The notes: a model not told the origin generated them from the sequence alone. Numbered from the stretch's first letter, positions 1-64,000 are shown. The stretch is 64,000 nucleotides of DNA from Waddliaceae bacterium (GCA_963724325.1 CAVRUH010000001.1:256001-320000); one strand, 5' to 3'. Translations and numbers: made by a program.

Positions 1-1131
1 AGCATAGTTATGAGAATCTGGATGGCACTTCCCAGGTGCAATAAAGGATCCTCCGCCAAACGTAAAAATGCGAATCTTGTTTCTTTCACTGGACTTAAGT
101 AATTCAAGAGCATGTTCACTAATAATAGCTCCCTGGCTATGTGCAAATACAATGACAGGTGGATGAGAGCTCTGTTCGTCAGATTTTTTTAAAAGATACC
201 GGAAAAATTTTGCAGTCCACTGGACAATAGGTGTATCAATACCAAGCTTTAAAACAATACATGCAGCACCATCCTTCAATCCAAAAAAATCTGTATCATT
301 TGGCATTGAAAGAACCATTTCATTCTTCGCTGCTTTTGAAATCAATTCTGCCGATGCTAAAGCTTCACCTTTGGAATTACTTACCCCATTAATGAAAGCC
401 CAAATGCATTGATGGTTTGCTTCTTTCCCTAAGGTTCTAATAAGAGTATCAATTTGACCTTCTAAAGGAGGAAGCATGGCTTCATGCATTTTTATGTTCC
501 AAATGCAATGACTAGGCCTGGAACGGAGATGCACCGTATCATTTTTTCCATGGACAATCACAGCATCTAAGCGATGGGATAAAATCCAATTTATTGCTTC
601 TTCTTTGGATAGAACTACACTATCACCAATTAAATAAGTATCCTCTTGACCTTCTCCATTTTCAATTTTAGCAGTAATTTTGGGGAGAAGTGAGAGACTT
701 TCATTATTAGTAGAAGTATAATCGCAGAGTTTTTCAATCACCATAACAAGGCGATCGAACTCAAGTTTGTTGAGAGATTTGATTTTGCTTTCAGGAGAAA
801 CTTTAGCTAGAGAGGAAAGCTGATCAGCAAATGCATCTGAGGCATTAGGTTGATAGTGCTCTCCAATGGTTTTTAAGGTCGAATTAAAATATTTTTTCGA
901 TTGAAGCCAAGCTATCAATGCTTGTCGTCCCTCTTGAGGATGCGAAAAAATCGCATAACGACCGCAACTTCCTATCGAACCATTAGCGCGAGAAAAATGA
1001 CTATGACTACGTACTAATCCAGGATTATTGATCCGCCATGCCAAATTGCCACCTGAAGCGACATATTTATTCCCGCATGCGTCAAAATAAAAAATAATAT
1101 CATCATTAAATTTATAAGCGAATTTATACAT
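1..1131 (-). CDS. Multidomain protein, 3' end outside window: NNPG lysozyme-like domain + DUF3892-like domain + alpha/beta-hydrolase-like (DUF687-like) domain
   Basis: Not in the ORF track. Manual translation from ATG 1131 (MYKFAYKF) gives GGNLAWRINNPGLV...GRYAIFSHPQEGRQAL, then LSKEEAINWI...VHLRSRP, then AFINGVSN...VFAHSQGAII...IFTFGG in one frame. Confidence 0.8.
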   Translation of the reverse strand, partial: MYKFAYKFNDDIIFYFDACGNKYVASGGNLAWRINNPGLVRSHSHFSRANGSIGSCGRYAIFSHPQEGRQALIAWLQSKKYFNSTLKTIGEHYQPNASDAFADQLSSLAKVSPESKIKSLNKLEFDRLVMVIEKLCDYTSTNNESLSLLPKITAKIENGEGQEDTYLIGDSVVLSKEEAINWILSHRLDAVIVHGKNDTVHLRSRPSHCIWNIKMHEAMLPPLEGQIDTLIRTLGKEANHQCIWAFINGVSNSKGEALASAELISKAAKNEMVLSMPNDTDFFGLKDGAACIVLKLGIDTPIVQWTAKFFRYLLKKSDEQSSHPPVIVFAHSQGAIISEHALELLKSSERNKIRIFTFGGGSFIAPGKCHPDSHNYA

Positions 1132-1152
1132 ATTTTCCTGACTTTCTAACTT

Positions 1153-1446
1153 TCAAGGAATTGATTGAATGATACGGAAAATCCCTTCTGTTGTTGCACA
1201 ATTCAAATTTTGTTTGCCACCGGATGTTTCAATAGAAAGGGGGGTGACAATTTGTCCCCACCCTTCAGAAAGAGCAGGATCCCGCACTCTCATTTTTTTT
1301 ATATAGTCGGTAGAATTGGATGTATCTATCAAAGCTTCAACGATATCTTTAACAACAAACCACCATGCATCATTATGCAACACCCTTCGAATGTTTTTAC
1401 CTTTAAAAACTATCATATGGTGATTAGTGTCAATTTCCTTGCTCAT
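1153..1446 (-). pseudogene. Truncated BRO-N (phage antirepressor-like) DNA-binding protein
   Basis: IRRVLHNDAWWFVVKDIVEAL and GGKQNLNCATTEGIFRIIQSIP are typical BRO-N; it stops at QSIP, where family members normally continue (SPKAEPFK.W). Confidence 0.75.
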
Positions 1447-1658
1447 ATGCTTTCTTCCTTTGCAAATTGTTCTGGGAACAAAAGCTCTACAGCCGTCACT
1501 TTTCCTTCAGTTTCTTCTTCAATTTTTTTTGCAAGCTTACGACTGGGATGTTTAGTGCCGTGTAAGATCTGACCTAGGTGACCTCGGGAAATCCCCAATC
1601 TTTCTGCAAAGTCGACTTGGGTCATTCGCTTCTTAAACAGATATTCTCTAATGTTCAC
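1443..1658 (-). CDS. XRE/Cro-like helix-turn-helix regulator
   Basis: MTQVDFAERLGISRGHLGQILHGTKHPS HTH and Cro-like C-terminus IEEETEGKVTAVELL; 4-bp overlap with the BRO gene. Confidence 0.85.
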   Translation of the reverse strand: MNIREYLFKKRMTQVDFAERLGISRGHLGQILHGTKHPSRKLAKKIEEETEGKVTAVELLFPEQFAKEESI

Positions 1659-1926
1659 AGTGAAACCCGTTTTACCTTTTAAAAAGACCGAGAATAGCGT
1701 GCAATCATTTTAAATGCAAATGCTATCTTTTATCGTCCATTCAGAAATTCAAGGTTCTGTGGACCAATGGTGGACCAAATAGGGGTTCGTTCAGATTTCT
1801 TTTTTGGAATTCAATAAGTCTTTCAAACGACAAGTTATTGACACCTTCTCTCCATCTCATTTTGTTTTTTGTCTTATTCATTGAACAATAATATTTTGTC
1901 ATAGTTTGGAGTATAATGCAACTACA

Positions 1927-2058
1927 GGCCTTCGCTACCGCTACGGCGGGGACGTCGCCCAGCGCTACCGCGCTTCGTGCCTGACTTTACTAATAACATT
2001 TAAATGAAACACTATTCGAAGCGCAGTAGCGCTGGGCAACACTCCTGCCTGTCGGAAG
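1927..2058. repeat. GC-rich imperfect inverted repeat (REP-like) in AT-rich intergenic DNA
   Basis: gtcgcccagcgctaccgcgcttcg (~1954-1977) pairs with cgaagcgcagtagcgctgggcaac (~2017-2040); degenerate pairing extends outward. Confidence 0.75.
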
Positions 2059-2235
2059 CTCTGAGGCTAGAATCTTCCGTGTTGAACGCATATTGAAGCC
2101 AAAGACCCTCAGGACTCCCATTTTAACTATAAAGTAATTCCTAATGCAGGACCTGTCCCTTTCTATTTTGTATTTCTCTTTATTCTCTGAAAATGTTACC
2201 TTTTTCTTGTGTGACATCGGATTTTAAGGGTATTA

Positions 2236-3087
2236 ATGAAAAATAACAAAAAGACAATTCTTATCACGGGTGCTGGACAAGGAATTGGCCAAGCAATGGC
2301 TTACCGTTTTGCATCTGAAGGATCCAATATTGTTATTGCATCGAAAGATGATGCGATTCAAATTCAAGAAACAGTAGCTGAAGTTATTGCAATGGGGGGA
2401 CAGGCTTTAGCATGCGATGTTGATGTTCGCGACTGCGATCAATTAAAGGACCTAGTCTCTCAAACTATTGCAAATTTTGGCGGGATTGATATCCTAATCA
2501 ATAATACCAGCGCTCCTTGTTTTAATGACACCTTTCATACATCACCAGAACAATTTGATCTCATTATTTCAACGAGTGTGCGGGCTACTTTTTTTCTTTC
2601 TCAAACTTGTTTTCCTTATTTAAGAGAGAGCGTAAATCCTCACATAATAAATATAGCTCCTCCGCTAAATCTCGAAGAACAATGGTTAAAAGATCACTTG
2701 CCATTTTCTTTGGGTAAATATGGAATGAGCTTATGCACAAGAGGAATGGCCGCCATGTTTCTTCCAGCTGGCATTGCTGTTAATTCTCTTTGGCCTCAAA
2801 CAAATATTGCTACCCAAAGGCTCAAAGATCATCTTTCTCCACAAGTTTATGCTGGAAGTCGTTGGCCTTCGATCATGGCGGATGCTGCTTATACCCTTTC
2901 ACTTCGCACAGTTCAGCAAGCTTCAGGTCAATTCTTTATCGATGAAGTTTTACTACGCGAGACAGGCATTGAAGATTTTGCGCATTATGCGATAAATCCA
3001 GACCACCCACTTGTGCAAACATTATTTCTACCCCTTAGGGATGGTATGATCCCAATTTCTCGCGAGATGTTTCGGTTTAAAAAATAA
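2236..3087 (+). CDS. Short-chain dehydrogenase/reductase (HSDL2-like)
   Basis: TGAGQGIG Rossmann motif, NPHIINIAPPLN, KYGMS, IAVNSLWP, SGQFFIDE. Confidence 0.85.
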   Translation: MKNNKKTILITGAGQGIGQAMAYRFASEGSNIVIASKDDAIQIQETVAEVIAMGGQALACDVDVRDCDQLKDLVSQTIANFGGIDILINNTSAPCFNDTFHTSPEQFDLIISTSVRATFFLSQTCFPYLRESVNPHIINIAPPLNLEEQWLKDHLPFSLGKYGMSLCTRGMAAMFLPAGIAVNSLWPQTNIATQRLKDHLSPQVYAGSRWPSIMADAAYTLSLRTVQQASGQFFIDEVLLRETGIEDFAHYAINPDHPLVQTLFLPLRDGMIPISREMFRFKK

Positions 3088-3112
3088 TTATGAAACGGGC
3101 CTCACTCTTTCA

Positions 3113-3156
3113 TTGACAAAAAATAGAACAATGTTCTAAAATGGAGTTATGTTCTA
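3113..3156 (+). promoter_or_regulatory. Housekeeping-sigma promoter overlapped by a palindromic putative TetR operator
   Basis: TTGACA 3113-3118, 18-bp spacer, TAAAAT 3137-3142; perfect palindrome TAGAACA-A-TGTTCTA 3124-3138 and an extra half-site TGTTCTA 3150-3156. Confidence 0.7.
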
Positions 3157-3170
3157 ATTTTGAGGTATTT

Positions 3171-3767
3171 ATGGGTATTAATGAAAGAAAAATCCGTGAA
3201 AAGGAAAACCTTCGAAAACTCATCGTGGCTAATGCCCACGAGATTTTAATGAAGCGTGGGTTAGACGGTCTCACTATGAGATCTATTGCCGATCACATTG
3301 AATATAGTCAATCGAAGATATACGAGTTTTTTGCAAGCAAGGATGAATTATGTGAAGTTCTTTGCAAAGAACATTGTGAAAAACTTTTAGGGCTTTTACA
3401 AAAAATTTTAGATAAAAAGGATCCAGAAAAGTATTTAACAAACTTAATTCTAAAAACCATGGAATTTCACGGTTCACACCCTCATTCAGATACTCTATTA
3501 ACACTAGTGTGTTTCGGGCCGCAACGCTTTAAAATTCCCGAAGCTTTTTTAGAAATCGAACAATTATATGTTTATGCTCTTAAAAATTTAAAAAGTCCTT
3601 ACCTGAAGACAGAAAATGATATGCTCGCCTCTTTAGATATTCTCCGTAGTATATTCATAGGAGTTTCAAATTTAATGGTATCGGAAACTTCATTAAAAGG
3701 TAAAACAAGAGGATTGGAAATAACTGAAAATGCTTTAAAGGTTTTATTAAGAGGTTGGAGAAAATAA
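3171..3767 (+). CDS. TetR/AcrR family transcriptional regulator
   Basis: GLDGLTMRSIADHIEYSQSKIYEFFASKDEL HTH; ATG 3171 preceded by GAGG. Confidence 0.9.
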   Translation: MGINERKIREKENLRKLIVANAHEILMKRGLDGLTMRSIADHIEYSQSKIYEFFASKDELCEVLCKEHCEKLLGLLQKILDKKDPEKYLTNLILKTMEFHGSHPHSDTLLTLVCFGPQRFKIPEAFLEIEQLYVYALKNLKSPYLKTENDMLASLDILRSIFIGVSNLMVSETSLKGKTRGLEITENALKVLLRGWRK

Positions 3768-3813
3768 AAAAAATAAATTAGAATTAAATCAATTTAAAAT
3801 GAGGATAAAAAAA

Positions 3814-4521
3814 ATGGATATATTTAATCGTAAAATTTCATATAAAATAGTATGTGTACTTAGTTTTTTATTACTTTCGTTGTATTCTTCAGTAGGGTAT
3901 GCGGCAGGTATGAATTATGCAGAAGAAGAGTTCGAAAAAGCATGGAATAATGCTAATTACACACAAATTAAACTTGATGATATCAATATCAATAAAGTTC
4001 TCGATGAGCATTATGAAACTCTAATTCCCGTAAATTTTACTCGACAAATGTTGTGGGATATGGAAACCAAAAAAGCATGGGATCCTAAAACTTACATTCC
4101 CTATGTTGTGAGAGATGGGCAATCATGGGGAAGAGAATTGTTAGAAAATGGAGATGAGGTTCTTGTTAGGTCATCTCAACAAAAGCAATGGCTTAATGGA
4201 GAGGTATACGAAGAAGTTTTTGAAGAGGTATATTTAAATCATAAAGATCAAATAGCAACTTTTATTGGGACTCAAAATTTAAGAGATAGCTTTGGCGAAT
4301 CTCTTCATTTGGAAAATCAACAACCTCTTTTTTATATTCAACATTCTGTTGGGGGTGAGGAAAGCAATCCTCTTAACGTGTGGCGTATTGTTCATCTCAC
4401 CGAAGGGAAAGATTTGCAACTTATAGAACACTTTAAAAAACTCAAAGACCCGACAAAGTTGCCAGGTTTTGTTGAAATATATATCGAGAACGATTTACAG
4501 ATCCCCTTATCACACAAATGA
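3814..4521 (+). CDS. Exported hypothetical protein (possible SRPBCC/AtaL-like fold)
   Basis: Signal peptide ending VGYA; FTRQMLWDMETKKAWDPKTYIP loosely resembles the DUF1857/AtaL N-terminus. Confidence 0.6.
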   Translation: MDIFNRKISYKIVCVLSFLLLSLYSSVGYAAGMNYAEEEFEKAWNNANYTQIKLDDININKVLDEHYETLIPVNFTRQMLWDMETKKAWDPKTYIPYVVRDGQSWGRELLENGDEVLVRSSQQKQWLNGEVYEEVFEEVYLNHKDQIATFIGTQNLRDSFGESLHLENQQPLFYIQHSVGGEESNPLNVWRIVHLTEGKDLQLIEHFKKLKDPTKLPGFVEIYIENDLQIPLSHK

Positions 4522-4650
4522 AAAGGGGAACAGATTGACCGTACATCCGAATGGGATATGCTTCTTCCTTTAAATAAAGCTGGAATGGTTCGTTATGTGG
4601 GTTCGTAACTGCTCGCAGTAATCTGTACAAATCTGATGTTTTCTATTCAT

Positions 4651-5006
4651 ATGAGTAGATTTGTAAATATAGTAGAAGCTGCAAGACTGCTTGGAATTTC
4701 AATTCAGTCCATGAAGTGTTAGGAAGTACTTGGTGAAATTATTCAGGAGCTTAAAGCGACGGGAAAGACTCTTTATTATAATGTAGACAAGTTTTGGGCT
4801 TGAAAAATATTGAAAGTCATGGCATAACCGCTTATGCGCATGTTGCAAGTCATGATCAGAAGGAAGATTTAGGATGGCAAGCTAAAATGCTTGCAGCCTA
4901 TTGCACTGTCCATGGCTGGAAACATGAAGTAGTTCAAGATCTCGTTTCGGTAATAAATTACCGGAAAAAGGGTTTAAAAAGGCTTTTAGAGTATATTGTG
5001 GAATAG
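4651..5006 (+). pseudogene. tnpA: IS607 TnpA serine recombinase, inactivated
   Basis: MSRFVNIVEAARLLGISIQS MerR-like HTH, in-frame TAG ~4720, AYAHVASHDQKEDL (degenerate YARVSS), SVINYRKKGLKRLL, then truncated. Confidence 0.8.
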
Positions 5007-5010
5007 GTGA

Positions 5011-6195
5011 ATGAAAACAGTCATTCGAACACATAAAATCCAAATGGATCCCATATGCAAACAACATGTCTATTTTGCCAAGGCCTGCGGGGTGTCGCGG
5101 TTTACATGGAATTGGGCATTATCGAAATGGGAAGAGAGCTACAAGTCAGGCAAGAAAGTTAACGCATTTCGAACTTAAAAAAGAATTTAATCAGTTAAAG
5201 AAACAAGAATTTCCCTGGATCTATGAAGTGACAAAGTATGCAAGCCAGCAGCCTTTCATCCATCTTCAAAGAGCCTTTCAGGGGTTTTTTAATAAGAAAA
5301 CAAAATACCCAAAATATAAAAAGAAAGGAATGCACGATAGCTTTTACATTGGAGGAGATCAAGTCAGAGTCGAAGGAAAGTATGTAAAGATTCCAAACCT
5401 TGGATGGGTTCGGTTGAGGGAGGCTTTACGATTCGAAGGGAAAATCAATGGTGTAACGATTTCCCATAAAGCAAATCGTTGGTTCATCAGCGTACATGTC
5501 GAGACAAATCAACTTCCTGCAGCTTGCGAAAACCAAGCAGTTGTTGGAGTGGATTTGGGAATTAAGACATTTGCCACACTTTCAAATGGTCAAACGATAG
5601 CAAACACCATCCATTGAAGAAGAAAACTTGGTAAATTACGAAGACTTCAACGAAAGCTTTCTCGAAGAAACAAAGGTTCTAAAAATCGTCTAAAGGCAAA
5701 AACGTGCAGTGGCAAATATGCACTATAAAATTGCCAATGCCAGAAATGATTTTTTGCATAAATTGACTACACGCATTGACAGAGGAATATAAACACATAG
5801 TCATTGAAGATCTAGATATTTCCGAAATGGTACAACACAAAGGAATGTCACGAGCGATCATGGATTGTGGTTTTTATGAATTTCGAAGGCAGCTAAGCTA
5901 TAAAGCCGAACTTAGAGGCAATAAAATATTTATTGCGGACAAGCTGGTATGCCTCATCAAAACGATGTTCTGGATGTGGGCACTGTAAAAAAGAGCTTAC
6001 CTTCAGATAGAACATACATTGCATGAATGTGACTTAGAAATGGATCGCGATCATAATGCAGCAATATGCCTAGAACAATTACTTAGTACGGTAAGCTCTA
6101 CCGGAATTGACGCCTGTGGACAAGACGGCTCTGTAGTGATGCTTAAAACATCACAACAACCAGCTTGGTCGAAGCAGGAACTAAGCCCTGTATAG
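5011..6195 (+). pseudogene. tnpB: TnpB RNA-guided endonuclease, multiply frameshifted
   Basis: Pieces in different frames: YFAKACGVSRFTWNWAL, VVGVDLGIKTFATLSNG (RuvC-I), IVIEDL (RuvC-II), SSKRCSGCG, MDRDHNAA (RuvC-III). Confidence 0.9.
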
Positions 6196-6240
6196 AAATG
6201 TACAGATTTTAGAGAGCGGTGTTTTCACTAGTTTGTATTG
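6085..6240 (+). ncRNA. Putative TnpB omegaRNA (reRNA) scaffold plus flank-derived guide
   Basis: Overlaps the tnpB 3' end and element right end; hairpins gtgatg..catcac and ctgtata-gaaa-tgtacag. Inferred from known TnpB architecture. Confidence 0.5.
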
Positions 6241-6370
6241 ATATCAAAACGTTGTAAATTTCTAATTTTCAGCAAGAAGTGCATTGAACTTGACATTAAT
6301 ATTAAATTTTTATATTTATAATATATTAGTTGAATATATTAATTTAAGTGTCTAATGTTAATGGAGTAAG

Positions 6371-7360
6371 ATGTTGAACACAAAGAAACAAGTTGTCGTT
6401 GTTACAGGGGCTTCCGCTGGGGTAGGTCGAGCTGCAGCTCTTGCGTTCGGAAAATTGGGAATGCATGTAGGACTGCTTTCTCGCAACAAGGAACGATTAG
6501 AAAGCCTTAAAATTGAAATTGAAAATTTAGGCGGGAAAGCCCATATAGTCATAGCAGATGTTTCGAATCCAGAAGAAGTTGATAAAGCAGTTCAGAATAT
6601 TGAAGATAATTTAGGCCCTATAGATATTTGGGTAAATAACGCAATGACTTCAGTATTTTGCTTTTTTCACGATATACCTCCTCAAGAATTCAAACGAGTC
6701 ACAGAAGTAACCTATTTGGGTTTTGTTTACTGTACCCAAGCTGTACTAAAAAGAATGCTCATTCGAAACAAGGGAATCATCATCCAAGTAGGATCCGCTT
6801 TAGCTTTTCGTGGAATTCCTTTGCAATCGGCTTATTGCGGCGCAAAACATGCTATAAAGGGTTTTACTGAATCATTACGCTCTGAATTATTGCACGTAAA
6901 AAGTCATGTGAAAATCACTGAAGTTAACATGCCTGCTTTGAATACCCCTCAATTTAATTGGGTGAAAAGCTATCTTCCGCGAAAACCCCAACCCGTTCCT
7001 CCTATTTATCAGCCCGAAGTGGCAGCAAATGCTATCGTCCATGCTGCTTTTCATTATAGACCTTCTTGGTATGTAGGTTTAAGCACTTTAATTACTGTCT
7101 GGGGGAATAGAATTGCTCCTTGGTTTGCTGATTGGTATTTAGCTAAATCAGGAGTGAGTTCGCAACAATATAATGGAACTGCGGATGCTAATTTACCGAA
7201 TAATCTTTTTAAAAGCGTTGATGGACCATTTGGAGCACATGGAGACTTTGATAAAAGAGCTCATTTTCATAGCCCTTATTTATGGATGAGTCAACATCGG
7301 AAGTTTATTATTTTAGCAGTTTTTATTATCATTTTTTGGTATGTCACATCAGGAGGCTAA
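6371..7360 (+). CDS. SDR family oxidoreductase with C-terminal membrane anchor
   Basis: TGASAGVG, IDIWVNNA, YCGAK catalytic motif; hydrophobic C-terminal tail. Confidence 0.9.
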   Translation: MLNTKKQVVVVTGASAGVGRAAALAFGKLGMHVGLLSRNKERLESLKIEIENLGGKAHIVIADVSNPEEVDKAVQNIEDNLGPIDIWVNNAMTSVFCFFHDIPPQEFKRVTEVTYLGFVYCTQAVLKRMLIRNKGIIIQVGSALAFRGIPLQSAYCGAKHAIKGFTESLRSELLHVKSHVKITEVNMPALNTPQFNWVKSYLPRKPQPVPPIYQPEVAANAIVHAAFHYRPSWYVGLSTLITVWGNRIAPWFADWYLAKSGVSSQQYNGTADANLPNNLFKSVDGPFGAHGDFDKRAHFHSPYLWMSQHRKFIILAVFIIIFWYVTSGG

Positions 7361-8803
7361 ATGAAACAGGTTAGTTTTAAATGCGATTTAACTAAACCTT
7401 CATCCCCCTTCCCGCATTTTTGGGAACATACTGTGGGAAGTTGCCATGCAACTTTAGCTTTAAGGGCAGATTGGCAGAAACAAATGACATCTTGCCATAA
7501 AGAACTTGGATTCAAATATGTACGATTTCACGGAATACTTTCCGATGATATGAGTACATATGAATATGAAATTAAAGAACCTATTTATTCTTTTTTTAAT
7601 TCGGATCAAATTTTTGACTTTTTGTTATCCATCGGGATGCGGCCTTTTATTGAATTATCATTTATGCCTGCAAATCTTTCTTCCGGGAACGATACAGTTT
7701 TTCATTATAAAGGAAATATTACTCCTCCTTCAAACTATGATGCATGGGGGGAGTTAATCTTAAAGATTGTAGAGCATTGGGTTCAAAGGTATGGTAAGAA
7801 TGAAGTAAGGAAATGGTTTTTTGAGGTTTGGAATGAGCCCAATCTAAAAGCATTTTGGAAAGGGAGGCAAAAGGATTATTTTAAACTTTATCAATATACC
7901 GCTAAAGCAATCAAATCTGTTGATAATAAGCTGAAAGTTGGGGGGCCGGCAACAGCCAAGAATGCATGGATAACATCATTCTTAGAGTTCTGTAAAAAAG
8001 AAACTGTCCCCGTTGACTTTATTTCAACCCATCATTATCCAACGGATGCTTTAGGGAGCATAAAAGATAATACGGTTTTACAATTAGCTAAGAGTAAACG
8101 ACATATTCTAAGGCAGGAGGCGAAAGAGGTAAAAAGTAAAGCTCAAGGCAAGCCCATTTATTATACTGAATGGAATTCTTCCTCGAATCCCTTCGATGAA
8201 TTGCATGACCATTCTTTTGCTGCGGCCTATATTGTAAAAACTATTATGGAAGCCCAAGGATTGGTGGAGGGCTATAGTTATTGGACATTTTCTGATATTT
8301 TCGAGGAAAATTATTTTTCATCCATACCTTTTCATGGCGGATTTGGATTGATGAATATTTATGGTATTCCAAAACCCTCTTATCGAGCATATGAATTATT
8401 ACACCATATTGGAACAGAATCACTTCTTGTTGAAGGAACTCATAAAACATTAGATGTCTGGATCACCCGAAAAAATAGACAAATTTTTGTTTTAATTACA
8501 AATAGTGCATTGCCAAAACATCCAATTAAAACAGAAACTGCAAAAATAACTATTAAAGGAATAAAAAACCTTAAGAGAACATATTTGCAAAGAATTGATG
8601 ATAATCATGCCAATGCAACTCGTGCCTGGATTAATTCGGGAAAACAGGGAAGTTTATCTAAAGAGATGGTGAAGGAACTAACTCTGAAATCTAAACTTAT
8701 TAAAGAATCTATTCCAATAAAACTTAAAGGCTCTATTGCAATCTTTGAAATTGTTATACCACCCCAGGCAGTAGCTTGTATTACTTTGGAGATTGATGAT
8801 TAA
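7361..8803 (+). CDS. xynB: GH39 beta-xylosidase
   Basis: GFKYVRFHG, FIELSFMP, FEVWNEPN (acid/base), YYTEWN (nucleophile), YWTFSDIFEE, FHGGFGL. Confidence 0.92.
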   Translation: MKQVSFKCDLTKPSSPFPHFWEHTVGSCHATLALRADWQKQMTSCHKELGFKYVRFHGILSDDMSTYEYEIKEPIYSFFNSDQIFDFLLSIGMRPFIELSFMPANLSSGNDTVFHYKGNITPPSNYDAWGELILKIVEHWVQRYGKNEVRKWFFEVWNEPNLKAFWKGRQKDYFKLYQYTAKAIKSVDNKLKVGGPATAKNAWITSFLEFCKKETVPVDFISTHHYPTDALGSIKDNTVLQLAKSKRHILRQEAKEVKSKAQGKPIYYTEWNSSSNPFDELHDHSFAAAYIVKTIMEAQGLVEGYSYWTFSDIFEENYFSSIPFHGGFGLMNIYGIPKPSYRAYELLHHIGTESLLVEGTHKTLDVWITRKNRQIFVLITNSALPKHPIKTETAKITIKGIKNLKRTYLQRIDDNHANATRAWINSGKQGSLSKEMVKELTLKSKLIKESIPIKLKGSIAIFEIVIPPQAVACITLEIDD

Positions 8804-10160
8804 AAAAACTAAAAAACAGTTAGAACATTCCAAAATAAGTGATTCTGAAATGTTGCATCATTTACAGAAGGAAACATTTCATTATTTTTTGAAAGAAATA
8901 AATACAAAAAATGGACTTATTTCAGATACTAGTCAGGAAGGATCTGCTGCTAGTATAGCTTCGGTGGGCATGAGTTTAAGTTGTTATATTGTTGGAGTTG
9001 AAAGGAAATTCATTTCCAGAAGAGTTGCTGTAGATAAAACTTTAAAAATTTTGAGGTTTTTTTACTCAAGCGATCAAGGGCCCGGAGCTAATGTTACTGG
9101 TTATAAAGGATTTTATTATCATTTTTTAAATATGAAAACGGGAAAAAGGCAGGGCAGTTGTGAATTATCTACTATTGATACTGCTTTGTTCATAGCAGGA
9201 GTGTTATCTGCACAAGTCTATTACATAGAAAACAATAAAAAAGAAAACGAAATTCGAGATCTTGCAGGCAAATTGTATCTACGAGTGGATTGGGGTTGGG
9301 CGTTAAACAGAACAAAATTTTTATGTCATGGGTGGAAACCAAAAAGTGGTTTTTTAAAAAGTTATTGGAGTAAAGATTATAGTGAAGCTCATATTCTTTA
9401 CATATTAGCTATTGCTTCTCCAACTTTTCCTATTCCACCATTATCTTATAAAAAATGGACATTAAATTTTAAGATGAAGAGGGTCTATGGATTGAAATTT
9501 TTGTATGCAGGACCGCTTTTTATTCATCAATTATCACAAATTTGGCTCGACTTTCGCTCCATTAAAGATGATTTTTGCAAAACTCATGGGTTAAATTATT
9601 TTAAAAATAGTCAAAGAGCTGTCCGCATTCAGCAAAAATATGCGAAGGAAAATCCAAAAGGCTTCAAAGGATATTCTGAAAATAATTGGGGTATTTCAGC
9701 CTGCTATGGGCCAGGACCAAAATCTATGATTGTGGATGGGGTATTAAGAAATTTTTATAATTATAAGGCTCGAGGCGTCACTGATGGCCCTGATGATGGA
9801 ACTTTGGCACCTTGGACTATGGTAGCTTCTTTACCTTTTTCTCCTAATCAAGTATTAAAAACAATTCGTTATCAAACTGAAGAATTAGGTCTAAAGGAAA
9901 ATAGTAGATATGGATTTGTATCGAGTTTTAATTCTACTTTCCCACAAAGAAAGAAAAACTTCAAATTCTGGTCCTCTTCGGTTCATTTGGGGATTAATCA
10001 AGGATCTGTTGTTTTGATGATTGAAAATTATCGCACAGAGTTCATATGGACATTGATGAAAGAGAGTCCATACATTTTAAAAGGATTATATAAAGCAGGT
10101 TTTCGGGGCAAGTGGCTAAACGATAAAGTTAGAAGCCTGATTAAGATGGGTTTTATTTAG
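8793..10160 (+). CDS. Glycoamylase-family (GH144-like, beta-1,2-glucanase type) hydrolase
   Basis: SIASVGM, GFYYHF, ELSTIDTALF, YSEAHILYILA, AGPLFIHQ, WGISA, LGINQG. Confidence 0.8.
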   Translation: MMIKKTKKQLEHSKISDSEMLHHLQKETFHYFLKEINTKNGLISDTSQEGSAASIASVGMSLSCYIVGVERKFISRRVAVDKTLKILRFFYSSDQGPGANVTGYKGFYYHFLNMKTGKRQGSCELSTIDTALFIAGVLSAQVYYIENNKKENEIRDLAGKLYLRVDWGWALNRTKFLCHGWKPKSGFLKSYWSKDYSEAHILYILAIASPTFPIPPLSYKKWTLNFKMKRVYGLKFLYAGPLFIHQLSQIWLDFRSIKDDFCKTHGLNYFKNSQRAVRIQQKYAKENPKGFKGYSENNWGISACYGPGPKSMIVDGVLRNFYNYKARGVTDGPDDGTLAPWTMVASLPFSPNQVLKTIRYQTEELGLKENSRYGFVSSFNSTFPQRKKNFKFWSSSVHLGINQGSVVLMIENYRTEFIWTLMKESPYILKGLYKAGFRGKWLNDKVRSLIKMGFI

Positions 10161-13026
10161 GCTGAAACAAGGCCATTTTCAATACTTGAGAAAAATGTAA
10201 AACCTTTCTTCCAGTAGCCTGTTCGATTTGTTCTTTACAGCTGAAACCATTGGCAATGATCAGGGTTTCGGGAGGTGCGTTTCGTATTGCTGGCAAGAGG
10301 ACTCTCTCTGCTGCTTTAAGAGATATGTCATAATGATCTTTTTCAAATCCAAAACTACCTGCCATTCCGCAACAGCCTGCATCCAAAATTTGAAAATCTA
10401 ATCCTAAGCGCTTTAATATCTCTTGCTCATACTCAAAATGGATAACCGATTTATGGTGGCAATGACCTTGTATTAGAGCCTTTTTATGTAATGGCTTAAA
10501 TTTATAATCTTTCAAATTGTGATATAGAAATTCACTTAACATAAAAGTCTGATTTTTTAATCTTTTTGCATTGATATCTGAAGGAAACAGATTTGTAAGT
10601 TCGTCCCTAAAAACAGATATACAACTGGGTTCAAGGCCAATTATGGGAGTCCCATCGAGAATTTCATGTTTTAGTTCTTCCATGATTTGTTTTAGCATTT
10701 TTTTTGCCAATGTAAGCATTCCATAATCATACAATGGTCTGCCGCAGCATAAAGATGCCTTTGGAACACAAACTTCGAATCCCAGATATTCCAATGCTTC
10801 AACGGCATCCTTAGCATGTTGTGGATGAAAGTGATTGTTAAATGTATCTGCCCAAAGGATGACTTTTTTTTGTTTTTTTTCTGATGCACCTCTTTTAAAA
10901 AACCAACTTTTAAAAGTTTCATGAGAAAATGCTGGAATTGTTCTCTTGGGGCTTGTACCAACCACCCATTTGAGAAGATTGGAAAAAGGAGATCGCTGAG
11001 CAAAGAAATTCGCTACTCTCGGCATATATGAAGCAGCACGAGACCACCAATAAATGAGCCCAAAGGCATATGCAGAACGGGGCCTTAAACGACCTTTGTA
11101 ATAATGAGATAAAAATTCAGCTTTATAAGTTGCCATATCAACATTCATCGGACATTCTTTTTTACACGCCTTGCAAGCTAAGCACAAATCCAGAGCTTTT
11201 TTTACGGCATTATCTTTCCAACCGTTTTTTCCAATAATATTCCCCTGGAGCATTTCGAAAAGAAGACGTGCACGCCCCCTTGTGGAATCTTCTTCTTCTT
11301 TTGTAACCATGTAGCTCGGGCACATGGTGCCATTTTCGTTCTTGCGGCATTTTCCAACTCCAACACAGCGCAAAATTGCACGATTAAAACTTCCTTCATC
11401 ATCACCCGGAAATTTAAAATGTGTTTTAATAGGTTTAGGATCGTAGCTGGGGCCTAAACGTAAATTATCCGTTGCTTTATATGCATCTATCATTTTTCCC
11501 GGATTCATTTTCCAGTCAGGATCCCAAATTAATTTGAATTCGCGAAATCCTTGTATTAGTTCAGGTCCAAACATTTTGGGTAATAATTCCGCACGGGATT
11601 GTCCATCTCCATGCTCTCCTGAAAAAGAACCTCCATAAGTCACTACCAAATCGGCAGCTTCATGGATGAATGAACGATATTTTTTTATTCCTTCAGTCGT
11701 ATACATATCGAAATCAATTCTAGTATGAACGCATCCTTGTCCAAAATGGCCATAGAGGGAACAACCATATTCATATTTCTGAAATAGTTTTCTTAAATCT
11801 CGTAGATAATTTCCAAGTTTTTCAGGGGGTACGGCAGAATCTTCCCAGCCTTCCCAGGTATCTTTTCGATTGGGTACTCTGGCAGTTGCTCCGAGACCTG
11901 ATTCCCGAACTTCCGTTATTTTTTCTTCTACTTCTTTATCATCGTACAATTTCATTGTGGGAGCATTTTTAATTTTTGCAAGTGCAGTCATTAATTTCGT
12001 TGCTTTGGCATCAGATTCTTTTTTTGTTTCTCCCCCGAATTCAATGACTAGCCATCCATTTCCCTCGGGTAAAAGATTAATATCTTTTGGATGGATTTTT
12101 TTTTGTTTCATATCACTTATCAAAATATCATCCAATCCTTCAAGGGCAATAGGATTATAAGCCATAATTTCAGGTATATGATCACCGGCAGTATAAATGT
12201 CGGGATAGCCCAAAACTAACATCGATTTAGCTTGAGGATTATCCAATAAACGTAATTTTGCCTCCAAAACGGTAACACAAGTCGATTCACTACCCACTAA
12301 GGATTTGGCAATATCAAATCCATTCTTTTCCAATAACCATGGAAGATTATACCCCGAAACACGGCGAGGAATTTTAGGAAATTTTTCATCAATCAAGGAA
12401 GAGTATTTTTCAGTAAATTCCTTTAATTTTTTGTATATTTCCCCTTTTCTTCCATTTTCTTGCATCAGTAGTTTTAATTGATCCTGAGAAGTTGCGCCAA
12501 CTTTCATAATCAAACCGTCATAGGTCATAATTTCCAATTCGATAACATTGTCATCTGTTTTTCCGCCCATTACGGAATGCGTGCCGCAAGAATTATTTCC
12601 TATCATGCCGCCTAAAGTACAATTATAATGAGTGGACGGATCTGGAGCAAAAGTTAATTTGTGTTTTTCAGCTGCTTTTTTTAATGTATTTAATACTATT
12701 CCAGGCTCTACGATTGCAGTTTTGTTTGCAACATCGATTTTAATAATTTTATTATAATATTTCGACATATCTATAACGACAGCTACGTTGCAACACTGTC
12801 CCGCCAAACTTGTCCCGCCGCCACGGCTGAGAACAGGAGCTTGATATTTCTTACATAAGTTGATTGTTGTAATAATATCTTGTTTATTCTTTGGAATAAC
12901 AACACCAATAGGTACTTGATGATAATTTGAGGCATCAGTTGCATACAGCGCGCGTGAACCATCATCGAATCGAACTTCTCCCTCAATAGAATTTCTTAAT
13001 TCTTGTTCGAGCTTTTTAACATCCAT
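10153..13026 (-). CDS. FAD-linked oxidase with 4Fe-4S and cysteine-rich domains (GlcD/GlcF fusion, YdiJ-like)
   Basis: RGGGTSLAGQ, SGEHGDG, CVGVGKC, CLACKACKKECP and two CCG motifs; start placed at MDVKK. Confidence 0.9.
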   Translation of the reverse strand: MDVKKLEQELRNSIEGEVRFDDGSRALYATDASNYHQVPIGVVIPKNKQDIITTINLCKKYQAPVLSRGGGTSLAGQCCNVAVVIDMSKYYNKIIKIDVANKTAIVEPGIVLNTLKKAAEKHKLTFAPDPSTHYNCTLGGMIGNNSCGTHSVMGGKTDDNVIELEIMTYDGLIMKVGATSQDQLKLLMQENGRKGEIYKKLKEFTEKYSSLIDEKFPKIPRRVSGYNLPWLLEKNGFDIAKSLVGSESTCVTVLEAKLRLLDNPQAKSMLVLGYPDIYTAGDHIPEIMAYNPIALEGLDDILISDMKQKKIHPKDINLLPEGNGWLVIEFGGETKKESDAKATKLMTALAKIKNAPTMKLYDDKEVEEKITEVRESGLGATARVPNRKDTWEGWEDSAVPPEKLGNYLRDLRKLFQKYEYGCSLYGHFGQGCVHTRIDFDMYTTEGIKKYRSFIHEAADLVVTYGGSFSGEHGDGQSRAELLPKMFGPELIQGFREFKLIWDPDWKMNPGKMIDAYKATDNLRLGPSYDPKPIKTHFKFPGDDEGSFNRAILRCVGVGKCRKNENGTMCPSYMVTKEEEDSTRGRARLLFEMLQGNIIGKNGWKDNAVKKALDLCLACKACKKECPMNVDMATYKAEFLSHYYKGRLRPRSAYAFGLIYWWSRAASYMPRVANFFAQRSPFSNLLKWVVGTSPKRTIPAFSHETFKSWFFKRGASEKKQKKVILWADTFNNHFHPQHAKDAVEALEYLGFEVCVPKASLCCGRPLYDYGMLTLAKKMLKQIMEELKHEILDGTPIIGLEPSCISVFRDELTNLFPSDINAKRLKNQTFMLSEFLYHNLKDYKFKPLHKKALIQGHCHHKSVIHFEYEQEILKRLGLDFQILDAGCCGMAGSFGFEKDHYDISLKAAERVLLPAIRNAPPETLIIANGFSCKEQIEQATGRKVLHFSQVLKMALFQPK

Positions 13027-13027
13027 T

Positions 13028-14782
13028 TTAAATGAGTTCCCTTGTTTTATCTGCAACCACTGTCTTCAAAATTAATCCTGCATGAGGTTCTCCTCGAGCA
13101 AGCCCCTCTGCAAAATGAATAGCTTGCTTAAGAGTTGTTTTAGGGGGCATTGGGGGTTCAAATGGATCAACAACTGCTTCGATAATAACGGGTCCTGGGG
13201 TATTTAAAGCTTGTTCCATAATGTGCCCGCAATCTTTAGGATCTTCAATAGTAAAACCTCTTCCCCCGCAAGCCTCGGCAAATTTGGCAAAGTCTATAGG
13301 ATGGAGATCCACTGCATATTCCGGATTTCCTAAGAAAACAATTTGTTCCCATTTAATTTGTCCGAGACAGTTGTTTTTAATGATCACAACTTTAATTGGA
13401 AGATTGTATTTAACCGCTGTGACAAAATCAGCCATCAACATAGAAAAACCACCATCGCCAACAAATGCAATGCATTGTCTATCAGGAAAAGCAATTTGAG
13501 CTGCCAAGCTATAAGGCAGTCCTGGGGCCATTGTAGCCAAATTACCAGAAAGTGAAAACTTCTGTCCTTGTCTGTAGGGAATATGCCGGGCCCACCATGT
13601 CGCTATGGTACCTGAATCACAAGAAACGATAGCATTATCTTTCAATCGTTTGCCTAATTCATGGGCAACAACTTGCGGCTTCATAGGTTTATCCATGCAA
13701 GTTTCATGAACATGCATTTTTTCTTTCCATTCTTTCATCGACTTTTGTGCATAAGACAGAAAGTCTCGATTCTGATTTTTCTCTAATAATGGAATGAGTT
13801 GTTGCAATGTTTTCTTGCTATCTCCTACTAAGCCTACTTCTACGGGACAACGTAATCCTATGCGAGAATTATCTATATCTATTTGAATCACCCTTGCTTT
13901 TCCGGGCTTTGGTAAAAATTCAATATAAGGAAAAGATGTTCCTACCATAATAAGTGTATCGCAAGTTTCCATTGCTTCTGAAGAGGGCAAAGTACCCAGC
14001 AATCCGATCCCCCCGGTAGTGTAGGGGCTATCGTCAGGTATGGATGATTTGCCCAATAATGGCTTTATAATGGGAGCTCCTAATTTTTCAGCTAATTCAA
14101 TGAGCTCATTCGTAGCATGAATGGCTCCTTGTCCAGCCAAAATAGCAATTTTTTTTCCTTCATTAATTAGTTTTGTCGCCTTTATTAAATCTTCGTTTGA
14201 TGGTGTTCCTCCCATATAACTAAAAATATCAGAAGTATGATGCAATAAATTTCGATCGGATTTTTCTTTTTTATTAAGGACTTGGTCTTGAAGGTCAACT
14301 GGCACAGTAATATGTGCAACTCCTCTTTTTGCTAAAGCTGTTCGACAGGCTAGATCAGTGACGTTTTCAGCATGAGAAGCCCCCATAACTCTAGCATTAT
14401 AAACCGTTACATCCTGATAAAGTTTATCTAATTCTACATCTTGTTGTGTGTGTGTATTAATAAGATCATGAAACTGTAATCCTGTAATTGCCAGTACTGA
14501 TTGACCATCCAATTTTGCATCATATAAGCCATTTAATAGATGAATTCCACCTGGGCCGGATGTAGCTAAGCAAACTCCTAACTTTCCTGTATATTTTGCA
14601 TAGCCGCATGCCATAAAGGCTGCACATTCTTCATGACGCACTTGAATAAAGCGGATTTTGTCTTGTCTTTTCCTAAGTGCCTCCATAATTCCATTGATTC
14701 CATCGCCAGGGAGGCCAAAAATCACCTCCACACCCCAATCAATAATTGTTTCTATTATAATATCTGCTGTTGTATCGGACAT
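13028..14782 (-). CDS. poxB: TPP-dependent pyruvate oxidase/dehydrogenase
   Basis: FGLPGDG, QVRHEE, TSGPG, GDGGFSM...NN TPP motif; AGGAG before ATG 14782. Confidence 0.85.
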   Translation of the reverse strand: MSDTTADIIIETIIDWGVEVIFGLPGDGINGIMEALRKRQDKIRFIQVRHEECAAFMACGYAKYTGKLGVCLATSGPGGIHLLNGLYDAKLDGQSVLAITGLQFHDLINTHTQQDVELDKLYQDVTVYNARVMGASHAENVTDLACRTALAKRGVAHITVPVDLQDQVLNKKEKSDRNLLHHTSDIFSYMGGTPSNEDLIKATKLINEGKKIAILAGQGAIHATNELIELAEKLGAPIIKPLLGKSSIPDDSPYTTGGIGLLGTLPSSEAMETCDTLIMVGTSFPYIEFLPKPGKARVIQIDIDNSRIGLRCPVEVGLVGDSKKTLQQLIPLLEKNQNRDFLSYAQKSMKEWKEKMHVHETCMDKPMKPQVVAHELGKRLKDNAIVSCDSGTIATWWARHIPYRQGQKFSLSGNLATMAPGLPYSLAAQIAFPDRQCIAFVGDGGFSMLMADFVTAVKYNLPIKVVIIKNNCLGQIKWEQIVFLGNPEYAVDLHPIDFAKFAEACGGRGFTIEDPKDCGHIMEQALNTPGPVIIEAVVDPFEPPMPPKTTLKQAIHFAEGLARGEPHAGLILKTVVADKTRELI

Positions 14783-14804
14783 ATTAATTCTCCTTTTATT
14801 TGTT

Positions 14805-15173
14805 TTAACATCCAAAAGCAATAGTTGTCATTAAGGCATTTTCTGCTTGCCTTGAGTCTAATCTTGTATGTTGGATAATAATATCCACATTAGAAATGAA
14901 TAAACTTGCATAGTCTGTTCCCTTAGGGATCGGGACAGGATCATTTAAATCATTAAATCTAAGATGCTTAGTCCTCTTGGGGGCAACAGAAATATGGTAA
15001 GGTCCTATGGGTTCTTTATCAGAAAAATAAATCGTAAGTTCAATTTTAGCCTCTTGATCAGAAACATTGAGAATACAAGCTGCTTCATGGCTCAATAATT
15101 CAGGGCCCGTTGTATGGCTATAAGGAGGAATATACCCCTCAGGAATTGCCCAGCATTTGTGTCCGATTTTCAT
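14805..15173 (-). CDS. Anabaena sensory rhodopsin transducer (ASRT) family protein
   Basis: IGHKCWAIPEGYIP, SHEAACILN, RTKHLRFNDL, IIQHTRLDSRQAENALMTT. Confidence 0.9.
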   Translation of the reverse strand: MKIGHKCWAIPEGYIPPYSHTTGPELLSHEAACILNVSDQEAKIELTIYFSDKEPIGPYHISVAPKRTKHLRFNDLNDPVPIPKGTDYASLFISNVDIIIQHTRLDSRQAENALMTTIAFGC

Positions 15174-16255
15174 ATAATTACCTCGCGTTTTAAGTACTTT
15201 TGAATATCTTTATCTTTCAACTCTAAGCCATGCCCATAGCGATCTAGGTGAGGTAAAAGATGACCTTTTTCTAATATTGGAAAACCATCAAAGAACGTTT
15301 CTTCTATTCTCACATGATCATGGAAGTACTCCATATGACAAACGTTTGATTGACTTAAACAGGCATGTAGATGGACAGAAGGGGCAGTATGACTCGATAA
15401 AGGAATATCAAACCCTTTACTAAGATTACATGCTTGAAAAAAACCTGTATAACCACAACACCTTGTGGCGTCTGCTTGAATGACATCAACACACTGAGAT
15501 TGAAGCATATCTTTAAAAAAGAATGAATTATAACCATATTCACCAGCAGTGATATCCATCGATGTTTGATTTCGCAGTAAATGAAGCCCTTGAAAATCAT
15601 AAAAAGGAACAGGTTCTTCAAACCATGTAACACCATATTCACGGAATTTTTCAGCAAAATTTAAAGCTTGTTTTAGCGTATAAGCTCCATTGGCATCTAC
15701 AAATAAAGCGTCAGTTGCATCTATTGCATTTCTTGCCTCTTTTACTCTAGTGACATCTTGAGAAGGATTTCTTCCTACCTTCATTTTAAATTTATTAATT
15801 CCCTTTTCTTTCCATTTTTGGAATTGAATAGCAGTTTCTTCATTTGAATAAGAAGTAAATCCACCACTACCATATACAGGGACTTTTTCACGTGCCATGC
15901 CCCATAAGTGACAAAGTGGAATTTCTAATATTTTTGCTTTCAAATCCCACAAAGCAATATCTACAGCTGAAAGAGCATGGGCGGCAATTCCTGTCGACCC
16001 GAAATTTCTAACCGAATTCAACATTTGATCATGTATTAGAGGAAGATTGTCTATGGACATATTATTCAAAATAGGTGCAAAATTCTTTTGGATAACATCC
16101 ACGCATGCTTCATGAGCATAACTAAAGCCTAGACCTACCTTATCTTGAAATTGCAAAACAATTAATACTACAGTAGTACTTTTCCATTTTAACGTCCCGT
16201 CAGATTCCTCAGAATCGCATGGAACATCATATGCGCAAATTTTGATTTTTTGCAT
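15170..16255 (-). CDS. Mandelate racemase/muconate lactonizing enzyme (enolase superfamily)
   Basis: SAVDIALWDLKAK, KMKVG, FVDANG, WFEEP, AGEYGY. Confidence 0.9.
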   Translation of the reverse strand: MQKIKICAYDVPCDSEESDGTLKWKSTTVVLIVLQFQDKVGLGFSYAHEACVDVIQKNFAPILNNMSIDNLPLIHDQMLNSVRNFGSTGIAAHALSAVDIALWDLKAKILEIPLCHLWGMAREKVPVYGSGGFTSYSNEETAIQFQKWKEKGINKFKMKVGRNPSQDVTRVKEARNAIDATDALFVDANGAYTLKQALNFAEKFREYGVTWFEEPVPFYDFQGLHLLRNQTSMDITAGEYGYNSFFFKDMLQSQCVDVIQADATRCCGYTGFFQACNLSKGFDIPLSSHTAPSVHLHACLSQSNVCHMEYFHDHVRIEETFFDGFPILEKGHLLPHLDRYGHGLELKDKDIQKYLKREVII

Positions 16256-16588
16256 AGTTTTCTCCAGTATAAACAAAGCCTTTTTTGGCATATTGTGGTT
16301 TTACTAAAACCGCTCATAAATCATTCAGAAGAAGGATAGTCATCTAAAATTAGAAACTATCACAATTTTGGAATAATATTCAAGAATCATTTTTCCTTGA
16401 TGGAGACTAACAAATATTAATCGTCATATTATACTTCCATGCCAGTCTTGATCCCATCATTATCGACGTAAATTTTGATTCCATTAATAGAATCTTACTA
16501 TTATAAAAATTGAAAGGAAGATTTTTATTCACGCAGGTGCTAAACCATTGCGAATATTTCTAGAACATAATATAAGAACGCAAAAAAA

Positions 16589-18020
16589 ATGTTAAATATA
16601 AATGATTACTCTTGGGCGCCAGCTTCTTTTGTTCTGGCCTTGGGACTTTTGCCGATAACTGGTTTAAAGTCCACGGAGGCCAATCACGTCGAAGGCGGCC
16701 TCATCACCTTCAACGATAACGGAGCCTGGTGCTGGTATCAGGACCCAAGAGTGGTAGTGGATACGGTCAATAACACTCTGATTATCACTTCTATCGCCGC
16801 TGCGGAAGGGGTAGATGGAGATAAGCGTGTCGGCGATGTCGATCTAGTAACTTATCATCTCAATAGCGGCAAGACAGATCGTTTTATTCTAAAACACAAC
16901 CTCTTGGAGCAGGATGATCATAATGCCGCCGCCTTGTTGATTCGACCTGATGGCCGTTATTTAGCAATGTACTCACGCCATAATAAAGACGCCTATCATT
17001 ACTGGCGCGTTTCAATTCATCCTCATGATACTTCAGAGTGGGGACCAGAGCTTACTTTCGACTGGCTTCCATATCTCAATGCTTTCAATCAAAGAAATCA
17101 CGTCACCTATACCAATCTCTTTCATCTTTCAGCCGAAAATCGCACATACAATTTTTCCCGAGCCATTAACTGCGATCCAACAATTCTTATTTCCACCGAT
17201 CATGGCAACAGTTGGTCATTTGGAGGCAAACTTCTCACTGAGAAGCTCGTAGGGTACGTTAATAGCTATACCAAATATGCTTCCAATGGCATAGATAGGA
17301 TTGATTTTCTCTCGACAGAGCATCACCCGCGCGATTTTGACAACAATATTTATCATGGATATATCAAAGGCGATGCTTTGCATAACTCCACAGGAAATAT
17401 TATCGATGATAATGTTTTCAATGGCCAAGACCACACGCAGAAGCTACTGACAAAGGTCTTTGCCACAGGCCTCATCGTTGAAGAGGATGTGATGAGCCAT
17501 GCTTGGACAATCTGCTTGCATGTTGATGCTCTAGGGCATCCATATGGCTTGATTTCTTGTCGTGCTAACGACATTCCACAGAACACCAACTTTAACGACC
17601 ACCGCTTTTTTTATGTTCGTTTCGATGGCAATACTTGGCAGGTACATCATTTAGCGAAAGCTGGCGCCTGTCTTTTGGCCTGACGAAGAAGATTATACCG
17701 GCATAGGCGATGTCGATCCGGCTGATCCCAATATTGTCTACATTTCCACCACCATTGATCCGCATGACGGTAAGCCATTGAACGTCCACGAGATCTTTAA
17801 AGGCATCACTACCGACGGCGGCGCCACTTGGACTTGGACATCAATCACACGGGATTCCAGCGTCGACAATCTCCGTCCTATTTGTGTATCGTGGAATGAC
17901 GGCAATAGCGCTGTGCTTTGGTTCCGGGGCACCATGAGTCGCTCGCAACACTACAATTGCGCCATTGTCGGAATAATCATGAAAAAACAGCTATACCCTT
18001 GTTCTAGCAAATATTATTGA
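16589..18020 (+). pseudogene. BNR-4 repeat beta-propeller protein, split by one frameshift
   Basis: GAWCWYQDPR and DDHNAAALLIRPDG motifs; removing one T from the run at 17673-17676 joins KAGACL to WPDEEDYTG...HEIFKGITTDGGATW of ORF 17778-18020. Confidence 0.75.
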
Positions 18021-18092
18021 AAAAAATCTTCGTTTCCGGTAATTGTATTTGATTGTTGTTTCATGCATTGGACAAAATGGGGTAGGTTGCAC

Positions 18093-19433
18093 ATGTTATC
18101 GAAATTTTGGGAACATCCTCTAAAGATGTTATTTTTAAGTTTGTTTTTGATGATGAGTTCCATCGATCAATCATATTCTGCATCTGAAGAATACGAGCTC
18201 CATCCTAAAGAAATCATGTCTTTTCATATAGATTATAAAGAATCTATATCCGAACTGTGTCTTATAGGGGCAAAATACGACACAGATAAATCACCACAAC
18301 AAATAAATATGACAAACAATAGCCGTTGTCACCCATATACTTTATTTTACAACTCCCTATTCAAAGACAAAAGAGATCACAAACTTGTGATTGCAGAATT
18401 AGGAATACTTAATGGCGCTTCACTATTAATGTGGAAAGAGTATTTTCCCCATGCGAAGTTGTATGGATTTGAATCTAACATTCAATTTATTAATGCATTT
18501 GAAAATAATTTCGATAGAGATCGAATTACATTAGCTCACATGGACATACAAGATGAATCGAGCATTGTACATGCACTACATTCAACTGGAGAACAATACG
18601 ATCTAATTATCGAAAATACCACTCATCTGCTTGAAGATCAAATAAGGATTATCGAAAATGTCTATTCATATTTGAAACCTGGTGGAATCCTTATCATTGA
18701 AGGTATATCTAAGAATTTTCAAGAGCAAGATTATATTGATAGACTGAGTCCAATCTTAGGAACATTTCAAGACTATTATTTTATTTCGATGGATCACAAA
18801 AATAGAAATTCGTCCGGGTGGGATGACAATAAACTGTTTGTGTTAGTAAAAGGAGGAGCTAATCCGATCTTCCAAAACAAGAGAAAAATAACAATCATTA
18901 CTCCTTCCATGCGTCCTGGCAATCTAATTGCAGTAAAAAATTCTATAAATTTTGATTACGTGGATGAATGGATTATTGTTTATGACGGAAGTAAAATCTT
19001 AGAAAATCCTCATCTGTTTACAGATGAAGAAAATGGAAAAATTAAAGAGTATATTCACGAGAGCAAAGGGATGAGCGGAAATCCTCAAAGAAATTATGCC
19101 CTGGATCTTGTTCAAAATGAAGACACATATCTGTATTTTGTCGATGACGATAATGTGATACACAAAGATTTATATAAACTCTTAGATATTATAGATGATG
19201 GCAAAATATACACTTTTGATCAAGAAAACAGATTAAAGGGAAATGTCATTGCATGGGCTAAAATAGACACAGCTATGATTTTAATCGATTTCAAGCTATG
19301 TAGAAACCAACGATGGATTCTGGACAGATACGGAGCAGATTTTTTTTACTTTAATGCATGCTATAAACAAAACAAGGATAAGTGGATTTATGTCAATAAT
19401 GTACTGTGCACCTACAATAAATTGCCTAGATAA
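18093..19433 (+). CDS. Fusion of class I sugar O-methyltransferase-like domain and GT-A (GT43-like) glycosyltransferase, with N-terminal hydrophobic leader
   Basis: TDKS..HPYTLFY..ELGILNGASLLMWKEYFP..LKPGG; then IITPSMRP, WIIVYD, GNPQRNYALD, YFVDDDN. Confidence 0.75.
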   Translation: MLSKFWEHPLKMLFLSLFLMMSSIDQSYSASEEYELHPKEIMSFHIDYKESISELCLIGAKYDTDKSPQQINMTNNSRCHPYTLFYNSLFKDKRDHKLVIAELGILNGASLLMWKEYFPHAKLYGFESNIQFINAFENNFDRDRITLAHMDIQDESSIVHALHSTGEQYDLIIENTTHLLEDQIRIIENVYSYLKPGGILIIEGISKNFQEQDYIDRLSPILGTFQDYYFISMDHKNRNSSGWDDNKLFVLVKGGANPIFQNKRKITIITPSMRPGNLIAVKNSINFDYVDEWIIVYDGSKILENPHLFTDEENGKIKEYIHESKGMSGNPQRNYALDLVQNEDTYLYFVDDDNVIHKDLYKLLDIIDDGKIYTFDQENRLKGNVIAWAKIDTAMILIDFKLCRNQRWILDRYGADFFYFNACYKQNKDKWIYVNNVLCTYNKLPR

Positions 19434-19452
19434 GCACATCACTCTGGCGAGA

Positions 19453-20199
19453 ATGCATCTCTTTATTTACAGTCTTTTTTTTGTTTTCCTATCTTTTCAT
19501 CCATTGTCAGCTGAAGAACCTTTATTATTAGATCGCTTCCATATTTGTACTGTGGCCTCATTTGAAAACGATTATTTAAATAAACTCAATACATCATGCA
19601 ACATGCATCATATAGATTTAGAGATTATTGGATTAGATTTACCTTATTATGGTAATGGAACAAAACTTCTTCGTTTGAGTGAATACTTAAGCGGACTCGA
19701 TGACGATGATATCGTCATGTTTGTAGATGCCTTCGACGTCCTAATCATTGTTGATAAAGAAGTGATTTTACAGAAATTTTTAGATATGAATGTCCCATTT
19801 GTCATGTCTGCAGAAAAAAATTGTTTTCCTTTTGCTAATCTTGCTGATCAATATCCTGAAACCACCAGTCTATTTAAATTTATCAATTCAGGGGCTTTTA
19901 TTGGTTATGTGCGGAACCTAAAAACATGGTTAAAGGACCTTAGCCCTTTCGATTTACAAAAAAGCGATCAAGGTCAAATTACAATTCACTACTTAAGCAA
20001 TCCAGAGGCATTTGCTATAGATTATTACTGCGAGTTGTTTTTGTCGTTATATCATGTAAAGGAGCAAGAAATTGCAATTGATGATGACAATGGAGTGGTA
20101 CATTGTTTAATAACGGGTTCTGAGCCGTGTGCGATTCATGCAAATGGAAAATCTTTTTATCTTTGGAACATCATCTATGAAAAATTGGTAGTCAATTGA
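19453..20199 (+). CDS. PLOD/procollagen glycosyltransferase-like domain protein with signal peptide
   Basis: ICTVAS, GNGTK, DDIVMFVDAFDV, MSAEKNCFP, FINSGAFIG, SDQ match the PLOD GT domain pattern; leader ends PLSA-EE. Confidence 0.8.
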   Translation: MHLFIYSLFFVFLSFHPLSAEEPLLLDRFHICTVASFENDYLNKLNTSCNMHHIDLEIIGLDLPYYGNGTKLLRLSEYLSGLDDDDIVMFVDAFDVLIIVDKEVILQKFLDMNVPFVMSAEKNCFPFANLADQYPETTSLFKFINSGAFIGYVRNLKTWLKDLSPFDLQKSDQGQITIHYLSNPEAFAIDYYCELFLSLYHVKEQEIAIDDDNGVVHCLITGSEPCAIHANGKSFYLWNIIYEKLVVN

Positions 20200-20840
20200 A
20201 TCTATACTTAAGAATATTCTACATCATATCTTTAATTATTTCGCACAATATAGATGCGCTTGATGACAAAATTAAACAAGATATTAAACATCTAGTAGCA
20301 AATAATCCAAATCAGCTTGTAGAAGTCGAATACACATTAATAGTTGAGAAACTAATAAATAAATCGCCTTGTAATATGCTTGTCTTTGGCGTAGGTCGGG
20401 ATAGTAAGCTGTGGATAGAAAGTAACTTCCTCGGTCAAACTATCTTTCTGGAAGACAATAAAACCTGGTTTAATCGTATATGCTCGGAAATTCCGCAAAT
20501 AAATGCCTGCCTTGTACAGTACAACACAAAAAGAAAAGATTGGCAATATTGGCTTGAGGAATCTAAGGCGCAAGAACTCTTGCTAGATCTTCCATCAGAA
20601 ATAATGGAGACTAAGTGGGACATTATTTTTGTTGATGGGCCAGAGGGATGGTCTGATGATAAACCCGGTAGGATGAAAAGTATTTTTACAGCAGCATATC
20701 TCGCTTATAAAAGTGAAAACTGTCATGTCTTTGTACATGATTGCGATCGTCCTGTTGAGGCAATTTATAGCTCAATGTTTTTAATGGATGAAAATTTAGA
20801 GTGCACTCTATGCCGCCTTCGCCACTATTTTATTCCTTGA
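20196..20840 (+). CDS. DUF579 polysaccharide methyltransferase (plant GXM/IRX15-like)
   Basis: PCNMLVFGVGRDS, TIFLED, WDIIFVDGP, PGRMKSIFTA, VFVHDCDRPVE, LRHYFIP; TTG start overlaps upstream TGA. Confidence 0.85.
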   Translation: MNLYLRIFYIISLIISHNIDALDDKIKQDIKHLVANNPNQLVEVEYTLIVEKLINKSPCNMLVFGVGRDSKLWIESNFLGQTIFLEDNKTWFNRICSEIPQINACLVQYNTKRKDWQYWLEESKAQELLLDLPSEIMETKWDIIFVDGPEGWSDDKPGRMKSIFTAAYLAYKSENCHVFVHDCDRPVEAIYSSMFLMDENLECTLCRLRHYFIP

Positions 20841-20990
20841 ATTTCAGTTCTAAGGCGTAGATTTGCGCTTTCTCAAAAAACTTTACACATAATTAACATA
20901 ATCTTTATATATCCTTAATACTTATGATATATAATTATTATTTAAAACAGTAAAGTTTTAATATATATCAAAAAAAAGGAGATGTTAATC

Positions 20991-21656
20991 ATGGATATTA
21001 GAAAAATAGACACTTATGGCGTAGAATCAAATAGCCAAAAGTTTACAAAGCCACTACGTGCATTACTTGGTGGAAAAAAAATTACACAAATGGAAGATGG
21101 CACTTCGCAGGCTAAACAAATCGCTAACCTCGCCGCAAGAATATTACTCGCTCTTGCTCTCGTAATTAGCGGTATCGGACTTCTATACATTATACCTGCC
21201 GCAATTGTCTTAGCTGCTGCATCAAAGCCAGAAAAAATACCTGCTCTTATGTTAAAAGAAACTGAAACAAAAGTGACTGTTTTAGACACAGAGGAAGAAA
21301 ACATAATTACTGAAGAAAAAGAAATTGAAGAACTTACATTTGCTCAAAAGGCAGTCCTTGTTGAACCAAAATTATCAAAGGAAACTGAAGAGGAATCTAA
21401 AATTACCGTTCTATGCTTAATGGATATTGAAAAAGTAGAGACAGTTACAATATCTATGATTAGTGATTCCGAAAAAAAAGTTCTGGACGTGAAACCGGCT
21501 TATATACCGAAGAATGCTAATAAACAAACAAAAAAGAAATTAAATAGTAAAGCGACTAAAAATGCGCAAAAACTAGCTAAAGAAAGAGAAGTAAACGATT
21601 TATATAACGAAATCACTTTAACAGAATCAAATAAAACAATAAAGAAAAAACAGTAG
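20991..21656 (+). CDS. Inc-like membrane protein (bilobed hydrophobic segment, charged tail)
   Basis: ARILLALALVISGIGLLYIIPAAIVLAAA followed by acidic then lysine-rich tail; AGGAG upstream. Confidence 0.7.
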   Translation: MDIRKIDTYGVESNSQKFTKPLRALLGGKKITQMEDGTSQAKQIANLAARILLALALVISGIGLLYIIPAAIVLAAASKPEKIPALMLKETETKVTVLDTEEENIITEEKEIEELTFAQKAVLVEPKLSKETEEESKITVLCLMDIEKVETVTISMISDSEKKVLDVKPAYIPKNANKQTKKKLNSKATKNAQKLAKEREVNDLYNEITLTESNKTIKKKQ

Positions 21657-21690
21657 ATCACTCGATCTAAATATCAGTGAGGAACCTGCC

Positions 21691-21722
21691 GAGGTGGTGC
21701 GCATGCACCACCTCTTTTTTTT
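21691..21722 (+). terminator. Rho-independent terminator
   Basis: gaggtggtgc-gcat-gcaccacctc hairpin followed by a long T run. Confidence 0.85.
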
Positions 21723-21753
21723 CTGCCTGCGAGCCCTTCACTATTTAATTAAC

Positions 21754-22812
21754 TCACTTAGCCTTAAGAGAAGACATATCGATAGAGAAGCGGTATTTCA
21801 CATCGGATTTGAGCATTCTTTCATAGGCTTCATTGACCTTTTGAATGGAAATAACTTCAACGTCAGCAGTAATATTATGCTCACCACAAAAGTCGAGCAT
21901 CTCCTGGGTTTCGGCGATGCCGCCGATGAGGGAACCGGAGAGGCTATGGCGTCCCATGATAAGAGAAAATGGCGAAAAACCCAAGGGTTTCGGCGATACA
22001 CCGACCAGTGTAATGGTACCGTCGATGCGCAGCAATTTGAGGTAGACGTTGATATCATGATCGGCAGAAACAGTGTCAAGAATGAAGTCAAAACTACCGG
22101 CGTGTTTTTGCATCTCGTCATTATTTTTGGAAATAACAACCTCATCGGCGCCAAGGCGGAGAGCGTCTTCCTTCTTGCTAGGAGAGGTGGTGAATACAAC
22201 TACATGGGCGCCAAATGCATGGGCAAACTTAACACCCATGTGACCCAGTCCTCCAAGGCCAATCACACCAACCTTCTTGCCTTTTGTTACTTCCCAGTGT
22301 CGCATTGGCGAGTAAGTTGTGATCCCAGCACAGAGAAGAGGCGCTGTTCCAGCAAGATCGAGGTTAGGGGGTACGCGCAATACAAAGCGTTTGTCTACGA
22401 CGATACTAGTAGAATAACCACCGTAGGTTACGCCTCCAAGATGTTTGTCTGGTCCATTAAAGGTAAGGGTTAAGTTAGGACAGAATTGTTCAAGGCCAGC
22501 CTTGCAATTGGGACAGGTGCCATCCGCATCGACCATACAGCCAACTGCCACTATGTCACCGACCTTGTAATTAGTAACAGATGGTCCAATTTTAGTAACA
22601 CGGCCCACGATCTCATGGCCCGGAACGATAGGATAAACAGTGGGCACAGTACCACTCCATTCATTACGGACTTGGTGAAGGTCTGAGTGGCAAATGCCAC
22701 AGAAGAGGATTTCGATCTGAACATCATTTTCAGTTATATCGCGACGCTTGATTTCAGCGGGAGCCAGCGGCGAGGTTGAACTAACAGCAGAGTAAGCTTT
22801 TGCATTATACAT
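21754..22812 (-). CDS. Zn-dependent NADP(H) alcohol dehydrogenase (YahK/CAD type)
   Basis: CGICHSDLH, PGHEIVG, APLLCAGIT, GLGGLG, DVKYRFSID. Confidence 0.95.
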   Translation of the reverse strand: MYNAKAYSAVSSTSPLAPAEIKRRDITENDVQIEILFCGICHSDLHQVRNEWSGTVPTVYPIVPGHEIVGRVTKIGPSVTNYKVGDIVAVGCMVDADGTCPNCKAGLEQFCPNLTLTFNGPDKHLGGVTYGGYSTSIVVDKRFVLRVPPNLDLAGTAPLLCAGITTYSPMRHWEVTKGKKVGVIGLGGLGHMGVKFAHAFGAHVVVFTTSPSKKEDALRLGADEVVISKNNDEMQKHAGSFDFILDTVSADHDINVYLKLLRIDGTITLVGVSPKPLGFSPFSLIMGRHSLSGSLIGGIAETQEMLDFCGEHNITADVEVISIQKVNEAYERMLKSDVKYRFSIDMSSLKAK

Positions 22813-23053
22813 AAAATTTATCCTCCTATTGGTTTTTAAAAACTAATTTAAATCTATAAAATTTACTTTATAATCTTTTAATACACTTTCTTTTTATTTA
22901 TGTAAATAAAAAAATTTAGTGATTTCAAATTTTTCTAAGGCTAACTGCATGCAAAACCAATGTTAAATTTTAAAATTATTAATATTTTTCTTGCGTCATT
23001 ATTAGAGAAAATGATAAATTTTTAATAAAAACAAAAAACAGGAGATGTTAATC

Positions 23054-24323
23054 ATGATAGTTAGATCAATAGACACTTTCGGCGTAGAATCAAATGGCCA
23101 AAAATTTACAAAACCACTGCGCGCATTACTTGGCGGCAGAAAAAATTACACGTATGCAAGATGGTACTTTGCAGGCAAAACAAATAGCTAACCTCGCCGC
23201 AAGAATACTACTCGCTCTTGCCCTCGTAATTAGCGGTATCGGACTTTTATACATTATACCAGCTGCAATTGTCTTAGCCGCAGCACCAAGGACCAAAAAA
23301 ATACCCACTCTTAAACCTGTAGAAACTGAAACAAAACCAGTGGCTAATGCTTCTCTGGCTGAAATAGTTACTCCTTCAAAGGATATCAAAACAAAAGAAA
23401 CTGTTTTAGAGCAAAAAGTTGAAGAAGAAAAAGAAGAGCCTAAAGAAACAATTATTACCCCTTCAAAGGATATTGAAACAGAAGAAACTATTTTAGAGCA
23501 AAAAGTTGAAGAAGAAGAAGAGCCTAAAGATGCAATTGTTACTACTTCAAAGGATATCGAAACAGAAGAAACTATTTTAGAGCAAAAAGTTGAAGAAGAA
23601 GAAAAAGAAGAGTCTAAAGAAGCAATTGTTACTCCTTCAAAGGATATCGAAACAGAAGAAACTGTTTTAGAGCAAAAGGTTGAAAAAGAAGAAGAAGAAC
23701 CTAAAGAAGCAATTATTACGGCACCAATGGTTATCGAAGCAGAAGAAACTGTTTTAGAGCAAAAGGTTGAAAAAGAAGAAGAAGAACCTAAAGAAGCAAT
23801 GGTTACCCCTTCAAAGGATATCGAAACAGAAGAAACTATTTTAGAGCAAAAAGTTGAAGAAGAAGAAAAAGAAGAGTCTAAAGAAGCAATTGTTACCCCT
23901 TCAAAGAATATCGAAATAGAAGAAACTATTTTAGAGCAAAGGGTTGAAGAAGAAGAAAAAGAAGAGCCTAAAGAAGCAATTGTTACTCCTTCAAAGGATA
24001 TCGAAACAGAAGAAACTGTTTTAGAGCAAAAGGTTGAAAAAGAAGAAGAAAAAGAAGAGTCTAAAGAAACAATTGTTATGGCACCAATGGTTATCAAAAG
24101 TCAAAATATTGTTTTCGAAAATAAGGTTGAAGATTCCCCATCTGTTGTAACAGGAAGATCCCCTAAAGCAGTTGCACCCAAGCAAGTCTCACAAGGCAAC
24201 ACAAAGAAAGCAGGAAAGAAAAAAGCAAAAAGAGAAGCGAAAAAGTCAGCTGTACTTGCAAGATTAGGCTCTATAATCCAAGATTTTAAATCTGACACTA
24301 AAAAACCAAAGAAGAGAAAGTAG
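23054..24323 (+). CDS. Inc-like membrane protein with acidic tandem repeats; apparent +1 frameshift near the 5' end
   Basis: 5' end aligns codon-for-codon with paralogue 20991 until an extra A in the A6 run at 23140-23145; downstream frame has the identical hydrophobic segment. Confidence 0.7.
23361..24130 (+). repeat. Intragenic tandem repeat, 84-93 bp unit, 8 copies plus one degenerate
   Basis: Unit KEAIVTPSKDIETEET(I/V)LEQKVEEEEKEE(P/S). Confidence 0.95.
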
Positions 24324-24628
24324 ATCGTAAGCGTCAAACCGGAGCCGTTGCCTAACTCAACGCTCAGTCTAATTTGGAGTGACCTAATTCATTAGGTCTT
24401 TTTCAGGGCTGAATTTATTCGGCCCTGTGCATGGCAAGATTTCGCCATTCACCTAAGGAGGGCAAGGTGTCGCCCTCCACCGAGCCGAATAAATTCGGCT
24501 CGGAAAAAGACCCAATGAATTGGGTCACTCCAAACCGGAAATACGTAAGCGTCAAACTAACCCATCCTGATATTTGCCCTCGTTGTAGCGAAGCGAAGGC
24601 AAATATCAAGATGGGTTACAGTAGATCG
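24319..24628. mobile_element. Nested palindromic MITE-like insertions
   Basis: Direct repeats agtagatcg (24319, 24620) and cgtaagcgtcaaac (24326, 24544); long inverted arms 24373-24427 / 24480-24534; second palindrome 24558-24618. Confidence 0.65.
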
Positions 24629-24653
24629 CATGACCTAATGATCAGTGACTAGC

Positions 24654-24684
24654 GAGGTGGTGCTTGCGCATCACCTCTTTTTTT
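24654..24684 (+). terminator. Rho-independent terminator, paralogous to 21691-21722
   Basis: gaggtggtgc-ttgc-gcatcacctc followed by T run. Confidence 0.8.
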
Positions 24685-26443
24685 ATTTTCCTGCTTGAGA
24701 GGGCAGTGCAATAGTAAATGTTGACCCCTTGTCAACTTGTGATTCTACTGAAACCCTTCCGAAGTGCTTGGTTACGATCATTTCGACGATTGAAAGACCC
24801 AAGCCAGAGCCGCCAACTTTTTTTGAACGTGCCTTATCAACCTGATAAAATCTATGAAAGATATTGCTTAGGTCCTTATCAGGGATGCCAAGCCCTTTGT
24901 CGGTGACGGAAAGATAAATCCAGCCTCCCTCTTCTTTAAGAGAAATGGTTACCTCTGCTGGAGGCTCGGAATAATTTACCGCATTAGTCAACAAATTCAT
25001 GATCGCTAGGTCGAGAAGATTTGGATCGGCAAGAAGGTGGAAATCGCTATTGGAGACACGGACTAATTTAACTTTAGCATCAGGATGGGCATCGTGGATG
25101 CTCTCAATACATCTTTCTGCCAAATCGACAAGATCGCAATCAAAAAGACGTGTTTCTGGAATTCGCTCGATATCGGTAATAGTGAGAAGGTCTTTGATTA
25201 GAATCGTCATTTTTTCACAATTTTTGACGATTTTCCGAGTAATTTCCTCAGTAATTTTTTTGTCTAGATCAGGATTATCATAGAGGGTTTCAGCAAATCC
25301 ACGAATGATAGTAATGGGCGTCTTTAACTCGTGCGAGGCATTGGCGATGAAATCTTTTCTCATTTCAATGAGTTTATAATGTTCGGTTGTATCATGAAGA
25401 ACTAAAATTGCTCCAGTGCCATCACGTGTAGGAGCGGCAATGGCATTGAGATAAATCCTTTCTCCATTCCTTTTAATATCTAATGTTTCAGTGATAATAA
25501 TTTTTTCATCTAGACATTTTTTTAGAATGAAATAGCATCTATCATGTATTTCACTTGTGAAGGCTTTACCGAGAAAATCTTTCGCCTTAATTTTAAGGTG
25601 TTTGATAGCCATTGTGTTTGCATATTCGACGATCATATTTGAGTCGAGAGAAATTACCCCTTCAACTAGGGACTCCAGAATGGTATCTCGCTCGTTTTTT
25701 TCGTGGGTTATTGAATTAATCTGGTCGCTTAATTTGATAGAAAGAGAATTCAGGGTATCGGCCAGTTTTCCAAATTCATCTGTCCTGCCCTTGGGTTGCA
25801 ATTGTATTTCAGGAACGGTAGTGGTCAAACCCTGTTGGTAGGGGATGATTGCTTTATTTATCTGCTGGATGGGTTTTGTGAGGTAATTGATGACAAACCA
25901 GGTCATGGTGCTAAATAAAATAAGGACAAATATCGCTGCTCCAAAAATACCTATTTCAAACTCATTTGTGAGGGCTTCTACATATTTTAGAGGAAATGCA
26001 ATCCGGAGCACGTATGTTTCCCCATGAAAATTGAATGCTTTTGCAAAGTAAGCAAAATCTTGATCAAAGAGTTTGGAATATCCTTCGGAGTAACCGACGC
26101 CTTTCTCGAAGGCCTCATTCACTTCAATATGATTCACAATATATTCAGGATTAAAATCCTCACCTAAAAATCTTTTCACGTGGGAATCGTAAATCACCTT
26201 TTTTTCACTGCTAATTACCGCTACTCGGAAGTAAATGATCGACTTTTGTTCTTTCAGATTCTGAATCAGCGAATCGTCATCTGGAGAATCCTTGATTCTT
26301 GAAATGAGTTCCTCGGCTCGCTCGTCCATTGCGGTAAATGAAATGTCCTTAACAGTTCTATGGGCAAAGGGAAACAAGAGACCTATGATGAGAAAAAATA
26401 CAAAAAGATAGGTTGCAAGGATTTTTTGCCTAAATGTCAGCAT
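24683..26443 (-). CDS. PhoR-like sensor histidine kinase (2 TM, HAMP, PAS, HisKA, HATPase)
   Basis: FIANASHELKTP H-box, NLLTNAVNY, DKGLGI, FHRFYQVD, GSGLGLSIV. Confidence 0.92.
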   Translation of the reverse strand: MLTFRQKILATYLFVFFLIIGLLFPFAHRTVKDISFTAMDERAEELISRIKDSPDDDSLIQNLKEQKSIIYFRVAVISSEKKVIYDSHVKRFLGEDFNPEYIVNHIEVNEAFEKGVGYSEGYSKLFDQDFAYFAKAFNFHGETYVLRIAFPLKYVEALTNEFEIGIFGAAIFVLILFSTMTWFVINYLTKPIQQINKAIIPYQQGLTTTVPEIQLQPKGRTDEFGKLADTLNSLSIKLSDQINSITHEKNERDTILESLVEGVISLDSNMIVEYANTMAIKHLKIKAKDFLGKAFTSEIHDRCYFILKKCLDEKIIITETLDIKRNGERIYLNAIAAPTRDGTGAILVLHDTTEHYKLIEMRKDFIANASHELKTPITIIRGFAETLYDNPDLDKKITEEITRKIVKNCEKMTILIKDLLTITDIERIPETRLFDCDLVDLAERCIESIHDAHPDAKVKLVRVSNSDFHLLADPNLLDLAIMNLLTNAVNYSEPPAEVTISLKEEGGWIYLSVTDKGLGIPDKDLSNIFHRFYQVDKARSKKVGGSGLGLSIVEMIVTKHFGRVSVESQVDKGSTFTIALPSQAGK

Positions 26444-27513
26444 AATGCCCCGCCAATTGTGTGCGGCTGGGTTGATCTCTTTGTCAAATTCTCATGCCCC
26501 TCTCCAGTAATAACAACGGTATCTTCAATACGTACACCGCCAACATCAGGAAGATATATTCCTGGCTCTATCGTGATGACCATTCCTGGTTTAAGTTGCA
26601 TTTCACCATGCGGTGGTATATTTCGCACTGTTGGGGCTTCATGAATTTCTAGGCCGACTCCATGACCTAAGTTATGTGTAAACTGATCTCCATATCCCTT
26701 GGAATTTATAAATCCTCTCGCAGCATCGTCAAGTTCCCCGATTGTCGTTCCTGGCTTGCAAATATGCAGAGCTCTCTCCTGTGCCTCACGAACGATTTCG
26801 TATATGGTTTCTATACGCGGATCGGGATTGCCAAAAAAGACCACGCGTGTCATATCCGAATGGTAATGTTTCCAGTTGACGCCGATGTCAATAAGGACTG
26901 GTTGTCCAAATAGCAACTGAGTATTTCCGGGTCGATAGTGCGGCATGGAAGAATTGTGCCCAAATGCTATAATAGGGTCAAATCCAAGCCCCTTGCTTCC
27001 TCTTCTCTTCCAGAATATTTCTAGTTCAACAGCAATCTCAACTTCGGTAATGCCTTCTCTAAGGAGTGTGCAAACAAAGTCAAATCCTGCTGATCCCACG
27101 CTAGCTGCATCGCGAAGGAGGTCGATTTCATACTTATCTTTAATTAGACGTAAAGTCTCCACAGGTCTATTAGCTGGAATCAATTCAATATTTTTTATCT
27201 GTGCTGTTTTCTGCAATTCCACATATTGCTGAAATGATGTTTTTTCACTACTAAAAGCTAGTTTTTTTAATCCATTCGATGCTAGAAGTTCCCATACAGT
27301 ATCAGGCTTGCTAAGAACAACAGAAATTGGACTTTTCTTTGAACAGGCCTCAAAATACCGGCTATCCACAATGAGATAGGCCCCATTTTTATGGACAAGG
27401 ACTTTTCCTGCGGTAAGCTCCATCCCTGTAAGGTAATACATATTGATCGGATCATCGATCAATAGAGCCGTTTCATTTGTCTTTTGTAGAGCTTCTATTC
27501 GTTTGTTGTACAT
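26437..27513 (-). CDS. pepP: Xaa-Pro aminopeptidase (M24B)
   Basis: HYHSDMTR, HNLGHGVGLEIHE, TIEPGIY, GVRIED. Confidence 0.92.
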   Translation of the reverse strand: MYNKRIEALQKTNETALLIDDPINMYYLTGMELTAGKVLVHKNGAYLIVDSRYFEACSKKSPISVVLSKPDTVWELLASNGLKKLAFSSEKTSFQQYVELQKTAQIKNIELIPANRPVETLRLIKDKYEIDLLRDAASVGSAGFDFVCTLLREGITEVEIAVELEIFWKRRGSKGLGFDPIIAFGHNSSMPHYRPGNTQLLFGQPVLIDIGVNWKHYHSDMTRVVFFGNPDPRIETIYEIVREAQERALHICKPGTTIGELDDAARGFINSKGYGDQFTHNLGHGVGLEIHEAPTVRNIPPHGEMQLKPGMVITIEPGIYLPDVGGVRIEDTVVITGEGHENLTKRSTQPHTIGGALC

Positions 27514-27520
27514 TTTTTCC

Positions 27521-29224
27521 TCATTTTTGAAACTGTTTGACGATGTCTTCTGGACTGATTTCTATCATCGTAGGTCTTCCCAGAGGGCAATGCATAGGTT
27601 TTTCACACTTCATCAGTTGATTCACTAAAGCCTGCCCTTCCATAGGAGATAGCTGTGCCTTTTTTGGAATGCTTGCTCGACTCGCCGCCAGAGCAATCAC
27701 CTTTTCTTTTTCTAAACGTGCGACTTGCGGTCCTTGGTTCTCCTGCAGGGCTGACAAAATCTCTCGAACAAGTTCCTGAATATCATTTGAAGTAAAAATA
27801 TTGGGAACCCCCTGAACAATAAAGCTGTTTTGACCAAATTCCTCAATCTGTATTCCCAATGAATGAAGAATGGGTAAATTGTCTCTCAAAATTTCTTTCT
27901 CTACCGGCGTAACATTTAAAGTATAGGGGATTAACAGGGTCTGAATTTCTATCGGAGCAGCTGTCTTCAATAATCTCTCGAAAATAACTCTGGAATGGGC
28001 AGCTCTCTGATCCATCAACTTCAAACCATGATTAGCTGAATCCAGGAGCAAATACCCTTTTATCGTCGTGATGACCCTTGGAACTTCCTTTTTCTCCTCC
28101 ACAGGAAAGAGCTCAGGAGGTTTTTGTTCAACCTTCATTACAGGAACTACCGGCTGCGGTGGAATATATGTTTGCTGAAATGAGAAGGCAGGTACTATCT
28201 TTGGAATTTCTAGTTCTGGCGCAGAAAAAGTAACTCTCGTCCCTTCCAGGGCCTTGTCGATAGCTTCCGAAATAAATTCCTTAATGGTCAAATCCTGCCG
28301 CAGTCTAACTTCCTTTTTCTGTGGGTGAACGTTCACATCCACTGCAGATCCGGGAACCGTCAAATGTAAAACATAAACAGGATGTCGATTAGATCCAAGA
28401 GATGTCCCATATCCATCCTTTATCGCATAATTGACCTGTGGAGAATATACAGCACGTTGATTGATAAAAAGATGCTGCCCGGTTCTATTATGTCGCGTAA
28501 ACGACGGTAAACCAATATAACCCTCAACTTTAAACTCTTCTTTTTCATAAGAAATCGGACACAATCCCGAGAAAAATTCAGCCCCTAATATATCAGTGAT
28601 CCTCCCTTTAAGCTCACCCTGATTCGCCGCTAAAATGTTCTCCTGATTATGCGTCAAAGTGAATTTGATGTGCGGATGCGCCAATGCCTGGTCAGTAATT
28701 ACCTTGAGAATTTCATTCGCGTCGTAATTTGGAGAGCGTTGAAATTTTTTTCTTGCAGGAACATTGAAAAATAAGGACTTCACCTCAATTGTCGTTCCCT
28801 TGGTCCGCACCGCACCGCCGCAAGTAAGTATATGTCCGCCATCGACAATTACCATGGTCCCTTCTTCTGCATCGCTTGCACTGGTCAAAATCATGAACTT
28901 ACTAATAGAAGCTATCGATGGCATCGCCTCACCACGAAATCCCATGGTCTCCAACGAGTGAATATCATCAATTTCTCGTAACTTCGAGGTAGCGTGCCTT
29001 TCCAAACAAAGAAGCGCATCATCCTTGTTCATGCCGCATCCATTGTCCGAAATTCTAATGAGCTGCCTGCCGCCCCCTTTGATTTCAACACAAATGTCAG
29101 TGGAACCAGCATCAATGGAATTTTCCACCAATTCTTTCACCACCGACGACGGATTTTCAATCACCTCACCAGCAGCGATTTTATTAATGGTGATCTCGTC
29201 TAATACTTTAATTTTTGATGACAT
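27521..29224 (-). CDS. mutL: DNA mismatch repair endonuclease MutL
   Basis: IAAGEV, KELVENSIDAG, GFRGEA, VDVNVHP, DQRAAHSR, CPLGRP. Confidence 0.96.
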   Translation of the reverse strand: MSSKIKVLDEITINKIAAGEVIENPSSVVKELVENSIDAGSTDICVEIKGGGRQLIRISDNGCGMNKDDALLCLERHATSKLREIDDIHSLETMGFRGEAMPSIASISKFMILTSASDAEEGTMVIVDGGHILTCGGAVRTKGTTIEVKSLFFNVPARKKFQRSPNYDANEILKVITDQALAHPHIKFTLTHNQENILAANQGELKGRITDILGAEFFSGLCPISYEKEEFKVEGYIGLPSFTRHNRTGQHLFINQRAVYSPQVNYAIKDGYGTSLGSNRHPVYVLHLTVPGSAVDVNVHPQKKEVRLRQDLTIKEFISEAIDKALEGTRVTFSAPELEIPKIVPAFSFQQTYIPPQPVVPVMKVEQKPPELFPVEEKKEVPRVITTIKGYLLLDSANHGLKLMDQRAAHSRVIFERLLKTAAPIEIQTLLIPYTLNVTPVEKEILRDNLPILHSLGIQIEEFGQNSFIVQGVPNIFTSNDIQELVREILSALQENQGPQVARLEKEKVIALAASRASIPKKAQLSPMEGQALVNQLMKCEKPMHCPLGRPTMIEISPEDIVKQFQK

Positions 29225-29348
29225 ACCACAAGTATAGCGCATTTAGACAAAAAAGTGAACCCGATACCAAAATATCAGAATATCGTTTGCAAAATTATTC
29301 GGGATCAGGTAAAATTTGCGAGTAAATTGAAAACATTTTGGAGAACAC

Positions 29349-29438
29349 ATGTCTTCTGTTAAAAAGAAGCGTAGAGACAAGATCGCCAAGCACAAGCGCA
29401 AAAAGCGCAGCAGACGCGACCGTCACAAGTCAACATAG
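29349..29438 (+). CDS. Small ribosomal protein bS22-like (AURKAIP1/COX24 domain)
   Basis: Manual translation MSSVKKKRRDKIAKHKRKKRSRRDRHKST*; GGAG upstream; below ORF-track cutoff. Confidence 0.85.
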   Translation: MSSVKKKRRDKIAKHKRKKRSRRDRHKST

Positions 29439-29448
29439 CATAAATCCC

Positions 29449-31311
29449 ATGTGGAATTATCCTGTCGAATACGATGTTATCGTCATGGGCGGCGGGCACG
29501 CGGGCTGCGAAGCAGCCCTCGCTGCCGCTCGCATGGGTGCTCGCACCCTCTTGCTGACGATGAATTTAGATACGATCGGTAAAATGAGTTGCAACCCCGC
29601 AGTCGGCGGGATTGGCAAAGGCCACATGGTACGGGAAATCGACGCCTTAGGCGGCGAAATGGGCAAAGTTACTGATGCTACCGGCATTCAGTTTCGTATG
29701 CTAAACTCAACGAACGGCCCTGCAGTCTGGGCTCCTAGAGCTCAAGCAGATAAGGTCGCTTATCAATTTGAAATCAAGCACCGTCTCGAAAAAACTCCTA
29801 ATCTTGAAATTAAACAGGGCACTATTGAAGAACTAATTGTTTCTTCCGATAGAGTTTGCGGCGTGATCACGAAAGAAGGGATTATTTTTCATTGTAAAAC
29901 GTTGATTATCTCTTCGGGAACCTTTATGAGGGGCCTTTTGCATATTGGAGAAAATCAGCATTCTGGAGGCAGGGCGGGCGATTTACCTGCCGTTGGGCTC
30001 TCGGGGTCATTGGAAAAACATGGACTTGTTCTAGGCAGATTAAAAACGGGGACGCCGCCTAGAATTAATAAGAGGTCAATCGATTATTCTTTGACAGAGG
30101 AACAGCCTGGAGATGAAGGGGTTAAATTTTCTTTTGATGACGAAGGGATTCCCCGCTTACCCCAAGTTTCGTGTCATATTACGTATACAACACTTGAGAC
30201 AAAGAATATCATTCAGGAGAACCTTCACCGTTCGGCAATGTATTCAGGTAGAATTAAGAGCGTAGGCCCCCGTTACTGTCCATCGATTGAGGATAAAATT
30301 GTTCGATTTGCTGATAAGGATAGACATCAGGTCTTTTTGGAGCCTGAAGGATTGAAGACAGAAGAGGTCTATGTGAACGGCATTTCGTCTTCATTGCCAT
30401 TGGATGTCCAGTATGCCTTTTTGAGAAGCATTCCTGCTTTGAGAGAAGCGGAAATCATGCGCCCTGCATATGCCATTGAATACGATTATGTGACTAGTGG
30501 ACAGATTCATCCCTCGTTGGAAACTAAAAAAATTGAAGGATTGTTCTTGGCTGGGCAAATTAATGGAACTACGGGGTACGAAGAAGCGGCGGCCCAGGGG
30601 CTGATGGCAGGCATTAATGCAGCTCGCAAGGTCCAGGGACATGATCCATTGATTTTGAAGCGATCCGAGGCATATATTGGGGTGATGATTGATGATTTAA
30701 TTACAAAAGGCTTGGACGAACCCTATCGAATGTTTACCAGCCGTGCAGAGCACCGCTTAATTTTACGCCAGGACAATGCCGACCTCCGCTTGCGTCGCTA
30801 TGGATATGAAATGGGACTTATTGATCATGGTCGCTATGCAAAGCTTTGCGATAAAATCAGGATTATTGAAGAGGAAAAAGTGCGCCTTGCAAAGGTATTC
30901 AAGCAAGTAGATGGCAAAGGATATTCTTTGGTGCAGCTGATGTGTCGTCCGGAAAATTCCTATGCATCACTTTTGGCGCAATTTGAGAATGGTTTAACTG
31001 ACTTTGGAAGCGAAATTAACATGCAAATTGAATTGGACCTCAAATATTCTGGATATATTGGACGGCAAAACAGTGAAATCGAGCGCCTTTCACATATCGA
31101 AAAAATAGTTATACCCAAAGAATTTGACTTCAATAAGGTCGTTGGATTGGGAACAGAAGCGCGACTGAAGTTAAGCAAGGCGAATCCTATAAATCTGGGG
31201 CAAGCATCTCGCGTTTCAGGAGTTTCACCTGCCGATATCTCAGTACTCATCATCGAATTAGAAAAGAGGAAACGTGAGTCAAAAGCCGACATTTCAGTAT
31301 CTATATCTTGA
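29449..31311 (+). CDS. mnmG: tRNA uridine-5-carboxymethylaminomethyl(34) synthesis enzyme MnmG
   Basis: GGGHAGCEAA, MSCNPAVGG, RLKTGTPPR, GPRYCPSIEDK, GQINGTTGYEEAAAQG; start MWNYP. Confidence 0.97.
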   Translation: MWNYPVEYDVIVMGGGHAGCEAALAAARMGARTLLLTMNLDTIGKMSCNPAVGGIGKGHMVREIDALGGEMGKVTDATGIQFRMLNSTNGPAVWAPRAQADKVAYQFEIKHRLEKTPNLEIKQGTIEELIVSSDRVCGVITKEGIIFHCKTLIISSGTFMRGLLHIGENQHSGGRAGDLPAVGLSGSLEKHGLVLGRLKTGTPPRINKRSIDYSLTEEQPGDEGVKFSFDDEGIPRLPQVSCHITYTTLETKNIIQENLHRSAMYSGRIKSVGPRYCPSIEDKIVRFADKDRHQVFLEPEGLKTEEVYVNGISSSLPLDVQYAFLRSIPALREAEIMRPAYAIEYDYVTSGQIHPSLETKKIEGLFLAGQINGTTGYEEAAAQGLMAGINAARKVQGHDPLILKRSEAYIGVMIDDLITKGLDEPYRMFTSRAEHRLILRQDNADLRLRRYGYEMGLIDHGRYAKLCDKIRIIEEEKVRLAKVFKQVDGKGYSLVQLMCRPENSYASLLAQFENGLTDFGSEINMQIELDLKYSGYIGRQNSEIERLSHIEKIVIPKEFDFNKVVGLGTEARLKLSKANPINLGQASRVSGVSPADISVLIIELEKRKRESKADISVSIS

Positions 31312-31987
31312 GCAATGGTCGATCTTTGATCAATTAAAGCTTGAAGAGGCATTACTACGAGCTGATACCCGGAATTGGTGCATTTTCAATATGGGATCAG
31401 CCCCCGCGATTGTTCTCGGAATTTCCGGGAAGACAGAGCAGCTTGTCGATAATGTGCACCACAATGCCAATCCGGTACCTCTAATTCGTCGCTTCAGTGG
31501 CGGCGGTACTGTGTTCGTAGATAAAAATACGTTATTTATTACCTACATATGCAATAGCCAAGAGTTTAGCGTCCCCTGTTTCCCTAAAGACATCATGAAA
31601 TGGACCGAAGGGATCTATGATCCTGTGTTCGAAGGATTGGAATTTCGAGTCAGGGAGAATGATTATGTGATTGGAGACAAGAAGTTTGGAGGAAATGCAC
31701 AATACCTTCAGAAGAACCGGTGGCTTCACCATAGCACACTTTTGTGGGACTATGATCATAATAACATGCAAAGTCTCAAGATCCCGCCCAAAATGCCTGA
31801 TTATCGCAAAGAGCGCGCCCATAGCGACTTTTTATGTACCTTAAAAGAACATTTTACCAATCCCCATGAGATTGTTCTAGAAGTTGTCAGATCACTTTCA
31901 AGAAAATATGACATTGAGAGCACACCCCTTCACGATTTTCTTCCAGTCATGGAAAAGCCCCACAGAAAAGCAACAGTGATAATATAA
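31274..31987 (+). CDS. lplA: Lipoate-protein ligase A family protein
   Basis: IRRFSGGGTVF, KKFGGNAQ, LHHSTLL. Confidence 0.9.
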   Translation: MSQKPTFQYLYLEQWSIFDQLKLEEALLRADTRNWCIFNMGSAPAIVLGISGKTEQLVDNVHHNANPVPLIRRFSGGGTVFVDKNTLFITYICNSQEFSVPCFPKDIMKWTEGIYDPVFEGLEFRVRENDYVIGDKKFGGNAQYLQKNRWLHHSTLLWDYDHNNMQSLKIPPKMPDYRKERAHSDFLCTLKEHFTNPHEIVLEVVRSLSRKYDIESTPLHDFLPVMEKPHRKATVII

Positions 31988-32110
31988 AAAAACCTTCTTT
32001 GATTCCTAATCCTGCCCATCCCATACACAACAACCTAAAATATTTTTTACCGTGGAAATCACGGGGAACACAAAAGAAGTCATTAATATCTTGTTATTTC
32101 TCTAACATAA

Positions 32111-32604
32111 AACAGGATATGCAGGATCGCAAGCGGCAAGATATGAAGGATTATAGGAAGATGATATCAATTACTTTTTATTTTAAAACAGGGTAAGAAG
32201 TTACATATATCATTCATATCCTGCCGCTTGCGATCATGCATATCTTGTTCTTTTAAGGAATAACAGGATATGCATGATCGCAAGCGGCAAGATATGAAGG
32301 ATTATAGGAAGATGATATCAATTACTTTTTATTTTAAAACAGGGCAAGAAGTTACATATATCATTCATATCCTGCCGCTTGCGATCTTGCATATCTTGTT
32401 CTTTTAAGGAATAACAGGATATGCAGGATCGCAAGCGGCAAGATATGAAGGATTATAGGAAGATGATATCATTTACTTTTTATTTTAAAACAGGGCAAGA
32501 AGTTACATATATCATTCATATCCTGCCGCTTGCGATCTTGCATATCTTGTTCTTTTAAGGAATAACAGGATATGCAGGATCGCACGCAGCAGGATAGGCA
32601 GGAT
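32111..32604. repeat. BIME-like array: 3 x 151-bp tandem units, each with 37-bp inverted arms, plus a partial fourth
   Basis: Units start at 32111, 32262, 32413, 32564; arm aacaggatatgcaggatcgcaagcggcaagatatgaa and its reverse complement separated by 65-bp and 12-bp linkers. Confidence 0.95.
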
Positions 32605-32633
32605 ACGAAAAAAATGGGAATGAAGAGGAATCG

Positions 32634-33467
32634 TTATTTGGGATGTACTTTTGCTTTAATGCTGTCTTTCCAGTTTGGCATGAAGATGTTTAAAGTATCA
32701 TTGAGTTTTTTGTGTGATAGAACTGAATTGGCAGGTCGTTTTGCTGGTGTGGGATATTCTGAAGATGGGATTGGGATCAATTTCACCTGTGTGTCCTTCA
32801 ATATTTCTTGAGCGAATTCATACCATGACGTCCTCCCCCCTGCAGTCAGATTGTACAGGCCATAGGCTTCATGATCTAATATACTTGATATAGCTCTAGC
32901 TATATCTAGACTGCATGTAGGAGCCCCAAATTGATCATTAACAACTCTTAGTTCCGCTCTTTCTTTAGCTAATTTCAGCATGGTCGAGGGAAAATTTTTC
33001 CCCCGATTCGAATAAACCCAACTGGTTCGAAAGATAAAATATCTTCCCCCAACATTCTCTACAGCCTGTTCACCCAATAATTTTGATTTCCCATATATAT
33101 TTATAGGATCCGGCAAATCAGTCTCCTCATAGGCTCCACTTTTCTTTCCATTAAATACATAATCTGTTGAGAAGTAAATAAAAAGAGAATTGTGCTTTTT
33201 TGCTGCTTTAGCCATTTCTAAAGAAGCCTTTGCATTGATTGTAAAGGCAAGTTCAGACTCCGATTCAGCCTTATCCACATTCGTATATGCAGCGGCATTA
33301 ACGATGATGCTGGGCTTTATCAAGTCAATGAATGGAAAAATTGTCTCAGGCCGTGATAAATCAAGCGTATTTCTATCCGTTCCAATAACCTCTCCATAAC
33401 CCTGTAGAGTATGCATTAAATCAAAACCAACTTGCCCATTTTTTCCGATAACAAGAATTTTTTTCAT
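32634..33467 (-). CDS. rmlD: dTDP-4-dehydrorhamnose reductase
   Basis: GKNGQVG, NAAAYTNVDKAE, STDYVFNG, YGKSK, VVNDQFGAPT. Confidence 0.96.
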   Translation of the reverse strand: MKKILVIGKNGQVGFDLMHTLQGYGEVIGTDRNTLDLSRPETIFPFIDLIKPSIIVNAAAYTNVDKAESESELAFTINAKASLEMAKAAKKHNSLFIYFSTDYVFNGKKSGAYEETDLPDPINIYGKSKLLGEQAVENVGGRYFIFRTSWVYSNRGKNFPSTMLKLAKERAELRVVNDQFGAPTCSLDIARAISSILDHEAYGLYNLTAGGRTSWYEFAQEILKDTQVKLIPIPSSEYPTPAKRPANSVLSHKKLNDTLNIFMPNWKDSIKAKVHPK

Positions 33468-33988
33468 ACAAATACTTTGGCATCCTTCAGAAAGAAACCC
33501 TGTTTATCTTTTTCAGATAAAATAGGAGCGTTTGAGGGCCATTTAATTGCCAATTCAGGATCATCAAATCGGATACAATGCTCATCTTCTTTATGATAAA
33601 AATCAGTGGCTTTATATAAAAAGTCGGCATTTTCAGAGAGCACCAAGAAACCATGGGCAAAACCTTCTGGAACCCATAACATCCTTTTATTCTGTTCATT
33701 TAAAATCACACCCACCCATTGTTTAAATGAGGGAGAATTTTTTCTCAAATCAACTGCTACATCAAAAACCTCTCCGGTTACCACGCGAACCAATTTCCCT
33801 TGTGGATTTTTAAGTTGGTAATGGAGTCCCCGCAAGACGTTTTTTTGTGAACGAGAATGGTTGTCTTGCACAAAAGTCTTGTTCAATTCTCTTTGGTTGA
33901 AACTCTCGAAAAAGAATCCACGATCATCGGAAAAAATCTTTGGCTCAATAATTTTTACATCTGGGATTGTTGTGTCAATTATTTTCAT
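33464..33988 (-). CDS. rmlC: dTDP-4-dehydrorhamnose 3,5-epimerase
   Basis: DDRGFF, VLRGLHYQ, DVAVDLR, GFAHGF. Confidence 0.96.
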   Translation of the reverse strand: MKIIDTTIPDVKIIEPKIFSDDRGFFFESFNQRELNKTFVQDNHSRSQKNVLRGLHYQLKNPQGKLVRVVTGEVFDVAVDLRKNSPSFKQWVGVILNEQNKRMLWVPEGFAHGFLVLSENADFLYKATDFYHKEDEHCIRFDDPELAIKWPSNAPILSEKDKQGFFLKDAKVFV

Positions 33989-34939
33989 TTAAGGTACCTT
34001 TTTTAGAAAAAAACAATATAAATTTCTGATTATGCCATGCTTAAAGAATCGATGCTTTAAGGAAAGGTACTTACATTTCAAGATACTTGCGCTTTCCATT
34101 GCTGCATAGTCCGAAATCATTTCTAAATTTTTTTCCGGTAATATATGTTCATAACGATCAATCATGGCATAGGCTTGAAAGGATTTTTGATTGATATTTG
34201 TAGAGCGATTTTTTAACGCCAGCATAATCTGTTCTATTGTTTTGTACTTTCTGGCTCCCAGTGTGTTTTTTCCATGCTGACGATAAAGTATTATGGGACT
34301 TTTCACAATGCCAATATGCCCGCAGGCAGATGCCACGAGCCCAATCCACCAATCATGCATAATGCTTTCAGGTGCGATAGGCTTTGCTAAATCAGCAAGC
34401 GGTCGATTTAGCATCATGGTACATCCTGTAACCTCATTTTGAACCATAATTCTATTCAAACGAAATCCTTCGCTTGGTTTTAAATGAATGTACTTCCAGA
34501 AGGATTCTGAAATTACTTTTAGATCCTGATCAACAACAATCAAATCGCCATGAACCAATAGAGGTACTTCTTTGCCATGCAGCGATTCCATCTCTCTCAT
34601 CTTCGCTATTGTTACTTGGATTTTGTCTGCTAACCAAACATCATCCTGATCGGAAAACATCACATAAGGGGCCCCAGAACTGCTTAACAAGTGTGAAAAA
34701 CTGCCGATAGCTCCGCGGTGTACTGAGTCTTCAATCAGTGTAATCTTACCTGGATGCCTAGCTATATAATCATGCACAATTGCCAACGTGCAATCCTTTG
34801 AACCATCATCCCGAATGATCAAATGGAAATCTTGATAACTCTGATTCAAAATCGAATCAATTTGTTCTCTCAAAAACCTTTCGCCATTGTAAGTCGCAAG
34901 CAGGATGTCGATATTAAACGTAGACGGAATAATCGGCAT
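33989..34939 (-). CDS. GT2 glycosyltransferase (rhamnosyltransferase-like)
   Basis: LLATYNGERFLREQIDSI, RDDGS, FSDQDDVW, VTGCT, MHDWW, LYRQH. Confidence 0.9.
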   Translation of the reverse strand: MPIIPSTFNIDILLATYNGERFLREQIDSILNQSYQDFHLIIRDDGSKDCTLAIVHDYIARHPGKITLIEDSVHRGAIGSFSHLLSSSGAPYVMFSDQDDVWLADKIQVTIAKMREMESLHGKEVPLLVHGDLIVVDQDLKVISESFWKYIHLKPSEGFRLNRIMVQNEVTGCTMMLNRPLADLAKPIAPESIMHDWWIGLVASACGHIGIVKSPIILYRQHGKNTLGARKYKTIEQIMLALKNRSTNINQKSFQAYAMIDRYEHILPEKNLEMISDYAAMESASILKCKYLSLKHRFFKHGIIRNLYCFFLKKVP

Positions 34940-35495
34940 ATTGCAATAACTCTCTGTCACCTGCACTGTCTCCATAAGCATATAAAATGTAATTTTTATT
35001 CTCTCCCATCAGCTGCTTCAACCTAACAACCTTTTCTGGACCTCGACAATTTAATCCTTTAAGTTTTCCAGTCACCCTACCTTCTTTGTCAATATCAATG
35101 ATTGAAGTCAAAGCGGCGTAAAATCCCATAGATTTTCCCCAATATTCGAGATAAGCATCCATTGATGCACTCACCAACACACACAAATGCCCTTGCTGTT
35201 GATGCCATCGAATCTTTTCGATCATCTCGGGCCTGACCTTTATTCCATGCTTCACGTATTTTTCACCCATCAAACGCAATTCACTCAGAGGCAAACCTCC
35301 ATAAAATTGCTTCAAAATCCTTTCCTTAACTGTTTGACGGGTACTTAATCTGAAAATAAATCCGATGAACACAGGCAGACACAAAAATAAGTTAAAATTC
35401 GCCCCAATAAAACCATGGGTAAAAAAAAGAAAAGGGAGCAGCGAATCCCTGTATGTAATCGTTCCATCAAAATCAAATGCAGCTACAGTTTTCAT
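34914..35495 (-). CDS. HAD-IB family hydrolase
   Basis: FDFDGTIT, LVSAS, NCRGPEK, YAYGDSAGD. Confidence 0.9.
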   Translation of the reverse strand: MKTVAAFDFDGTITYRDSLLPFLFFTHGFIGANFNLFLCLPVFIGFIFRLSTRQTVKERILKQFYGGLPLSELRLMGEKYVKHGIKVRPEMIEKIRWHQQQGHLCVLVSASMDAYLEYWGKSMGFYAALTSIIDIDKEGRVTGKLKGLNCRGPEKVVRLKQLMGENKNYILYAYGDSAGDRELLQYADYSVYV

Positions 35496-35549
35496 ATGTG
35501 ATAGATTTTAAGGAAAAAAACGATAAGATGCTATATAATCCAGAGTATT

Positions 35550-36512
35550 ATGAAAAAAAACGTCTTAATCACAGGTGCTGCCGGTTTCATCGGATTTCAC
35601 CTAGCAAAGAAATTGCACGACCGAGGGGACTTGGTTACAGGCTACGACAACTTCAATGATTACTACACCCCAAAACTCAAACTCGACCGTACAAACGAAC
35701 TGCGTAAAGCAGGTATAACAATTATAGAAGCGGATGTATGCGATGCTGTCTCACTAGAGAATACAATCCTAAATCATAAAATCACACACATCGTCCACCT
35801 GGCTGCCCAAGCAGGGGTCCGCTACTCGCTCATCAACCCCCACGCCTATATCAAAAGCAATATTGAAGGATTTTTGCAAATTTTAGAAACTTGCAAAAAA
35901 CACGAGCTCCCACTTATTTACGCCTCTTCATCTTCTGTTTACGGAAACAACACAAAAATTCCCTTTGCAGAATCCGATAAGACCGATCAACAAGCAAGCC
36001 TCTACGGAGTGACAAAAAAAAGCAACGAACTTATGGCCTATAGCTACCACCACCTCTATGGGATGCCAGTAACAGGCCTCCGCTTTTTCACCGTCTATGG
36101 CCCATGGGGACGTCCTGACATGGCCTATTATTCTTTCACCGAAGCAATACTATCAGGAAAAACGATCGAAGTTTTCAATGAAGGGAAAATGAGCCGCGAT
36201 TTCACCTATATCGATGACATACTCAATGGCACAACCGCCGCTTTGGATCTCAATGCCCCCTGCGAAGTTTTTAATTTAGGAAATAACCACCCCGTACAAC
36301 TTCTTGATTTTATTAAAATTATTGAGGAGGCCGCAGGGAAAAAAGCGAATTTAAAATTTTGCCCGATGCAGAAAGGCGACGTCGAAAAAACATATGCCAA
36401 TATCGAGCATAGTCAACAAAAATTGGGCTTTCAGCCTCATACTTCCATAGAGGAAGGAATAGCTAAATTTGTAGATTGGTACAAAGAATATACAATTTTC
36501 CTTTCCAAATAA
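35550..36512 (+). CDS. UDP-glucuronate 4-epimerase-like NAD-dependent epimerase
   Basis: TGAAGFIG, HLAAQAGVRYS, YASSSSVYG, YGVTK, FFTVYGPWGRPDMA. Confidence 0.92.
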   Translation: MKKNVLITGAAGFIGFHLAKKLHDRGDLVTGYDNFNDYYTPKLKLDRTNELRKAGITIIEADVCDAVSLENTILNHKITHIVHLAAQAGVRYSLINPHAYIKSNIEGFLQILETCKKHELPLIYASSSSVYGNNTKIPFAESDKTDQQASLYGVTKKSNELMAYSYHHLYGMPVTGLRFFTVYGPWGRPDMAYYSFTEAILSGKTIEVFNEGKMSRDFTYIDDILNGTTAALDLNAPCEVFNLGNNHPVQLLDFIKIIEEAAGKKANLKFCPMQKGDVEKTYANIEHSQQKLGFQPHTSIEEGIAKFVDWYKEYTIFLSK

Positions 36513-36561
36513 TAGGCAAAAAAATACTATCTGGACTAGACATTTTACAGGAAACTTTGTA

Positions 36562-37188
36562 ATGCGGTACCTATCAATTTTTATTCTACTCATTTCTCTA
36601 GCAAGTTGCGCCCGTTTCGGCTACTACTATAATGGTCGTGGAGCATCCCAAGTGGATATTAGCGAGGTCTCTCGCGAAATTCTAGTTTATAGCGCCAAAC
36701 AGTATCACGACAAGTTGCTGTTTCTTGATGACTCTGTCGTCTACTACGATGACACAATTCAAGGAATTCGCCTCGATTTCACCATACAACCCATCTACGA
36801 CAATCTTTGGAGCACAAGAGAACTCATGGTTGATACTGTCGAAGGCTTTCTGGAAAAAATTAATAATAACGATAAGATCGTCGCTCAAATGGAACACTAT
36901 CCATTTACGGCGGATGACCTGGAAGTCATCATTAAGTTCAGCACCTATTTTGGAAAATATATTGATACTCAAGTATCAGCCTTTGCCATCCTCTACGGCG
37001 GCGTTGTAAGCTACTACACTTTTACAGCCCTTGACTGCACTCAAGATTGTTATGACCGTCGCATCGAAAATTACTGGCAAAGTAAGATGTTTGTCGAGTA
37101 TAATCGCGAGGGAAAGAAGGAAGTGGCGCCCAAAAAGAGTGAATTTAAAACACTCTTTGAAACAGAAAGGTATGTCCCAGCAAAGTAA
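36562..37188 (+). CDS. Hypothetical lipoprotein
   Basis: Lipobox LASC after a hydrophobic leader. Confidence 0.75.
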   Translation: MRYLSIFILLISLASCARFGYYYNGRGASQVDISEVSREILVYSAKQYHDKLLFLDDSVVYYDDTIQGIRLDFTIQPIYDNLWSTRELMVDTVEGFLEKINNNDKIVAQMEHYPFTADDLEVIIKFSTYFGKYIDTQVSAFAILYGGVVSYYTFTALDCTQDCYDRRIENYWQSKMFVEYNREGKKEVAPKKSEFKTLFETERYVPAK

Positions 37189-38729
37189 TGTCAATTGATT
37201 TTCTCCGGCACAATCTCATTGAGATTTGTGCCGTCTCCAATTCAAAAAATGGAGGCAAAATTGTTACCGATAAAAGCGGTTCTAATATCTATAATCGTGC
37301 CACTATTGTTGGAGCCGTCGGGAAGTATTCTGACAGCCAACGTCTCATAAGTGCCTTCCAGAAGACTGAACAGGCATTTATCAATGAATTAGCGACAGTC
37401 CAAGGGCACGCAACATTATACAAGACTTATCTTACACGCAAAATGAATACCCTGGTCGTTAAAGAAGAGGACTACCATAAGGCACGCGAAGGAATCATTG
37501 CATGGCAAAATTCCACAAAACAATTTTATAAGACGAAATGGTTCGCTGCTATTCAAAACTTATGTGCCCCTTATTCTAACAACCTGTCATTTTTAACAAT
37601 GCCAACTTGGTCATTTACATTCCTAGAACGCATCATTAATCTAGAAAAAACATGCCGCGGCCCCTTACCCCTGGAATTGATTTATAGATTAGCGAAAGAA
37701 GAAGATTGCAAAGAATACGATTGGATTCAATTAATTAGATGGCTTTCTAAATTCGAAGACATACACCCTTTGCAGAAGTTTTTTCTAGCACTGGACAATC
37801 TCATCGGAAAAGATAATATTGTCAAACTTCAAATCAACTGTTTAAACAAAGGCTGCGATATTTTTGAGAAAAATGATCTCAAACATTTGGCATGGAGAAA
37901 AACTTTGAAGTCAGGTCAAACCATTGATGGCTATACCCTGTCAAATCAAGTTGGGGAAAAAGTCGGAGCTCCTGATGGGCAAATATTTTTTGATATTGCA
38001 AATCACCCTAAAAGACTATTTATGGTTGCTAACAATTGCTGTTGTCTTGAGATTCAGAAATGTTTGTCTACAGACATAGACTTTGCAGCCTCGCATGGAT
38101 ATGAAGGCCTTCCTTCGCCCGTATTTTACTTCATAGACCCCAATGGCAGGTATGCTATCGTAGAAAAATTTCTGACCAGCATTGAAGAACGAACCTGGAT
38201 CACTGAAGGGAAAAGATTTGCAAAGGAAGACACCCCTTATGCAAAATTGATCAGCATTTATGTACAGCAGATGCATAGCACACAACGGATGTACTCTTTT
38301 CTAGATCCAAAATATATCATGCTTAGGCAGCTCAGAGATGGATTGAATTTAGTATCAGTTAAGTTGTCTAATAAAAAATACTATAATTTTATAAAGGTCG
38401 AAAAATTTATCTATGATTGCTCTAAAAGAATTCTTCCGGTATTCATGAATATCATGAAATGGTCGGGCCTGAACAGAACACCTGAAGCTCTTTGTTTTAA
38501 AAAAATTATAAAAAAAACAATAAACGGTAAAAATCCTAACATTCCTGACATCGTTGCCAAATATGAATTTCCAGGAAAGAAGGTTATAAACAGAGCCCAA
38601 GAACTCATCCCTGAAATTATCCGTCTAAGAAGGATTCTAAAGGCTGAACGCCTCAATTATTTGTGGGAAAATACTGGTTCCTACAGCTTCCTCTGGCCGA
38701 CAATATCCGAAGAAGCAGATTCAATGTGA
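37188..38729 (+). CDS. Hypothetical protein with degenerate kinase-like domain
   Basis: 513-aa ORF coupled to the lipoprotein gene; YTLSNQVGE, PVFYFIDPNGRYAIVEKF, MHSTQRMYSFLDPKYIML. Confidence 0.6.
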   Translation: MSIDFLRHNLIEICAVSNSKNGGKIVTDKSGSNIYNRATIVGAVGKYSDSQRLISAFQKTEQAFINELATVQGHATLYKTYLTRKMNTLVVKEEDYHKAREGIIAWQNSTKQFYKTKWFAAIQNLCAPYSNNLSFLTMPTWSFTFLERIINLEKTCRGPLPLELIYRLAKEEDCKEYDWIQLIRWLSKFEDIHPLQKFFLALDNLIGKDNIVKLQINCLNKGCDIFEKNDLKHLAWRKTLKSGQTIDGYTLSNQVGEKVGAPDGQIFFDIANHPKRLFMVANNCCCLEIQKCLSTDIDFAASHGYEGLPSPVFYFIDPNGRYAIVEKFLTSIEERTWITEGKRFAKEDTPYAKLISIYVQQMHSTQRMYSFLDPKYIMLRQLRDGLNLVSVKLSNKKYYNFIKVEKFIYDCSKRILPVFMNIMKWSGLNRTPEALCFKKIIKKTINGKNPNIPDIVAKYEFPGKKVINRAQELIPEIIRLRRILKAERLNYLWENTGSYSFLWPTISEEADSM

Positions 38730-38730
38730 A

Positions 38731-40017
38731 TCATTCATTGCTGGAGTTAAACCATTTATTTACTATCGCAAGAGCAATGGCCCCTCCTGCGAGGGCGACT
38801 AACCCATATTTTACAGTCGTAGTAATGCCTAATGCTTTCGAAAGGACATTCATTCTACCTTTATTTCTAGAGAGTGTTGCCGTTTTTAAAGCTTGAAATA
38901 ACAGATTGGTATTATTTTTGACCTTTTCCAGTTCAAGGAGCTCTGTCATAAAATCTTCTGTTTCAGATTCTACAGCGTAGTCCAAAGCAGTCATTTTTTT
39001 ATTTGATGCCCTTGACGGATCTGCTCCACCACATATTAAAATTGAGAAAGTCAAATAGGCACATTTTTGGATCGAAATCATCAAAGGCGTAATTCCTTCC
39101 AAATCGGGTTCATCAATATTTACTTCATTCGAAATCAAAGTGTAAATTAGTTCCGTATTGTTGCCCTCTGCAGCATAATGAGCCAAAGTTTTATCTACAT
39201 TCGGTCCGAATTTCTCTTTAAAGTTTGTATTAGGAGCGACAAACAAATTAAAGAAATCCATATTAATGCTTGCAGCCAGAGCTATTGGTTTTTCTCTGCT
39301 GCTATTTGATTTATTTCGGTTAGCCTTTTTTTCTATGAGCAACTCAACAACACTTTTGCTTTTAGCTTTACAGGCAGCTGTCAGAAGCGTTTGGGTCTCA
39401 CTTCCTAAGCGTTGTTTAGGATTCGCTCCCAACTGGATTAAAGTTTTTACCATCGTTAAATTACCGACTCCACAGGCAGGAAGCAGGCATGATTGAATGA
39501 CTTCATTTGAAGGAATTTCTCTTTTTAGAATATATTTGAATGCTTTTATCGAATTGTGCTGCGTTGCCAGTTTTAAATCTTTGATGTATATGATAAAAAT
39601 TGTTTTGAATATTAAAAGTGAAGAGGTATTAGGCAAGTGTGCGTCGAGCGATTTTAGAAAGGGAATCAATTTGATATTATTTTCGAAAAGTTTGCAGACA
39701 GTTCTTTTTATATCTGTAATGCGTTCGAGTCTTGGCAAATAAGCTCGCATTTCTTCTGCATGGAAGATTGGCGAGCGTTTAGAAACAATATCATGATAGA
39801 TTTTTGTGATTTGCAAAACCAATATAGTTGTTTCCTCTTTCTGCCTTACTCGAATACCTAAGGAATAAAGTAAGGCAAAGGAAATGCAGTCGACGGCTGT
39901 TTTCCATCTTTTGCAAATACTGCGCACGTTTGCAAGACCAACAGTATCGAAATCTTTAAAGACCATATAACATATGTCTGCATGCAGCAACAGTCTATTG
40001 TCTGTGTCGACGCTCAT
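38731..40017 (-). CDS. F-box-like + ankyrin repeat effector with C-terminal hydrophobic tail
   Basis: HADICYMVFKDFD..LANVRSICKRWK; ankyrin repeats TLAHYAA, TPLMISI, TALDYAV; tail YGLVALAGGAIALAIV. Confidence 0.8.
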   Translation of the reverse strand: MSVDTDNRLLLHADICYMVFKDFDTVGLANVRSICKRWKTAVDCISFALLYSLGIRVRQKEETTILVLQITKIYHDIVSKRSPIFHAEEMRAYLPRLERITDIKRTVCKLFENNIKLIPFLKSLDAHLPNTSSLLIFKTIFIIYIKDLKLATQHNSIKAFKYILKREIPSNEVIQSCLLPACGVGNLTMVKTLIQLGANPKQRLGSETQTLLTAACKAKSKSVVELLIEKKANRNKSNSSREKPIALAASINMDFFNLFVAPNTNFKEKFGPNVDKTLAHYAAEGNNTELIYTLISNEVNIDEPDLEGITPLMISIQKCAYLTFSILICGGADPSRASNKKMTALDYAVESETEDFMTELLELEKVKNNTNLLFQALKTATLSRNKGRMNVLSKALGITTTVKYGLVALAGGAIALAIVNKWFNSSNE

Positions 40018-40117
40018 TTAGTCAATGTAGGTTGCAACATCATACCCACCATTTTTTTTACCATGCTTGACACATACAACTTATTATTATTTTTTGCAAA
40101 GTTTAACGTAAATTGGT

Positions 40118-41545
40118 ATGATTCAAGGAATGACATATGTAAAAAATAAATACTTTGCAGTCCTAGTCTTGCTTCTTCTATTGAAGGCAGTTTTGTTCTT
40201 TTTATGGATTCCGCACACCGAGATGGGTTTGGCCCCTGATGAGGCTCAATACTGGACCTGGAGCAAGCATTTGGATTGGGGATATTATAGTAAACCCCCC
40301 GGAATAGCCTGGCAGATTTGGCTGGGAACTGAAATTTTCGGTGATACAGTGCTCGGGGTCCGTTTTATGTCGATTATTCTCTCGACAGCACTCTCGCTTG
40401 CAGCCTTTTTTCTTGCTAAATCGTGCTCTCTTAAAGACGACGCCTCATTTTGGGCTGCCGTTGCATTAACTTTCACTCCAATAGGACTGATTTCTTCCTT
40501 TCTAGCAACAACCGACGGGGGAATGCTCCTTTTCTGGACCCTCTCCTGCGCTTGCTTTCTATCGACTGGCAACTATTATCTTACCGGTTTAATGATTCTT
40601 TGCGGGGCTCTTTTTAAGTGGCCGATTTACCTTGTATGGATACCAATTATTCTCTTTGGAAGTAAGAATAAGCATGTCATTGGAGGACTTTTTCTTTCGC
40701 TTCTCGGTCTTTTCCCTTCGGTGGTGTGGAATTATTCGCACGACTGGGTGACATTCAAGCATGTGTTGACCCAAAGTACCGGAGGGAGCGCACGGTCAGA
40801 ACTAAAGGGTAATTTTTTTGAATTTTTGGGGTCTCAAATAGCTATTTTTTCTCCTATTCTTTTTGTGTTGCTCGTATTGGCATTTATTTATCTCATCAGA
40901 AACTACAAAAATGTGCCGCGCCAGATCCAATTCTGCGGGATATTATCTTTGTCTGTGCTGGTCATCTTTTTGGGCATGTCATTCGTGACCAAAATGCAAG
41001 GAAATTGGTGTCTATTTGCCTATCCAACAGCCTTTGTCTTAATTGCCTGGTATGAGCGATCATGGTCTACTGCTTTTTCTAGGTTAAAATGGGGAATTCT
41101 AGTTGCACTTATTTTAATTGCCATAGTCATTGCCTTCAACCCTTTTAAGCAAACTTTGGGTTGGAATGGCATTAGTGATGCACTCATTGAAACTGGCTAT
41201 GATCCAAAAACTGAGTTTCTTTTCGGTGATAAATACCAAACAACGAGTATTTTAAGTTTTTATGGCCCTGAACAACATCGAGCTTATTTTTTAAATCTTC
41301 AAGGAACAAGAAAAAATCAATTTTTATTTTGGCCGAGAATGCCTCAAGAACAGAAAGGCCGCACAGGGTATTTTGTTCTTTTCGAAAAGGTGGCTCCCGA
41401 GGATTATGTAAAACTCCTACAAAAATACTTCTCAAAGGTAGAATATTTAGGAGCCAAACAGCTAACCAACTCTGGCAAAACAGCTTATATCTTCAAATGC
41501 ACCAATTACAATGGCGAAGAACCCCCAGATCCAAACCTATTCTGA
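40118..41545 (+). CDS. GT-C fold membrane glycosyltransferase (ArnT/PMT-like, GT83/GT39)
   Basis: PDEAQYWTWSKHLDWGYYSKPP, TTDG, FKW; many TM segments. Confidence 0.88.
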   Translation: MIQGMTYVKNKYFAVLVLLLLLKAVLFFLWIPHTEMGLAPDEAQYWTWSKHLDWGYYSKPPGIAWQIWLGTEIFGDTVLGVRFMSIILSTALSLAAFFLAKSCSLKDDASFWAAVALTFTPIGLISSFLATTDGGMLLFWTLSCACFLSTGNYYLTGLMILCGALFKWPIYLVWIPIILFGSKNKHVIGGLFLSLLGLFPSVVWNYSHDWVTFKHVLTQSTGGSARSELKGNFFEFLGSQIAIFSPILFVLLVLAFIYLIRNYKNVPRQIQFCGILSLSVLVIFLGMSFVTKMQGNWCLFAYPTAFVLIAWYERSWSTAFSRLKWGILVALILIAIVIAFNPFKQTLGWNGISDALIETGYDPKTEFLFGDKYQTTSILSFYGPEQHRAYFLNLQGTRKNQFLFWPRMPQEQKGRTGYFVLFEKVAPEDYVKLLQKYFSKVEYLGAKQLTNSGKTAYIFKCTNYNGEEPPDPNLF

Positions 41546-41586
41546 ACTTGATGAAGTTTCCTATATGGCGATTGTCTTCACTTATG

Positions 41587-42576
41587 TTATTTAGGGAGCA
41601 TTAGTGAAAGTTCAATTGTCCTTCTTAGACCATCTTGAAAGGTATATTCGGGATGCCAGCCGAGTTCTGATTTTATTTTAGAACAATCGATGGCATAACG
41701 GAAATCATGCCCGGGGCGGTCATGAACAAAAGTGATCAGTTTTTTATAATCCTGGGGATTTTTATTAAGAGTTTTCGATAACACAAAAATAATTTGATGT
41801 ACCAAATCAATATTGGACCATTCGGACTCTCCTCCAATATTGTATGTTTCACCCTTTTTTCCCATTTTTAGCAACATCCAAAGAGCCTTTACATGATCTT
41901 CTACAAAGAGCCAATCGCGCACATTTTTTCCATCACCATAGATAGGAAGGGGGTTTTCATTAAGACAATTTGTAATCATTAGGGGAATGAATTTTTCTGG
42001 ATATTGATAGGGGCCATAGTTATTGCTGCAATTTGAGATGCAAGTCGATATGTTATACGTTGTAGTATAAGCCCTTACAAAATGGTCAGAAGCCGCTTTT
42101 GAGGCCGAATAAGGTGAATTTGGTTTATAAGGAGATGTTTCCGAAAAATATCCAGTTTCGCCCAAGCAACCATATACTTCATCTGTGGAAACATGGTGAA
42201 AATGTATATGAGGAAGACCCCTGACGACTTCAAGCAATGCGAATGTTCCCATGATATTTGTTTCGAGAAACTGCTGTGGGCCGGAGATGCTGCGATCGAC
42301 ATGACTCTCGGCAGCAAAATGGATGATAGTGTCGATTTCTTGTTCGACGCAAAGATGCTTAACAAGAGTCTGATTTCTAATATCCCCTTTTTGGAATGAA
42401 TAACGGGGATCGCGTTCTACTTCCTTTAAATTGTCTAGATTTCCCGCATAAGTTAGAGCGTCAAAATTGACAATCATCCCATTGAATTCGGGATTCTTTA
42501 ATAGGTATCGAATGAATGCCGAACCGATAAAACCGGCACCGCCCGTCACTAATATATTTTTTGGATTTCTAAACAT
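41587..42576 (-). CDS. rmlB: dTDP-glucose 4,6-dehydratase
   Basis: [42 protein letters not shown]. Confidence 0.97.
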
Positions 42577-43441
42577 TTTTACTTCCTAAATGTACAAGGT
42601 ACTGTCCATAGGCGCTTTTACCGAGATTATTACCTAGACGCATTAATTCCTCGCGAGTGATAAATTTCTGTCTGTAGGCGATTTCTTCTAGGGCTGCTAT
42701 GAATAGCCCCTGGCGCTCCTCGATCACCTGAACAAACTGACTAGCCTGCATCAAGCTTTCATATGTTCCTGCATCCAGCCAGGCAAAGCCTCGACCCATG
42801 ACGTTCATATAGACCTGATCTAATTTCAGGTATTCATTATTGACATCGGTGATTTCAAGTTCTCCTCTTGTGGAGGGTTTTAAACTTTTGGCTATCTCTA
42901 CGACTTGATTATCGTAAAAATAGAGTCCTGTCACAGCCAAATTGGACTTAGGATGCTTCGGTTTTTCTTCGATTGAAAGAACTTTTCCATTTGCATTGAT
43001 TTCGGCGACGCCGTAACTGCTTGCATTTTTCACCTCGTATCCAAAGAGAGTAGCCCCGCTCTTCCTAGACTGTGCATCGGCAAGTAATGGTCCAAGGTGA
43101 TTGCCATAAAAAATATTATCTCCGAGAATCAAACAAACAGGATCTTGGCCGATGAATTTCTCACCGATGATGAAAGCTTCGGCTAATCCATTGGGTTTTT
43201 CTTGAATTTCATAGGTAAATTTGACTCCATAATTAGAGCCATCGCCTAATAGACGTTGGAAGAGGAATTGTTCCGCCGGCGTTGTGATGATTAGAATGTC
43301 TTGAATACCCGCCATCATTAAAATTGATAAAGGATAGTAGATCATGGGCTTATTATAAACAGGCAATAATTGTTTTGAGACACTCAAAGTGAGCGGGTGA
43401 AGCCTCGTCCCGCTGCCGCCTGCTAATACAATCCCTTTCAT
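42569..43441 (-). CDS. rmlA: Glucose-1-phosphate thymidylyltransferase
   Basis: [46 protein letters not shown]. Confidence 0.97.
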
Positions 43442-43637
43442 GCTCCAATCCCGCTATAAATATTACAGATACTCTACTTAGTTCCCGACCTATTTGTCAA
43501 TCCTTCTGGAGTAAATAAAATAGATATTTACAAAAAGTAACCAAAAATGCATTTTGAAATTATGACATTTTTCTATTTTTAGGAGGATTTTTCGTGTTTT
43601 TCTTGATAAATATGATTATTTGAGGTAACATTTTTCT

Positions 43638-44906
43638 ATGATTATAGAATTTTCAACAAAAAATTTCAGGTCTTTTAAAGAGTTGGCAACTCTTTCTCTA
43701 GAAGCCGAATCTCTAAAAACAGGAAAAAACGGTCTTATTTCCACTGAATTTGAGATGGAACTTCTTCCCACGATTGGAATCTTTGGCCATAATGCAAGCG
43801 GTAAAAGCAACCTTATTAAAGCTCTTATGTATATGCAATGGGCAATGCTCAACTCAGATTATCTTAATCAGCCCACAACGAAATTTCCATTACTTCAACC
43901 CTTTCTTTTAAATGTTGAGAGTTGTAAGGAACCCTCCTTTTTCCAAATTGTCCTCTGGGACAAAGAAAATAGCTCGGAATATCGATATGGATTTGAAATC
44001 AATTCAGAAAATGTCGTTAGCGAATGGTTAGAAACATTTGCTAAAGTTAAAAAAAATCGACGACGTAGAATGATTTTCCTTAGAAAGGGCCAAGAATTTC
44101 CTGAATTGGATGATAGCGTTAAAAACAGTGTAGGTCATTTGGTCAATAATGTGAGACCCACTGCTTTAGCACTAACAGTTTTTGCTCAATTCGCTGATCC
44201 TATTTCTTCGCAAGTTATAAAACTAATGAATCGACCTAATTTTATGATATTTGATGGGGGAGCAATAGATCCAATGGGATATGCCTTGCAACAATACCAT
44301 GAAAATCCCGAGTTTGCAGTTAGAGTACTGCAATTGCTAAAGAAATTAGATTTAAGTATCCAGGACCTTAAAGTTACTCGAGAACCATTCACTGAAGCCC
44401 ATCTAAAAATTATTCCTAATGAGTTAAAGTCCCTTTTCAATCAACCAAGCGATATATTTCGAGCTGTTACTCTTCACAAAATGTATGGATCTTCAGAAAA
44501 AAATCACACTGTAGAATTTGATTTCAATAATCAGGAATCATTTGGAACTCGACGTTTGTTTGTCCTAATGACTTTACTAGTACAGATTTTGGATATAGGA
44601 GGAATTTTTGTTTTGGATGAACTTGGTTCTAGTATTCATCCTTTTATGAGCAGAGAAATTGTTGCTTTATTTCAAAATCACAATACAAATCCTAAAGGAG
44701 CGCAACTTATTTTCTGTAGTCATGAAACTTATTTGCTCTCAAACCAGGTAGGATTACGACAGGATCAGATTTGGTTTACAGAAAAAAATGCGCAAGAAGA
44801 AACTGTTTTGCATTCATTATCTGAATACAATATGCGAAGTGAATGCGAATTTGAAAAAAACTATCGTCAAGGTCGCTTTGGTGCAGTTCCTGTGATTTGG
44901 TCTTAA
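43638..44906 (+). CDS. RloA-like AAA_21 ABC ATPase
   Basis: NFRSFK, GHNASGKS Walker A, ESFGTRR signature, VLDELGSSIHP Walker B, QLIFCSH, QDQIWFTEK, YRQGRFGAVP. Confidence 0.88.
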   Translation: MIIEFSTKNFRSFKELATLSLEAESLKTGKNGLISTEFEMELLPTIGIFGHNASGKSNLIKALMYMQWAMLNSDYLNQPTTKFPLLQPFLLNVESCKEPSFFQIVLWDKENSSEYRYGFEINSENVVSEWLETFAKVKKNRRRRMIFLRKGQEFPELDDSVKNSVGHLVNNVRPTALALTVFAQFADPISSQVIKLMNRPNFMIFDGGAIDPMGYALQQYHENPEFAVRVLQLLKKLDLSIQDLKVTREPFTEAHLKIIPNELKSLFNQPSDIFRAVTLHKMYGSSEKNHTVEFDFNNQESFGTRRLFVLMTLLVQILDIGGIFVLDELGSSIHPFMSREIVALFQNHNTNPKGAQLIFCSHETYLLSNQVGLRQDQIWFTEKNAQEETVLHSLSEYNMRSECEFEKNYRQGRFGAVPVIWS

Positions 44907-44920
44907 GGGAATTAACCGGA

Positions 44921-45589
44921 ATGCCTAAGCGAAAACAAAAAATAGAACCCTGGCATCTCCGAAAGGAAAGAAAACGCAAAAAACAGATCTTCCCTTTTCG
45001 CAAACGGTACTTGATCTGTACAGAGGGTAAGACAGAAGCGATCTACTTTAGTCACTATAAAAGTTCTACTGGACCCATTGTCGTTCCATTAGATAAATCT
45101 GATCAAAAAGTTAGCTTGGTCAAAAAGACAATAGAAGAAAAAAATACAAGAATCTTAAATGGGGAATTTGATGCAGAAATTGATGAAGTTTGGGTTGTGC
45201 TAGATCGCGATGCAGATCCCCTAAATAAATTTGATAAATCTTATTTTAATCAAGCTTTAGAACTTGCAAATGCAAATAATATTTTCGTTGCATACTCTAA
45301 TGATGCGTTTGAATTATGGCTCCTCCTGCATTACCAAGATCTATGGACGGCGACTCATCGAGATCAACTTTATAAAATGTTATCCATACATAGAAATGGA
45401 AAATATGAAAAAACGGACTGTTTATATGAAGAAATCAAGGACTTCAGAACAATCGCAATAAAAAGGGCTAAAAAATTATTGAAGTTAATAAAAACAACCG
45501 CGAACACCAACCCTTCAACAACTGTTCACATTTTAGTTGAAAAGCTTTTAAATGAACCTGGATATCGAGAAAAAGATCCAATACATTGA
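44921..45589 (+). CDS. RloB family protein (TOPRIM-like)
   Basis: LICTEGKTEAIYF, VWVVLDRD, YSNDAFELWLLLH, NPSTTVHILV. Confidence 0.9.
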   Translation: MPKRKQKIEPWHLRKERKRKKQIFPFRKRYLICTEGKTEAIYFSHYKSSTGPIVVPLDKSDQKVSLVKKTIEEKNTRILNGEFDAEIDEVWVVLDRDADPLNKFDKSYFNQALELANANNIFVAYSNDAFELWLLLHYQDLWTATHRDQLYKMLSIHRNGKYEKTDCLYEEIKDFRTIAIKRAKKLLKLIKTTANTNPSTTVHILVEKLLNEPGYREKDPIH

Positions 45590-46974
45590 ATGACTCCAAG
45601 TATAAGTAAAAAAATCACAAAGGAACTTTTCACTAGAAATAATTCGATGCTTAAGGGAAATTTCAAGAAATAAAATGAAAGTATTATGGAACTTCCGAGA
45701 AGGGCAGTGTTCGTTGCCAGTTTTCTATTCTCTAATGGAATGGGATGCAGCCTTTGACTATGATAAAGATAATAAATCATTAATACGCCATATGAAATAA
45801 ATGTTGCAAAAGCTGCTCCCAATGCACCTTGAGAAGGAATCAGCATGTAATTAAGGATGACATTTGTGATGGCTCCCCACCAAGCCCCATATGCCAAATA
45901 TTTAGTCTCCTTTTTCAATGAAATGCCAATCGTACTAAATTCTGTCGTTCCAAAAAGAATGATTCCTGCAACACTGAAAATGACAATCGCATTAGCATCG
46001 CTAAATTCCCTTGGGGTTGTATAAGCAAAGAACTCTGGAGAAAACAGCATGAGGCATGTTCCACATAATATCAACACAAAATACCATGAAGTAAACACAC
46101 GGCTGTACGTGGAAGCATAATCTTCCGCGCTTTCATATAATTTATAGGCATGGGGATTCCAAGACTGTCCGAAAGCAGTCTTAAGCATCATGAGAATTAA
46201 CGAAATTTTTAGAGCAATACTATATAATCCCAATTCATGCAATGTACTGAGTTCGCCTAGCATCCATCGATCCATAGAGTTGAATACCCAGAAAGCAACC
46301 CCGGTAATAATAAATGGGCTGCCGAACGACATAATTTCTCTCACAAAATGTACGTCAAACCTCCATGTAAGCTCATTTTTGATGAACCATAACCCAATGG
46401 GAAGAACCAAAATGCTGGCGATGAAGGCTCCTAAAATAAATCCCGTGATTCCCAAATTGAGCCCCGCCACCAAGAATAGCCCACAGGCCACATTGAATGT
46501 GTTAAAACAAAGAGTGTGCAAAGAAAACTTCCATGGTGAAAAATTAAGTCTCAGAACACAAGAGGCTAGGATGCTGATTTGGGTAGGGATGATGGTTAAA
46601 ATTGAAAATACAATGTAATGCCATTCAAGAAGAAATTTATCATAAAGGGCAATACGAAGGGGATAAAGAATAGAAATAAATGCCAAAGAAAGTGTCAATG
46701 AGGAGATCAGAAGAAATAATAGACTTGTTGACACCAAGACTTTTCTTCGTTCGTGGGAAATCCCTTCTTCAAAGTAGTATCGTTGAATGGTATTGTGAAC
46801 ACCGCCGTAAAAGACTGAAAGCAACCCGCTAATAGTTAACGTCAATCCGATGGTTCCAAATTCCTCCACACTCAACAAGTGGGCAAAAATTGGAAACGTG
46901 CAGAAATTTACAAACCTGAACACCACATCGGCCAAGCCATAGATCATCGAATCTTTTAATACCGCTTTCAGCAT
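45526..46974 (-). CDS. wzx: Wzx-type oligosaccharide flippase
   Basis: LKDSMIYG, LSVEEFG, DRWML..LGLYS, LIPSQGALGAA; about 12-14 hydrophobic segments. Confidence 0.88.
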   Translation of the reverse strand: MLKAVLKDSMIYGLADVVFRFVNFCTFPIFAHLLSVEEFGTIGLTLTISGLLSVFYGGVHNTIQRYYFEEGISHERRKVLVSTSLLFLLISSLTLSLAFISILYPLRIALYDKFLLEWHYIVFSILTIIPTQISILASCVLRLNFSPWKFSLHTLCFNTFNVACGLFLVAGLNLGITGFILGAFIASILVLPIGLWFIKNELTWRFDVHFVREIMSFGSPFIITGVAFWVFNSMDRWMLGELSTLHELGLYSIALKISLILMMLKTAFGQSWNPHAYKLYESAEDYASTYSRVFTSWYFVLILCGTCLMLFSPEFFAYTTPREFSDANAIVIFSVAGIILFGTTEFSTIGISLKKETKYLAYGAWWGAITNVILNYMLIPSQGALGAAFATFISYGVLMIYYLYHSQRLHPIPLENRKLATNTALLGSSIILSFYFLKFPLSIELFLVKSSFVIFLLILGVIQCIGSFSRYPGSFKSFSTKM

Positions 46975-47118
46975 TCAATGGATTATACCGGCGCCCGCCA
47001 ACTTTGTCCACTGTCATGCAAAAGTAGGTACAAAAAATCACGAAAAACGAGACTAATACTCCGAAAGCTTTTTAGTCGACTAGTAAATTTTTGCAAAATT
47101 AGGTAAAATTGGGAACTT

Positions 47119-47304
47119 TTGAAATCTGTGGATGATACGACAGTGTGCTGGCCAAATGAGGTGGATTTTTGTCCTGACGTATTATACGAAATAGGAAAGT
47201 CAGTTAAGGTGGTCAAAACAAGTCCAAAAACTCCACGAAGAAAGGTATCGCCCATCACTCATACACGCAAATCTCTTCCGGCAATGCATACAAAATCAAA
47301 ATAG
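47119..47304 (+). pseudogene. C-terminal remnant of DUF2442-family (TA-associated) protein
   Basis: TVCWPNEVDFCPDVLYE matches the DUF2442 core; N-terminal half absent. Confidence 0.6.
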
Positions 47305-47317
47305 ATCAATTCATACC

Positions 47318-48007
47318 TCAAAGAGAAACAACAGTCCCGTTACGGCTTGGGGTTTTGTCTCTTCTGTAGGAGAAAAATTTGTCTGTGTCGGAAAAGGTAT
47401 CCATTTCGGCTAGCTGTATATGATGAGGAAGGATGCCTACCTGTTGCAGCTGCAAGCGGCTGATCGCCCAAAAATCAAAATAATAAGGCTTTACCTGAAA
47501 TTCCCAAAAGGACTCAGGAAGCTCTTGCTTGTAGTTAATGAATTGCGCATTTTCAGGACCTAGGCTCGGCGAAATAGCAACCAATAAGTCTTCAGGCTTT
47601 GTATTGAACTTGTTTTTCATATATTGTGCAGTTTCCGCATAGATATTCTGCACGCTGCCTCGCCAACCCGAATGAACATTTGCCAAAATACGATGAATTG
47701 GATCATAAAAAATTGCAGATTGGCAATCGGCGTGGCAAATAATTAGACCCAATCCGGGAACATCTGTCACTAAGGCATCACAAAATGGAATGATTTTGTC
47801 ATCAGCAAAATAAGCAACCTCTTTTCCATGACACTGTTTTGAAGATGATACAGAAGTAATCTGCAAGGCTTGCATCACACTATTTTTCGCAACGCTATTT
47901 CGAAAATCCAAGTCGCCGTTTTTGAGGAAAACTCCGTGCTTCAGCCCCTCATTCGCCAATAATTCAAATTCCAGCCAGTGAATGTCGTCTTGTTTTCGAT
48001 ATATCAT
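47318..48007 (-). CDS. pgeF: YfiH/PgeF family protein
   Basis: QCHG, DALVT, HADCQ, HSGWRG, FFSYRR. Confidence 0.92.
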   Translation of the reverse strand: MIYRKQDDIHWLEFELLANEGLKHGVFLKNGDLDFRNSVAKNSVMQALQITSVSSSKQCHGKEVAYFADDKIIPFCDALVTDVPGLGLIICHADCQSAIFYDPIHRILANVHSGWRGSVQNIYAETAQYMKNKFNTKPEDLLVAISPSLGPENAQFINYKQELPESFWEFQVKPYYFDFWAISRLQLQQVGILPHHIQLAEMDTFSDTDKFFSYRRDKTPSRNGTVVSL

Positions 48008-48024
48008 TATATTATAGTGATGAT

Positions 48025-49557
48025 ATGAAAACAGAAAGAGAAAATCAACTCGAAAAACTGCAGCGCGATTCTTTTGACATTCTTGTCATTGGAGGGGGCG
48101 CTACAGGAGCTGGCATCGCCTTGGATGCTGCTACACGGGGCTATAAGGCGGCATTAGTCGAAGCAGAAGATTTTGCATCGGGAACTTCAAGCCGCTCCAC
48201 AAAGCTTCTTCATGGGGGTGTCAGGTATCTTGAGGAAGCCGTCAAGCATCTCAACATCAATGAATTCAAAATGGTCAAACATTCTCTCCACGAACGTTCT
48301 ACATTGCTTTCGATTGCCCCGCATCTGACCAAATTGCTTCCCATTTTCATTCCAACCTATACTTTATGGGATAAATTCTATTATGGCATTGGAATGAAAA
48401 TCTACGATCTTATGTCAGGGTCACATGGATTAAAATCGAGTCATTTTGTCTCCAAGAAGGAGTCTCAAAAGCTTTTTCCATTATTAGATGACAAAAATCT
48501 GAAAGGAGGAATCATCTATTACGATGGGCAATTTGATGATGCTCGCATGAATATCAGCCTCGCTATCACTGCGGCTTCCTATGGAGCAGCCATTGCAAAT
48601 TATGTTTCTGTAGTAGCCTTGAAAGAAAATGGGGCCATCGTCAAAGACAAATTCTCCGGCAAAGAATGGGAAATTCATGCCAACCTCATAGTCAATGCCA
48701 CGGGTCCCTTTGCCGACAGTATTAGACTCATGGACAATCCACATACTCCAAACGTAATGAAAGGAAGTGCAGGAACTCATATTTTGTTAGACCGCTCGTT
48801 CTGTCCTCATGAAACAGGAATTCTCATTCCCAAGACACCCGACGGTCGAGTTATCTTTATTTTGCCATGGGAAGAAAGCACTTTAGTTGGAACCACTGAT
48901 ATTCCAGCGAAAATTGTTCAAGATCCCCAACCTACCGATGAAGAAATTGAATTTCTCCTTAATACCATTAATAAATATTTAAGTCGCCAGGTGACTCGTG
49001 CTGATATTAAATCGAGCTGGTGCGGGATTCGTCCATTGGTGCAGGAGAATAGTACAACGGAGACGGCAAAATTAAGCCGAGATTATAAAATTGAGGTTTC
49101 AACAACAGGACTTTACTCCATTATGGGAGGGAAATGGACCTCATATCGTTTGATGGGGGAAGATCTTCTCAATACGGCGATAACTAATGGTGATTTACCC
49201 TTTAAAGGCAAATGTGTGACCAAAATAACGTCTCTTGTTGGTGCGCAAAATCCGCTTCCTGTATTGGAAACCAAGCTTGATGCTGATATCATTGCTCATC
49301 TTTTGCATGCCTATGGAGACCGGGCTGATCAGGTAGTTGAAATCGCTGAATCGGGTTATTCCCAAAGGCTGGCAATTGGCTATCCATACATTGAGGCCGA
49401 GGTGATCTACGCCGCAAAACATGAATATGCCTGCACAGAGATGGATGTTTTATCTCGCCGCACCCGTCTTTTCACGCAAGACGAAGCAGCAGCACAAGCT
49501 GCAATTCCAACAGTCCGAAAACTTTTATCCGCCTTAAAATTCTTGACTCCATTTTAA
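48025..49557 (+). CDS. glpD: FAD-dependent glycerol-3-phosphate dehydrogenase
   Basis: IGGGATGAG, GTSSRSTKLLHGGVRYL, DGQFDDAR, GIRPL, GGKWTSYR. Confidence 0.95.
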   Translation: MKTERENQLEKLQRDSFDILVIGGGATGAGIALDAATRGYKAALVEAEDFASGTSSRSTKLLHGGVRYLEEAVKHLNINEFKMVKHSLHERSTLLSIAPHLTKLLPIFIPTYTLWDKFYYGIGMKIYDLMSGSHGLKSSHFVSKKESQKLFPLLDDKNLKGGIIYYDGQFDDARMNISLAITAASYGAAIANYVSVVALKENGAIVKDKFSGKEWEIHANLIVNATGPFADSIRLMDNPHTPNVMKGSAGTHILLDRSFCPHETGILIPKTPDGRVIFILPWEESTLVGTTDIPAKIVQDPQPTDEEIEFLLNTINKYLSRQVTRADIKSSWCGIRPLVQENSTTETAKLSRDYKIEVSTTGLYSIMGGKWTSYRLMGEDLLNTAITNGDLPFKGKCVTKITSLVGAQNPLPVLETKLDADIIAHLLHAYGDRADQVVEIAESGYSQRLAIGYPYIEAEVIYAAKHEYACTEMDVLSRRTRLFTQDEAAAQAAIPTVRKLLSALKFLTPF

Positions 49558-49600
49558 TCATCATTTAGGTTTGAAATAATTCAATAATGAGGAGAATAAG

Positions 49601-51142
49601 ATGATTGTTCAAGAAGCATATTTCAGATTAGCAACGCGGCAAGAAACTGTGAAAGCCAAAGGCGATTGCCTTGAACAAAGACTTTCAAGCATTTGGCAAG
49701 GGATTAACTACATTCAAGGTACGATTGACCTTTTGTGGAAAGGTGCAGACCTTTTAGCTTGGGATACACCTCCGACCCTAAAAGCAGCGCATTGGATCAC
49801 TAAACAGCTAGGCTGGGCTCCACACCACGACCTCTTTAAAGAAACAATGAATTATCGTTATGAAAACTATAAGCTTATTCCGATGCACACACACCAAATA
49901 ACAAATGAAGTTGTCATGAAAGCCTTTTTTAAGGAACATCGAAATGATGAAATTTTTACTCCTAATAAGTCATTTAAAAAGCTATTCGAGATCGTAAAAA
50001 AGACATTTCCTGAAACACAATTTACAGAAGAAGACCTCATATTAACCTGTGGCAAGGATTCCACCAAATTTTATCACAAGTTATTTGCAGACCCAATGAA
50101 AGGCGATTGGATGAAAGAAATCATTAATAAGGAAGTCCAATTAGCATTTAAGGACTGGACAGCACGCTGTGCCAACAATCGTTACATCAATATCACTGAG
50201 GAAACTCGAGTTCTTGCATCAAGAATCATCAGCCGCGTTTTATTCGGTCAAAAACAAGACGATATAAGACTTTGTAATTCATTAAATTTTATCAGTAATT
50301 TTTCCGTAAAAGAAATGACAGGAAAAGCTACAGCGGAAGATCGAATAAAGTTTGGTAAAGCCTTAAATGACTTGCGAATTGCCACAGGTATAATTATTTG
50401 CAGTAGGCATCCGATACCCCTTTTTGGTGAAAAACTTGAGACCCCTCCACCTCAACGAAAAGAAGACCCTGACATAGTAATAGAAACGTTTCCTCCTGAA
50501 GAGCTGGAACATTTTAAAGAAGCATCCAAAAATATTGGAGATGCAGAAAGTGACATCTACCGTCAAAGAAAGGACAATGGCATTCTTAGCCATGCAAAAA
50601 TGCAAGCAATGATATTCACTGCACTTTTCGCAGGGCAAGAAACTACGGCTGTTTTGATGGGCCATATAATGGCACAGCTTGGTATTAACCCGGAACAAGT
50701 TGAACGCTTAAATCAAGATAGTATCATGAATATCTTTACTAGATCCATTCATGATTTTACTCCTGCATTTGCCGTAGGACGGGTAGCAAGGGACAATATT
50801 GTCCTTGAATATAAGTTAGAAGGTGAAAACAAATTCAGAAATGTCTTCTTTCCTAAAGACGATATTTTAGCCGGACGTATCATCACTATAGCGGAAAAAA
50901 CTATTCTTCCTGAAGAAGGCAAACTGCCACCCTATTCAAAATGGAAGCCTTTTGGTGGCGGACTGCATAGGTGTCCCGGAGAAAACCTTGCTGTTAATGA
51001 GGTTTCAGCTTTAATTGAAGAACTCAAAAAAGGCTATAAAATTACAATGCATCCCGATGTAGGCGAACTCAAAAAGCTTGGAAGGATTACCTTGCAATAC
51101 GACCAGGACATTATCGTTCACATAGAAAAAATTGATAACTAA
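49601..51142 (+). CDS. Cytochrome P450 (atypical)
   Basis: I-helix AGQETT and heme loop PFGGGLHRCPG; ExxR not conserved. Confidence 0.85.
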   Translation: MIVQEAYFRLATRQETVKAKGDCLEQRLSSIWQGINYIQGTIDLLWKGADLLAWDTPPTLKAAHWITKQLGWAPHHDLFKETMNYRYENYKLIPMHTHQITNEVVMKAFFKEHRNDEIFTPNKSFKKLFEIVKKTFPETQFTEEDLILTCGKDSTKFYHKLFADPMKGDWMKEIINKEVQLAFKDWTARCANNRYINITEETRVLASRIISRVLFGQKQDDIRLCNSLNFISNFSVKEMTGKATAEDRIKFGKALNDLRIATGIIICSRHPIPLFGEKLETPPPQRKEDPDIVIETFPPEELEHFKEASKNIGDAESDIYRQRKDNGILSHAKMQAMIFTALFAGQETTAVLMGHIMAQLGINPEQVERLNQDSIMNIFTRSIHDFTPAFAVGRVARDNIVLEYKLEGENKFRNVFFPKDDILAGRIITIAEKTILPEEGKLPPYSKWKPFGGGLHRCPGENLAVNEVSALIEELKKGYKITMHPDVGELKKLGRITLQYDQDIIVHIEKIDN

Positions 51143-51145
51143 AAA

Positions 51146-51326
51146 AAGGACATAGAGGACCTAAATGCCGTTTTTAGGTCCTTTTTGTCCCTTACGCATC
51201 AACTAAAAAAAAATTTTAACACCGAGTTCACAGAGAAAATAGAGGGGCACAGAGCTATTTTATACTCAATGATCTCTCTTGTGTTCTCTCGTGTTCTCTG
51301 TGGTAAAAGATGTTTTAGGTTGGTGC
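51146..51326. repeat. Intergenic palindromic repeats
   Basis: Hairpin aaggacatagaggacctaaa / tttaggtcctttttgtccctt, then cacagag / ctctgtg arms bracketed by gcatcaactaaaa / ttttaggttggtgc. Confidence 0.65.
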
Positions 51327-51562
51327 ATATGCCCACTTTTCTTTAAAATGGGGAAAGTAGAGATGACAATAGATAAGATCCCACGATATTCCTTTTCAAT
51401 TTGAAGGAAAATCTTTATATTGGATTTTTTGCTTTACAGTCAATGAAAAAAATGAAATTTTCTGAAGTTACTTGTGAATATATTTAGGACGCCAAAATTG
51501 GAATCAAAGCAATAGCAAATGCAGCAATTCCAAGAGTGCGAAAATTGTTAACTGAAGGAAAT

Positions 51563-51868
51563 TTATAGTAAGTGGCGAGGCCTGTAATAGCCCTTGTCTA
51601 CAACTTCTAAAAGACGAGAAGCCGCGTGGCTGGGAACACGTCTTCCCGACTCCCAAGATTGTACAGTTTTAAGACTAACGTTGAGAAATTTAGCAAATAG
51701 ACTTTGAGGATAGTGTAATTCTGTACGGATTCTCTTCACTTCTTTTGCAGTATAACTTGCTGCTGGTTCAGGAACTTCAATCTCATGTATCCTTAACTTT
51801 TTTTTACCTTTTTGGTGATCGAGAATATCACCTAAACCTTCTTTAAGAAGGTCAAACATCTCACCCAT
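51563..51868 (-). CDS. HigA-like HTH antitoxin
   Basis: VKRIRTELHYPQSLFAKFLNVSLKTVQSWESGRRVP; downstream of toxin. Confidence 0.88.
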   Translation of the reverse strand: MGEMFDLLKEGLGDILDHQKGKKKLRIHEIEVPEPAASYTAKEVKRIRTELHYPQSLFAKFLNVSLKTVQSWESGRRVPSHAASRLLEVVDKGYYRPRHLL

Positions 51869-51895
51869 TTTGAACTCCTTTTTTGATGAGTTTAA

Positions 51896-52213
51896 TCATA
51901 CTAAGGACAACCGCTTTTCATCAGAGGTCAAATCCTCTTTCACGTTTTTGGGGTACAACACCACAAGATACGTTATTCCTACATCGGGAAAATCTAAATA
52001 ATCAATTCGAAAACCACCACTTTTCCCCTTATTGGTTGATCTCAGACGAATTTTCCTCAAGCCTGCCATACCAGTAATGACTTTCCCAAGTTTAGGATTT
52101 TGAAGTAGCTCCTTTTCAAAGTCTACAAAATCATCTTCTAAAAGTTTCCTTTCTTCAACTAATCGATCATAGATTCTGGTAAAAACTGTGGTCTGAATAA
52201 ACATTCGCTTCAT
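51896..52213 (-). CDS. RelE/HigB-like toxin (toxin-first module)
   Basis: NPKLGKVITGMAGLRKIR, GKSGGFRIDY, YPKNVKEDLT. Confidence 0.88.
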   Translation of the reverse strand: MKRMFIQTTVFTRIYDRLVEERKLLEDDFVDFEKELLQNPKLGKVITGMAGLRKIRLRSTNKGKSGGFRIDYLDFPDVGITYLVVLYPKNVKEDLTSDEKRLSLV

Positions 52214-52280
52214 AGCCTAATTGTACTACAAGGTAACATAAAAAGTCAAATATAAGTGTCCTGGAGAAAACCATTCTTTG

Positions 52281-53387
52281 TCATCTTCTGCGATGTTGTT
52301 CTTGGATGGTTTCCATGAGGGAAAGATAGGAGTCGTAGCGGATGGGGGAGATGTTCCCTTTTTCGACTTCACCTCTAACCACACAGCCTGTTTCGTGGGT
52401 GTGTGTACAATCTGGATATTTACAGTCTTTTGAATGCTCCTGGATTTCGTTGAAATAATGGCGTACCTCGTCTGGAGCAAGGTCCCAGACCCCAAAACTC
52501 TTTATTCCTGGAGTGTCTATGCACCAACCACCAAATGACAATGGCACTAACTGAGCTGTAGATGTAGTGTGCGCCCCCTTTTTTGTCCTTTTTACTGTTT
52601 CTCCAACAAGAAAATCATGACCGCCAATAGCATTAATCAAAGAAGATTTACCTGTTCCAGATTGACCCGAAAATACAGATGCCTTTCCTTGCATAGCACC
52701 ACGAAGGGCATCCATCCCTTCTTGTGTCACAGTACTCACAGGATAAACCGGAATTTCAGCTTCTTTATATGCCGACAACAACTCTTGGAACAAATCTGCC
52801 TCATCAGGTGAATCTTTCAAAAGATCTATTTTATTAATCACTATAATAGGAGTCATATTCCCTTTGCGGGCAGCTATGATGTATCGATCAATCAAAGATG
52901 TTTTCAAGGGTGGAGAAACAACCGAAGCGGTTATTAAAACCTGGTCGATATTCGCCGCAATGAGCTGCTCCTTTCGTCGAGACAGATTATCAGCACGAGA
53001 CAGAATAGATTTCCTGGGCTCCACCTCGGAAATAATCCCTTCGTCCTCCGAGACTTTCTCGTAAAAAACAAAATCGCCTACAGTGACCAAATTTTTCGAG
53101 AGATTTCTCTCCTTTTTGAGGTTGCCTCTTAATGAACAAGTAATATTGCGTCCCTCGTGCTCAACAACCATTCCCCGCGAAGTTACTGAAAGTACTCTGC
53201 CACGGCAAAGATCTTTGGTTGAAATACGCTCTTTTTCTTTAATATCGGTTTTCTTGTATTTAGAACGATCCTTTGCAGAAAGACGCTTTCTTTCTTTTCT
53301 ACTCTGTTTTAGGGAATCGGAAAAGTACTCGTCCTCAATAGGACAGGCTACCCAGCGCTTCGGATTTTTTTCATCTTTATCGTTCAT
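52281..53387 (-). CDS. rsgA: Ribosome small subunit-dependent GTPase A
   Basis: AANIDQ, NKID, GQSGTGKSS, HTTS, DTPG, CKYPDCTHTHETGC. Confidence 0.96.
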   Translation of the reverse strand: MNDKDEKNPKRWVACPIEDEYFSDSLKQSRKERKRLSAKDRSKYKKTDIKEKERISTKDLCRGRVLSVTSRGMVVEHEGRNITCSLRGNLKKERNLSKNLVTVGDFVFYEKVSEDEGIISEVEPRKSILSRADNLSRRKEQLIAANIDQVLITASVVSPPLKTSLIDRYIIAARKGNMTPIIVINKIDLLKDSPDEADLFQELLSAYKEAEIPVYPVSTVTQEGMDALRGAMQGKASVFSGQSGTGKSSLINAIGGHDFLVGETVKRTKKGAHTTSTAQLVPLSFGGWCIDTPGIKSFGVWDLAPDEVRHYFNEIQEHSKDCKYPDCTHTHETGCVVRGEVEKGNISPIRYDSYLSLMETIQEQHRRR

Positions 53388-53409
53388 AGTTGAATTATAA
53401 CATTTTAAA

Positions 53410-54141
53410 TTATTGATTTACAAGACAATACATCAAAATTCCCCCAGCAACGGCAACATTTAAAGACTCCATTTCTCCCGACATTGGAATAGCTACCTTG
53501 GTACAGAATTTACGTGCCTCTTCGGATAGACCATGCGCCTCATTCCCCACGACCAATGCAATTTGTTTAGATTTTTCTGAACTTACATCCTTGCCTCCCA
53601 TATCAGCTGCTATGGGTTCGAGCTTGTTTTCCTTAATTAATTCGATTAATTCCTCCCAATTTCCCGTCCTAAGAGGCAATCGAAAAGTTGCCCCTTTTGC
53701 GGCCCTAAGCGCCTTATCATTATAAGGATCGCAGCTGTTATGAAGGATATAGGCTCCATCCCAACCTAAAGCCAACGCCGTGCGAAGCAGTGTCCCCATA
53801 TTTCCAGGATCGCTGACTCCATCAAGCACCAAAACATGCTTTTTATTTTTAAGAGTGGCTAAGGGAGGCAATTCTACTTCCGCAGCAATTCCTTCCGGAG
53901 CTTCTAATCCGGTAATTTTCTTCATGATTGACTCGGTCACTATGAAACATTCTTCAAATTTCAAACCTTTAGGGGGTTCTCCAACTACTAAAAGAGTCTT
54001 TATCGGGATTTCCTTAACAAGATTCTGTCCGACAATCAATGCCCGCTTTTGTGCATGTCTATAGCTGCTGCTTGTCCTGAGCTTATGGAGGTGTTTAACG
54101 AGAGGATGTTGCAGGCTGGTGATAGGCTTCATGGATTCCAA
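53410..54141 (-). CDS. TrmH/SpoU family RNA methyltransferase
   Basis: LDGVSDPGNMGTLLRTA, GNEAHGL, IPMSGEMESLNVAVA. Confidence 0.92.
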   Translation of the reverse strand: MESMKPITSLQHPLVKHLHKLRTSSSYRHAQKRALIVGQNLVKEIPIKTLLVVGEPPKGLKFEECFIVTESIMKKITGLEAPEGIAAEVELPPLATLKNKKHVLVLDGVSDPGNMGTLLRTALALGWDGAYILHNSCDPYNDKALRAAKGATFRLPLRTGNWEELIELIKENKLEPIAADMGGKDVSSEKSKQIALVVGNEAHGLSEEARKFCTKVAIPMSGEMESLNVAVAGGILMYCLVNQ

Positions 54142-55328
54142 AATGTACTCTGTTTGAGTTTGGCAATAATTTTCTGGGGATCGTGCAGATCCTGAGTAAT
54201 AGCGATTCTTTCGCCCTCTTTAATTAGAGCTCCCATTTGTTTTCCTGGGAGAATGCCCTCTTCTTGCAGCAGCTTAGCGCTGACGAGAGGGGTCTTATGG
54301 ATGATTCTATCAATATGCTGCTCAAGCTTCTTTCTTTGGTTATGATGATGGTGGAGAAATGAGGAAGGTTCGTGGGCTGCAATCGCCTGCAGGATAAGTT
54401 GTGAGCGGGGGTCAGCATAGAAATAGACCCAATGAACAGGATCAGTTATTTTCTTGCCGCGGTCCATAAATTCAACCAATTCCATATCTTTGGCGCTCAC
54501 CTTCAAATAAAAACATATTTCGAGAAACCTTTCCAGGGGTGCATTTGGAAATAATTCCATAATATAGAGAATTGTTGGGCAATCCTGAGGAAATTTTGCA
54601 AAAAAGGCGGTGCATGCCTGTATTTCGTGCAATGGTTTGTGTTTTAGAGAAGTAAATATCTGTTGCAATAAACCAAAGCGATGAAGGTCGATAATGCAGC
54701 GGTCGAAGTGCTTTCCTTCTCCCATTTTCTTGAGCTCTTGCCAGATTCTTTCCATTGCAACGGCGGGGAAAAGAGTATGTGCATTTTTTTTGATTGCTTC
54801 TTCGGTCTCAGGGTCGATTTTGAAGTCAAAACGGGAGGCTATGCGCACAGCGCGAATCATCCGCAAGCGATCTTCCACAAATCTTTCATCGGGATTGCCG
54901 ATAGCTCTGACTAGGCGCCGAGCGAGATCGTCTTTGCCCCCAACAAGGTCGATCACTTCGTCTTTTAATGGATCGTAAAACATTCCGTTGATGGTGAAGT
55001 CGCGTCGTTGGGCATCTTCTAATGGAGTTGACATCTCAATTTTTGATGGTTTTCTTCCATCGAGGTATTCGATATCTTTTCGGAAGGTGGCTACTTCGAA
55101 AGGCATTCCTTCTTTCAAAACGATCATCACTCCAAAAGCTGCACCGACAGGAACAGTTTTCGGAAAAATTTTGGCGATTTCTTGAGGTGTAGCGCTCGTG
55201 GCAATATCGACATCTGCGGAGGGATGGCCAAGCAAGTAGTCCCTGACCCATCCCCCGGCAAAATAGGCCATATAACCGGCATCTACCAAAGTATTCACAA
55301 TTTCTGTCGCAAGTCTACGCGCTCTCAT
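54129..55328 (-). CDS. cca: CCA tRNA nucleotidyltransferase / poly(A) polymerase family
   Basis: AGGWVRD, DVDIAT, EVATFR, RRDFTING, EDRLRMIRAVR. Confidence 0.9.
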   Translation of the reverse strand: MRARRLATEIVNTLVDAGYMAYFAGGWVRDYLLGHPSADVDIATSATPQEIAKIFPKTVPVGAAFGVMIVLKEGMPFEVATFRKDIEYLDGRKPSKIEMSTPLEDAQRRDFTINGMFYDPLKDEVIDLVGGKDDLARRLVRAIGNPDERFVEDRLRMIRAVRIASRFDFKIDPETEEAIKKNAHTLFPAVAMERIWQELKKMGEGKHFDRCIIDLHRFGLLQQIFTSLKHKPLHEIQACTAFFAKFPQDCPTILYIMELFPNAPLERFLEICFYLKVSAKDMELVEFMDRGKKITDPVHWVYFYADPRSQLILQAIAAHEPSSFLHHHHNQRKKLEQHIDRIIHKTPLVSAKLLQEEGILPGKQMGALIKEGERIAITQDLHDPQKIIAKLKQSTFWNP

Positions 55329-55571
55329 ACACCCATGATATATCAAAATGCCATAAATTGCGAAAAGTTATCGGTTATTTCTAAACCTGAGGAAAAAGTT
55401 CTTGCAAGCCTTGTTGCCATGGGTAACAGGTAACATGTTCGAATTTTTTCGTGAATCGATCCTGACTCAATGTACTCCGGATTTACGGTTTAATCAAGCA
55501 TTTTCATGTAATTTCCGGAATGAACTCCGGAAATACGGGGTATAAAATTAATCAGATATTCAAAAGTATAT

Positions 55572-55618
55572 CTTGTGAACATTATGTACATTTGGTACAA
55601 TAGAGGCATACAGTACAA
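55572..55618 (+). promoter_or_regulatory. Putative TA promoter/operator
   Basis: TGTACA 55585-55590, GGTACA with -10-like TACAAT 55596-55601, GTACAA 55613; TGTACA cores are known YefM-type operators. Confidence 0.5.
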
Positions 55619-55630
55619 GGGGTTAGTTCT

Positions 55631-55897
55631 ATGGAAACCATTTCATGTAAAGAAGTCAGGGATCACATGGCTGAGGTCGTTAATCAAGTGGCCTATGGTC
55701 ATAAACGCTACACTTTAACACGCCGTGGCAATGAACTTGTCGTTCTTATCTCCTTTGAAGAATGGCAATCTATTGAAAAAGCTCTTCAAGAACGTGAAGA
55801 TGAGAGAGATATTCGGGATGCCGAAGCTGCAATGAAGCGCATAAAAAAAGATGGCGGAATTTCACTTGAACAAGTCAAAAATGACCTCGATTTATAG
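55631..55897 (+). CDS. Phd/YefM family antitoxin
   Basis: ISCKEVRDHMAEVVNQV..YTLTRRGNELVVLISFEEW. Confidence 0.9.
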   Translation: METISCKEVRDHMAEVVNQVAYGHKRYTLTRRGNELVVLISFEEWQSIEKALQEREDERDIRDAEAAMKRIKKDGGISLEQVKNDLDL

Positions 55898-56161
55898 ATG
55901 TACAAAATCATTTTTGATAAGGAAGCGAGCAAATCCCTAAAAAAATTGCCAAAACAGGAACAATCTCGAATATTAAGAAAAATTGAGGCTCTTTCTCAAA
56001 ATCCACGGCCAATTGGAGTAAGTTCTCTTCAGGGAAACTGGCATGGATTTTTCAGATTTAGAATTGGTAATTATCGAGTTATTTACAACATAGAAGACAA
56101 AATTCTCACAATATGTATTGTTAAGATTGCCCACCGTGGAAATGTTTATCAAGAAAGATAG
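55898..56161 (+). CDS. RelE/ParE family toxin
   Basis: YKIIF..A.KSLKKL, NPRP, FRFRIGNYRVIY, IAHRGNVY. Confidence 0.92.
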   Translation: MYKIIFDKEASKSLKKLPKQEQSRILRKIEALSQNPRPIGVSSLQGNWHGFFRFRIGNYRVIYNIEDKILTICIVKIAHRGNVYQER

Positions 56162-56343
56162 TTCTAATTCAATACTTTGCCATCACTTTATTATGGATTT
56201 GTTCTTGTGGTAAATGTCGGTTAAGTTTTTTATGGTGATGTTAGTTGGTTTTTTAATTCGCTTATGTGTATCGATTTTTTAGTTATTGGACAGAGAACGT
56301 TTTCGGTTGAATTGAGTTTTTTAAAATAGTTAGATAGGGCATT

Positions 56344-57507
56344 TTACAAGTTTGTTAGAAATTTTATAAAGACATCAATACAATTTTCTTGAGGATTCAT
56401 TTTCAATTGAATGAACTCCATGCACTTTTTCCAGAACTTATATTCCTCATCACAAGGTTTGTAATAATTCATTTTCCTCTCTGTATGGATCAGCAGATCT
56501 TTTCCTATTTCGTTTTCAACTCCAAAATTTGTACGCTCTATTAGAATTTTAGCAAGTTCTAATCCATGACAAAAATCTAAGACAAAGATTGGTGTTTTAA
56601 AGTTAATCTCAGCTATATTTACATCGATGCGCTTGTCATTTAAAAGTATCATTGCAGCTTCACATTTCTGATGATGCATTGATGTTAATAATAGAGTCTT
56701 ACCACCACCATAATCTTGATTTACGTTAATACGATCATCACTTAGTAATATTTTTATAATTTCAGTATTGTTTCGTCGACATGCAGCCATAAGAGGACTG
56801 TCGTCTCTATAGATTTTATTGACATCTATATCTTTGCAGCTCAATAAAACTCTTACAACCTCTGGACATTCACAGAGAACCGCTTCAAGCAGTGGGACTC
56901 TACCTCCATTCACGTCGGTTCTAGGGTCATTAATTAACAACTGGGCAATAGCCGGTTCTCGGGCATAGCACAGGGCAGTAAAATTTATGCTATTCATACA
57001 ATTAACATCAGTTATTGACTCTTTTAACAACTCCACTACAATGTCAGGTCGTTTATTATGAACTGCCCAAATTAATGGTGTCTCTCTCAAATTTCCAGCT
57101 TTTGCGTTTACATTCGTAACACCATTCGCAAGTAATTCTTTAACCTCATTTATATCTACTTTATCGTTTGATATCAGGGTGTTTATTAATTGTCGTGTTG
57201 GGCCCTCCTTGTCAGCTTGTTCTATTACAAATAATATTTTTTTGCATTTTTCTAATATTCTATTTCTATCTTCGACTAGATCATATTTTGATAACATCTT
57301 ATTAACGGGAATGCAAAATACATTCACATCCTCATAATAATGGGGCGAAAGATTGGATATCCCTTTGCTTATTTCGTTTATTTTATCGAAAATCTCCCAT
57401 ATTTCTTTCATTTGAGAATTTGTTAATTGCCTTTGCTCAATAATGTCATAAATTTTTAGTATTGAGATGTTCGGTATGGTGGGGTTGTTTTGATATAATG
57501 GGTTCAT
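56344..57507 (-). CDS. Ankyrin repeat protein (candidate effector)
   Basis: Repeats TPLIWAV, TALCYA, VPLLEAV, SPLMAAC with DVN linkers. Confidence 0.88.
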   Translation of the reverse strand: MNPLYQNNPTIPNISILKIYDIIEQRQLTNSQMKEIWEIFDKINEISKGISNLSPHYYEDVNVFCIPVNKMLSKYDLVEDRNRILEKCKKILFVIEQADKEGPTRQLINTLISNDKVDINEVKELLANGVTNVNAKAGNLRETPLIWAVHNKRPDIVVELLKESITDVNCMNSINFTALCYAREPAIAQLLINDPRTDVNGGRVPLLEAVLCECPEVVRVLLSCKDIDVNKIYRDDSPLMAACRRNNTEIIKILLSDDRINVNQDYGGGKTLLLTSMHHQKCEAAMILLNDKRIDVNIAEINFKTPIFVLDFCHGLELAKILIERTNFGVENEIGKDLLIHTERKMNYYKPCDEEYKFWKKCMEFIQLKMNPQENCIDVFIKFLTNL

Positions 57508-57508
57508 A

Positions 57509-57724
57509 CTACAACTTCTTTTTTGTAAATGTAGTGTTGGCAGCCTTTTGGAGGGCGCCCCAGTGGCCGCGGTCGAGCCAGCCGTGGGAGCCGTTCCAGT
57601 ACATGTAGAACCAGAAGATTCCCCATAGAGGAAGAGTATAATAGACTAGCTTTAGCCAGCCTGGGATTTTTTTGTCGTAAGAGTTGATGTTTGCGTCGCC
57701 ATATTCTTCGATTTCATGATCCAT
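57509..57724 (-). CDS. CcoP N-terminal-like small membrane protein (no heme motif)
   Basis: INSYDKKIPGWLKLVY resembles the CcoP N-terminal I.EYDN.LP.W motif; TAATG coupling. Confidence 0.7.
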   Translation of the reverse strand: MDHEIEEYGDANINSYDKKIPGWLKLVYYTLPLWGIFWFYMYWNGSHGWLDRGHWGALQKAANTTFTKKKL

Positions 57725-57882
57725 TAGTCATCTCCTTTCATCATTTGATCTTTAGCACCTTCATCCATATCCAGGCGCCCTTTTCTCCAGAGGTACAAGA
57801 AGACAAGGATGGTGCTTCCTGCGAGGGCTAATAATAAAGAATAATGAAATATCGCTCCATAGATTCCACTGCCATCTCTCAT
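57724..57882 (-). CDS. Small single-TM cbb3 accessory protein (CcoS/CcoQ-like)
   Basis: Manual translation MRDGSGIYGAIFHYSLLLALAGSTILVFLYLWRKGRLDMDEGAKDQMMKGDD*; ATGA and TAATG overlaps with neighbours. Confidence 0.75.
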   Translation of the reverse strand: MRDGSGIYGAIFHYSLLLALAGSTILVFLYLWRKGRLDMDEGAKDQMMKGDD

Positions 57883-59057
57883 TTTCGTTTGCCCTCAATG
57901 ATATCGAGTGTGTTTACTGGATCTTTTCCTAACCACCAGGCCTCTGTAGGAGGGGTGATGCGGGTCCCTTTTGTCATCAGGTATTGGAATAGTGCTTCAA
58001 ATTTATAATTTGGGATGTTTGTGGTGCGTTTTTCTGTGCCTCTAGGATCATAGTCGAAGAAATGTTGGAATGAGGGCATGATAGATCCCTTGCTGGCTGT
58101 TTTTGGGGACCAAAAGTGTGACTGATGCCAGTCGCGGCTTGGACGCTTGACGCCGACTCGAGAAAGGTCGGGGCCATTGCGTTTGGTTCCTGGGAAGGTA
58201 ATCTTTTGGTAGATGTATTCATTGGCGGAGGAAGGTGGAGCTGGGAATGAGTCTGAACCATTGAGAGTTACATCTTGAATGAGAGTTCTAGTTTGGTCGG
58301 TGTGGCAGTACCAGCATCCTTCGATAGCGTAGAGATGTTCTCCATACTGGATCATTTCTTTTCGCGAACGGAATCCTAGCGGATGTTGTTTGAGTTCATT
58401 TATGTTTGCGACTGACTTGCCATTGATTGGATCGTATTTCCAACCTTCTTGGCCTCCAAATTTAAAAAATGCGATCTTGAATTCAAAGGGATTATTGACA
58501 TAGATGACCCCCCGGTCTTTATGGAATTCCTGTTTAGTGGTTTCGTCAAGTATCACGAAATCTTTATCGATCCAATCCTCGATGATCCGATCGATCTGGG
58601 CAACGGCAAAAGCTTCATCACCTGAAGGAATAAAGAGTTCAAATACATCGTAGGAAGCATTTTGATTCTGTTCTGCGGGGCGGCGGAGCAAGATTAGTTG
58701 AGATGTGAGCTTTAGTTTTTGGTCTCCCAATTTTGTTATATATTTTTCGAGTTCGGGAGGCGCTATGAAACGAAGGGCTTCTGATTCTTGAAAGGCTAAT
58801 AGAGTGAAGTCTTTTTTGAGGTGGTAGACAGCTTGGAGAGCTGTACTATCGCTGCGCAGGGTGCTGAGGTAGATATTTGGATCAGCAACTTCGTACATTT
58901 GAACCTGATATTGACTTGTGGGTTGCGTCCAGGTAGGGTCGATATAGCTTGGTGCAATGAGGGTGACGCCGACGGCTCCGGAAAATAGGAGAATAATCCC
59001 TATAATCGTTAAAATTGCTGAAAGTTCAATTTTGTAGGCCCAGTGGTTTGAACTCAT
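57879..59057 (-). CDS. ccoO: cbb3-type cytochrome c oxidase subunit II with large insertion
   Basis: YAIEGCWYCHTDQTR, GTKRNGPDLSRVG, WHQSHFWSP, SIMPSF. Confidence 0.88.
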   Translation of the reverse strand: MSSNHWAYKIELSAILTIIGIILLFSGAVGVTLIAPSYIDPTWTQPTSQYQVQMYEVADPNIYLSTLRSDSTALQAVYHLKKDFTLLAFQESEALRFIAPPELEKYITKLGDQKLKLTSQLILLRRPAEQNQNASYDVFELFIPSGDEAFAVAQIDRIIEDWIDKDFVILDETTKQEFHKDRGVIYVNNPFEFKIAFFKFGGQEGWKYDPINGKSVANINELKQHPLGFRSRKEMIQYGEHLYAIEGCWYCHTDQTRTLIQDVTLNGSDSFPAPPSSANEYIYQKITFPGTKRNGPDLSRVGVKRPSRDWHQSHFWSPKTASKGSIMPSFQHFFDYDPRGTEKRTTNIPNYKFEALFQYLMTKGTRITPPTEAWWLGKDPVNTLDIIEGKRK

Positions 59058-60460
59058 GCGGACACCTCTTCAGGTTTCAACATAATTGTATTAAAGATGT
59101 TAATGGCAAAAATGATATTGGCGATAAGTATGATGCCTCCTCCAACGCCTCTTAGAATCCACCAAGGTCTCATATCGGCAACAGTTTGGAGGAATGGAAG
59201 AACGCTCAGAGCAGTATGATGTTGTGCATAGGTTGAACCATCGGCCCATGTGGACCATTGCATCCCTTGATAGAATCCGCCTACAGATAATGCAAAGAGA
59301 AATGGGATTGTACCAATGATATTAAGTCCAAAATGCCAATCGGCCATCCGCTCAGACCATAATGGTTTTCCCGTAATCACCGGAATGCATTGGTAGATTC
59401 CGGCAAAAGCAAAAAATGTAAAGGTAGCATAGAGGGAAATATGAGAGTGTCCGATAACCCAGTCTGTTTTGGAGGTGATTTCGTTAATGTTTCTGAGGGC
59501 CATCAGGGGGCCCTGAATGCATGTGATGAAGTAGAACATGGTTCCCATGATGATAAAACGAACGGGAGCGGATTGAGTGTATTTTTTCCATTCTGGAAGG
59601 ATCGTATAGAACAGATTATGGACCACGGTGAATACTGGGATGAAAAGCCAGATGGAAAAAATCACGGCGACCGTTTGGAGCCATTGGGAAATGGGTCCAT
59701 GCATCATGTGGTGGGCGCCAATCCAACCATAGACAAAGGCGATGGACCAGAATCCAATCATGGACATTTTATGACTATATATAGGGGTATTAGCAAGTTT
59801 TGGGAGGAAGTAGTATGCAGCTGCGAGACCCATAGGAGTAAATATTAGACCAACTAGGTTGTGCACGTAGAACCAACTCACATTAACTCGTGAAATCCCT
59901 TCTGGGACAAAATTTATTCCATAACTACCGACCAGATAGGTGAAAGTGGCCCAAATAAGAGTTCCCATAGCATACCAAAGGGAAACGTACATTTTTTGAT
60001 ATTTTCGAGTGAATATGGTCATAAAAATATTTATTCCCACTAGCACCCAAGCTATTACAAAGATCGGTTTTACTGGGATCCACCAGACCCAATTAGGCAG
60101 TTCGGCATATTCCCAACCGAAGTTGGTGCCCCATGGATAGGAATAGACTCCTGTGACAAGACTTAGCCACCAGAGAGCGATAGAGCAATAGGCCATTCTG
60201 GAGCTCCAGATGGACACACCGCATAGTCTGGGGACGAAGTAGTAAAAAAAGCCAACACCCACTGAATAAAGCCATAGAAGAGCTACAGAACCCACATGTA
60301 TCGGGCGAATTTTTCCGAAATGAATGTATTCTCCAGAGAAATAATCGGGAAATATGAATGTGTTGAAGGCAATGAAGGTGCCGATGGTCATTCCAAGCAG
60401 CATAAAGATGATGGCTGGATAGATCATGAGCTTTACTGGGAGATCATCATACTTTGTCAT
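59054..60460 (-). CDS. ccoN: cbb3-type cytochrome c oxidase subunit I
   Basis: FGKIRPIH, EYAELP, WFYVHN, YGWIGAHH, DWVIGHSH. Confidence 0.92.
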   Translation of the reverse strand: MTKYDDLPVKLMIYPAIIFMLLGMTIGTFIAFNTFIFPDYFSGEYIHFGKIRPIHVGSVALLWLYSVGVGFFYYFVPRLCGVSIWSSRMAYCSIALWWLSLVTGVYSYPWGTNFGWEYAELPNWVWWIPVKPIFVIAWVLVGINIFMTIFTRKYQKMYVSLWYAMGTLIWATFTYLVGSYGINFVPEGISRVNVSWFYVHNLVGLIFTPMGLAAAYYFLPKLANTPIYSHKMSMIGFWSIAFVYGWIGAHHMMHGPISQWLQTVAVIFSIWLFIPVFTVVHNLFYTILPEWKKYTQSAPVRFIIMGTMFYFITCIQGPLMALRNINEITSKTDWVIGHSHISLYATFTFFAFAGIYQCIPVITGKPLWSERMADWHFGLNIIGTIPFLFALSVGGFYQGMQWSTWADGSTYAQHHTALSVLPFLQTVADMRPWWILRGVGGGIILIANIIFAINIFNTIMLKPEEVSA

Positions 60461-63400
60461 GTGTCAATTCCTTAAAGATGGTGCGTTGTTTTTCTCTGAG
60501 CTGTTTTGCTTCGTTGAATCCCTTTTGGATTTCAAATTTTAGCTTATCTGGGAGATTTAGGGTAATTTGATCTGCTAAAGCTTCGATTTTTTCTTCCTTT
60601 TTAGGATCGTATGTTGCATCTAATTTGCCATCTTTCATGAAATAGGTGATGCTATCAGATGAAATAAGATCTAAAAGTATCCGTAAAGGATTTTCCACAA
60701 ATGATTTACCAATGAGCACGATTCCGATAACTTGGTAGATGTATCCTTCTTCTTTTACGGTTTTTTTGAGTTCTACAAGAAGTTTATCGTCTTCTTGTTG
60801 CGTTTTAAGCAGGGGGAGTAGATTGAGCTCCTCTTTATAGAGGTCGAGTTTTTCCTGTGTTGTTGAAGCAGTTTCTTGCCGCATTTTCAAGTCGGTAATT
60901 TGTTGCTGATACTTATTGAGAATTGCGTAACCAGCAACCCTGGCATCGTCGATAGTTTGATCGGCCCGATCAAACTTTTCATATAAAGCATTAAATAATT
61001 TATCTCGCTCATCTTGAGATTCACTTAATGAGCGGATGAAAATTACTAATTGAGCTCTTTGGAGCGACGTTGTTTGATCTCCCCAAGGAATCATAGCAGT
61101 TCCTGGAACGCCATATTTGATGGAACGAAGCAATCTCAAATCATCTTTGGAGTCAATCCAGTGAAGGTTTGTCAACATTCTGGGCTTTGCATCAAACATA
61201 GTACCTGCTCGGTATCCGGTGCCATCGGCTTCAATTCCATGACAAACGGAACAGTTGAGTTCGAAGAAACTTTGCCCAGCTTTAATATTTTCTTCAGTGA
61301 AATACTTTTTCTTAAAGTAGTATACATTTTTATCGGAACCTCCAAGGGTATTTGGAGCAATATCAAATGTTTCTTCTACTTCATCATCTAATGTTTTTGG
61401 AGCTTCTTCAGCGGCGTTTAGCATGCCAACTTTTGATTTGGCTTCTTTGAGTTCGAAAAATTCAGGGGGAGGCCCTGATTTTAGCTCGCCTTTTTCCAGT
61501 TTCATTTCCTTTAAGGCCTCTTGAGGGCTATATTGCCATTTTGGAACATCTTTTGAGCTCTTAATGACCTCGCCTCCAAGCAATGAAGAAAATAGCCAGT
61601 CGACAAGTTGTTTTATTTCCTTCTCTGAAATAACAGGAATACCATCGGCGGTGGCTTTATCGGTTGCAGCTTCCCCCCAAGGCGGCATAGGGGTTCCCTT
61701 TACACCATGAATGATCGAATTGATGACGTTTTCTTTTGTGAAATTTCGAAGGAAATCGGCATTTCTCAAGTTTTTGGGTATAGGATAGATCCATTGTGCT
61801 ACAGGACCGTCGCCATGAAGGTATTCGCCATGGCATTGAGAGCAGTAAGTTTGATAGGCAACTTCTGGACTGAAGCCCTTCTTTTCCCAAATTTCACGAA
61901 CTTCATCTCTATTTTTCTTGCCAAGAGTATCTAACATATAAGTCAGAGCATAAAATTTGCTGTCGTCAAAAGGAAATGCAGGCATAATAGAGCGTGCGAT
62001 ATGTCGGCTCGGTTTGCGAAAGTGTTCGATGAGCCATTCATCTGAACGATAGACTCCAGACCAATTTGGTCGAGGTCCAACAATGCGTCCAAGGCCATAT
62101 TCTTGGATAAATGTCATGAGAACACGACGGATTCTTTCTGTCCATGCCTTATCATTCTGTTTGGTTCGCGATGCATATCGAAATGGCGTGTAATATGATT
62201 CAATCAATTGCGGATATTGACTCTCAATTTCTTCAAGAATAGAATTTTCACGTACATTATCCACAATTCTTTGGTCAATTTCGGATGCATTGTCTTCAAT
62301 CACTTTTACAATTTCTGATCCCACAATTGTTTCCGGAAACAACTTTTTAAACCATTGCGTCTCATTATAACGGGTGTCAAAATTGTCGTTTTTCTTGACT
62401 GCGCTATAGCCTGCATTCGATTCAAAACCTTTCAGACGGTGACATGCAGCACACCCTTCAGTAGCAAATATGATCATTGAATGACGAAGATCGTGCAGCA
62501 TAGCTGGATTTATAGGCTTTTCAATTTCAACTTTTTCTCCTCCATCCCACTTCATGATTTTTTTGCGATAATCGGTTTCTGATCTCGATTTTCCTCTTCC
62601 ATTTTGTGCTAACATGAACGTCATTAAATCTTCGAGTTCAGGATGATCCAATCGATAATTAGGCATAGTGGAAGTACGGAGGTCCCCCTGAGGCCAAACC
62701 ATTTTTTCCTTGAGGTACCAGGGATACCTCGACCCTGCATTGGTAAGTTCTGGTCCCACACCTCCACGAGAAATTCCATCGACGCGGTGGCAGGCATAAC
62801 AGGCCTGTGCTACAAATAATTCCTCACCCCGATCGAAATGCTTGAGACCCAATTCTCCACTTTTTTGCAAGTGACATTGCACGCATTTTGCGTCGATAAG
62901 ACCGCCTACATAAATTGGGGTTGTTTGGAACAACAGACTGTGTCCGGGCTTGTGATTGAATACTTTGGCAAATAATGGATCATTTTTAGGATCAGATTCA
63001 GTAAATACAGGCATTGGCCCCAAGAATTCTTCTTCATATTGATCATCAAAAACAGGTCCGTGGGCATTCATTGTTGTCAAACCTCGACCATTTCCATTGT
63101 GACATGAGGTACACCCATATTCTTCCATAGGATGGTATTCAAAAGGACGTGTTTCTTTGCCTATAAGTGGATGCATGCGAAGCACTTTTGTCACATCGTA
63201 GGTATTTTCTCCAACCGTAACAGTCTTAAGTGCTTTAAGCTTTTCAGCTTCTTTAATTTTCCCTTCTTTCTCATAGGCGAGAATTTTTTCATCTACCATT
63301 TTCCAGACGTAGTCTTCACTCGTCGGAGAAAAATGTTTATATTCCAAGGCTAAGTGGCATGAAGTACATCGGTCTATTGTTGGATTTCCCTTATCTTCCT

Positions 63401-63608
63401 TTTCAAAAACTATTTGTTTTATCCCGAAAGTAAACGGAGGAGGCGGTTTCCCGCTCGATTCAGATCGCAATTTCTCCAAATCCCAATAAATATCTTGATA
63501 GGTTTTATACTCGGGGAATATTTCTCTATAGAAAAAAGCTCCAAAAAAAACGGTTGCGACAACACCTAAAGAGATCAATGCCAATTGATAGTAATATTCG
63601 GATCTCAT
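60447..63608 (-). CDS. Membrane-anchored multiheme cytochrome c (7 CxxCH)
   Basis: CTSCH x2, CVQCH, CYACH, CAACH, CSQCH, CSVCH; N-terminal TM; start placed at MRSEY. Confidence 0.9.
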   Translation of the reverse strand: MRSEYYYQLALISLGVVATVFFGAFFYREIFPEYKTYQDIYWDLEKLRSESSGKPPPPFTFGIKQIVFEKEDKGNPTIDRCTSCHLALEYKHFSPTSEDYVWKMVDEKILAYEKEGKIKEAEKLKALKTVTVGENTYDVTKVLRMHPLIGKETRPFEYHPMEEYGCTSCHNGNGRGLTTMNAHGPVFDDQYEEEFLGPMPVFTESDPKNDPLFAKVFNHKPGHSLLFQTTPIYVGGLIDAKCVQCHLQKSGELGLKHFDRGEELFVAQACYACHRVDGISRGGVGPELTNAGSRYPWYLKEKMVWPQGDLRTSTMPNYRLDHPELEDLMTFMLAQNGRGKSRSETDYRKKIMKWDGGEKVEIEKPINPAMLHDLRHSMIIFATEGCAACHRLKGFESNAGYSAVKKNDNFDTRYNETQWFKKLFPETIVGSEIVKVIEDNASEIDQRIVDNVRENSILEEIESQYPQLIESYYTPFRYASRTKQNDKAWTERIRRVLMTFIQEYGLGRIVGPRPNWSGVYRSDEWLIEHFRKPSRHIARSIMPAFPFDDSKFYALTYMLDTLGKKNRDEVREIWEKKGFSPEVAYQTYCSQCHGEYLHGDGPVAQWIYPIPKNLRNADFLRNFTKENVINSIIHGVKGTPMPPWGEAATDKATADGIPVISEKEIKQLVDWLFSSLLGGEVIKSSKDVPKWQYSPQEALKEMKLEKGELKSGPPPEFFELKEAKSKVGMLNAAEEAPKTLDDEVEETFDIAPNTLGGSDKNVYYFKKKYFTEENIKAGQSFFELNCSVCHGIEADGTGYRAGTMFDAKPRMLTNLHWIDSKDDLRLLRSIKYGVPGTAMIPWGDQTTSLQRAQLVIFIRSLSESQDERDKLFNALYEKFDRADQTIDDARVAGYAILNKYQQQITDLKMRQETASTTQEKLDLYKEELNLLPLLKTQQEDDKLLVELKKTVKEEGYIYQVIGIVLIGKSFVENPLRILLDLISSDSITYFMKDGKLDATYDPKKEEKIEALADQITLNLPDKLKFEIQKGFNEAKQLREKQRTIFKELTHDKV

Positions 63609-63609
63609 T

Positions 63610-64000
63610 TTAATGCCTTGAAAAATTTTCGGTCCATGGCCATATCCATCCCCAGTTTGCCCCTCGGAAATAGGTGCCAATAATAATTAAAATCCCTTGC
63701 CATGTCATAAATAAGGTATACAAAAAAATTGCCAAATAACGACTTCGGTGGAACCAGACCCCTTCTCCCTTAGGATTGCGATCTAAATAGGGAATTGCCA
63801 TCAACCCAACTACCATCAGCCCAGGTATTGCAACTCCGCCCCAGAAGGCATCATAAGCAACCATTTCCTGCAATCCTAAGAAATACCATGGAGCTTTCGA
63901 CGGATTCGGGGGTTTGGTCGGATTTGCCGGTTCCTCAAGAGGTGCATCGATAAATGAAAGCCCCAGCACAAGCACTAATGAGAATAAAAATGCCACCATT
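63610..64000 (-). CDS. Cytochrome b C-terminal / subunit IV-like protein of a quinol:cytochrome c reductase (5' end probably outside window)
   Basis: APLEEPANP, PNPSKAPWYFLGLQE, IPYLDRNP. Confidence 0.85.
   Translation of the reverse strand, partial: MVAFLFSLVLVLGLSFIDAPLEEPANPTKPPNPSKAPWYFLGLQEMVAYDAFWGGVAIPGLMVVGLMAIPYLDRNPKGEGVWFHRSRYLAIFLYTLFMTWQGILIIIGTYFRGANWGWIWPWTENFSRH

Follow-up and report, generated by a model that had tools for sequence, protein, structure and literature searches.

Why would an intracellular bacterium place what look like export leaders on enzymes that use nucleotide sugars and SAM? This question is raised by three co-oriented open reading frames (g1, g2 and g3) that ORF calling placed on the + strand at positions 18093-20840 of the window, a 64,000-nucleotide stretch of a Waddliaceae bacterium genome (GCA_963724325.1, CAVRUH010000001.1:256001-320000). 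Leloir glycosyltransferases (GTs) of the GT-A fold and SAM methyltransferases normally work in the cytoplasm, and extracytoplasmic glycosylation in bacteria is thought to need lipid-linked donors, as neither nucleotide sugars nor SAM occur in that space. The initial annotation of this DNA had pointed out the conflict, and it is real. The explanation that we favor, by a little more than an even chance, is that g1-g3 are exported by Sec and would attach sugars to an acceptor outside the cytoplasm and cap them with methyl groups, drawing UDP-sugars and SAM from the host; here the export, the donors and the acceptor are what we infer. Three linked leader-bearing enzymes suggest that an intracellular chlamydia decorates glycans beyond its own cytoplasm.

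The genes are packed closely, with 19 nt between g1 and g2 and a 4-nt overlap between the g2 stop and the TTG start of g3 (Table 1), and the trio had been correctly described as closely coupled and leader-bearing, by the heuristic with which we called leaders. Public gene calls begin g2 at 19390 (269 aa) and begin g1 (P0065, 427 aa) downstream of its hydrophobic core, so that the g1 leader depends on start-codon choice. We set the g1 start at 18093 on the basis of leader-bearing orthologues and a GGTAGG motif 7 nt upstream. The GC content of the three genes is 0.32-0.36 versus 0.389 for the window, and the region from 16.3 to 24.7 kb lacks a collinear counterpart in the congener G195; the best reading of this sequence evidence is that g1-g2-g3 form an accessory cassette and that this part of the environmental chlamydial genome is variable. 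The upstream BNR_4 gene and 80-aa ORF (16589..18020) have a GC content of 0.45-0.48 versus that of the cassette and are probably outside the unit. Scans of positions 17600-21100 gave 11 promoter-like sites (15.9 expected) and 2 terminator-like sites (1.8 expected).

Table 1 Features of the cassette and of other genes in the window.
Feature	Coordinates	Strand	Details
g1	18093..19433	+	446 aa; ORF open from 18063
g1 putative leader	18093..18179	+	~residues 1-29; K4 and K11 in n-region; h-region MLFLSLFLMMSS; candidate cleavage between SYS and A or between SAS and E
g1 predicted class-I SAM methyltransferase domain	18210..18857	+	~residues 40-255; Pfam, Foldseek
g1 predicted GT-A domain	18858..19430	+	residues 256-446 (191 aa); AF2 pLDDT 93.4, Foldseek
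g2	19453..20199	+	248 aa; alternative start 19390
g3	20196..20840	+	214 aa; TTG start
Upstream BNR_4 gene	16589-17683	+	Pfam (PF15892)
Upstream 80-aa ORF	17778-18020	+	ORF calling; Asp-box in another frame
Downstream paralogous membrane proteins	20982-21656, 23094-24323	+	common N-terminal hydrophobic segment
Zn-alcohol dehydrogenase, between the two paralogous genes	21754-22812	opposite	
GH39 gene	7361-8803		PF01229, 475 bits
Generic SDR epimerase/dehydratase	35550-36512		no NCBIfam equivalog cut-off reached

The product of g2 matches the GT_PLOD profile PF25342 at 120.8 bits (E 7.3e-35, cut-off 27) over profile positions 5-227 of 246, which confirms its earlier assignment as a PLOD-type GT. 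In the PDB it finds mimivirus R699 (E 2.8e-17) and human LH3 (PLOD3; GT domain, E 3.1e-15), with alignments of ~170-215 residues. The accessible portions of two papers (PMC9546862, PMC12279948) describe R699 as a collagen Gal-Hyl glucosyltransferase and assign roles to its residues, including Mn/UDP binding. By alignment, g2 D92-A-F94-D95 falls on R699 D83-x-Y85-D86, with the aromatic F94 at the Tyr position and with D92 and D95 invariant in 9/9 chlamydial PLOD-GT sequences aligned, and g2 K71, E121 and N231 are equivalent to R699 K62, E114 and N218. At the acceptor site, g2 has Phe where the relatives have Trp (R699 W118, LH3 W145) and S171-D172 at their acidic pair (R699 D162-D163, LH3 D190-D191). 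Judged by the roles given in those portions, the g2 sequence retains the Mn/UDP-binding DxxD motif and has altered acceptor-site residues. Compared with R699 and LH3, g2 consists of one domain of 248 aa behind a putative Sec-type leader and lacks an accessory or lysyl-hydroxylase domain.

The assignment of g3 to DUF579 likewise stood, with scores above the cut-offs of both PF21729 (IRX15/IRX15L/GXM; 151.4 bits, cut-off 27.8) and NCBIfam TIGR01627 (156.2 bits, cut-off 149.85). Its alignment has 19 invariant columns, including G158-R159-M160, D182, R185, E188 and the L62, F64, G67 and D69 of a conserved motif I, in which G65 is nearly invariant; a profile search of the PDB returned no solved DUF579 structure, its hits being spurious ones to repeats of Photorhabdus lectins. 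To call the gene eukaryote-type was an overstatement, as DUF579 occurs at 202 mostly leaderless loci from many phyla of bacteria and the nearest Atlas clusters of g3 are phage and bacterial. The plant GXM/GXMT, AGM and IRX15 proteins belong to the same family, and the N-terminal hydrophobic segment of g3 would put its domain outside the cytosol, as in these Golgi enzymes. However, the g3 leader looks short and cleavable by our heuristic rather than like a type II anchor, and the nearest relatives of g3 are chlamydial (45-77% identity), followed by cyanobacterial, Thermoactinomyces, Gemmatimonadota and other sequences, with phage proteins also among its kin.

Sequence comparison across genomes indicates that g2-g3 is a conserved two-gene module, translationally coupled here and fused elsewhere. 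A g2-like gene adjoins the g3-like gene in 5/5 other DUF579-bearing chlamydial loci; among the 80 best loci of a genome-contig scan, four have the two side by side, all of them chlamydial (4/4); all PF21729 genomes among 401 genomes of the phylum also have PF25342 (6/6); and two metagenomic proteins (P0038 and P0046) are GT_PLOD-DUF579 fusions. To g1 this conservation does not extend. It is missing from the other g2-g3 loci (0/5), and neither g2 nor g3 is present at other g1 loci (0/5). The trio is therefore not a conserved operon: conservation applies to g2-g3, with g1 joined only here, and since g1 is unlinked to g2-g3 in the other genomes examined, the trio may not be one pathway. Neighbors of the pair differ in 5/5 other loci, with no acceptor gene conserved beside it, and a predicted complex of mature g2 with g3 (score 0.00, mark 0.32) weighs neither way. 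Our literature search for 'glucuronoxylan methyltransferase' together with Chlamydiae found no paper. With the pair, the DUF579 proteins of prokaryotes gain a first partner at the genomic level.

What sugar might this pair handle? To our knowledge, the only DUF579 enzymes with biochemistry are GlcA 4-O-methyltransferases. In a reading along the lines of the initial annotation, g2 and g3 would add and 4-O-methylate GlcA, like plant GUX/GlcAT with GXM/AGM, to give a methyl-capped uronic-acid glycan on the surface, the inclusion or host glycoconjugates. Papers on Populus GXM (PMC3921138) and on AGPs are what our literature searches found on this point. Two genes in the genome belong to the UDP-glucose/GDP-mannose dehydrogenase family, g3 clears both family thresholds, and the acceptor/sugar-site motif of DUF579-linked GTs (K/R/A-S-D-Q versus I/T-D-D-Q in paralogues), where 3/4 have Ser for the acidic residue preceded by Lys/Arg and the fourth has Ala, would suit an acidic sugar. 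Yet DUF579 forms a large family in prokaryotes and phages, of unestablished specificities, and the solved relatives of g2 transfer glucose or galactose, not GlcA. The other genes cited for a uronic-acid pathway are unlinked and unspecific: the GH39 gene is genuine, as annotated, but stands outside the unit (~9 kb from the cassette, beyond opposite-strand genes and without a leader), and the supposed UDP-GlcA epimerase-like gene, also outside the unit, proved to be only a generic SDR gene whose best match is GalE (156 bits versus a cut-off of 262). We consider the GlcA reading very improbable.

The kinship of g2 with R699 and LH3, its best solved relatives, alternatively suggests a collagen-type system, in which g2 would glucosylate galactosyl-hydroxylysine (or another residue) of collagen-like proteins and g3 would methylate the sugar. 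The genome has 35 collagen-repeat matches in ~8 genes, and 2/3 chlamydial loci encoding GT2-...-PLOD-GT multidomain enzymes (L131 and L132) have a gene with collagen repeats at a distance of 1-2 genes. Collagen repeats are found in 15/23 PF25342 genomes versus 161/378 others, a weak difference among related genomes, and they are common throughout the phylum anyway (176/401 genomes). Against such a role, as far as the acceptor site is described in the sources above, stand the loss in g2 of its Trp and of the full acidic pair, which binds the galactose acceptor: collagen-linked chlamydial PLOD-GT paralogues keep D-D, while S-D or C-D is present in 5/5 standalone leader-bearing GTs aligned, four of the five being DUF579-linked. 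Moreover, g2 is paired with a DUF579 methyltransferase rather than with collagen genes, none of which lie beside g2-g3 here or at the 5 other loci, and a 2OG-FeII_Oxy_3 hydroxylase (PF13640) was not found in the genome, provisionally, as the assembly is 84.6% complete. We consider a collagen-type role quite improbable.

For g1, profiles and an AF2 model (pLDDT 88.1 overall, below 50 for residues 1-37) indicate a fusion of a leader, a sugar-O-methyltransferase-like domain and a minimal GT-A domain. The first half carries a Methyltransf_31 match (27.6 bits, residues 110-216), and its best Foldseek matches are the TylE-type sugar O-methyltransferases MycE and SpnK (E 1.2e-9 to 6e-9), at 16-19% identity over ~245 columns, a similarity of fold among the top matches. 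This N-terminal SAM methyltransferase half had been missed previously. In the GT-A half, an L-D-D-D-N motif (D351-D353) is nearly invariant in the g1-family alignment. Its Foldseek matches, all with TMq of 0.60-0.72, include the fucosyltransferase WrtF (E 2e-7) and human GlcAT-P/S of GT43 (E ~6e-7, ranks 10-15, TMq 0.67-0.71), with the GT2 enzymes SpsA, TarS, TarP and RmlT scoring like GlcAT-P/S. The family test did not place g1 in GT43, as PF03360 gave 16.2 bits (E 0.0096, cut-off 27) over profile positions 39-97 of 207 only. With a fold equally near to GT2 enzymes and WrtF, the former label 'GT43-like' is not sustained. The GT2 profile PF00535 gave 21.7 bits (cut-off 23.3), and some g1 orthologues carry a precomputed PF00535 call. 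Across the MycE/SpnK, GT43, GT2 and WrtF structures, identity to g1 is 11-19%, and g1 differs from them in its minimal GT-A and in the fusion of both predicted activities behind a leader.

To assess export, we called leaders with our own hydropathy heuristic (Kyte-Doolittle, cleavage site, charge) rather than SignalP. Each of g1-g3 has, starting in the first 12 residues, a hydrophobic segment of 10-13 residues without charge (mean Kyte-Doolittle 2.2-2.6), followed by candidate small-x-small sites (SYS before A in g1, LSA before EE in g2, IDA before LD in g3) and a stretch of net negative charge; the g2 n-region is uncharged if its start is 19453. The heuristic also picks out 14 orthologues or neighboring enzymes in other chlamydial genomes (AXA-like sites); over all of these proteins the h-runs have 10-16 residues, less than a membrane helix needs. 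In the window, 0/12 control proteins have an N-terminal run with a mean hydropathy of at least 2.2, some having weak Rossmann-type N-termini. Among 814 g1 homologues, the best 120 are 58-68% identical to g1, and 33 of these 120 have leaders ending in VNA, LNA or VDA. In the g1 family tree, the rows with a leader (38/38) all belong to a single clade of 45-46 rows, where leader sequences diverge and mature parts are 58-68% identical. From these N-termini we infer Sec export of g1-g3, within an overall explanation that we hold to be marginally probable.

The main alternative is that g1-g3 are cytoplasmic or inner-membrane-tethered enzymes of LPS or exopolysaccharide synthesis, with hydrophobic N-termini that are anchors or start-codon artefacts. 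This would agree with the usual location of Leloir GT-A enzymes and SAM methyltransferases, with the public gene call that omits the g1 leader, and with a dTDP-rhamnose (rml), GT2, Wzx and PMT_2 glycan cluster at 32.6-47 kb in the window. A leader scan flagged 11/80 bacterial DUF579 loci outside the chlamydial clade, a crude figure that includes several artefacts because the most hydrophobic upstream start was taken; since giant-virus g1 homologues and most DUF579 homologues of other bacteria are leaderless, these families would normally act in the cytoplasm. However, the h-runs, AXA-like sites and negative charge described above fit a cleavable N-in/C-out pattern and not that of an anchor, and the leader has been kept in 38 members of the chlamydial g1 clade despite its diverging sequence. 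The GT-DUF579 fusions lack an internal DUF579 leader, which would fit a single N-terminal signal for the two domains, and unrelated genes separate the cassette from the rml/Wzx cluster, at least 12 kb away. We regard the cytoplasmic or tethered placement as unlikely.

According to our favored explanation, Sec would export g1, g2 and g3 and their leaders would be cleaved off, leaving the enzymes to act in the periplasm, on the outside of the cell or within the lumen of the inclusion. There, g2 would most likely add a sugar that g3 then methyl-caps, while g1 would combine a metal-dependent-type sugar O-methyltransferase-like domain and a DxD GT-A on one polypeptide. The donors would be host UDP-sugars and SAM present around the intracellular chlamydia, and the acceptor may be a surface or secreted glycoconjugate. 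A SAM synthetase was not found in the genome, an absence that is provisional at 84.6% completeness, and SAM may therefore be imported; the genome does carry a T2SS-F gene. We found no precedent for a Sec-exported Leloir GT or SAM methyltransferase in the literature searched, and papers on environmental chlamydiae or Parachlamydia with giant viruses, glycosyltransferases, signal peptides, collagen or Sec held nothing matching the g1-g3 system. The accessible text of one study (PMC4829429) does offer a precedent for a nucleotide-sugar-dependent GT acting outside the bacterium on a host donor: in C. trachomatis, UDP-glucose is taken up into the lumen of the inclusion via host SLC35D2 and used by secreted GlgA. 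In contrast to those glycogen enzymes, which are without signal peptides and reportedly exit through type 3 secretion (PMC4829429), g1-g3 have putative Sec-type signals, and they would make tailored or methylated glycans instead of glycogen. If this is true, the lipid-linked-donor rule would have an exception in Leloir transferases and SAM methyltransferases that Sec exports, enabled by the host compartment; the idea of the chlamydial inclusion as a metabolically active, organelle-like space would be extended; and methylated surface glycans able to shape host recognition would be indicated.

The giant-virus connection proposed earlier also holds. Giant-virus (Mimiviridae-like) contigs encode leaderless g1 orthologues with 52-59% identity over residues 40-444, together with MutS7-HNH, RNA polymerase Rpb2/Rpb5 and topoisomerase II. 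The other clade of the g1 tree is leaderless throughout (83/83 rows) and holds 3/4 giant-virus contigs; viral homologues (Sylvanvirus, IMG/VR GVMAG contigs) are without the leader that the chlamydial clade bears. By these sequence relationships, g1 represents an uncharacterised family common to chlamydiae and Mimiviridae-like viruses, a clear case of gene sharing that makes g1 a tractable bacterial handle on a conserved, uncharacterised giant-virus enzyme. None of 8 g1-bearing viral loci has g2 or g3 beside g1, and a scan of viral contigs found g3 at one locus (40% identity) and g2 at two, weakly, which argues that the trio was not co-acquired from a giant virus. Leader-bearing GT90, GT34, FkbM and Methyltransf_24 clusters surround g1 orthologues or PLOD-GTs in other chlamydial genomes, with no GT90 in the genome studied here. 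A broader, tentative possibility is that environmental chlamydiae perform Golgi-like extracytoplasmic tailoring on host donors by Sec-exported PLOD-type, DUF579, GT90, GT34 and giant-virus-shared methyltransferase-GT enzymes, placing methyl-capped glycans on bacterial surface (possibly collagen-like) proteins or on inclusion or host glycoconjugates, and that parts of this toolkit were exchanged with giant viruses of the same protist hosts. At the protein level, g1 and its Sylvanvirus homologue (A0A3G5AJA9) have the same fold (TMq 0.88, 44% identity), and the Asn content of giant-virus g1 homologues is 12.9% versus 7.7%.

The cassette consists of three co-oriented ORFs on the + strand, each opening with a short hydrophobic leader, so the leader-bearing three-gene cluster described in the initial annotation is real. 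Spacing between g1 and g2 is 19 nt, and the start of g3 overlaps the g2 stop by 4 nt.

Genes of the cassette, in window positions
Gene	Position	Strand	Length (aa)	Remarks
g1	18093-19433	+	446	ORF open from 18063
g2	19453-20199	+	248	public gene call begins 19390, 269 aa
g3	20196-20840	+	214	TTG start

Leaders were called with our own heuristic (an uncharged hydrophobic run, an AXA-like site and acidic residues after it). In all three proteins an uncharged hydrophobic run of 10–13 residues begins within the first 12 residues and is followed by an AXA-like site and then acidic residues; candidate cleavage points are after SYS or SAS in g1, LSA in g2 and IDA in g3. The same pattern, with runs of 10–16 residues, was found in 14 other chlamydial proteins (g2 and g3 orthologues, GT2-PLOD, GT90 and GT34 proteins, and methyltransferases), and 33 of the best 120 g1 matches open with a classic leader whose last residues, VNA, LNA, VDA or IHA, directly precede a variable linker. 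Judged from sequence, the length of these runs suits a cleavable Sec signal better than a membrane anchor, and by its charge distribution each protein is predicted to have its C-terminal side exported. The public g1 gene call (P0065) begins downstream of the hydrophobic core; we prefer the start at 18093, given the leaders of orthologues and a GGTAGG motif 7 nt before it.

Pfam matches of g1 were marginal (Methyltransf_31, 27.6 bits; GT2, 21.7 bits against a cut-off of 23.3; GT43, 16.2 bits against a cut-off of 27), and the domains were resolved by an AlphaFold2 model built with 31 homologues (pLDDT 88.1). In this model, leader residues 1–37 are disordered or helical, the next domain is a methyltransferase of Rossmann fold, and the C-terminal one is of GT-A type. 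The nearest structures to the methyltransferase half are MycE and SpnK (E ~1e-9), enzymes of macrolide sugar O-methylation. Modelled alone (pLDDT 93.4), the C-terminal 191 residues are nearest in fold to the fucosyltransferase WrtF, human GlcAT-P/S (GT43) and the GT2 enzymes SpsA, TarS, TarP and RmlT (TMq 0.60–0.72), and an L-D-D-D-N motif is nearly invariant across the g1 family. For the earlier reading of g1 as GT43-like, the likeness is thus one of fold only and does not single out that family; the methyltransferase half was overlooked.

Of 3786 candidates in a word-index search, 814 proteins matched g1 at E ≤ 0.001, and identity to g1 is 58–68% across the best 120. The nearest ESM Atlas cluster (score 0.98) is 98% viral, of Nucleocytoviricota, and a Sylvanvirus protein in BFVD matches g1 at 44% identity (TMq 0.88). 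Eight g1-related loci were found in IMG/VR, five of them full-length with 52–59% identity over residues 40–444; since their neighbours include MutS with HNH, RNA polymerase Rpb2 and Rpb5, and a fused type II topoisomerase, these contigs are genuinely from giant viruses. Our maximum-likelihood tree has 129 rows (g1, 119 listed matches, four viral and five chlamydial genome copies) and leaves out L019 (a near copy of L018), the partial copies L021 to L023, and P0065 (g1 itself). Every one of the 38 leader-bearing rows lies within a single clade of 45–46 rows; the few members of that clade that seem to lack a leader have miscalled start codons, and the mature part of one, P0086, is identical to a leader-bearing genome copy. 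The 83 rows of the other clade are all leaderless and include three of the four viral contigs, the fourth being unplaced on a long branch. SH-aLRT for the split was 87–88, and 95 for a 48-row set. As the tree is unrooted, it does not fix the direction of transfer between viruses and chlamydiae.

The second gene encodes a PLOD-type glycosyltransferase domain (PF25342, 120.8 bits), whose best matches among solved structures are mimivirus R699 (E 2.8e-17) and the GT domain of human LH3 (E 3.1e-15). In R699, a collagen galactosylhydroxylysyl glucosyltransferase, D83 and D86 are the Mn ligands, uridine is stacked by W48 and Y85, and roles in sugar binding or catalysis fall to K62, E114, W118, D162/D163 and N218 (PMC9546862, PMC12279948). 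Conserved counterparts in g2 are D92-x-x-D95, with F94 at the Tyr position, and K71, E121 and N231; Phe replaces W118 and Ser-Asp replaces D162-D163. In an alignment of nine chlamydial PLOD-type enzymes, the four multidomain or collagen-associated ones have I/T-D-D-Q at the acidic-pair site, and the five standalone leader-bearing ones, four of which are DUF579-linked, have K/A/R/M-S/C-D-Q. By these comparisons, g2 falls in a subfamily whose donor and metal site is intact and whose acceptor or sugar pocket is altered. Collagen-repeat matches number 35 in the source genome, spread over many genes; no collagen gene was found near the cassette, and no 2OG-FeII_Oxy_3 hydroxylase in the genome (84.6% complete).

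The third gene is a DUF579/IRX15/GXM protein (PF21729, 151.4 bits; TIGR01627, 156.2 bits against a cut-off of 149.85). The label "eukaryote-type" overstates the case for this family, which is not confined to eukaryotes: 202 loci emerged when its profile was run against prokaryotes, each species represented by one genome, and its Atlas neighbours are phage and bacterial clusters. The best 80 of the 202 loci (38–55% identity) lie in cyanobacteria, Thermoactinomyces, Gemmatimonadota, Myxococcota, Chloroflexota, Bacteroidota and others, and outside the chlamydiae most copies have nothing ahead of the catalytic domain. Cyanobacterial copies (Okeania, Lyngbya, Arthrospira) are often fused to long N-terminal regions: at five loci of filamentous cyanobacteria (L032, L034, L040, L043 and L051) DUF579 forms the C-terminus of a much longer ORF, with 165–420 residues upstream, and in at least two of these (L040, L051) the upstream segment resembles a class-I methyltransferase motif. 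A g2 homologue stands beside DUF579 at only four of the best 80 loci, all chlamydial.

Across a phylum sample of 401 genomes, PF25342 occurs in 23 and PF21729 in six, all six of which also contain PF25342, while full-length g1 orthologues (E ≤ 1e-160) occur in seven, the source genome included. None of the three genes was found in the six other genomes of the source genome's own family, including congener G195 (97% complete). At one g1-orthologue locus (L136, G306:C1, 7148–8461), a six-frame search showed one in-frame TAA near the end, and the ORF call of 437 aa may be a slightly truncated copy. A g2-like gene adjoins the g3-like gene at all five other DUF579 loci (four pairs co-oriented, one convergent); no g1 was found at these five loci, and neither g2 nor g3 at five g1-orthologue loci. 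Two metagenomic proteins (P0038 and P0046), with N-termini cut by contig ends, are direct GT_PLOD-DUF579 fusions with a short linker where the DUF579 leader would be. In addition, at least 11 contig sizes are common to the g3 and g2 match lists (14794, 2323, 38033, 2606, 4629, 18708, 57828, 6800, 22758, 4722 and 1648), an indirect hint that the pair occurs together on many more metagenomic contigs. From these linkage counts and fusions, g2-g3 is a conserved unit and g1 a separate gene, upstream of the pair only here; at the other loci linkage holds for the pair and was not seen for the trio.

Leader-bearing glycosyltransferases and methyltransferases also occur in other chlamydial genomes, and the question raised from this locus, why enzymes that use nucleotide sugars and SAM should be exported, is a real puzzle. 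L131 (G170:C1, 2272–6809) and L132 (G042:C1, 6259–13270) encode leader-bearing multidomain enzymes of 787, 1197 and 756 aa that combine GT2, TPR or Anp1-like regions with PLOD-GT, which is C-terminal in the 787- and 1197-aa proteins; an L132 protein has a further C-terminal domain beyond the GT. Collagen-repeat proteins are encoded one to two genes away, which makes these loci candidates for collagen glycosylation in chlamydiae, separate from the subfamily linked to DUF579. At L137 (G354:C25, 2731–9955) a g1 orthologue stands among leader-bearing GT90 (three copies), GT34, FkbM-type and Methyltransf_24 genes, and L140 (G369:C13, 2549–8449) combines PLOD-GT with two GT90 genes and a methyltransferase; the families clustered at these two loci bear leaders and are of ER/Golgi type. 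Leader-bearing Methyltransf_24 genes also adjoin the g1 orthologues of L135 and L138. These clusters make the export of such enzymes a general puzzle in these chlamydiae.

The three enzymes have intact cofactor motifs and conserved leaders of predicted Sec type, and their GT-methyltransferase pair is conserved or fused. After export, g2 would attach the sugar of a UDP-sugar to an acceptor outside the cytoplasm, g3 would methylate the sugar added by g2, and g1 would independently add and/or methylate another sugar, with donors probably derived from the host. No SAM synthetase was found in the incomplete source genome (84.6%), so SAM may be imported. In C. trachomatis, UDP-glucose is known to reach the inclusion lumen and to be used there by a glycosyltransferase that the bacterium secretes (PMC4829429). 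The source genome also has a T2SS-F gene, which makes release beyond the periplasm possible; the acceptor might be a surface protein or LPS of the bacterium itself, or a glycoconjugate of the inclusion or host. The proposed eukaryote-type Golgi operon for methyl-glucuronoxylan-like glycans has partial support: the leader-bearing cluster stands, DUF579 is not confined to eukaryotes, and a three-gene unit was not seen at the other loci. On sequence grounds, the cassette is better described as a putatively accessory, horizontally mobile set of glycan-tailoring enzymes with predicted Sec signals, comprising one conserved PLOD-GT/DUF579 module and one gene shared with giant viruses. No description of such a cassette was found in the literature searched.

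The genomic setting of the cassette is variable. The source genome (2.37 Mb, 11 contigs) matches G195 on one contig at window 10000–16262 (81% identity) and on another at 24709–28976 (67%); between 16.3 and 24.7 kb no G195 counterpart was found apart from an ADH gene, which matches a third place. These patchy matches place the cassette in a variable, mosaic region. Cassette GC is 0.32–0.36 versus 0.389 in the window, and GC3 0.29–0.32 versus 0.35–0.47 in housekeeping genes, with some nearby accessory genes equally AT-rich. Among the matches listed, the closest name-bearing homologues belong to Criblamydia sequanensis, to Parachlamydiaceae and to assemblies labelled "Chlamydiae bacterium", and on this basis we take the source genome to be that of an environmental chlamydia. 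A GH39 gene and an epimerase, earlier associated with the cassette, do lie in the window and do not adjoin the cassette: genes on the opposite strand stand between it and both GH39 (7361–8803) and a PF10091 gene, neither of which has a leader, and the epimerase belongs to a cluster of rml, GT2, PMT_2 and Wzx genes at 32.6–47 kb.

Several other features of the window were observed. Upstream of the cassette (16589–18020), a BNR_4 gene (PF15892, 364 aa) is followed in a different frame by an 80-aa ORF with a BNR Asp-box, which together could be a frameshifted or split gene; GC here is 0.45–0.48, well above that of the neighbouring cassette. Downstream, two paralogous proteins (20982–21656 and 23094–24323), for which a Pfam search gave no match, have a common N-terminal segment (…QAKQIANLAARILLALALVISGIGLLYIIPAAIVLAAA…) with a hydrophobic stretch of ~30 residues split by G-I-G, which we liken to the bilobed domain in Inc (inclusion-membrane) proteins of chlamydiae. 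The second paralogue also contains a 90-bp (30-aa) acidic tandem repeat in 8.1 copies (23363–24078). A mandelate racemase/enolase-superfamily gene is immediately followed by one for a PF07100 protein (174.8 bits) homologous to the Anabaena sensory rhodopsin transducer, in a block (14805–16291) kept in the congener at 81% identity. An AAA_21 ATPase and RloB-like pair (43638–45589), presumably a defence-type gene pair, is inserted between rmlA/rmlB and a Wzx-type flippase, and COX1 and FixO-like cytochrome oxidase genes adjoin a 1077-aa multi-domain c-type cytochrome (57879–63680).
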